A DNA stretch of 32,000 bases from Desulfobulbus propionicus DSM 2032 (GTDB lineage: Bacteria; Desulfobacterota; Desulfobulbia; Desulfobulbales; Desulfobulbaceae), in NCBI RefSeq assembly GCF_000186885.1, contig NC_014972.1, positions 630,001 through 662,000 of the forward strand, written 5' to 3'. The notes beneath the pieces are model-generated. The model was not told the DNA's origin and did not search any database. It saw only the letters and a list, made by a program, of their open reading frames with translations. Shown here in pieces: positions 1 through 32,000 of the stretch. Both the position numbers and the translations under genes were made by a program. Numbering within the stretch: the stretch's first letter is position 1; each line of letters opens with the position of its first letter.

Positions 1-19
1 CCCTGGCGCATCGGCGTGC

Positions 20-128
20 GAGCCGTATGCGGTCAATCTTTCGGAGGAAACGGGTGCGATTCCCGTGCTGTCCCGCAACTGTGATTCCGCCGTCGGCGGA
101 CAAGCCAGATACTCCTCGTGAACGCGGG
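20..128 (+). promoter_or_regulatory. Cobalamin (AdoCbl) riboswitch upstream of the cobU operon
   Basis: Core 'GGAGGAAACGGGTGCGATTCCCGTGCTGTCCCGCAACTGTGA' matches the conserved GGGAA..GGTG.AA.TCC..GC.G.CCCGC.ACTGT core. It is followed by a hairpin TCCGCC-GTC-GGCGGA and a B12-box-like 'CAAGCCAGATACTCC'. It sits in the leader of a cobamide gene operon. Boundaries are approximate. Confidence 0.75.
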
Positions 129-255
129 TCTTCGTGGAATGAGACACCGGCGCCGTGCCTGCGGCATTCCGACTGCTCCCCGACGCATCACGCTGACTGT
201 TCAACCCTGTCGCGGCCATCAGACGATCGGCCGGCAACTTTTCTGTGGTGGCTGT

Positions 256-834
256 ATGGGGCGGATTATCCTGGTGACTGGTGGGGCCAGAAGCGGCAAG
301 AGCAGCTTTGCCGAACAGCTGACCGGAGGGATGGGCGCGGAAATCGCCTATATTGCCACGGCCATGGCCCTCGATGCCGAAATGGAGGACCGGATCGCCA
401 AGCACCGGCGGCAGCGCCCCGATTGCTGGCAGACCTTTGAAGCCCCGACCCACCCCGCCGGGGTGATCGGCGAGCGCGGCAACCACGTTGACGCCATTCT
501 GCTGGATTGTCTGACGGTGATGGCCACCAACCGGATGCTCGATCAGCCCCCTTCCGTTGACTGGGAACACCCCACCGTGGCGCAGATGAACGCCATCGAG
601 GCGAACGTGCTGGCCGAGGTCGAGGCGATCATTGCCGCCGCGACCGGTGTCCGGGCCGATCTGGTGGCGGTGACCAACGAGGTCGGTTTCGGCATCGTGC
701 CGCTGTCACCGTTGTCCCGCTTCTTCCGTGACTGCGTCGGCCGGGTCAATCAGCGGATGGCGCGCGCCGCTGCGGAGGTCTACCTGGTGGTTTCGGGGAT
801 CCCCGTGCGGATCAAGGGGGAGGGGGCGGCATGA
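256..834 (+). CDS. cobU: Bifunctional adenosylcobinamide kinase / adenosylcobinamide-phosphate guanylyltransferase
   Basis: Internal ATG at 256 gives N-terminus MGRIILVTGGARSGKSSFAE (P-loop typical of CobU/CobP). The 118-255 extension is Arg/Cys-rich junk overlapping the riboswitch. The stop overlaps the cobS start (ATGA). Confidence 0.85.
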   Translation: MGRIILVTGGARSGKSSFAEQLTGGMGAEIAYIATAMALDAEMEDRIAKHRRQRPDCWQTFEAPTHPAGVIGERGNHVDAILLDCLTVMATNRMLDQPPSVDWEHPTVAQMNAIEANVLAEVEAIIAAATGVRADLVAVTNEVGFGIVPLSPLSRFFRDCVGRVNQRMARAAAEVYLVVSGIPVRIKGEGAA

Positions 835-1607
835 AATCGCTCGTGCTCATGATTCAGTTCATGACCCGCTATCCGATTCCGCTGGAGATCGAGTTCACTG
901 CCCGCCACTTTGTCCAGGGCATGAAGTGGATGCCGCTGGTCGGCCTGCTCGCGGCCTTGCCGGGAGCTGTCGGGTTTGTCCTGGCCGATGCCTGGCTCGG
1001 CCGGGAGGTGGCGGCCATTGTCGCCGTCATCCTGCTGATCACCGTCACCGGCGGCCTGCACCTCGACGGGATCGCCGACACCGCCGACGGCCTGTTCAGC
1101 TATCGGTCCCGCGAGCGGATGCTGGAAATCATGCGCGATTCCACCCTGGGGGCCAATGGGGTGATCGCCCTGGTGCTGACGATTCTGCTCAAGTTCATCC
1201 TGCTGCACAACATTGCGGATGACGGCGCGCTGCTGGCGGTGCTGCTCACCCCGGTACTTGGGCGCATGGCCCTGACCTGGCATTCGGCGGTGGCTCCTTA
1301 TGCCCGGGAGGAGCGGGGCATCGGCGATTACGTCAACCAGACCGGGCTTGCCCAGGCCGTGGCCGCCACCCTGCTGTCCCTGTGCCTGGTGAGCGTCCTG
1401 CTGGGGATGTTCGGCCTGCGGCCGGCATTGATCCCCGTGGTCACCGTGGTCCTGCATCTGCCGTCGATCGTGCTGGCGGTGCTGTTCGCCGCCTATCTCA
1501 GGCGGAGGCTGGGCGGGATCACCGGCGATACCATCGGGGCCAGCATCGAGCTGGCGGAGCTCCTCAGTTTTCTCGTCTTTCTTCTTGTGTGGAAATATAT
1601 GCTATGA
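831..1607 (+). CDS. cobS: Adenosylcobinamide-GDP ribazoletransferase (cobalamin 5'-phosphate synthase)
   Basis: N-terminus 'LMIQFMTRYPIP', a polytopic membrane profile and the 'GGLHLDGIADTADG' motif are typical of CobS. ATGA overlaps on both sides. Confidence 0.85.
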   Translation: MKSLVLMIQFMTRYPIPLEIEFTARHFVQGMKWMPLVGLLAALPGAVGFVLADAWLGREVAAIVAVILLITVTGGLHLDGIADTADGLFSYRSRERMLEIMRDSTLGANGVIALVLTILLKFILLHNIADDGALLAVLLTPVLGRMALTWHSAVAPYAREERGIGDYVNQTGLAQAVAATLLSLCLVSVLLGMFGLRPALIPVVTVVLHLPSIVLAVLFAAYLRRRLGGITGDTIGASIELAELLSFLVFLLVWKYML

Positions 1608-2203
1608 ACACGACCAAGCTGTATCTCATTCGCCACGGCGAGACCGAACAGAATAAAACCGGCATCCTCATGGGCAGCACCGACACCCCGCTCAACGATC
1701 ATGGACGGCTGCAGGCGGCCTCGTTGCGGGAGCGGATCAACGCCCTGGAGGTGGACACCATTTTTTCCAGCCCACTGTCGCGGGCGGTGGAAACCGCCAC
1801 CCTGGTATTTGGCGAGCAGGTCCCGATCATCACCGATTCCAGTCTGCAGGAATTCCACTTCGGCGAATGGGAGGGTATGCACTTTTCGCAGATCGCCACC
1901 CAGTATCCGGACATCTGGCAGATGTGGCTCACCGACTGGGAACAGACCCACATTCCCGGCGGCGAGGCCTTTCCCGCCTTCAAGCAGCGGGTGATCTCCT
2001 TTGCCGCCGAGGTGGTCAACCAGCATCCGGGCCAGCGGGTGGCCATGGTGTCGCACGGCGGTTGCATCCGTTCGCTCCTGGCCCATTTTTTCTGCGAGTC
2101 GGTGTCCAAGGGCTACTGGAAGTTCAAGGTCGACAATGCCACCCTGACCGAAATCGAATTCATGGGCAATTTGCCGATCCTCATCCGCTTCAACTACCGC
2201 TGA
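1604..2203 (+). CDS. cobC: Alpha-ribazole phosphatase (histidine phosphatase family)
   Basis: Start MNTTKLYLIRHGETEQN carries the RHG motif of the phosphoglycerate-mutase-like family. Position between cobS and cobT supports the call. Upstream ORF-track extension 1382-1603 rejected. Confidence 0.75.
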   Translation: MNTTKLYLIRHGETEQNKTGILMGSTDTPLNDHGRLQAASLRERINALEVDTIFSSPLSRAVETATLVFGEQVPIITDSSLQEFHFGEWEGMHFSQIATQYPDIWQMWLTDWEQTHIPGGEAFPAFKQRVISFAAEVVNQHPGQRVAMVSHGGCIRSLLAHFFCESVSKGYWKFKVDNATLTEIEFMGNLPILIRFNYR

Positions 2204-2211
2204 GAGACGCC

Positions 2212-3306
2212 ATGCACCTGCTGCAAAAGACCTTGGAGGCCATCAAACCCATCGACCGCGCGGTCATGGCCGCCGCGCAACGGGAGATCGACTATTGCCT
2301 CAAACCGCCGGGCAGCCTGGGCAAGCTCGAAGACATCGCCCGCCAGATCGCCGGCATCACCGGCAAGGTGCACAATAGCATCGGCAAGAAGGCGATTGTG
2401 GTGATGATGGCCGACAACGGCGTCTATTCCGAGGGGGTCGCCATGTACCCCCAGGACATCACCCGCATCGGCGCCGACTTCGTCACCTCTGGCCGCATGG
2501 GGGTCAATTTTCTCGCCAACTACGCAAAAGCCGACATCATTGCCGTGGATATCGGCATTCAGGTCGATGTCGACCTCCCCAAGGTGCTCAACCGGAAGAT
2601 CCGTTACGGCACGGCCAATTTCCTCAAGGAGCCGGCCATGACCCGGGAGGAGGCAATCCGTGCCGTCGAGGTGGGCATCGAGGTCACCAACGCGGCCATC
2701 GATCAGGGCTACGATCTGATCGGCACCGGCGAGATCGGCATCGGCAACACCACTGCCAGCAGCGCCGTGCTCTACGCCTTCACCGGTGCGCCCATCGACC
2801 GGGTGGTGGGGCGGGGCGCGGGCCTGACCGACGAGGCCTTTGCCCGCAAGAAGGCGGTGGTCCAGGAGGCGGTGCGGCTGCATCGGCCCGACCCGGACGA
2901 TGCCCTGGATGTGCTGTCCAAGGTGGGCAGCCTCGATATCGCCGGCATGGCCGGCACCTACCTGGCCTGCGCCGCCCGGCGGGTGCCGGTGCTCACCGAC
3001 GGATTGATCTCCAACGTGGCGGCGCTGGTGGCCATGCGCCTTAAGCCCGAGACGGTCGAGTACATGATCCCCTCGCACATCTCCTTTGAACCGGGGGCCA
3101 AACTGCTCAAGGAGATCACCGGCCTGGAACCGATGATCGACATGGACATGCGTCTGGGCGAGGGCACCGGCTGCGCCCTGGTGTTTTCCATCGTCGAGGC
3201 GGCGCTGCGCATGATCGAGGAAATGGGCACCTTTGCCGTCATAGGAAAAACACGCGATGAAATTGGGGACCACATCATGGCTTACCGGGGAAAATTTCCT
3301 CGATAA
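2212..3306 (+). CDS. cobT: Nicotinate-nucleotide--dimethylbenzimidazole phosphoribosyltransferase
   Basis: MHLLQKTLEAIKPID...LKPPGSLGKLEDIA...GEIGIGNTT...MRLGEGTGC are CobT hallmark stretches. The ATG at 2212 follows the cobC stop by 8 nt. Confidence 0.85.
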   Translation: MHLLQKTLEAIKPIDRAVMAAAQREIDYCLKPPGSLGKLEDIARQIAGITGKVHNSIGKKAIVVMMADNGVYSEGVAMYPQDITRIGADFVTSGRMGVNFLANYAKADIIAVDIGIQVDVDLPKVLNRKIRYGTANFLKEPAMTREEAIRAVEVGIEVTNAAIDQGYDLIGTGEIGIGNTTASSAVLYAFTGAPIDRVVGRGAGLTDEAFARKKAVVQEAVRLHRPDPDDALDVLSKVGSLDIAGMAGTYLACAARRVPVLTDGLISNVAALVAMRLKPETVEYMIPSHISFEPGAKLLKEITGLEPMIDMDMRLGEGTGCALVFSIVEAALRMIEEMGTFAVIGKTRDEIGDHIMAYRGKFPR

Positions 3307-3898
3307 CGCCCGTCTGGTGGCCGGGCAGGTCGATTTTGTCGAACTACTGGTCTATACCTGGGACCGGGCGATGCGCGCCAAGGTTGGCGGGTGGCTCGAT
3401 GGCCTGGCCGGTCTGGATCTCGAATACACGGTCCATCTGCCCACTGATACGGCGGCAAACGCCCAGGCCGCGGCCCGTTTTTTCGCCGACAGCACCTTTC
3501 CCCTGCTCAACATGACCCTGCATCCGCTGCCGGGATGGCGGCAAGTGGACTGGCCAGCCCTTGTGGCGATGGAAAACCTGATCGACCGGATCGAGTTCCA
3601 CCCGCGCTTCACCTTTGATCTCACCCACAGCCTGCTGGGCAGGCCGCTGCCCGAACACTATCATCCCCACATCGTCGAACTGCATCTCTCCGGCACCGAC
3701 GGCCGTATCGATCATCTGCCGCTCGACGAGGCCACCCTGCGCCGGGCGATGCCGCTGCTTTGCGAGAACATGCTGGTTTGCTGCGAAATTTTTGATCTAA
3801 ACGATGCCCTGCGTGCGGTCGAGGCAATAAGGCGGACGGCCGATGCGGCCGGCAGGGGAAGCCGGTCGGCATCCAATCAGGCGGCTGGCGGGGACTGA
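3257..3898 (+). CDS. Putative CbiR-like cobamide-remodeling phosphodiesterase / xylose-isomerase-like TIM-barrel protein
   Basis: N-terminus MKLGTTSW...FLDNARLVAGQVDFVELLVY resembles sugar-phosphate isomerase/AP-endonuclease-2 fold proteins found in cob operons (CbiR type). It lies in the cob operon and its start overlaps the cobT 3' end by 50 nt. The family call rests on memory and context. Confidence 0.45.
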   Translation: MKLGTTSWLTGENFLDNARLVAGQVDFVELLVYTWDRAMRAKVGGWLDGLAGLDLEYTVHLPTDTAANAQAAARFFADSTFPLLNMTLHPLPGWRQVDWPALVAMENLIDRIEFHPRFTFDLTHSLLGRPLPEHYHPHIVELHLSGTDGRIDHLPLDEATLRRAMPLLCENMLVCCEIFDLNDALRAVEAIRRTADAAGRGSRSASNQAAGGD

Positions 3899-4042
3899 CC
3901 GGCGCATCCGGATCACAACGGCCGGCAGGAAGACAGCTGGTCGACCGCCGCGCAAGCGGGTGGACAAAGGCGGGGAGGCGCACTACAGTATGGCCATGAC
4001 CGCGGCATGCGGTTTCCTTTTTTCTCCATCCCCGGCACGATC

Positions 4043-4699
4043 ATGGCGCATATTCCCTCCACCTCCCGCTACAGCAAGGGCGAAGAAATCGCCAACAGTT
4101 TCACCCACGGCCTGGGCACGGTGCTCGCCATCGGCGGCCTGGTGGTGCTCATCGTTTTCGCGGCCCTTCACGGCAATGCCTGGCACATCGTCAGCTGTTC
4201 CATCTTCGGCGCGGCCCTGATTCTTCTCTACCTGGCCTCGACCCTGTATCACGCCATTCAGCACCCGGGCGTCAAGCCCCTCCTGCGAATACTCGATCAT
4301 TCGGCCATTTTGGTGCTCATCGCCGGCACCTATACCCCGATCACCCTGATCAGTCTGCGCGGCCCATGGGGCTGGACCTTGTTTGGCCTCATCTGGGGGT
4401 TGGCGGCGGTGGGAATCGTGATCGAGGCAACGCGGCTGCGTCGCTTTCGCGGGTGGCTGATCGCGCTGTACGTGATCATGGGGTGGGCGGTGGTGGCCGC
4501 GGTCAAGCCGATGATGGACAACGTCGACCGGGGCGGATTGTGGCTGCTGCTGGCCGGCGGTTTGGCCTACACCGGCGGCATCGCCTTCTATCTCTGGCGT
4601 CGCCTACCGTACAACCATGCCATCTGGCATCTGTTTGTCCTGGCGGGCAGCGTTCTCCACTATTTCGCCATTCTGCTGTACGTGATTCCCCGGGCGTAG
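4043..4699 (+). CDS. Hemolysin III / PAQR family membrane protein
   Basis: MAHIPSTSRYSKGEEIANSFTHGLG..., seven hydrophobic segments, 'LDHSAI' and 'HLFVLAGSVLHY' motifs typical of the YqfA/TrhA family. Confidence 0.8.
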   Translation: MAHIPSTSRYSKGEEIANSFTHGLGTVLAIGGLVVLIVFAALHGNAWHIVSCSIFGAALILLYLASTLYHAIQHPGVKPLLRILDHSAILVLIAGTYTPITLISLRGPWGWTLFGLIWGLAAVGIVIEATRLRRFRGWLIALYVIMGWAVVAAVKPMMDNVDRGGLWLLLAGGLAYTGGIAFYLWRRLPYNHAIWHLFVLAGSVLHYFAILLYVIPRA

Positions 4700-4723
4700 G
4701 GGGAAGTTCAAGCGCCAAGACGC

Positions 4724-4762
4724 GGGCCGGGCGCGGAGCCTGTTCGCGCGCGACCCGTTTTT
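4724..4762 (+). terminator. Rho-independent terminator after the hemolysin-III gene
   Basis: GGGCCGGGCGCG / CGCGCGCGACCC stem (10 of 12 pairs) with a 9-nt loop, followed by GTTTTT. Lies in the convergent gap with the nitroreductase gene. Confidence 0.55.
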
Positions 4763-4765
4763 CCG

Positions 4766-5299
4766 TCAGCTTCGTTGGCCGAACTGCTCGTAGCTCACCT
4801 GATTGAAACAGAGCGAGGAGCGGGGATGGCCGCTCTTCTTATCCACCGGATACCCGATACCGACAACGGCCAGCACCATCATGCCTTCGGGCAGGCCAAA
4901 CAGCTCGCTCAGATAGGCCTGGGAGCTGATGCTGTCCTCGCGCTGGCGGAGCCGGATCTGCACCCAGCAGCTGCCCAAACCGAGATCGGTGGCCTCAAGG
5001 TGGATCAGGGTGGCGGCAATCGAGGCATCCTCCACCCACACGTCGCTCTTGGCCGGATCGGCGCAAACCACGATCGCCAGCGGCGCGCCGCCGAGAAAGG
5101 TGGCGCCGTGGGCCTTGGCCACCGATAGGCGTTCCAGCCGATCACGGTCGGTGACCACGATGAATTCCCAGGGGTTGTTGCCCTTGGAGGAGGGCGAGCG
5201 CAGGGCCGCCTCCAGGAGGAGATCGAGTTTTTCCGGTTCCACCGGCTGCTGAGTGAAGCGGCGGATGCTTCTGCGGGCGCGTAAGAGATCGATCAGCAT
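4766..5299 (-). CDS. Nitroreductase family protein
   Basis: MLIDLLRARRSIRRFTQQPV...PSSKGNNPWEFIVV is the classic nitroreductase N-terminus. The second ATG (5299) has GAGGA 5 nt upstream; the ATG at 5311 has no SD. Confidence 0.8.
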   Translation of the reverse strand: MLIDLLRARRSIRRFTQQPVEPEKLDLLLEAALRSPSSKGNNPWEFIVVTDRDRLERLSVAKAHGATFLGGAPLAIVVCADPAKSDVWVEDASIAATLIHLEATDLGLGSCWVQIRLRQREDSISSQAYLSELFGLPEGMMVLAVVGIGYPVDKKSGHPRSSLCFNQVSYEQFGQRS

Positions 5300-5325
5300 G
5301 GGATTCCTCATTGTGTTTGTGGTTG

Positions 5326-6030
5326 TCAGGCCAGGGCAGTGGCGATTTCGTGCTGGATGGCCCTGATGCAGGCCTCAGGATCGGCGGCGTCGCGGATGGG
5401 CCGACCGATGACCAGGTAGTCGGCGCCATCGGCAATGGCCCGGCCCGGGGTGGCCACCCGCTGCTGGTCGTTCAGAGCGGCTCCGGCGGGGCGGATGCCG
5501 GGAGTGACCATGACAAAGTCCTGGCCCAGCTGGCCGCGCAACAGCATCGCCTCACGCGCCGAGCAGACCACCCCGTGGCAACCCAATCCGAGCACGGTCT
5601 CGGCCCGCCGCAGCACCAGGTCATCCACCGAACCCTGGAATTGCAGTTCGTTCACCTGCTCGGCGCCGAAGCTGGTGAGCACGGTCACCGCCAGGATCTG
5701 GATACCGGTGTCCGCGGCCAGAGCCGCCTCGACCACCGGGCCGTAGCCGTGCACGGTGGTGAAGGTGATGCCCCGATCGGCGAACTGACGCACCGCCAAC
5801 TGCACCGTGGCCGGGATGTCGTAAAGTTTGAGATCGAGCATCACCTTGCACCCCTTGCGGACGATATGCTCGACCACCGGCCAACCGCCGGCAAAGAAGA
5901 GTTGCAGGCCGACCTTGAAGAAACGGATGGAACCGGAGAGCTGGTCCACCAGGGCCAGGGCCTCGCGTGGATCGGCCACATCGAGGGCGAAGATGATGCG
6001 TTCCTCCAGCGGAATGTCGGTGGCGTTCAT
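5326..6030 (-). CDS. pyrF: Orotidine 5'-phosphate decarboxylase
   Basis: IIFALDV...FFKVGLQLF...DLKLYDIPATV...IGRPI motifs. The ATG at 6030 overlaps the upstream gene stop (ATGA). The 6031-6114 extension was rejected. Confidence 0.85.
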   Translation of the reverse strand: MNATDIPLEERIIFALDVADPREALALVDQLSGSIRFFKVGLQLFFAGGWPVVEHIVRKGCKVMLDLKLYDIPATVQLAVRQFADRGITFTTVHGYGPVVEAALAADTGIQILAVTVLTSFGAEQVNELQFQGSVDDLVLRRAETVLGLGCHGVVCSAREAMLLRGQLGQDFVMVTPGIRPAGAALNDQQRVATPGRAIADGADYLVIGRPIRDAADPEACIRAIQHEIATALA

Positions 6031-6359
6031 GCCTGAATCATCTCCTCGCTGAGCATCCGGTCGGCAAAATCGAGCACGAACTGGCGCTGGGCCGGGGTCG
6101 CCTGGGCGATGCACGAACAGTGCATGGTGCTGGCGCTGCGGACCAGCAGTTCAAAGCGGATGGCATTCTGTTCCAGGACCACGGTGAAATAGAAGGGGCC
6201 GCATTCTGTATGTCCCTGCTGCTCGGGCCCCAGCAGATCCGACGGCACGTTGAGGAAGAACACGCCATCCAGGCCGCCCGGCTTCAGGGTCCGTTTGAGA
6301 TAGCTGTCGAGGTTGTCGCGTTCGAGAAAGGAGATTTCGTCGATCATGTACTGGCGCAT
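6027..6359 (-). CDS. Hypothetical protein (110 aa), translationally coupled to pyrF
   Basis: ORF with AAGGA 7 nt upstream of the ATG and normal amino-acid composition. It sits on the same strand between the PIN-PhoH gene and pyrF. No family recognised. Confidence 0.55.
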   Translation of the reverse strand: MRQYMIDEISFLERDNLDSYLKRTLKPGGLDGVFFLNVPSDLLGPEQQGHTECGPFYFTVVLEQNAIRFELLVRSASTMHCSCIAQATPAQRQFVLDFADRMLSEEMIQA

Positions 6360-6395
6360 GGTTGTGTCCTTGGCTGCATGGAACGCAGCGTTTTC

Positions 6396-7709
6396 TTACA
6401 GATATTCCGCCGCCAGCGAGGCCAGATGGCTGCGCTCGGAGCGGGTCAGGGTGATATGGCCGCAGGCTTCCTGGCCCTTGAGCCGTTCCACCGTGTAGCT
6501 CAGGCCGTTGCTGCTGGCGTCCAGATACGGGTTGTCGATCTGCTCGGGGTCGCCGGTGAGCACCATCTTGGTCCCCTCGCCCGCCCGGCTGATGATGGTT
6601 TTGACCTCGTGCGGGGTCAGGTTCTGGGCCTCGTCGATGATCACGTACTGGCGCGAGATCGAGCGGCCGCGAATATAGGTCAAGGCTTCGAGTTCGATCC
6701 GGTCTTCCTTGAGCAGCCGCTTGATGCCCAGCTCGGCGGCCGCGTCCTGTTTGCCGCCGTTGGTCAGGCCCATCAGGTAGGAGAGGTTGTCGAAGATCGG
6801 CTGCATCCACAGCTGCATCTTTTCGTCCTTGGTGCCGGGCAGATAGCCGATGTCGCGGCCAAGCGGGATCACCGGCCGGGACACGAGCAGTTTTTCATAA
6901 CGGCTGGATTTGAGGGTGTTGGCCATGCCGGCGGCCAAGGCCAGCAGGGTCTTGCCGGTGCCGGCCTGGCCGATCAGCGAGACCAGCGATACCTCCGGAT
7001 CCATCAACAGTTCCAGGGCGGCACGTTGTTCCATGCTCCGGGGGCGGAGGTTGGAGGCACTGTCAAACACCGGATTGAGCGCCTTGAGCCGGTTCACGGC
7101 CACGGCCCGGCCGACGCCGGTGTGCTTGTCGTTGGCCGCGTCGATCAGCAGCACGAATTCGTTGGGCTGGAAGGTTTCTCCCTCCACCAGCAGTTCCTTG
7201 CTCTGATACAGCCGGTCCACCTCGGCCGCCGATACCGTGAGCCTGCGGCAGCCGGTGTACAGCTGGTCGAAATCGGCCTTTTCCTTTTCAAAATCCTGCA
7301 CCTCGATGCCCAGGGCATCGGCCTTGAGGCGGGCATTGATGTCCTTGGACACGAAAATCACCCGCTTGCCCTCGCGCAGCAGCCGATAGGCGGTGGCGAT
7401 GATCCGGTTGTCCGGGATGTTGAGGTCAATGCAGGTGCCGCAGTCCTCCTCCTTTTCCATGGTGATCCACACCACGCCGCCGTCGCTGGTGGGCACCCCC
7501 TTGCCCAGGCTGCCCTGGCCGCGCAGCCGGTCGAGGCTGCGGATCACGCCGCGGGCGTTGCGGCCCAGTTCGTCGTTGTTCTTCTTGAATTTATCCAGCT
7601 CCTCGATCACCGTCATCGGCAGGACCACGGTATTGTCGGCAAAGCAGGTGATGGCGTCGCTGTTGTGCAGGAGCACGTTGGTGTCGAGGACAAAATATTT
7701 GGTGGCCAT
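6396..7709 (-). CDS. PhoH-like ATPase with N-terminal PIN domain (PhoH2/YlaK type)
   Basis: MATKYFVLDTNVLLH (PIN), then Walker A GQAGTGKTLLALAAG and the PhoH C-terminal 'TGDPEQID'. GGGAG lies upstream of the ATG at 7709. Confidence 0.85.
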   Translation of the reverse strand: MATKYFVLDTNVLLHNSDAITCFADNTVVLPMTVIEELDKFKKNNDELGRNARGVIRSLDRLRGQGSLGKGVPTSDGGVVWITMEKEEDCGTCIDLNIPDNRIIATAYRLLREGKRVIFVSKDINARLKADALGIEVQDFEKEKADFDQLYTGCRRLTVSAAEVDRLYQSKELLVEGETFQPNEFVLLIDAANDKHTGVGRAVAVNRLKALNPVFDSASNLRPRSMEQRAALELLMDPEVSLVSLIGQAGTGKTLLALAAGMANTLKSSRYEKLLVSRPVIPLGRDIGYLPGTKDEKMQLWMQPIFDNLSYLMGLTNGGKQDAAAELGIKRLLKEDRIELEALTYIRGRSISRQYVIIDEAQNLTPHEVKTIISRAGEGTKMVLTGDPEQIDNPYLDASSNGLSYTVERLKGQEACGHITLTRSERSHLASLAAEYL

Positions 7710-7746
7710 GCAACTCCCGGACGTTGAAAGGATGGATGAAGGTTTA

Positions 7747-8853
7747 TTACAGGTCAAGGCTGGTGGTGTCGCGGTTGAGCACCTCGCACCCCTGGTCGGT
7801 GACGATCACCATGTTTTCCAGGCGGATACCGCCCCAGTCGGCCAGGTAGAGGCCGGGTTCGACCGTGACCACCATGCCGGCGCGCAACTGCTTGGTGCCG
7901 CGTGGCGACAGACGGGGTTCCTCATGGACCGCGATGCCCACTCCATGGCCCAAGCCGTGGCCAAAGACCGGGTAACCGGCGTCGATCAGCACCTGGCGCG
8001 CGGCCCGGTCGACCGCCGCCCCGGTCACTCCGGGACGAATGGCGGCGATGCCGGCCAGCATGGCCTGCCGTACCGCCCGGTGGCGGTCGATGAAGGTCTG
8101 GTCCGGCTTGCCGGCGACGAAGGTGCGGGTCATGTCCGAACAGTAGCCCCGGTACACCAAGCCCATGTCGATCAGCACCAGGTCGCCCGCCCGCAGCTCG
8201 CGGTCCGTGGGCACGGCGTGCGGTCGGGCGGCGTTGGTGCCGAAGGCGACGATGGTGTCGAAGCTCGGTCCTTCCGCGCCCATCTCCCGCATGGTCAGCT
8301 CCAGGGCCAGGGCAATCTCCCGTTCGGTCATCCCCGGTTCGATGGTGTGGTAGACCGACTGGAAGACTGTCTCGTTGAGGCGGGTGGACTGGCGGAGCAC
8401 GTCCAGTTCGTGCTCGTCCTTGATCATCCGCATTTGCTCGACCAGGCCTCGTTCAGGCCGCAGGGTCAGCCCCCGTTTCTTGGCCAGGGCCGAAAGGCGG
8501 AGGAAGACGGAATGGAGAAAGTAGTCGCTCTCAAAGGCCAGGGTGCGCAGATCCAGTTTGCGCGCCAACTGCTCCAGCAGCGTGAGCATTCCCTTGCGGT
8601 ACATCTCCACCTTGAACAGCGGCGCCTCGGCCTCGGCCTGGAGGGTGAAGCGCGAGTCGGTCAGCAGCAGGGGGCTCCCCGCCACGGGGATGAGCAGGAA
8701 ACCCGCGCTCTCCTGAATGCCGTGATCCGGGGCGGTGTAGCCGCTCAGGTAGCGGCGGTTGTCCGGCTGGGAGACCAGCAGGGCGTCGATCCCCCTGCGC
8801 CGCAGGGTGTGCCGCAGGCGGGAGAGCCGGTCGCGGCCGGCATCACCATCCAT
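7747..8853 (-). CDS. M24 family Xaa-Pro aminopeptidase
   Basis: Creatinase-like N-domain, then 'DMGLVYRGYCSDMTRTF', 'GHGLGHGVGIAVHE' and 'EPGLY' metal-ligand motifs of the M24B family. Confidence 0.8.
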   Translation of the reverse strand: MDGDAGRDRLSRLRHTLRRRGIDALLVSQPDNRRYLSGYTAPDHGIQESAGFLLIPVAGSPLLLTDSRFTLQAEAEAPLFKVEMYRKGMLTLLEQLARKLDLRTLAFESDYFLHSVFLRLSALAKKRGLTLRPERGLVEQMRMIKDEHELDVLRQSTRLNETVFQSVYHTIEPGMTEREIALALELTMREMGAEGPSFDTIVAFGTNAARPHAVPTDRELRAGDLVLIDMGLVYRGYCSDMTRTFVAGKPDQTFIDRHRAVRQAMLAGIAAIRPGVTGAAVDRAARQVLIDAGYPVFGHGLGHGVGIAVHEEPRLSPRGTKQLRAGMVVTVEPGLYLADWGGIRLENMVIVTDQGCEVLNRDTTSLDL

Positions 8854-8854
8854 C

Positions 8855-9442
8855 TCAGGCTCCGGTCCAGGCCTTGAGCTGGGCCTTGAACTGCTCCAGG
8901 GCTTGCCCGTACTGTCCGTCCAGATCAGCCTCCAGCCGGCTCCACTGCTCCTTGAATTGGGGCTCCATGGTTGGGTCGATTTTCATGCCGTCGGCCTTCA
9001 GCCCCTTGCGCATCAACAGCTGCTCGATCTGCATCCGCATCTGTTCCTTGAGCTGCTCGTAGAGCTGCTGGCGGTGCTGGCCGTATTGGGAGGCGATGGT
9101 CTGCAATTCGCGGCACAAGGCGGCAATGTCGGGGGTCCCCTGGTTGAGCTCGATCAGACCCTTGACCGCCTGCTCGATTCGTTTGATACCATCCTCGTCG
9201 CGGGGCAGAAAGAGGTTGCGCAGCAGGGCGGTCAGCATGCCTTTGCGGATCGATTCCCGCTGATCCGGCTCCTGCGCGGCCAGGACATCGGTGAGCGAAT
9301 CCTTGGTGCCGTTCAGGTAGTCGGCGGTCAGCTGCATGCCTTTTTTCAGGTTTTCTTCGTGGCGCATCTCGTCCGGCGTGGCCATGCCCATGCGGGCGGC
9401 CCGTTCCATGACCAGGTCCATGGTTGATCGTATTCCAGCCAT
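8855..9442 (-). CDS. Hypothetical helical protein (195 aa)
   Basis: GAGGAG 9 nt upstream of the ATG. The stop is 1 nt from the aminopeptidase start. Gln/Glu/Leu-rich helical composition. No family recognised. Confidence 0.55.
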   Translation of the reverse strand: MAGIRSTMDLVMERAARMGMATPDEMRHEENLKKGMQLTADYLNGTKDSLTDVLAAQEPDQRESIRKGMLTALLRNLFLPRDEDGIKRIEQAVKGLIELNQGTPDIAALCRELQTIASQYGQHRQQLYEQLKEQMRMQIEQLLMRKGLKADGMKIDPTMEPQFKEQWSRLEADLDGQYGQALEQFKAQLKAWTGA

Positions 9443-9516
9443 TGGTGGATTCTCCTCAAAAGGGTTGGTGGTGCGTGTGGCCCACGAATATAAACACTGT
9501 CGGTGGAAACTACAAG

Positions 9517-10869
9517 TTATGGCCGATGGATCAGGCGGGCGGCGAAAAAACCGTCCATCCCATCAGCGGGGTTGGGTTGAAAAAAACCGGCGGCATTGAC
9601 CAGCCGCCGGGCGTTTTCGGGCAGGAAAGCGGCTGCGTGTTCCAGCGCGAAACAGGGACAGCGTTCGATGAACAGCCGTACCGTTTCCCGGTTCTCCTCG
9701 GGCTCGAGCGAGCAGGTGGCGTAGACGAGCACGCCGCCGGGCTTGAGCAGGGTGGCGGCGATTTCCAGCAGATGGACCTGGGTTTGCTGGTATGGGGTCA
9801 GGTCCTCGGGTTGACGGTTCCAGCGGATGTCGGGCTGGCGGCGGATCACCCCGGTACCCGAGCAAGGGGCGTCGATGAGGATGGCGTCAAAGGGTTGGGG
9901 CCGGGTGGCGGCATACGCCCTGAGGTCGGCGCGTACCGGCAGGGCCTGGGCGTTGTGGCCGAGACGGCGCAAGTTGTCCCGCAGCAGCCGATACCGCCGG
10001 CTGTCCGGTTCCACGGCCACGATCGCCCCGTCCGACGGCAGCATCTCGGCCAGGTGCGAGGTCTTGCCGCCCAGGCCGGCGCAGCCGTCGAGGATGCGGC
10101 AGCGGGCGGGCAGGGGACCGGTCAGCAGGCTGGCCAACTGCGCCGCCTCGTCCTGCACCTGGAAATGGCCCTGTTGGTATCCCGGCAGGGCGGCCACCGC
10201 CCCGGGAAAGGTATCGATGATCAGGGCCACGGGACTGAAAAAGCCGTTGCGTGCCATGATCCCGCTCTTTTCCAATAATGCCTTGAGCAGCGGGCGGCTT
10301 GTCTGTCGACGATTGACCCGCAGGGTCAGCGGCGGCTCGATGTTGTTGCAGGCGCAGATCGCCCGCGCCGTGGCCTCTCCGAACTCGGCCCGCCAGCGGT
10401 CCACCAGCCAGATCGGATGGTTGAGGATTGGCGGCTCGGCCTGGGTCATTTGTTCGGGGGTGGGCAGTTGTGTTCGCTGCCTGGCCACCGCCCGGAGAAT
10501 CCCGTTGACAAAACCGATCAGCCAGGCGGGTTGGCTGGCGGCCTTGAGGGTGTTGACCGTGGCGTTGACCGCCGCCGATTCGGGAATGCGGCTCAAAAAC
10601 AGCAGTTGATAGACGCCGATGCGCAAGGTCATCAGGGTGCGCGGTTTCATCTTGCGCAGTGGATGCTTGGCAAAGGTGCGGAGGATATGGTCAAGGTACT
10701 CTTTCTGCCGCAGCACCCCATAGATCAAGGTTTTGACCAAGCCGCGATCGATGTCGGGCAACTGTTCGATGGCCGTCTGGAAAAGCGGGTCAATGGAGTT
10801 GTGGGTGGTGGCCCACAGGCAGAGCACCTCGACGGCAACGGCACGGGGGGAGGCTGGGAGGACGGTCAT
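9517..10869 (-). CDS. rsmB: 16S rRNA (cytosine967-C5)-methyltransferase
   Basis: NusB-like N-terminal domain, then SAM-MTase motifs 'DGCAGLGGKT', 'DAPCSGTGVIRRQPDIRW' and 'YATCS'. Confidence 0.85.
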   Translation of the reverse strand: MTVLPASPRAVAVEVLCLWATTHNSIDPLFQTAIEQLPDIDRGLVKTLIYGVLRQKEYLDHILRTFAKHPLRKMKPRTLMTLRIGVYQLLFLSRIPESAAVNATVNTLKAASQPAWLIGFVNGILRAVARQRTQLPTPEQMTQAEPPILNHPIWLVDRWRAEFGEATARAICACNNIEPPLTLRVNRRQTSRPLLKALLEKSGIMARNGFFSPVALIIDTFPGAVAALPGYQQGHFQVQDEAAQLASLLTGPLPARCRILDGCAGLGGKTSHLAEMLPSDGAIVAVEPDSRRYRLLRDNLRRLGHNAQALPVRADLRAYAATRPQPFDAILIDAPCSGTGVIRRQPDIRWNRQPEDLTPYQQTQVHLLEIAATLLKPGGVLVYATCSLEPEENRETVRLFIERCPCFALEHAAAFLPENARRLVNAAGFFQPNPADGMDGFFAARLIHRP

Positions 10870-11073
10870 GATTGTCGGTGCACACAGAGAGATTGTTTCA
10901 ATATCCTGAAATGTTATACGGAAAAAATCGGCGTGAAAGCCGGCCCCCTGTACTCTGCCATGGTCGGCATGAATTGCAACGAATTTCCACCCATCGCTGC
11001 CGCGAGGAACTGGACACGGCTTTGTTGTGCCCGGATGTTTTAATGCCCACGGCTCATAGGTTGTCTTTCCTCC

Positions 11074-11102
11074 TTGACAGCCAAAAGCCGGGTAAGGTAA
11101 AT
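11074..11102 (+). promoter_or_regulatory. Sigma70-type promoter for tRNA-Leu
   Basis: TTGACA (11074-11079), a 17-nt spacer, then GTAAAT (11097-11102), ending about 16 nt before the mature tRNA 5' end. Confidence 0.5.
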
Positions 11103-11118
11103 AGGACGACGCATTGAT

Positions 11119-11205
11119 GCCGGAGTGGTGAAACTGGTAGACGCACTGGACTCAAAATCCAGCGGGGGCGACCCCGTGTCGGTTCGATTCCGACCTCCGG
11201 TACCA
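11119..11205 (+). tRNA. tRNA-Leu (anticodon CAA), type II with long variable arm and encoded CCA
   Basis: Acceptor GCCGGAG/CTCCGGT, anticodon stem ACTGG/CCAG(C) with loop CT-CAA-AA, long variable arm GGGGGCGACCCCGTGT, T-arm CGGTTCGATTCCG, 3' ACCA. Total 87 nt. Confidence 0.9.
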
Positions 11206-11213
11206 GAAAATTC

Positions 11214-11254
11214 AAGGGCTTACAGAGATCGACTCTGTAAGCCCTTTTTTATTT
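11214..11254 (+). terminator. Strong rho-independent terminator after tRNA-Leu
   Basis: Perfect 14-bp stem AAGGGCTTACAGAG / CTCTGTAAGCCCTT, a 5-nt loop, then TTTTTTATTT. Confidence 0.85.
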
Positions 11255-11406
11255 GCTTGCATAACCTTCACATGCACATGGAGGCATTTTCCCCTCCCGT
11301 CTCAATATCCCACATGTAAGTGTAGCTGGCGCCAACCTTTCCTTGCAACCGCTTCAAGGCATAGCAGGATGCATCCGGGGTACCTTGATTAACGAATAAT
11401 TTGGTA

Positions 11407-11434
11407 TTCTGTCCCCAAAATTCTGTCCCCAAAA
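11407..11434. repeat. Perfect tandem duplication of a 14-nt unit, TTCTGTCCCCAAAA x2
   Basis: Read directly: 11407-11420 is identical to 11421-11434. Located in the non-coding part of the low-GC islet. Confidence 0.9.
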
Positions 11435-11610
11435 TTTCCAAATCTATTGAATAAAACGCTTTAAGCGGTTCACAATCTTTTCAAGCCACCGGCTTTGCTG
11501 GTAGTGACCGACTGCATTTGACTCAGGGCTACATTCTAAGCCTTGAGGCGATCTTTGTTGTCTTCAATAGTCATGACAATCCAAGCACCTGCTTGGCGGT
11601 ACTCAGTCCG

Positions 11611-11703
11611 TCATGTATGGCGCTCACTTTGGATATTCTTTCCAGGAGCGCATCCGGCAATGAAGACGAGGAACATTGCAAGGCAAATCAGTTTAGGCGG
11701 CAT
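11611..11703 (-). CDS. Possible 30-aa lipoprotein-signal ORF (small lipopeptide or remnant of a lipoprotein gene)
   Basis: MPPKLICLAMFLVFIAGCAPGKNIQSERHT has a hydrophobic core plus a canonical lipobox I-A-G-C. Only a weak SD, and the mature part would be just 13 aa. Confidence 0.25.
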   Translation of the reverse strand: MPPKLICLAMFLVFIAGCAPGKNIQSERHT

Positions 11704-12034
11704 GGGATGTATTCTCAAAGATTTTTCCGGCACCGTGAAGAGAAAAAAAGGACCCTTTTTCTTGAACAGTTGCCGTTTTGGGACCTGTTTTCTTCTCCGT
11801 TTGATTATTCTGGTCATGTTCAAGCTTTCGTTTTTTTTCAAGCTCTTCCATTTCCTTTTCTATTTTTTCTTGCCTCTCCTTGTTCTTCTGCGTTTCCTCA
11901 GGTGTTAGCGGTGTGCGCTCAGGCGGAGATTTAGAGATATCAACCCGCGGCGCTGCGGTGCATGCGGTGTGTCCCAGCACAAATGAAACGGTTGTAAACA
12001 TGGCGAGCAAGCAGCACAGGATCTTGACATTCAT
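11693..12034 (-). CDS. Small secreted Lys/Glu-rich hypothetical protein
   Basis: MNVKILCCLLAMFTTVSFVLGHTACTAAP is signal-peptide-like and is followed by a charged EK-rich region. The opposite-strand ORFs are Phe/Leu-rich antisense artefacts. Low-GC region. Confidence 0.4.
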   Translation of the reverse strand: MNVKILCCLLAMFTTVSFVLGHTACTAAPRVDISKSPPERTPLTPEETQKNKERQEKIEKEMEELEKKRKLEHDQNNQTEKKTGPKTATVQEKGSFFSLHGAGKIFENTSHAA

Positions 12035-12152
12035 TTCCCTTCCATCTCCTCTCATTGCGTCCCCAACACCTCGCTGGTCGCGATTCGATTCATGTTGAAT
12101 GATACCAGTTTGGCATCATTTCAAAGTATTATATCTGTCGATTGAAAAAAGA

Positions 12153-12185
12153 AAACCGGGAAGTGCTGGCGGCACTCCCCGGTTT
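12153..12185 (-). terminator. Orphan intrinsic-terminator-like hairpin (functional orientation: minus strand)
   Basis: Stem AAACCGGGAAGTGC / GCACTCCCCGGTTT (one A.C mismatch) with a 5-nt loop. On the minus strand it is followed by TTTTCTTTTTTC. No ORF of 60 aa or more lies upstream of it on that strand. Confidence 0.45.
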
Positions 12186-12453
12186 CAATACATGCCGCCA
12201 AGAACTCATCAGCGAAATTGATGAACCCCGATCCCTTCATGCCGCATGAAATCACGACTTGAAGAAATATCGAGAGGCGCGTAATTCAGTTGACCGGGTC
12301 GATTTTTTATATTTTTTTCAAAGACGGCACGAACGTGCAGCCGAGGAGCAAGGTATATTGAAAAAGTTGACTGGCGAAAAAAAAGAAACCAGATTCAATT
12401 GATCGGATTCTCGTTCTTGAGGTGCATCATGAGAATATTGCGCTGACCTGGCC

Positions 12454-13215
12454 ATGGAGAAACTCATGGCCAATATCGAAGTTCCTGCTCCTTTCAAGGC
12501 GCTCCTTTCAGGGTGGTCTTTGATTGTGGTCGTTCTCTCGGTTGCTGGGTACTCGTTTCGTTGGAATTACTACTATAATTTCGGATTACAGAGTCTTGTC
12601 CTTTCCGCGCCTCTTGAGAGCCTGCCCGTATACGCGATCGAGATTGCCCGAAATCCCAGGTTTTTCATCGATCTCCTGCAACTAGGATTGGTGTATCTTC
12701 TCCCCTGTCAGCTCACCTTGCTTGCGCTGCGCAGGGCAGCCGATGTCGAGAATGAGAAAATCCGCACGGCAACGCGTTTTGTCGTGCACGCGCTTGCCCT
12801 CGATAAACCGCTCCTGGTCGATGCCCTGCTTGCTCTTCTCCTTTTGATCGTTGCTTTTCAGGCCGGCGGTGAAGCCGGGTACCGGGCCTACCTGACCAAC
12901 GCGGCAGAGGGGACGTCCCGGCTTCCAAAGGTGACCGTCATTTCCCGCATTGACTCCAAGCTGCCGTTTATTGGCTGTAATACCAGCACGTTCAAAAAAA
13001 GTGATCCGTCCATGACTCCCCGGTTTGTAGGAGAGCCAAGCGTGATCGATTCGCTGATGGCCGGCAAGGCGTGTACTTCCGAGCAATGGAGTTGGCGATT
13101 GTTACTCCGTGACGAAAAGTTCGTTTATTTGTTTGCCACAGTCAAAGATCCAAAGGAGCGGCCAGAAACCCTTGTCCTCCCCAATAGCGAGGACATAACC
13201 CTTGTCTTTCGATAG
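12454..13215 (+). CDS. Hypothetical membrane protein (3 predicted TM segments plus a C-terminal soluble domain)
   Basis: Hydrophobic segments LLSGWSLIVVVLSVAGYSF, FFIDLLQLGLVYLLPCQLTLLAL and LLVDALLALLLLIVAFQAG. The alternative start at 12466 (MANIEV) has GGAGA 5 nt upstream. No family recognised. Confidence 0.5.
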   Translation: MEKLMANIEVPAPFKALLSGWSLIVVVLSVAGYSFRWNYYYNFGLQSLVLSAPLESLPVYAIEIARNPRFFIDLLQLGLVYLLPCQLTLLALRRAADVENEKIRTATRFVVHALALDKPLLVDALLALLLLIVAFQAGGEAGYRAYLTNAAEGTSRLPKVTVISRIDSKLPFIGCNTSTFKKSDPSMTPRFVGEPSVIDSLMAGKACTSEQWSWRLLLRDEKFVYLFATVKDPKERPETLVLPNSEDITLVFR

Positions 13216-13223
13216 GAGGAGGT

Positions 13224-13781
13224 ATGAGGCGCGTGTTTTTTCTATTGGTTGTTGCCGTACTGATAGGCGGAGGCGGGGTAACATGTGCACGCGGCGCGGG
13301 CCTTGGTGACAAGGCTGAATCGCCGGTCCCATGCATCGATACGACGGACGATTTGACCATCTGGATCCAGGTGGCTGGAAACGAGACGATGCCACCGCAA
13401 AGGGTATACGGCAAATTCACATCATGGGACCCGCAGACGACAACGATCGGTTTCCAATCGGCGCTGTCGCAAACGATTGAACAGATCCCCCTCAAGTCCA
13501 TTCGCCTTGAGCCAAGCAGGCCGCATCCCGCGGCTCAGGTAGCCCTACCGACCTTGGTGTCGCGCGGTATTGTTTCTCGAACCTACCCGGCGTCCGAACT
13601 GAGCGTTGTCGACGGCGTTCTCAAGTTTCCTGAGTGCCGTTTCATGTCCGGCGATCACCGGCTCGTTTTTGCAGGCGCCCTCACCGTTGCTGGTGGGGAA
13701 ATACATCTTCAAGGCGAGGTGTTCGAGGCCGTACCTCCACGCGGTGGTGACGGGAGGAGCACTGGCCCCAAGGGAGGGTGA
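13224..13781 (+). CDS. Hypothetical secreted protein (185 aa)
   Basis: Strong SD AGGAGGAGG before the ATG, 8 nt after the upstream stop. N-terminal signal-like MRRVFFLLVVAVLIGGGGVTCARG. No family recognised. Confidence 0.55.
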   Translation: MRRVFFLLVVAVLIGGGGVTCARGAGLGDKAESPVPCIDTTDDLTIWIQVAGNETMPPQRVYGKFTSWDPQTTTIGFQSALSQTIEQIPLKSIRLEPSRPHPAAQVALPTLVSRGIVSRTYPASELSVVDGVLKFPECRFMSGDHRLVFAGALTVAGGEIHLQGEVFEAVPPRGGDGRSTGPKGG

Positions 13782-14003
13782 GGCGTTGAGCTTGCCCTAA
13801 GCAAGGGGCGGACCGCCTTTTTGCATTCGAGTAAGCGTTCCTCTGGCTAGGGTGACCGAAGGCGGTTGACTGTCGAAGATGCGGCGGTCAGCACAACCAG
13901 GGGCTCAGACGCACGTTGCCCCGGCAGACGGGCAGTGGTTGGAGTCCTTCTACACGGGTGCGTCGTCCAGGGCACCCTGGGCGCATCCAAGGAAACCTAT
14001 TCT

Positions 14004-16514
14004 ATGCACAGGCATTCACGGCGAATCGCCATGTCAGGACTGCATATTCTTCCCGTGCTGTTCCTGCTGTCCTCGTGTTTCGTCCAGGGCGGCATGACCC
14101 AGGCCGCAGATCGCCAACAAGCCCCAATCCGGACCATCAAGGTGGTGATGGACAACAATTACCCACCTTATAGCTTTCTTGGCGGCGAGGGCGTTCTCCA
14201 GGGAATCGTTGTCGACCAATGGCGGCTTTGGCAGCGGAAAACCGGGATACGGGCCGAACTGACCGGCCTGGAGTGGGCCGAGGCGCAGCGGCGGATGGCA
14301 GCGGGCGAATTCGATGTGATCGACACCATCTTCCGCAATGAAAAACGCGAAAAACTCTACGATTTCACCCGGCCCTACGCGGACATTGCGGTGCCGCTGT
14401 TTTTCCATGCCGATATTTCGGGCATCAGCGGGCCGGAGGATGCGGTGGGGTTCATGGTGGCCGCCAAGGCCGGGGGCAATGTCCTCGATGTGCTCCGGCG
14501 CCACGGCATCACCGATATCGTCGAATACCCCAGCTACGAAAAAATCGTTGAGGCCGCCCGGGACGGCCGGGTCAAGGTGTTCACCGTCGACCGGCCTCCG
14601 GCCTTGTATTATCTGCATAAAATGGGAATTCTCCACCGTTTTCGCGAGACGCCACCACTGTATAACGGGGAATTTCACCGGGCGGTGAAAAAGGGGAACC
14701 TCTCGCTTTTGGCCGAAGTACAAAAGGGATTTGACCTGATCTCCGAGCAGGAACAGCGACAGATCGACCGGAAGTGGCGCGGTTTGCCGCTGCTCGGTCC
14801 TGAGTGGACCAGGACCCTCCTCCTCGGTGCGGCCCTGGTTTGTCTGCTGGTCCTGTGTTTGTTTTTCTGGAATTACGGCCTGCGCAAGGCCGTGGCACGG
14901 CGCACCCGTGAACTGAAGATCAGCGAGGAAGGATTGCGGCAGAGCGAATCCCGGATGCGCGCCGTGACCAACGCCGCCATGGATGCCATTGTCATGGTCG
15001 ATCATCGGGGGATGATCAGCTATTGGAATCCCGCCGCCGAATCGATCTTCGGCTATGCAAGCGAGGAGGTGCTGCATCGTGACCTGCATCAACTCATCGC
15101 CGATCAACGGGACCGTGCCGCCCATCGCGAGAACCTGGTCCATTTCAGTCGGACCGGGCAGGGCAATGCCGTGGGGCGGATGCTTGAGCTGAGAGCCCGA
15201 CACAAGAACGGCCATGAAATCGTCATCGAGCTGTCGCTTTCCGCCATTCGCGTGAAAGACGAGTGGCATGCGGTCGGCATCGCCCGGGACATCACCGAGC
15301 GCAAACAGTTGGAGAACGAGCGGAAAAAATTGCAGGAACAGTTGGTGCAGTCGCAAAAGATGGAGGCCATCGGCACCCTGGCCGGAGGCGTGGCCCATGA
15401 TTTCAACAACATGCTGGGGGTGATTCTCGGTTACACCGAAATGGCCCTGGCCAGGACGGCGACCGCCGATCCGCTGCGCGATTGTCTCCAACGGGTGTAC
15501 GACGCGGCAAGGCGCTCGGCCGACATTACCCGTCAGCTGTTGGCCTTTGCCCGCAAACAGACCGTCATGCCCAAGGTCCTAGACCTGAACAAGACGGTGG
15601 AGGGGCTGCTCGGCATGTTGGAACGGCTCATCGGCGAGGATGTCGAGCTGCTCTGGCAGCCGGGCGCGGCGGTGTGGCCGGTGCTGATGGATTCCTCGCA
15701 GATCGATCAAATCTTGGTCAATCTCTGTATCAATGCCCGGGACGCCATGGCTGGAGGCGGACGGATCATCATCCGGACCGGCAACGTTGTTCGCGACGAG
15801 GGGGACGACTCGCGGCAGGCGGGGCTTGTCCCCGGCGAATACGTGCTGCTGTCGGTCAGCGACAACGGTTGCGGCATGGACCAGGAAACGCTGTCCCATC
15901 TGTTCGAGCCGTTTTTCACCACCAAGGCGATGGGACGGGGCACCGGGCTAGGGCTCGCCACCTTGTATGGCATTGTCAAACAGAACAAGGGAATGGTCGC
16001 TGTGTCCAGCGAACCGGGCCAGGGGACGACCTTCACCATGCACTTCCCCCGATACCGATCCGGGCATGAGGAGGGCGAGCGGGCGGAAGAGGAGAGGGCC
16101 ATGGCCACGGCGCACGGCAGCGAAACCATTCTCCTGGTGGAAGACGAGCCGTCGGTCCTGCAGTTGACCAAGGAGATGCTCGCGCTCCTCGGCTATACGG
16201 TCTTGCCTGCCGCCACCCCGGCGGAAGCCATCTACCTGGCACGGGAACATGAAGGGACGATCCACCTGTTGCTGAGCGATGTGATCATGCCGGAGATGAA
16301 CGGCCGCGACCTGGCCACCCATTTGTCAGCGTTTCATCCCCGGATGGTATGGTTGTTCATGTCTGGTTATCCCGCCGATGTCATCGCCCATCGTGGCGTG
16401 CTCGACACGCATGTCCACTTCATCCAAAAACCGTTTACTGCCGGAATGTTGGCCGCCAAGGTGCGCGCGGTCTTGGACGGCGCTGATTCCGCGGCGAACC
16501 TCGGCAAGACCTGA
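14004..16514 (+). CDS. Hybrid sensor histidine kinase: periplasmic solute-binding (SBP_bac_3-like) domain, TM, PAS, HisKA, HATPase_c, receiver
   Basis: Signal/TM 'LHILPVLFLLSSC'. PBP-like 'IKVVMDNNYPPYSF...FDVIDTIFRNEKREKLYDFTRPY'. TM 'LLLGAALVCLLVLCLFFW'. PAS region. H-box 'GGVAHDFNNML'. 'DNGCGM', 'GTGLGLA'. Receiver 'ILLVEDE...DVIMPEMNG...KPF'. Confidence 0.85.
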   Translation: MHRHSRRIAMSGLHILPVLFLLSSCFVQGGMTQAADRQQAPIRTIKVVMDNNYPPYSFLGGEGVLQGIVVDQWRLWQRKTGIRAELTGLEWAEAQRRMAAGEFDVIDTIFRNEKREKLYDFTRPYADIAVPLFFHADISGISGPEDAVGFMVAAKAGGNVLDVLRRHGITDIVEYPSYEKIVEAARDGRVKVFTVDRPPALYYLHKMGILHRFRETPPLYNGEFHRAVKKGNLSLLAEVQKGFDLISEQEQRQIDRKWRGLPLLGPEWTRTLLLGAALVCLLVLCLFFWNYGLRKAVARRTRELKISEEGLRQSESRMRAVTNAAMDAIVMVDHRGMISYWNPAAESIFGYASEEVLHRDLHQLIADQRDRAAHRENLVHFSRTGQGNAVGRMLELRARHKNGHEIVIELSLSAIRVKDEWHAVGIARDITERKQLENERKKLQEQLVQSQKMEAIGTLAGGVAHDFNNMLGVILGYTEMALARTATADPLRDCLQRVYDAARRSADITRQLLAFARKQTVMPKVLDLNKTVEGLLGMLERLIGEDVELLWQPGAAVWPVLMDSSQIDQILVNLCINARDAMAGGGRIIIRTGNVVRDEGDDSRQAGLVPGEYVLLSVSDNGCGMDQETLSHLFEPFFTTKAMGRGTGLGLATLYGIVKQNKGMVAVSSEPGQGTTFTMHFPRYRSGHEEGERAEEERAMATAHGSETILLVEDEPSVLQLTKEMLALLGYTVLPAATPAEAIYLAREHEGTIHLLLSDVIMPEMNGRDLATHLSAFHPRMVWLFMSGYPADVIAHRGVLDTHVHFIQKPFTAGMLAAKVRAVLDGADSAANLGKT

Positions 16515-16653
16515 ACATGCCTGACCGATCCCGCATCCTCTCCGGCAAGCGCTTCTGCCTGGGTTTTGCGGCGGCACAGTGAAAGAGGAGAGGAGGCGGC
16601 GTTCAAGTCGTTGGCCGAGGATCAATGCGAACCCCTTTTGCGGAGGAGGGTGC

Positions 16654-17088
16654 ATGACAGAGAAAAAGAGCTGGGACAACATTCCGTCCCTGGAAGGTTT
16701 GTCGGTGGATTGGGACTACCAGTCAGAGCATGCCGCCGATCAGCGGCACTCCGTGCGCATGGACGGCAAGGCGGTGTGCGGCCTGTTCGAGCTCAAGGAG
16801 ATCGGGGTGAAAATTGCCACCGCCAGGGAAGCGTATGTCGGCCAGCTGCTCGATCTCGGCACGGGCGGGGTGTCGGTGCGTATGTCGACGCCGCTGGATC
16901 CTGGGGTGCCAGTCAAGTTCGGCTTTTTCCTCGGGACGATGAAGATCCTCGCCAAGGGCGTGGTCAAGCACTGTCAAAACCAGGGCGAACAGTTTCGGGT
17001 CGGGATCGAGTTTGTCGACCTCGACCCGCAGGTGGCGGGCTATGTCGCCGAACTGCACGCCTCCAAGGTGTTTGGCCACCGTATCTGA
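16654..17088 (+). CDS. Stand-alone PilZ domain protein (putative c-di-GMP receptor)
   Basis: GGAGGAGG SD. 'QRHSVR' fits RxxxR, and 'LLDLGTGGVSV' is a DxSxxG-like variant (Ser replaced by Gly). Beta-barrel-like remainder 'FRVGIEFVDL'. Confidence 0.65.
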   Translation: MTEKKSWDNIPSLEGLSVDWDYQSEHAADQRHSVRMDGKAVCGLFELKEIGVKIATAREAYVGQLLDLGTGGVSVRMSTPLDPGVPVKFGFFLGTMKILAKGVVKHCQNQGEQFRVGIEFVDLDPQVAGYVAELHASKVFGHRI

Positions 17089-17096
17089 CCCCCCGC

Positions 17097-17465
17097 TCAG
17101 TGGCCGGGAGAGGAGGTTTCCGGAAGAGCCACCTTGCCCGTCGAGCCCTCGGGCGGATCGCACTCGAAATCTCCCAAGGGCCGTTTGAAGGTATAGGTGG
17201 CCGGTGCGGCAACCAAGCTGTCCCATGCCTGGTCGGTATTGCCGCCCAGGGCGGAAAAGGGCGAGGAGACCAGAAAGACGGCGAATCCGGCCACCGTGGC
17301 CGCGATGCCCACTGGCCGGGCCAGGGCGATATCCGCGGTCATCAGGTCCGGATCGGTCCGCGCCTTATCGGAACAGTCCATGGCCAGCGCCGGTTCCGTC
17401 GTGCAGGCAAGCGCGACAGCGGTGAGGCACGTCCAGATCACTTTTTTCCCCTGATTGTTGCCCAT
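17097..17465 (-). CDS. Small secreted/lipoprotein-like protein of unknown function
   Basis: GGAGGAAAGG SD. Signal peptide KKVIWTCLTAVALACTTEPALA. An internal hydrophobic segment 'PVGIAATVAGFAVFLVSSPFSALGG' resembles a conserved proteobacterial lipoprotein family that I cannot name with certainty. Confidence 0.6.
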   Translation of the reverse strand: MGNNQGKKVIWTCLTAVALACTTEPALAMDCSDKARTDPDLMTADIALARPVGIAATVAGFAVFLVSSPFSALGGNTDQAWDSLVAAPATYTFKRPLGDFECDPPEGSTGKVALPETSSPGH

Positions 17466-17699
17466 AGCCTTTCCTCCGGTGAAGGGAACCGTCGTTGTCG
17501 TTGAACGCCTGGCTCAACAAAAGTGTAATGAAAACATGTGCAAATCCGCCCGTTGCCGCAATGGGCGCAGAGCAGGGCGGCGGGTGTCCCCGCATGAACG
17601 GTTGATTTTCTCACCCGGCTACCGCGATTGTTCGATCGCCATGGCGACAACGGCACGCTCCTCAATCTTACTCTTTATCCCGCTGGACGTTTGACCGCG

Positions 17700-19946
17700 T
17701 TATCGCCGGCGACCTCCGCCTCCACCCCTGCGGTCAAAGGATCGCGGGGCCGGGGTACTGCGAACCTGACTGGCCCGAGCACTCTGGGCATTGCCCCATT
17801 GCCGCGCACTGGCCTGCCGCTCCAGGGTGCGGGAATCAATACCGGCCTGCGGCGTCGGCCGTGACCAGCCGCCACTGCCGCCGCGTTGGCTCCAGTTGCC
17901 GTTGCTGTCCTTCTTGTAGACGTGGCCGTTGCGGCCGGCATAGACATTGCCTTCCGGGCCCTTGACCACGGCGCCCTGGCCGCGCCGGGTATCCCAGGCC
18001 ACGGCGCCGGTGCCCTCGCTGGTCTTGACCCCGGCCGCCTGGCCACGGACGGTGGAACGGGAACCGCCCTTAACCGATTTATCGCCCTTTTCCGCATAGA
18101 AGCGGCTGGCCGAGCCGCGCGGGGTGCTGACCGTGCCGCGTTCCGCATAGCCACCGGTATTCGGGTTATAGGCCTGACGGTACGATGCGCTGCCGCCGGG
18201 CCCATAGACATAGCCGCCCCGGGTGTAGGTGCCGGTGTTGGCGTTGTAGGTGGCTCCCCGGCCGGCCCCGCCATAGGGACCATAGGCCCGGGTCGCGGCA
18301 TACGAGCCGCCCGGTCCATAGGCGCCGTAATGGGAGACATAGCCGCCATAGCCATGGTTGTACACTGCGGCGCGGCCATAGGAATAGTAGGGGGCGGGAT
18401 AATAGTGGTGGTGATCCCAATCCTCCCAGTTGTCGATCAGGGCCGCGGTCAACAAGCCCATGCCGAACATCACCACCCCTGTGGTGGCGACATATTCGCC
18501 GCTGTAGCCGGAGGTTTGATTGTAGACCACGGTGGAGGGGGTGGACTCCTGCACGGTCACATAGGTCACGTTGTGGGCCGGATGAGTAGCGGGAATGGCG
18601 TAGATGGCCGGTGGCACCGAGGTGCAGTAGACCCAGGGGCCATTGGGCGACGAGCTGGTCAGCCAGGTGCCGTTGCTGCACCAGTAATAGGCGTTGTCCA
18701 CCAGAAAGATCTGGCTGGGCGTGTTGACCGCGGACTGGACACTGGTCCCCTGAATGGGAGCAAACTTCGGTTCGCCGCTGTATTGGGCCGTCGCCTGCAC
18801 TGGGCCGGCCGCCACCTTGGTGCTGGTCGGCACCGAGGCCAACAGGATGGCATCCTTGGCCTCGCGGGTTCCGGGCACCGAGGCCTTGACAAAGGCCGCG
18901 TCGCTGTCTGTCGGGATATGGGCGAAATCAACGGGCAGATCCAGGCTGGCCGGGGTCCAGGGCCCATCCAAGGACTTGGCGCGAAACCAACGGCCAGCCA
19001 CCAGGAAATAGAACTGCGCTTCGCGACTGTGGAGGAAAAGCGGGCTGCCGGTGTTGGCCACCTGCAGCAACGCGGTGGCGGGGACAGGGGTGTAGCGCGG
19101 CTCTCCTTCGATCAGGATCAGCTCGGCCGGTTCGGTGGCGGCAAAGACCACCGGGACCTCGCTCCCGGTCTTGCCGGGAATGTTGGTGCGCACCTCGGCC
19201 CAATTCTCCGTATCCGGCAGGGTGGACATGACCTGTGGCAACGTTTTGACCGCGGTCCACGGGCCGGCCAAGGGGTCCTTGGCGGTCAGCCATTGGTTGC
19301 CATCGAGGAGGAAATACTGCTGGCTTGCGGTATCAAAAAAGATATCCCAGTTGGCATTGACCGCGAACATCAGGTCGGTGCGATTGGCGTCCACCGGCTT
19401 GAAGGCGGGCTTGCCCATGAACATGACCAGAATGGCCGGCGTGCTGCTGTGGAAGATCCTGGGCGGCTGAATGTTGACCTCGACCGGCTTTTGCCGCATG
19501 TGCTGTTCCGGCTCCAGGTAGGCCAGCACCCGGTCCAGGGAGACCACGGTCACCTCTTTTCGCGGCAGCAACGTATTGACCACCGCGCTCAGGCGGGCGG
19601 CCTCGGTCTCGGGGATGTTGGCAAAACGGAGTTCGCGCCGCACCGGCCGGGCCACCACCTCGCGGGTGGAGTGGTCGACGGTGGTGTTGGCCTCCACCTC
19701 GGCCACGCCGAACCGCTCCTTGGCCTCGGCACCCTCCTTGACGCTGATGGCGCAACGGAACTGGAGCGTGGCGTAGTTGTTCCAGGAATCGACCTGGGGC
19801 TGGTAGACGGTGAGCCGCTTGTCGTCGCGCTCGATGATCCGGGGCCAGCCGGAATCGCCAGCGGCGGTCTGGGGTTGCGCCCCGCAGGGGAACGGCGCGA
19901 GCATGAGCAGCAGGAGGAGCGAACACAGGACAACAGGGTATCTCAT
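17700..19946 (-). CDS. Large bitopic envelope protein: signal peptide, ~470-aa extracytoplasmic domain with repeated GxW...GPW motifs, one TM helix, ~240-aa Gly/Tyr/Ser/Arg-rich tail
   Basis: GGAG 8 nt upstream of the ATG at 19946. MRYPVVLCSLLLLLMLAPFPCGAQP. Repeats 'FLLDGNQWLTAKDPLAGPWTAV', 'FLVAGRWFRAKSLDGPWTPA', 'YWCSNGTWLTSSSPNGPWVY'. TM 'TGVVMFGMGLLTAALI'. Tail ends 'RRGGGGGRRR'. No family name recalled with confidence. Confidence 0.75.
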   Translation of the reverse strand: MRYPVVLCSLLLLLMLAPFPCGAQPQTAAGDSGWPRIIERDDKRLTVYQPQVDSWNNYATLQFRCAISVKEGAEAKERFGVAEVEANTTVDHSTREVVARPVRRELRFANIPETEAARLSAVVNTLLPRKEVTVVSLDRVLAYLEPEQHMRQKPVEVNIQPPRIFHSSTPAILVMFMGKPAFKPVDANRTDLMFAVNANWDIFFDTASQQYFLLDGNQWLTAKDPLAGPWTAVKTLPQVMSTLPDTENWAEVRTNIPGKTGSEVPVVFAATEPAELILIEGEPRYTPVPATALLQVANTGSPLFLHSREAQFYFLVAGRWFRAKSLDGPWTPASLDLPVDFAHIPTDSDAAFVKASVPGTREAKDAILLASVPTSTKVAAGPVQATAQYSGEPKFAPIQGTSVQSAVNTPSQIFLVDNAYYWCSNGTWLTSSSPNGPWVYCTSVPPAIYAIPATHPAHNVTYVTVQESTPSTVVYNQTSGYSGEYVATTGVVMFGMGLLTAALIDNWEDWDHHHYYPAPYYSYGRAAVYNHGYGGYVSHYGAYGPGGSYAATRAYGPYGGAGRGATYNANTGTYTRGGYVYGPGGSASYRQAYNPNTGGYAERGTVSTPRGSASRFYAEKGDKSVKGGSRSTVRGQAAGVKTSEGTGAVAWDTRRGQGAVVKGPEGNVYAGRNGHVYKKDSNGNWSQRGGSGGWSRPTPQAGIDSRTLERQASARQWGNAQSARASQVRSTPAPRSFDRRGGGGGRRR

Positions 19947-20015
19947 GGCCATTTCTCCAATAAAAGGATGAAGAAGACAACCTCCCTTCGCCGAAGGGTG
20001 GTCATTGCAGGACAA

Positions 20016-20108
20016 CTACACGGTCATGGCTGTGCCGGATTCAACATTCGCGGGACAAAGGGAGGGGAACGAGAGGAACACAGCCAGAACGACGATGCAC
20101 GGTTGCAT
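20016..20108 (-). CDS. Candidate 30-codon hydrophobic small ORF upstream of the large envelope gene
   Basis: AAGGAG lies 5 nt upstream of the ATG. Product MQPCIVVLAVFLSFPSLCPANVESGTAMTV. Stop is 70 nt before the 748-aa gene. Below the ORF-track length cutoff. Confidence 0.35.
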   Translation of the reverse strand: MQPCIVVLAVFLSFPSLCPANVESGTAMTV

Positions 20109-20368
20109 GACATCTCCTTCCAGGCTTAGCCTGATGCAGAGCGATTTTTCACAGCGGCGGGGGCGGCAAACGGTCTGTCCAGTCCCTCCTGCCGCACGTG
20201 CACAATCTTTCAACTAGCGAGCTGCTCGTCAGAATGAATCAATAAAATCAATACAATTCCCTGGTTGCCACGACAAGAGAAATAATGAGGCGGGAAAATA
20301 TTTTCCGTTCCCGAGGGGCGAGGTTTCCCGCATACGGCAAACCGGCAGCCGGGCTGCCGCCACACCGA

Positions 20369-22165
20369 TCAGGTTTCGCTGACCGGAGGCTGCGTTGGCT
20401 CGGAGAGGCGGCGCTTGATGGCCTCCAGTTCCTCCAGATGTTCGAAGAACAGGTCGACAATCTGCGGATCGAACATGCCGCCGCGTTCCCGTTGGATGAA
20501 CTGGAGCACCTTTTCCCGGGGCCATGGCTGTTTGTAAACCCGGCCCAGGGATAGGGCGTCAAAAACATCGGCCACGGCGCAAATCCGTGCCAGCAGATTG
20601 ATTTCCTCCCCCCGCAACCCGGCCGGATAGCCGGTACCGTCCCACCGCTCATGGTGCTGGAGGGCGATGGTGCGGGCGCTGGCCATGAGCTTGCGGTCCG
20701 AGGTGTTGAGGATGCGTTGGCCAATGACCGTATGGTGCTTGATCTGCTCGAATTCCTCGGTGGTCAGCCTGGCCGGCTTGTTGAGAATGGCATCCGGAAT
20801 GCCGATCTTGCCAATATCGTGCATGGGCGCGGCGGCTTCGAGCAGGGCGATCTCCTCCTCGCTCAGGCCGTATGCGCGGCCCAGCAGGGCGGCATAGGCG
20901 GCCACCCGGCGGACATGGTTGGCGGTATCGCCCGAGCGGGATTCGATCACCTCGCCCAGGGTGGAGAGAAGCTCGAGCTGGGTTTCGATCATTTCCCGAT
21001 TCAGAGTCAGGATCTCGGCGTTGCCGCGGTTGATGGTCCGCTGCCTGAACACATTCTGGATCAGGAGGACGATGATCAGGCCGAGAACGGCGATGATCGC
21101 CAGGGCCATGAGGATGGCCGAACGATGGAGTTCGAAATAGGATTGGGGCCGGTCGAGGAGCGCGGCATCCGCCGGCAGGCGGGACAGGGGGATGGCGAAC
21201 CGTTGCAGCGCGGGATAGTTGTAGGTGTGTCGGTTCACTTCGGTGAGCTGGTCGTAGAGGGCAGGGGGATGGCCGCCGGCCAGACGTTCCAGCAGGGTCT
21301 GCGCCGCTTTGTGGCCGTGGCCGAAGGCGCTGGTGACGCAGCCGCCGACCGCTCCGGAACGCAGCTGGAAATCCCAGGCCACATAAACCGGTACCGGCGA
21401 ACTGGCGGCCAGGGCCCGCGGCATCTCCTCGGCGGTGAACACCCGGCCGGCGGCATCCTGGAAATAGACCAGCAGGTAGAAAAGTTCCCCCGGAGTCCGT
21501 TTCTCCGCAAACGCCAGCAAATCCCTGCCGGTCATCGGCGGCAGGATCTCCACCGCCACCCGATCGCGCAACGGCCGCACCTGTTCGGCAAAGGCCTGGC
21601 GGATCACCTGGCCGGTGAGTGTATGGTCCACCGCGACGAAAATTTTCCGGGTGCCCGGATTCTGTTGCAGGGCGGCGTCGAGCGTTTCCCGGTGCGCCAC
21701 CCGTTCGATGATGATGTGCATGTCGCTGGCGTTGACGGGAACCGATCGGGGATCGTTGATGCCGCAGGCAACGATGGGGACGTGGGGAAAGAGATCCTGC
21801 CGGTGGCGGGCCACCAGGTCCAGGGCGTGGTCATCGGTGAGGATGACCCCGTCGAACTGAGTGCCGCTATATTTCTCCCGGTAGAGGGCGAGCAAGCGTT
21901 CGATATAGGCGGGCGAATCGTGATGTTTGGCATCCATGTATTCCACCCGGTAGCGGGCCTGGATTTCCGGTGCTTGCAGGACCGACAGGATGCCGGTATG
22001 CAGATCCCTGGTCCAGGAAAAATCCGGGGCATAGGAATGGAGCACCAGTACCCGTGGCCGGAGAGATGTGGCGTCGGCCGCCACCGAGGCCGGCAGCAGG
22101 GCGAGCAACATCGGCAGCACTGTGGCGAGGAGGCGAGACCATCGAAGGGAAAAAGGTGGGCTCAT
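20369..22165 (-). CDS. HD-GYP domain c-di-GMP phosphodiesterase with periplasmic sensor domain
   Basis: Signal/TM N-terminus. Periplasmic 'RVLVLHSYAPDFSWTRDLHTGI' (ABC-substrate-binding-like sensor fold). TM 'ILMALAIIAVLGLIIVLLI'. HD-GYP motifs 'HVRRVA', 'MHDIGKIGIP', 'HHERWDGTGYP'. Confidence 0.85.
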   Translation of the reverse strand: MSPPFSLRWSRLLATVLPMLLALLPASVAADATSLRPRVLVLHSYAPDFSWTRDLHTGILSVLQAPEIQARYRVEYMDAKHHDSPAYIERLLALYREKYSGTQFDGVILTDDHALDLVARHRQDLFPHVPIVACGINDPRSVPVNASDMHIIIERVAHRETLDAALQQNPGTRKIFVAVDHTLTGQVIRQAFAEQVRPLRDRVAVEILPPMTGRDLLAFAEKRTPGELFYLLVYFQDAAGRVFTAEEMPRALAASSPVPVYVAWDFQLRSGAVGGCVTSAFGHGHKAAQTLLERLAGGHPPALYDQLTEVNRHTYNYPALQRFAIPLSRLPADAALLDRPQSYFELHRSAILMALAIIAVLGLIIVLLIQNVFRQRTINRGNAEILTLNREMIETQLELLSTLGEVIESRSGDTANHVRRVAAYAALLGRAYGLSEEEIALLEAAAPMHDIGKIGIPDAILNKPARLTTEEFEQIKHHTVIGQRILNTSDRKLMASARTIALQHHERWDGTGYPAGLRGEEINLLARICAVADVFDALSLGRVYKQPWPREKVLQFIQRERGGMFDPQIVDLFFEHLEELEAIKRRLSEPTQPPVSET

Positions 22166-22431
22166 CGTTGGCGATTCCCGGCCTGGAGTTGGCCTGCCAG
22201 TTCCGCCGTCGGCAGGATTACGGCAAGAGGCTGGAAACGGTTGCGCCGATCATCGGCATGCATGAAATATAAATATTGTACCCATGTTGCTCCATAGTGA
22301 ACAAGAGCAATTCTCATCGTTCATCCTGCTGATCCGTTGATTTGGGTGGCCTTGAGGAAAGAGCACTCGAGCCCGGTCACGGCGTTGTCTGAGGCTGTGC
22401 GCGGACGGATAGCCATCAAGAGGAACAGGCC

Positions 22432-22707
22432 ATGATGCCGATAGATGTTCTGCTCAACCGTATACAGTGGGACCGGGACTTCGGCTGGGCCGAGTTTTCT
22501 ATCGGTTATGAAGACCGCGTGGCGGCGGCGATCCTTGTCGTCCCCCTGCACCAGGTGGTGCGCATACCGGGAGACCGTTTTTCGGTGCGGATCGTCGATG
22601 GGGAGGGCGTGTGGCATCGGGTGCCGCTGCACCGGATCAAGCAGGTGTACCGCAACGGCGAGCTGATCTGGCAACGGCCCCGGTGCCGGCTTTTCCCCGG
22701 AGCGTGA
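22432..22707 (+). CDS. DUF504 / MJ1316-like (RNA cyclic-phosphate-end recognition domain) small protein
   Basis: AAGAGGAA SD. 'LLNRIQWDRDF..EFSIGYEDR......VPLHRIKQVYRNGELIWQR' matches the conserved pattern of DUF504 proteins as I recall it. Confidence 0.6.
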   Translation: MMPIDVLLNRIQWDRDFGWAEFSIGYEDRVAAAILVVPLHQVVRIPGDRFSVRIVDGEGVWHRVPLHRIKQVYRNGELIWQRPRCRLFPGA

Positions 22708-22761
22708 CCAGGGGCACGCGTAACACGCCACCGTTTCCCTCCGGGAAAAAGGAGGGCGGGG

Positions 22762-23418
22762 TTAGGCCGGCAGCAGCTCGCGCCAGTCGGCAAGCAGGTA
22801 GAAGGGGAAATGGGGCCAGGTGTGGACCGTGCCGCAGCCCTTGCCCCAGGCGCGCATCTGGTTGCGGCCGGAAAAGATTCGGTCGCGGCTGGTGATGATC
22901 TTGTGGTCATAGAGGTCGGCCGCCGGACCGGCTTGGGTAAAGGCGTCGCGGAAGGCGGCCATCTCCTCGCGCAGGGCGGGTAGGTCGCGCTGCGGCCGAG
23001 TGGCCAGGAAACGGGCGAGCTGGTGGTCGTCGTCGAACATGTTGCGGTAGAAGCTGTCCAGCACCTCCTGGCTGAAATGGTCGAGCATCTCGGCGTAGTT
23101 GTCCGACGGGATGCCGCGCTGCTGGTCGATCGGCGTCAGGGTACCGCCAAGAGCGGTGCGTGAGGCAAAGGCTGTGGGCCGGTCGGCCAGCAGATGGGCC
23201 GCCACCCACACCCCCATGGACCAGCCGATCAGGTGCAGCCGCTGGTAGCCGGCAAAGGGGGCGAGGTCGATCGGTGCCAGCTGTCGGTAGTCGTGGAACA
23301 GGCAGACATCGTGGGCCGCCGCCTCCAGACCGTCAAAGGGAGTCGGGTCCATGCCCCAGCCGCTGAAAAAGAGGATGCATTCCCGGTGCGGCCCGCGCTT
23401 GAGCCAGTCGCTACGCAT
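22762..23418 (-). CDS. bioG: Pimeloyl-ACP methyl ester esterase BioG (DUF452)
   Basis: 'ILFFSGWGMDPTPF...LIGWSMGVWVA' (GWSMG nucleophile elbow), ~218 aa. Its start overlaps the bioF stop by 8 nt. Confidence 0.75.
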   Translation of the reverse strand: MRSDWLKRGPHRECILFFSGWGMDPTPFDGLEAAAHDVCLFHDYRQLAPIDLAPFAGYQRLHLIGWSMGVWVAAHLLADRPTAFASRTALGGTLTPIDQQRGIPSDNYAEMLDHFSQEVLDSFYRNMFDDDHQLARFLATRPQRDLPALREEMAAFRDAFTQAGPAADLYDHKIITSRDRIFSGRNQMRAWGKGCGTVHTWPHFPFYLLADWRELLPA

Positions 23419-24607
23419 GGTCGGCCTCCTCCAGGGCGGTTTTGATAATCGCGGGCAGCGGCGCCAGTTGCTCCCAGTCCATGGCCGCGTTGAGCGACAG
23501 CCGCAGGCGCGAGGTGCCGGCCGGCACCGTGGGCGGCCGGACTGCCTTGACCCAGTAGCCGGCCTCGCAGATGCGCTCGGCCGCGTTCACGGTCCGGGCG
23601 GCGTCGCCGACCAGCACCGGCACGATGTTGCTGCTGCCGTCGGTGCGCAGGCCGAGGCCGCGCAGGGCTTCGCGGAAACGGGCGGCCAGCTGGTCGACCT
23701 TGGCCCGCTGCTCGCGCATCAGGGGGATGTGGCGGAGCACGAAGCACAACCAATGGACCGATACCGGCGGCAGGCCGGTGCTGAAGATCTGCGAGCGGGC
23801 GGTATTGAGCAGGTAGTCGATCAGCAGGCGCGAGCCCACCACAAAGGAACCCTGGCCGCCGAAAGCCTTGCCGAAGGTGCCGGTGAGGATCTCGATCTGC
23901 CGGTGCACTCCCTGTTCCTCGGCCAGGCCGAGGCCGTTGTCGCCGCGGATGCCGACCCCGTGCGCCTCGTCGACGTAGAGCGCGGCCCGGAAACGGTCCT
24001 TGATCCGCACCAATTCGGCCAGATCGGCGGTGTCGCCGTCCATGCTGAAGATTGATTCAGTGACGATGATCACCTGGCGAAATCGGGCCCGGTCCTTGGT
24101 GAGCACCTGCTCGACCGCCGCATAATCGAGATGCGGGTAGCGGATGACCTTGGCCCGCGACAGGCGCATGCCGTCGATCAGGCTGGCATGGCAGAGTTTG
24201 TCGGCCAGGATCAGATCCTGTTTGCCGGTCAGGGCCGGCAGCAGGCCGATGTTGATGTGGTAGCCCGAATTGAACACCAGGGCCGCCTCGGCCTGGTACA
24301 GGGTACAGAGCAGTTCCTCCAGCCGGGCATAGGGCAGGGTGTTGCCGGTCATCAACCGTGAGGCGGTACTGCCCAAGCCGTAGCGTTCCAGCAGGGTGTC
24401 GCTGTTCTGCTCGCTGTAAAAGGCCTGGAGCAGCTCCCGATTGGTGGCCAGGCCGAGGTAATCGTTGCCGGCGAGGTTGAGATAGCGGCGGCCGTCAATG
24501 TCGATCCGGCCACGGTCGAGGTGGGTGACCGGCACCAGTTGGCGCCGCTGCCCCTGGCGCTCGATCTCGGCCAGCGCTTCGCTTAGAGAAGGGTCGAGAA
24601 CGGACAT
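23411..24607 (-). CDS. bioF: 8-amino-7-oxononanoate synthase
   Basis: MSVLDPSLSEALAEIERQG...YLNLAGNDYLGL...DEAHGVG...GTFGKAFG (PLP lysine context). The ORF-track extension 24608-24856 is out of frame with, and overlaps, the upstream gene, so it was rejected. Confidence 0.85.
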   Translation of the reverse strand: MSVLDPSLSEALAEIERQGQRRQLVPVTHLDRGRIDIDGRRYLNLAGNDYLGLATNRELLQAFYSEQNSDTLLERYGLGSTASRLMTGNTLPYARLEELLCTLYQAEAALVFNSGYHINIGLLPALTGKQDLILADKLCHASLIDGMRLSRAKVIRYPHLDYAAVEQVLTKDRARFRQVIIVTESIFSMDGDTADLAELVRIKDRFRAALYVDEAHGVGIRGDNGLGLAEEQGVHRQIEILTGTFGKAFGGQGSFVVGSRLLIDYLLNTARSQIFSTGLPPVSVHWLCFVLRHIPLMREQRAKVDQLAARFREALRGLGLRTDGSSNIVPVLVGDAARTVNAAERICEAGYWVKAVRPPTVPAGTSRLRLSLNAAMDWEQLAPLPAIIKTALEEADHA

Positions 24608-24611
24608 GGGG

Positions 24612-24950
24612 TTATTCCACGAGTTGGCTGTACAGGCTGTCGCTGAAGCCGACCAGCAGCCGGTCGCCGATCCGCAGGGTGGGGGCGCGCAGGTTGCCGG
24701 TTCGGCCCAGGGCCTGGGCAAGAATCGCTTCTTTGCTGTCGGTGCGCGGATCGAACACTTGATAGGTCTTGCCCTTGGCCACCAGGATCTCCCGGGCGCC
24801 GGCCAACAATTTCCAGGCCTCCTCGCCAGCGAGCGATTCCTTGCGGGCATCGGCAACCCGTTCCGGGGGCAAGGTATGACGGTTCAGCACATCCTGTGCC
24901 TTGGCGCACGAGGCTCAGCCTTTTCTCAAATAGGCCCATTCAATCTGCAT
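24612..24950 (-). CDS. ArsC/Spx/YffB-family thioredoxin-fold protein with in-frame UGA (candidate selenocysteine at codon 12, motif U-A-S-C)
   Basis: On the minus strand: GGAGG, 4 nt, then ATG CAG ATT GAA TGG GCC TAT TTG AGA AAA GGC TGA GCC TCG TGC..., in frame with the 92-aa ORF 24612-24890. The C-terminus 'LLVGFSDSLYSQL' parallels YffB 'LLGFSDSSYQQF'. The TGA sits where the family has its N-terminal redox Cys (CxxC-like). Confidence 0.7.
24886..24900 (-). promoter_or_regulatory. SECIS-like hairpin downstream of the in-frame UGA
   Basis: mRNA GGCAC-AGGAU-GUGCU, with stem G.U, G-C, C-G, A-U, C-G and apical loop AGGAU. It starts 15 nt after the UGA. An alternative overlapping hairpin is GUGC-GCCAAG-GCAC. 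Confidence 0.4.
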
Positions 24951-25011
24951 ACATCCTCCATTGGCTCCAGAAAACGGGGCAACAGTGCAACAACGTGGCA
25001 AACAGCGCATC

Positions 25012-25040
25012 ATTATAGTCCCGGATGGCCGGGATCACCA
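25012..25040 (-). promoter_or_regulatory. Candidate sigma70 promoter for the selenoprotein-bioF-bioG operon
   Basis: On the minus strand: TGGTGA (-35, 3 of 6), a 17-nt spacer, then a perfect TATAAT. An A-tract lies upstream. About 60 nt upstream of the ATG at 24950. Confidence 0.4.
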
Positions 25041-25075
25041 CTTTTTTTCCAGAGAAAGGGCTGCGCCCGGGTGGT

Positions 25076-26209
25076 TTACCCCACCCGGTTGCCGAGACAG
25101 GCATCGGTTTCCAGGGCGGCCCGGATCCAGGGATGGTCAAGCGGCACGGTCTTGCGCTTGCCGACCACCTGGGCGAGGTCCACCAGTTCGGTGGATTCGC
25201 CCTTGACCGCGACCATGCAGCCGAATTGCCGTTCATTGACCGCGGCCACGCAGGCGGAACCGAGCCGGGTGGCCAGGATACGGTCGGCGGCCGTGGGGGT
25301 GCCGCCGCGCTGCAGATGGCCGAGGATGGTCACCCGGCTTTCCAGTCCGGTGAGGGCCTCCAGCTGGGCCGAGAGCCGCAGGGTGTTGGTGGCGTGGTTG
25401 GCCTGAAAGGCGGCCAGGGCGGCGGCGGCCTTTTTCTGCTTCTTGTCGTCCTTGAGCGCCGCCTGTTTCTTGTCCTGCAGCCGCGCCAGCTCCTTGGCGT
25501 CCTCCAGCGCCAGGGCGCCCTCGGAAACGGCAACAATGCTGAAGTTCTTACCCCGGTGCCGCCGCCTGCGGATCGCCTCGGCCACCTGGGTAACGTCGTA
25601 GGGGATCTCGGGGATGAGGATCACGTCGGCGCCGCTGGCCAGGCCGGCGCCCAGCCCCAGCCAGCCGGTGTTGTGGCCCATGATCTCGACCACGATGATC
25701 CGGTGGTGGCTGTGGGCGGTGGAATGGAGGCGGTCGATGGCGTCGGTGGCGATCGACAGGGCGGTGTCGAAACCAAAGGTGATGTCGGTCATGGCCACGT
25801 CGTTGTCGATGGTCTTGGGCAGGGTGATGACATTCACCCCGGCCTGGGCCAGCCGATAGGCGTTTTTCTGGGTGCCGCCGCCGCCAATGCAGATCAGGGC
25901 CTCGAGGTTGTGGCGGTGGTAGTTGTCGATCATCACCTCGGTCATGTCCTGGACCTTGGAACCGACCGGCATCTTGTGCGGCTTGTCGCGGCTGGTGCCG
26001 AGGATGGTCCCGCCCAGGGTGAGGATGCCGGAGAGGATCTCGCCCTCCAGGTGAACGGTACGGTTCTCCATCAGGCCGCGAAAGCCGTCGCGAAAACCGA
26101 TCACCTGCATGTTGTAGGCGTTGAGCGCGCTCTTGCCGATGGCCCGGATGGCTGCATTGAGACCGGGGCTGTCGCCGCCGGCGGTCAGGACGCCGATGCA
26201 TTTTCCCAT
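25076..26209 (-). CDS. pfkA: ATP-dependent 6-phosphofructokinase
   Basis: [23 protein letters not shown], 'ICIGGGGT', 'LPKTIDNDV', 'MGHNTGW', 'LGHLQRGG'. Contains an extra Lys/Ala-rich segment at about aa 234-280. Confidence 0.85.
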
Positions 26210-26391
26210 GGATGTTCCTCCGCGATTCCCTTGATGGCACCTTGTCGTTCCCTGTTTTTAACCATATCGACATCCGGGGCGCAACAATCCTCATCAAATC
26301 CTAACCGAGGCCGAACCTGTCTTTAACATGGCACCGATACCTTTCCCTCAGTTACGGCGGGATGGGCCCGCCGGCCTCTGATGGAGTGTGC

Positions 26392-27777
26392 ATGTCACCC
26401 CTGCTGCTGATCACCATTGTTTTTCTCCTGTCGTCCCTGGCCTTCTGGCTGGGCAAACGGCGCGCCCTCGTCCTCGCCGGCCGTGGGAGCGGTGTGCGGA
26501 TGCACTCCCGGCCCGGCTATTACGGTCTGCTCACCGGTCTGTGGTGCGGCCTGCCCGCCCTGCTGGTGATCGTCGCCTGGCAGCTGCTGGCCGAACCCCT
26601 GCTCACCCGTTTGGCCATGGACAGCGTGGTGGCCGCCAAGGGGTCGCTGAGTCCGGAACAGCTGGGCCTGCTGACCAACGACCTGCGGAACCTGGTGGCC
26701 GGCAGACCGCTCGGCCTGGCGGTCGATCCGCTGCTCCAGGCCGCCGCTGACCGCTATCTGGGCATGGAACGCATCAGCGACCTGGCTCTGGCGGCGACGG
26801 CCCTGGCCGCCGGCCTGATTGGCGCCTCGGTGCTCCATGGCCGCATCCGGCCGGGTCTGCGGGCGCGCAACCAGGTCGAGCTGGCGATCGAAATCGCCCT
26901 CATCCTCTGTTCCATCCTGGCGGTGTTCATCACCATCGGCATCGTGCTCTCGGTGCTGTTCGAGTCGATCCGCTTCTTCCAGCAGGTGCCGTTCACCGAT
27001 TTCCTTTTCGGTCTCAAGTGGAGCCCGCAAATGGCCATCCGCGCCGACCAGGCCGGCAGTTCCGGCAGCTTCGGCGCCGTGCCGGTGCTCGCCGGCACCT
27101 TTCTCATCTCGGCCATTGCCATGGCCATCGCCGTGCCCTTGGGCCTGATGTCGGCCATCTATCTTTCCGAATATGCCGGGCCAAAATTCCGGGCCACGGT
27201 CAAGCCGCTGTTGGAAATCCTGGCCGGGGTGCCCACGGTGGTCTACGGTTTTTTCGCCGCCCTGGTGGTGGCGCCGCTGATCCGCGATCTGGGTGGCGTG
27301 TTCGGCCTGTCGGTGGCCTCGGAGAGCGCCCTGGCCGCTGGCCTGGTCATGGGGATCATGATCATCCCCTTTGTCAGCTCGCTGTCCGACGACGTGATCA
27401 ACGCCGTGCCCCAGTCGTTGCGCGACGGCTCCTACGGACTGGGCGCGACCAAGAGCGAGACCATCAAGCTGGTGGTCCTGCCCGCCGCCCTGCCGGGCAT
27501 CGTCGGCTCGATCCTGCTGGCGGTGTCGCGGGCCATCGGCGAGACCATGATCGTGGTCATGGCCGCCGGCCTGGCCGCCAACCTGACCCTCAACCCGCTG
27601 CAGGCGGTGACCACGGTGACCGTGCAGATCGTCACCCTGCTGGTCGGCGACCAGGAGTTCGACAGCCCCAAGACACTGGCCGCCTTTGCCCTGGGCATGC
27701 TGCTGTTCGTGGTCACCCTGGCGCTCAACGTCATCGCCCTCTACGTGGTGCGCACATACCGGGAAGAATATGAATAA
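26392..27777 (+). CDS. pstC: Phosphate ABC transporter permease PstC (long form)
   Basis: Polytopic. EAA-like loop 'SLRDGSYGLGATKSETI'. GGAG lies 5 nt upstream of the ATG at 26392; the alternative ATG at 26362 lacks an SD. Overlaps the pstA start. Confidence 0.8.
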   Translation: MSPLLLITIVFLLSSLAFWLGKRRALVLAGRGSGVRMHSRPGYYGLLTGLWCGLPALLVIVAWQLLAEPLLTRLAMDSVVAAKGSLSPEQLGLLTNDLRNLVAGRPLGLAVDPLLQAAADRYLGMERISDLALAATALAAGLIGASVLHGRIRPGLRARNQVELAIEIALILCSILAVFITIGIVLSVLFESIRFFQQVPFTDFLFGLKWSPQMAIRADQAGSSGSFGAVPVLAGTFLISAIAMAIAVPLGLMSAIYLSEYAGPKFRATVKPLLEILAGVPTVVYGFFAALVVAPLIRDLGGVFGLSVASESALAAGLVMGIMIIPFVSSLSDDVINAVPQSLRDGSYGLGATKSETIKLVVLPAALPGIVGSILLAVSRAIGETMIVVMAAGLAANLTLNPLQAVTTVTVQIVTLLVGDQEFDSPKTLAAFALGMLLFVVTLALNVIALYVVRTYREEYE

Positions 27778-29038
27778 CGACATTTCCACCATGGACCGGG
27801 TCAAGGTCGGCCTGGTCGCCCGCTACCGCCGGGAACGCCGCTTCCGAATGTTTGGCCTGACAGCCATTGTCGCCAGCCTGCTGTTTCTGGTCCTGCTGCT
27901 CGCCTCGATCGGCGCCAAGGGCTACACCGCCTTCCGCCAGAGCGAGATCCTGCTCGACATCCATTTTGACCCGGCGGTGCTCGACGTCGACAACCTGGCC
28001 ACCGCCAACTACGCGGCCCTGGTGCGGGAGGCGGTTCTGGCCCTGTTCCCCGAGGTGGAGAGCCGCCAGGACAAGCGAACCGTGGCCAAGCTGGTCAGCA
28101 GCGGCGCGGCCCATGCCCTGCAGGCGATGGTGATGGCCAAGCCCGAGTTGATCGGCACCACCCGGGCCGTCTGGGTGACGGCCGACGACGAGGTGGACAT
28201 GTTCGTCAAGGGCCACATTCCCCGCGACGTGCCCGAGTCGGAACGACGGATCAGCGACCAGCAGGCGGCCTGGATCGACCGGCTGATCGAGGCCGGGCGG
28301 CTGGAACAGCGGTTCAACGCCGCCTTCTTCCAGGCCGGTGACTCGCGCGAGCCCGAGCTGGCCGGCATCCGCGGCGCCACCATGGGTTCGCTCTTCACCC
28401 TGGCCGTGACCCTGGTGCTCAGCTTTCCGGTGGGCGTGGCCGCGGCGGTCTATCTGGAAGAGTTCGCTCCCAAGAACCGCTGGACCGACCTGATCGAAGT
28501 CAACATCAACAACCTGGCCGCGATCCCCTCGATCGTTTTCGGCCTGCTCGGCCTGGCGGTGTTCCTCAATTTCCTCGGTCTGCCGCGTTCCTCCTCGCTG
28601 GTCGGCGGCCTGGTGCTGACCCTGATGACCCTGCCGACGATCATCATCGCCAGTCGGGCCTCGCTCAAATCGGTGCCGCCCTCGATCCGCGAGGCGGCCC
28701 TGGGGGTGGGCGCCTCCAAGATGCAGACCATCGCCCACCACGTTCTGCCCCTGGCCCTGCCGGGGATGATGACCGGGGCGATCATCGGCATGGCCCGTGC
28801 CCTGGGCGAGACCGCGCCGCTGTTGATGATCGGCATGGTGGCCTTCATCGTCGACGTGCCCCAGGGGTTCCATGATCCGGCGACGGTGCTGCCGGTCCAG
28901 ATCTACCTCTGGGCCGACAGCCCGGAACGGGCCTTTGTCGAACGGACCTCGGCGGCGATTATGGTCCTGCTCGTGCTGCTGCTGGCCATGAACGCCGCCG
29001 CGGTCTTGTTGCGCAACAAATTCGAACGCCGTTGGTAA
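27770..29038 (+). CDS. pstA: Phosphate ABC transporter permease PstA (long form)
   Basis: MNNDISTMDRVKV...; 'SIREAALGVGASKMQTI' EAA loop; polytopic. The ATG at 27770 overlaps the pstC stop. Confidence 0.8.
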   Translation: MNNDISTMDRVKVGLVARYRRERRFRMFGLTAIVASLLFLVLLLASIGAKGYTAFRQSEILLDIHFDPAVLDVDNLATANYAALVREAVLALFPEVESRQDKRTVAKLVSSGAAHALQAMVMAKPELIGTTRAVWVTADDEVDMFVKGHIPRDVPESERRISDQQAAWIDRLIEAGRLEQRFNAAFFQAGDSREPELAGIRGATMGSLFTLAVTLVLSFPVGVAAAVYLEEFAPKNRWTDLIEVNINNLAAIPSIVFGLLGLAVFLNFLGLPRSSSLVGGLVLTLMTLPTIIIASRASLKSVPPSIREAALGVGASKMQTIAHHVLPLALPGMMTGAIIGMARALGETAPLLMIGMVAFIVDVPQGFHDPATVLPVQIYLWADSPERAFVERTSAAIMVLLVLLLAMNAAAVLLRNKFERRW

Positions 29039-29139
29039 GCAACACACAATCGAAACGGTTTGCTAACCCGGTACAAATATTGAGCTGCTACCTTTTTTTC
29101 AACCAACTTGTTCATCAACTTTACCAAGGAGATTGTCCC

Positions 29140-30192
29140 ATGCACAAATGTATGCTTTCCCTGGCCGCCGCTTCCCTGCTGCTCGGCACCGCCACCCTTG
29201 CCCCGGCCGCCGACGGCCGCGACTACATCTCGATCGTCGGTTCGTCCACGGTCTACCCCTTTGCCACCGCCGTGGCCGAGCAGTTCGGCAAGTCGACCAA
29301 GTTCAAGACCCCGAAGATCGAATCGACCGGCACCGGCGGCGGCATGAAGCTGTTTTGCGCCGGCGCCGGCGTCGACACCCCTGACATCGCCAATGCCTCG
29401 CGGCGGATGAAGCCGGCCGAAATGGATACCTGCCGCAAGAACGGCGTGGCCGAGGTGGTGGAGGTCAAGGTCGGCTACGACGGCATTGTCATCGCCAACA
29501 GCAAGAAGGCCGAGCCGATGCAGCTCAGCCGCAAGGAGCTGTTCCTGGCCCTGGCCAAGGAAGTGCCCAGCCCCGAGGGCGGCGACAAGCTGGTGGCCAA
29601 TCCCTACACCACCTGGAAGGAGATCAACAAGGAGCTGCCGGACAGCAAAATCGAGGTGCTCGGCCCACCGCCCACCTCCGGCACCCGCGACGCCTTTGTC
29701 GAGCTGGTGATGGACGAGGGCTGCACCGCCTTTGATTCGATCAAGGCACTGAAAAAGAGCGACGAGAAGAAATTCAAGGCCGTATGCCAGACCGTGCGCG
29801 AGGATGGCGCCTACGTCGAGGCCGGCGAGAACGACAACCTGATCGTGCAGAAGCTGGAGGCCAATCCCAAGAGCCTGGGCATCTTCGGCTTCAGCTTCCT
29901 CGACCAGAACGCGGACAAGATCCAGGGCGCGGTGGTCGACGGCGAGGCCCCGACCTTCGACAACATCGCCGCGGGCAAGTACGCGGTGTCCCGGCCGCTG
30001 TACATCTACGTCAAGAAGGCCCATGTGGGTGTGATCCCCGGCATGGCCGAGTATCTGGCCGAGTTCACCAGCGACCGCGCCTGGGGCGAGGAAGGCTATC
30101 TGGCTGAAAAAGGCCTGATCCCCGCGCCCGCGGAGGAGCGGACCCGGATGGCCGCCGACGCCAAGGCCCTCAAGCCGGTGGCGCTCGACTGA
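29140..30192 (+). CDS. pstS: Phosphate ABC transporter substrate-binding protein (PstS/PhoT family)
   Basis: AAGGAG SD. Signal peptide [24 protein letters not shown]. '[12 protein letters not shown]', 'STGTGGG', 'ANASRRMK', 'PTSGTRD' phosphate-binding family motifs. Confidence 0.8.
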
Positions 30193-30263
30193 TCATCGGC
30201 ACAAGACCGCCGGGGGATCGTTTCGGTCCTCTGGCGGATACGGAACACAATGGAGTCACAACC

Positions 30264-31139
<876 letters not shown>

Positions 31140-31164
31140 GCGGCCGGTTTCGCGACCCGGCCGC
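31140..31164. terminator. GC-rich hairpin in the 26-nt convergent gap (pstB / hybrid kinase)
   Basis: GCGGCCGG-(9 nt)-CCGGCCGC, a perfect 8-bp stem. There is no U-tract on either strand, so terminator function is uncertain. Confidence 0.3.
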
Positions 31165-31165
31165 A

Positions 31166-32000
31166 TCAGGAATCGGTTTCCAGGGCCTCGCGCACCTTGG
31201 CGGCCAGCGCCGCCATGGTGAATGGTTTTTGCAGAAAGTGCATGCCCTGGTCGAGCACGCCGTGGTGGGCGATGACATTGGCCGTGTAGCCGGACATGAA
31301 CAGCATCTTGAGCCGTGGATGGAGCGCGCCGAGCGTTTTGGCCAGGTCGCGGCCGTTCATTTCCGGCATGATCACATCGGTGATCAGCAGCCGGATGGCC
31401 CCTTCGTGCTCCCGGGCCAGGCGGATGGCCTCGCTCGGGGTGGCGGCGGCCAGCACCGTGTATCCCAGATGTTCGAGCATGGACATGGTCATGTCCAAAT
31501 TCATCGGTTCATCCTCGACCAGGAGAAGGGTCTCGGGGCCGCCCGCCATCGGCGGCGCGGGTTCTTCCGGCTCTCGCTCCTCCGTTTCCCGCTCGTGCAG
31601 GGGCAGGTACATCCTGAAGGTCGTGCCCCTGCCCTGTTCGCTGTCGACATGGATGCAGCCGTTGTTCTGGCGGATGATCCCGTAGACTGTTGCCAAGCCC
31701 AGCCCGGTGCCCTTGCCCGTTTCCTTGGTGGTGAAAAACGGTTCAAACAGATGGGAGATGGTCTCCGGGGCCATGCCGCAGCCGGTATCGCTCACCGCCA
31801 GCAGCACATAGGCGCCGGGCTGACAGTCCCGGTGGGTGGTGCAGTAGGCCTCGTCCAGGGACACGGTGGCGGTTTGGATGGTGATTCGGCCGGTTTCGCC
31901 GATGGCGTCGCGGGCGTTGACGCACAGATTGACCAGGATCTGATCGAGCTGTGACGGATCGATCTTGACCGCGCCGAGATTCCTGCCCGGCAGCCAGGCC
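31166..32000 (-). CDS. Hybrid sensor histidine kinase, 3' part only (HATPase_c plus receiver); 5' end beyond the window
   Basis: The frame stays open to the window edge: 'DPSQLDQILVNLCVNARDAI...SDTGCGM...GTGLGLATVYG', then receiver 'LLLVEDEP...DVIMPEMNGRDL...KPF'. The ORF-track 'start' at 31864 is an internal GTG. Confidence 0.85.
   Translation of the reverse strand, partial: AWLPGRNLGAVKIDPSQLDQILVNLCVNARDAIGETGRITIQTATVSLDEAYCTTHRDCQPGAYVLLAVSDTGCGMAPETISHLFEPFFTTKETGKGTGLGLATVYGIIRQNNGCIHVDSEQGRGTTFRMYLPLHERETEEREPEEPAPPMAGGPETLLLVEDEPMNLDMTMSMLEHLGYTVLAAATPSEAIRLAREHEGAIRLLITDVIMPEMNGRDLAKTLGALHPRLKMLFMSGYTANVIAHHGVLDQGMHFLQKPFTMAALAAKVREALETDS

Follow-up and report, generated by a model that had tools for sequence, protein, structure and literature searches.

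A predicted ArsC-like selenoprotein gene of family NF041106 upstream of bioF in Desulfobulbus propionicus, entered in public databases in truncated form

The 32,000-nt stretch of Desulfobulbus propionicus DSM 2032 DNA analyzed here (the window) carries, on its minus strand, a short gene with one in-frame TGA codon, which lies between an upstream PFK gene, from which it is separated by a 125-nt spacer, and the biotin genes bioF and bioG. The features of this locus, listed in the direction of transcription, are as follows.

25012..25041, minus strand: putative promoter-like block, with GTGGTG (25041-25036) at the -35 position, a 17-nt spacer and TATAAT (25017-25012)
24955..24959, minus strand: Shine-Dalgarno sequence GGAGG, 4 nt before the ATG
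24612..24950, minus strand: complete coding sequence of the predicted selenoprotein, 112 codons plus a TAA stop, from the sequence and its translation; product MQIEWAYLRKG-U-ASCAKAQDVL...SQLVE
24950-24948, minus strand: start codon ATG; the start Met stands at codon -11 in nearly all loci
24915..24917, minus strand: UGA, predicted selenocysteine (Sec) codon for residue 12; TGA in 79 of 80 species loci, TGC in locus L027
24906..24908, minus strand: UGC codon of Cys15, the likely resolving residue of U-x-x-C; aligned with Spx Cys13
24886..24900, minus strand: SECIS hairpin; 5' arm 24900-24895, apical loop GGA 24894-24892, 3' arm 24891-24886
24888..24890, minus strand: GTG (Val+9), the false start of the 92-aa annotation and in reality a SECIS stem codon; GUG in 54 of 54 clade A loci
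24614-24612, minus strand: stop codon TAA, from the sequence
23411..24607, minus strand: bioF, 8-amino-7-oxononanoate synthase; PF00155, and TIGR00858 at 422.9 bits, just under the cutoff of 426.45
22762..23418, minus strand: bioG, pimeloyl-ACP methyl esterase; PF04301 at 87 bits; overlaps the end of bioF

A mechanical list of open reading frames reports only a 92-aa ORF at this locus (24612-24890), which begins at the GTG. Upstream of that GTG, the same frame reads, in order, the 11 codons of MQIEWAYLRKG, the TGA and the 8 codons of ASCAKAQD. A preliminary description, made from the sequence alone, had placed an ATG at 24950 behind a GGAGG, the TGA at 24915-24917 and the GTG at 24890, and every one of these positions proved correct on the minus strand. 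It had also proposed that the gene is a candidate selenoprotein gene, a reading that is now supported by the full-length match to a protein family, the conservation of the TGA, the selection acting on the upstream codons and the comparative data on the SECIS element.

Public databases contain the short form. The gene is entered as 92 aa in GenBank (ADW16787.1), and the best database matches are a 100%-identical 92-aa JGI entry, followed by Despr_0611 of D. propionicus DSM 2032 (92 aa, 'hypothetical protein/Glutaredoxin'), which is 99% identical. A search of 5.8 billion proteins yielded 153 relatives, most of them called at ~92 aa, and more than 100 homologs (among P0001-P0120) are cut at the same residue, that is, at the GTG of Val+9. 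The full-length protein, written with C, X or W at residue 12, had no exact match in the protein collection.

The comparative set consisted of 80 loci recovered in one scan of species-representative genomes; most are from Desulfobulbales, and Thermodesulfatator MAGs, a Desulfococcaceae isolate and a Poribacteria MAG are also represented. In all 80 species, tblastn alignments run across the position of the TGA. The Sec column reads TGA in 79 loci and TGC (Cys) in the remaining one, L027, and the invariant GRTGNLRAP motif follows this column at a distance of exactly 70 codons in every locus. The 11 upstream codons follow the conserved consensus M-x-[IV]-[DE]-W-[AM]-Y-[LFM]-R-K-G, and their third positions are free (entropy, 0.95 to 1.8 bits). 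Since the N-terminal residues are kept while the third positions vary, these 11 codons bear the signature of translated sequence and are under purifying selection. The ORF past the UGA is likewise conserved with synonymous variation, and the locus shows an in-frame UGA with protein-level conservation on both of its flanks. In this comparison of related genomes, the TGA and its flanking sequence greatly exceed what chance would produce. Two doubts expressed in the preliminary description are thereby removed. The first was that the upstream codons might lack conservation in related genomes, and they are conserved at the amino acid level with free synonymous sites. The second was that homologs might begin at the GTG; the ~92-aa starts in the databases are an artifact, since the DNA of the 80 species has the N-terminal codons.

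TGA-bearing members of the family were also found outside Desulfobulbales (L024, L053, L069 and L084), in the Thermodesulfatator MAGs, the Desulfococcaceae isolate and a 4.0-Mb 'Candidatus Poribacteria' chromosome. Either the gene has been transferred horizontally beyond Desulfobulbales, or the taxonomy of these genomes is mis-assigned.

The further suggestion that a SECIS-like hairpin follows the UGA held only in part when the window was considered by itself. The hairpin is present: it occupies nt 18 to 32 counted from the U of UGA, starting 14 nt past the UGA, and it has 6 bp, including one G-U pair, a GGA loop and a local dG of -6.0 kcal/mol. As a single-sequence fold, however, it is no better than chance. 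Folding of the 48- and 66-nt stretches after the UGA gave z values of +0.2 and +0.7 relative to dinucleotide shuffles, and of the 875 TGA trinucleotides in the window, the GC content of which is 62.6%, 404 (46%) are followed by some hairpin of this general kind (5 bp or more, with a G near the start of the loop). An Rfam search (evalue mode) returned sub-threshold noise only.

It is the comparative data that identify the hairpin as a SECIS element. RNAalifold applied jointly to all 81 sequences found no consensus helix because the clades use different SECIS registers; splitting the sequences by clade resolved the failure, and RNAalifold then recovered the helices of both clades unprompted. In clade A (54 aligned loci, window included), nt 17 to 23 pair with nt 27 to 33 around a GGN or GUC loop, and 93.9% of the cells are paired, compared with 25 to 52% when the 3' arm is slid. 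Covariation in this clade is weak (2 pairs, 3 cells) because the stem hardly varies. The third-position entropies at Ala+6 (GCA), Gln+7 (CAG) and Val+9 (GUG) are 0.14, 0 and 0 bits, respectively, whereas the other 38 codons for conserved residues range from 0.87 to 1.91 bits. Synonymous sites are thus frozen only at three stem codons, which indicates a constraint at the RNA level. This constraint also accounts for the systematic ~92-aa calls in public entries, because the SECIS stem fixes a GUG that gene callers take as a start.

In clade B (23 aligned loci, from Desulfocapsa and relatives), nt 19 to 26 pair with nt 30 to 37, the loop is GGC, GGU, GUA or GUU, and 93.2% of the cells are paired. 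Compensatory changes occur in five of the eight pairs, a number reached in none of 500 shuffles, and they sometimes alter the protein, as in the change of KAQEALE to KAWGALK in L071 and to KAWEALK in L076. The first base of the apical loop is G in all clade A and clade B loci. This family therefore offers a clean example of a single selenoprotein family with two SECIS registers, with covariation in one clade and frozen synonymous sites in the other.

Locus L027 (4037-4081), which corresponds to P0066, is the only Cys-type ortholog; it has TGC, the motif C-V-S-S and a one-residue N-terminal insertion. Six of its seven SECIS-like pairs still form, and the frozen GCA and GUG codons are lost, which suggests that Sec was replaced by Cys recently and that the SECIS is a remnant.

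With U read as C, the product matches NF041106 ('ArsC_rel_Se_1, ArsC family (seleno)protein') at 124 bits, relative to a cutoff of 85 (E = 3.7e-36), and residues 3 to 107 align with model positions 1 to 107 of 107, that is, over the full length of the model. The N-terminal redox column, at which members of this family have Sec (UGA) or Cys, is occupied by UGA in the window. Other models gave scores below their thresholds: Pfam ArsC (PF03960) reached 17.9 bits, relative to a gathering threshold of 24, with residues 7 to 107 on profile positions 1 to 76 of 79; Pfam Glutaredoxin (PF00462) reached 19.8 bits, relative to 22.9, over residues 7 to 30 only; and TIGR02196 reached 22 bits, relative to a cutoff of 88.6. 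Besides NF041106, the NCBIfam matches in the ArsC branch were Spx-type models only, all far under their cutoffs (TIGR01617, 17 versus 75 bits; NF002459, 14.4 versus 123; NF009885, 17 versus 152), and no arsenate reductase-specific NCBIfam model was among the matches of the product.

Structural evidence comes from an AlphaFold2 model of P0056, a 54%-identical full-length homolog, which was built from a 50-sequence alignment with W in place of U (pLDDT, 95.6; pTM, 0.88). The model has a beta strand at residues 2 to 8, helices at 13 to 24 and 42 to 50, an intervening strand at 28 to 34 and strands at 54 to 59 and 62 to 66; its C-terminal part comprises a helix at 73 to 80, strands at 91 to 94 and 97 to 100 and a helix at 104 to 110. 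In the model, residue 12 occupies the helix 1 N-cap, where thioredoxin folds classically have their redox site, and the prediction as a whole has the characteristics of the superfamily, namely, a thioredoxin-derived fold, a nucleophile at the helix 1 N-cap and a cis-Pro loop (R-x-P). A Foldseek search of the PDB with this model placed Spx first (E = 6.6e-5; TM, ~0.53), followed by YffB PA3664, ArsC-related proteins and then the glutaredoxins and NrdH. At the sequence level, phmmer aligned U12-A-S-C15-A-K-A with Spx C10-T-S-C13-R-K-A, U12 with the YffB Cys, and LRAP with LRRP in the cis-Pro loop. The proposal that the Sec occupies the position of the redox Cys of the ArsC/Spx/YffB proteins was accordingly borne out, the column being aligned with Spx Cys10 (CTSC) and with the YffB Cys. 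PDB searches found no solved structure of any NF041106 family member. A PDB profile search with the family alignment gave no real match, although the single-sequence search did align; the profile lost the N terminus because most of the alignment rows are truncated.

The host is a published Sec user. In Table S2 of Peng et al. 2016, on 'all Sec-utilizing organisms', D. propionicus DSM 2032 appears with 8 selenoproteins, and the related "Ca. D. rimicarensis", whose ortholog is L047, has all Sec biosynthesis genes (PMC7117923). Within the 32,000-nt window and the homologous loci, no sel genes or tRNA-Sec were found, and tblastn with Escherichia coli SelA, SelB and SelD gave no matches to the window or to any of the loci. 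The literature search returned nothing direct on D. propionicus selenocysteine or selenoproteins beyond the supplement of Peng et al., and the Sec competence of this organism rests on that published table.

Based on these data, we are highly confident that 24950-24612 on the minus strand is a single gene that encodes a 112-residue NF041106 selenoprotein, a member of the 'ArsC-like' group of sulfate-reducing Deltaproteobacteria. During translation, SelB carrying Sec-tRNA(Sec) would bind the hairpin at 24900-24886, and the UGA at 24917-24915 would then be decoded as selenocysteine rather than as a stop; we infer the actual insertion of Sec at this codon from sequence.

Three other explanations were weighed. 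The first is that the UGA is decoded by a route other than Sec insertion, through read-through by a near-cognate Trp or Cys tRNA or under a reassigned code. It might seem to draw support from 11 database homologs (in ENA, the full-length ones) that print W at the Sec column; however, this W is a gene caller artifact, since the DNA of P0056 has TGA, and it would have arisen where callers read TGA as sense, as under genetic code 4, in some metagenome calls. TGA is also the ordinary stop codon of 12 of the 23 genes of the window and occurs in frame only in the selenoprotein gene, which excludes a reassigned code. A SelB-type hairpin with a G-first loop is kept at a fixed spacing, the sole non-TGA ortholog has Cys, which is the standard counterpart of Sec, and the host is a published Sec user; we therefore regard non-Sec decoding as very improbable.

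The second explanation holds that the TGA is a true stop and that translation of the functional protein begins at GTG 24890 and yields 92 aa, with the 11 upstream codons representing a leader peptide or noncoding sequence. The gene is indeed called in this way in ADW16787.1 and in more than 100 database entries, and the short form still scores 85.7 bits on NF041106, barely at the cutoff of 85. Such a protein, however, would be missing the first strand of the fold together with its redox motif, and amino acid-level selection acts on the upstream codons in 80 species. The TGC ortholog reads straight through this region. No Shine-Dalgarno-like element precedes the GTG, whereas GGAGG is conserved before the ATG; in the alignment of the Desulfobulbus loci, the GGAG(G) block is kept immediately 5' of the aligned ATG. 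The invariance of the GTG itself follows from its being a stem codon, and translation from it as the functional start is extremely unlikely. The third explanation, a decaying pseudogene in which a Cys-type redoxin acquired a strain-specific nonsense mutation, would require only a single TGC-to-TGA change, but it is effectively refuted by the presence of TGA in 79 of 80 species at 43 to 86% protein identity, without any frameshift and with the 70-codon spacing unchanged, and by the agreement at this locus of four independent D. propionicus assemblies (the window is 99.84 to 99.92% identical at the nucleotide level to four D. propionicus-type contigs).

The interpretation as a selenoprotein is correct, but the product is already known, both from the curated family and from a description published in 2006. 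'ArsC-like' selenoproteins were listed in that year for Desulfotalea psychrophila and Desulfuromonas acetoxidans (Zhang et al., Genome Biol 7:R94, PMC1794560), and the name and taxonomy of NF041106 suggest that it is the same family. Compared with NF041106 and the 'ArsC-like' proteins of Zhang et al., the protein studied here has the same Sec at the N-terminal redox position and a Deltaproteobacterial sulfate-reducing host; there is no essential difference, and it is an ortholog. The BSepDB paper (2026) also takes an arsenate reductase-like protein to illustrate a query for which the database contains selenoprotein homologs, and NCBI already applies the '(seleno)protein' name to the orthologs P0066 and P0091. 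The only news concerning the gene itself is therefore that its public GenBank entry is truncated, and the practical value is small: the Despr_0611 record can be corrected from 92 aa to a 112-aa selenoprotein.

Sec/Cys pairs are well documented in thioredoxin-fold proteins, and the relationship of this protein to its Cys-containing neighbors can be described in some detail. Spx, the redox-sensing RNA polymerase-binding regulator of Bacillus and Streptococcus (PDB 1z3e, 6ghb and 3l78), is the best neighbor in both structure (Foldseek E = 7e-5) and sequence (phmmer E = 1e-3): CTSCRKA and UASCAKA occupy the same position, and the L-R-x-P cis-Pro loop followed by a VG[FY] strand is common to the two. 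Nevertheless, the TM score of ~0.53 is accompanied by an rmsd of 6 to 7 A, the model of the selenoprotein has a mid-region beta-hairpin (54-59/62-66), the selenoprotein has 112 aa compared with ~131 for Spx, and it has Sec rather than Cys and is Deltaproteobacterial. YffB (PA3664, PDB 1rw1) and the R773-type ArsC proteins (PF03960) belong to the same thioredoxin-derived branch, with their helix 1 N-cap nucleophiles aligned; YffB differs in having a single Cys without a resolving residue. Glutaredoxin, NrdH and other Sec redoxins (e.g., NF041212 'Uxx-star') have in common with this protein a thioredoxin fold and a redox residue at a helix N-cap, but the glutaredoxin and NrdH matches are weak only (PF00462, 19.8 versus 22.9 bits; Foldseek E values of 0.01 or worse).

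Three more specific assignments of the product were rejected. An Spx transcriptional regulator was set aside on the Spx HMM scores (12 to 17 bits, relative to cutoffs of 75 to 159). An R773-type arsenate reductase was rejected for want of a specific model match and of ars neighbors; there are no ars genes near the selenoprotein gene, which is flanked instead by PFK, bioF and bioG. A glutaredoxin was rejected because PF00462 falls under its gathering threshold.

The predicted product is a thioredoxin-fold redoxin of the Spx/YffB/ArsC branch, with Cys15 one turn after Sec12 (U-A-S-C). Its chemistry can be postulated from this arrangement: Sec12 most likely cycles between the selenol/thiol and selenenylsulfide states, thereby reducing a disulfide or persulfide-type substrate. 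Cys15 is conserved in 52 of the 54 clade A loci, and its position is occupied by Ser in the Sec-type loci L017 and L020 (U-x-x-S) and in the Cys-type L027. The Ser residues of L017 and L020 imply that the resolving Cys is not essential to the family, and with Ser at this position in all three loci, the protein may work with a single nucleophile, like ArsC or YffB.

The gene has two conserved neighborhoods. In the window, the ATG of bioF lies 4 nt past the stop codon of the selenoprotein gene, and the two genes are probably co-transcribed; in D. propionicus, the selenoprotein gene would be the first of a unit running into bioF and bioG. Same-strand adjacency to bioF was found in 42 of the 80 loci, with bioG adjacent in 41 (L005-L064), and the methyltransferase gene bioC comes next after bioG in 14 loci. 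The arrangement with bioF is kept at BioF identities of 53 to 87%. A MAFFT alignment of the upstream regions of 20 Desulfobulbus clade loci showed, in conserved order, GAAAATA, GTGGTG, 17 nt and TATAAT within the spacer; this conserved block lies 5' of the selenoprotein gene and not between that gene and bioF. A scan of 24400-25300 for sigma-70 and terminator consensus sequences called nothing, the TATAAT block included, and the block at 25012..25041 is proposed as promoter-like from its sequence pattern. A regular expression search 5' of the selenoprotein gene found no BirA operator-like palindrome. The literature searched does not mention a link between the selenoprotein and bioF-bioG.

In clade B, the selenoprotein gene is located 23 to 76 nt downstream of a gene for a 373-aa pyridine nucleotide-disulfide oxidoreductase, the best NCBIfam match of which is TIGR03169 'Nterm_to_SelD' (250 bits, under the cutoff of 310). 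The stop codon of the selenoprotein gene overlaps the start of a gene for a 269-aa rhodanese domain protein, and PerR and rubrerythrin are encoded downstream of the rhodanese. This flavoprotein reductase-redoxin-rhodanese unit was observed at L068:2826-6634 and at 10 to 13 other clade B loci (L065-L083), and the association is not mentioned in the literature searched.

The context thus differs from clade to clade, and a redoxin that depends on partners fits it better than does either an arsenate reductase or a transcription factor. Because the Desulfobulbaceae gene heads bioF-bioG(-bioC), its product could serve a redox step at the pimeloyl-ACP-to-KAPA stage of biotin synthesis, while the translationally coupled unit of Desulfocapsaceae suggests an NAD(P)H-driven persulfide/perselenide relay or a peroxide defense relay. 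We tentatively raise, as a possibility that we consider rather unlikely, that the family constitutes a dedicated 'selenoredoxin' whose physiological partners are encoded next door, as opposed to a generic redoxin. Both conserved neighborhoods provide testable leads to the function of this family, which has been known since 2006.

Several features elsewhere in the window were also recorded. Directly past tRNA-Leu(CAA) (11119-11205), the GC content falls from ~0.63 to 0.48-0.50 over 11000-13800, where the ORFs at 12454-13215 and 13224-13781 gave no Pfam or NCBIfam match; this region could represent a small island that was acquired horizontally at the tRNA gene. An ORF of ~750 aa at 17703-20015 on the minus strand has a clear signal peptide (MAMRYPVVLCSLLLLLMLAPFPCGAQ) and a C-terminal tail rich in Gly, Tyr, Ser and Arg; it had no match in Pfam or NCBIfam, and the 747-aa ORF opposite it is probably a shadow ORF. 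The window further contains, at 118-3898 and 26362-31139, the ordinary features of a cobalamin lower-ligand cluster (cobU, cobS, cobT and a partial CbiR-like gene) and a phosphate ABC transporter (pstC, pstA, a periplasmic binding protein and pstB).
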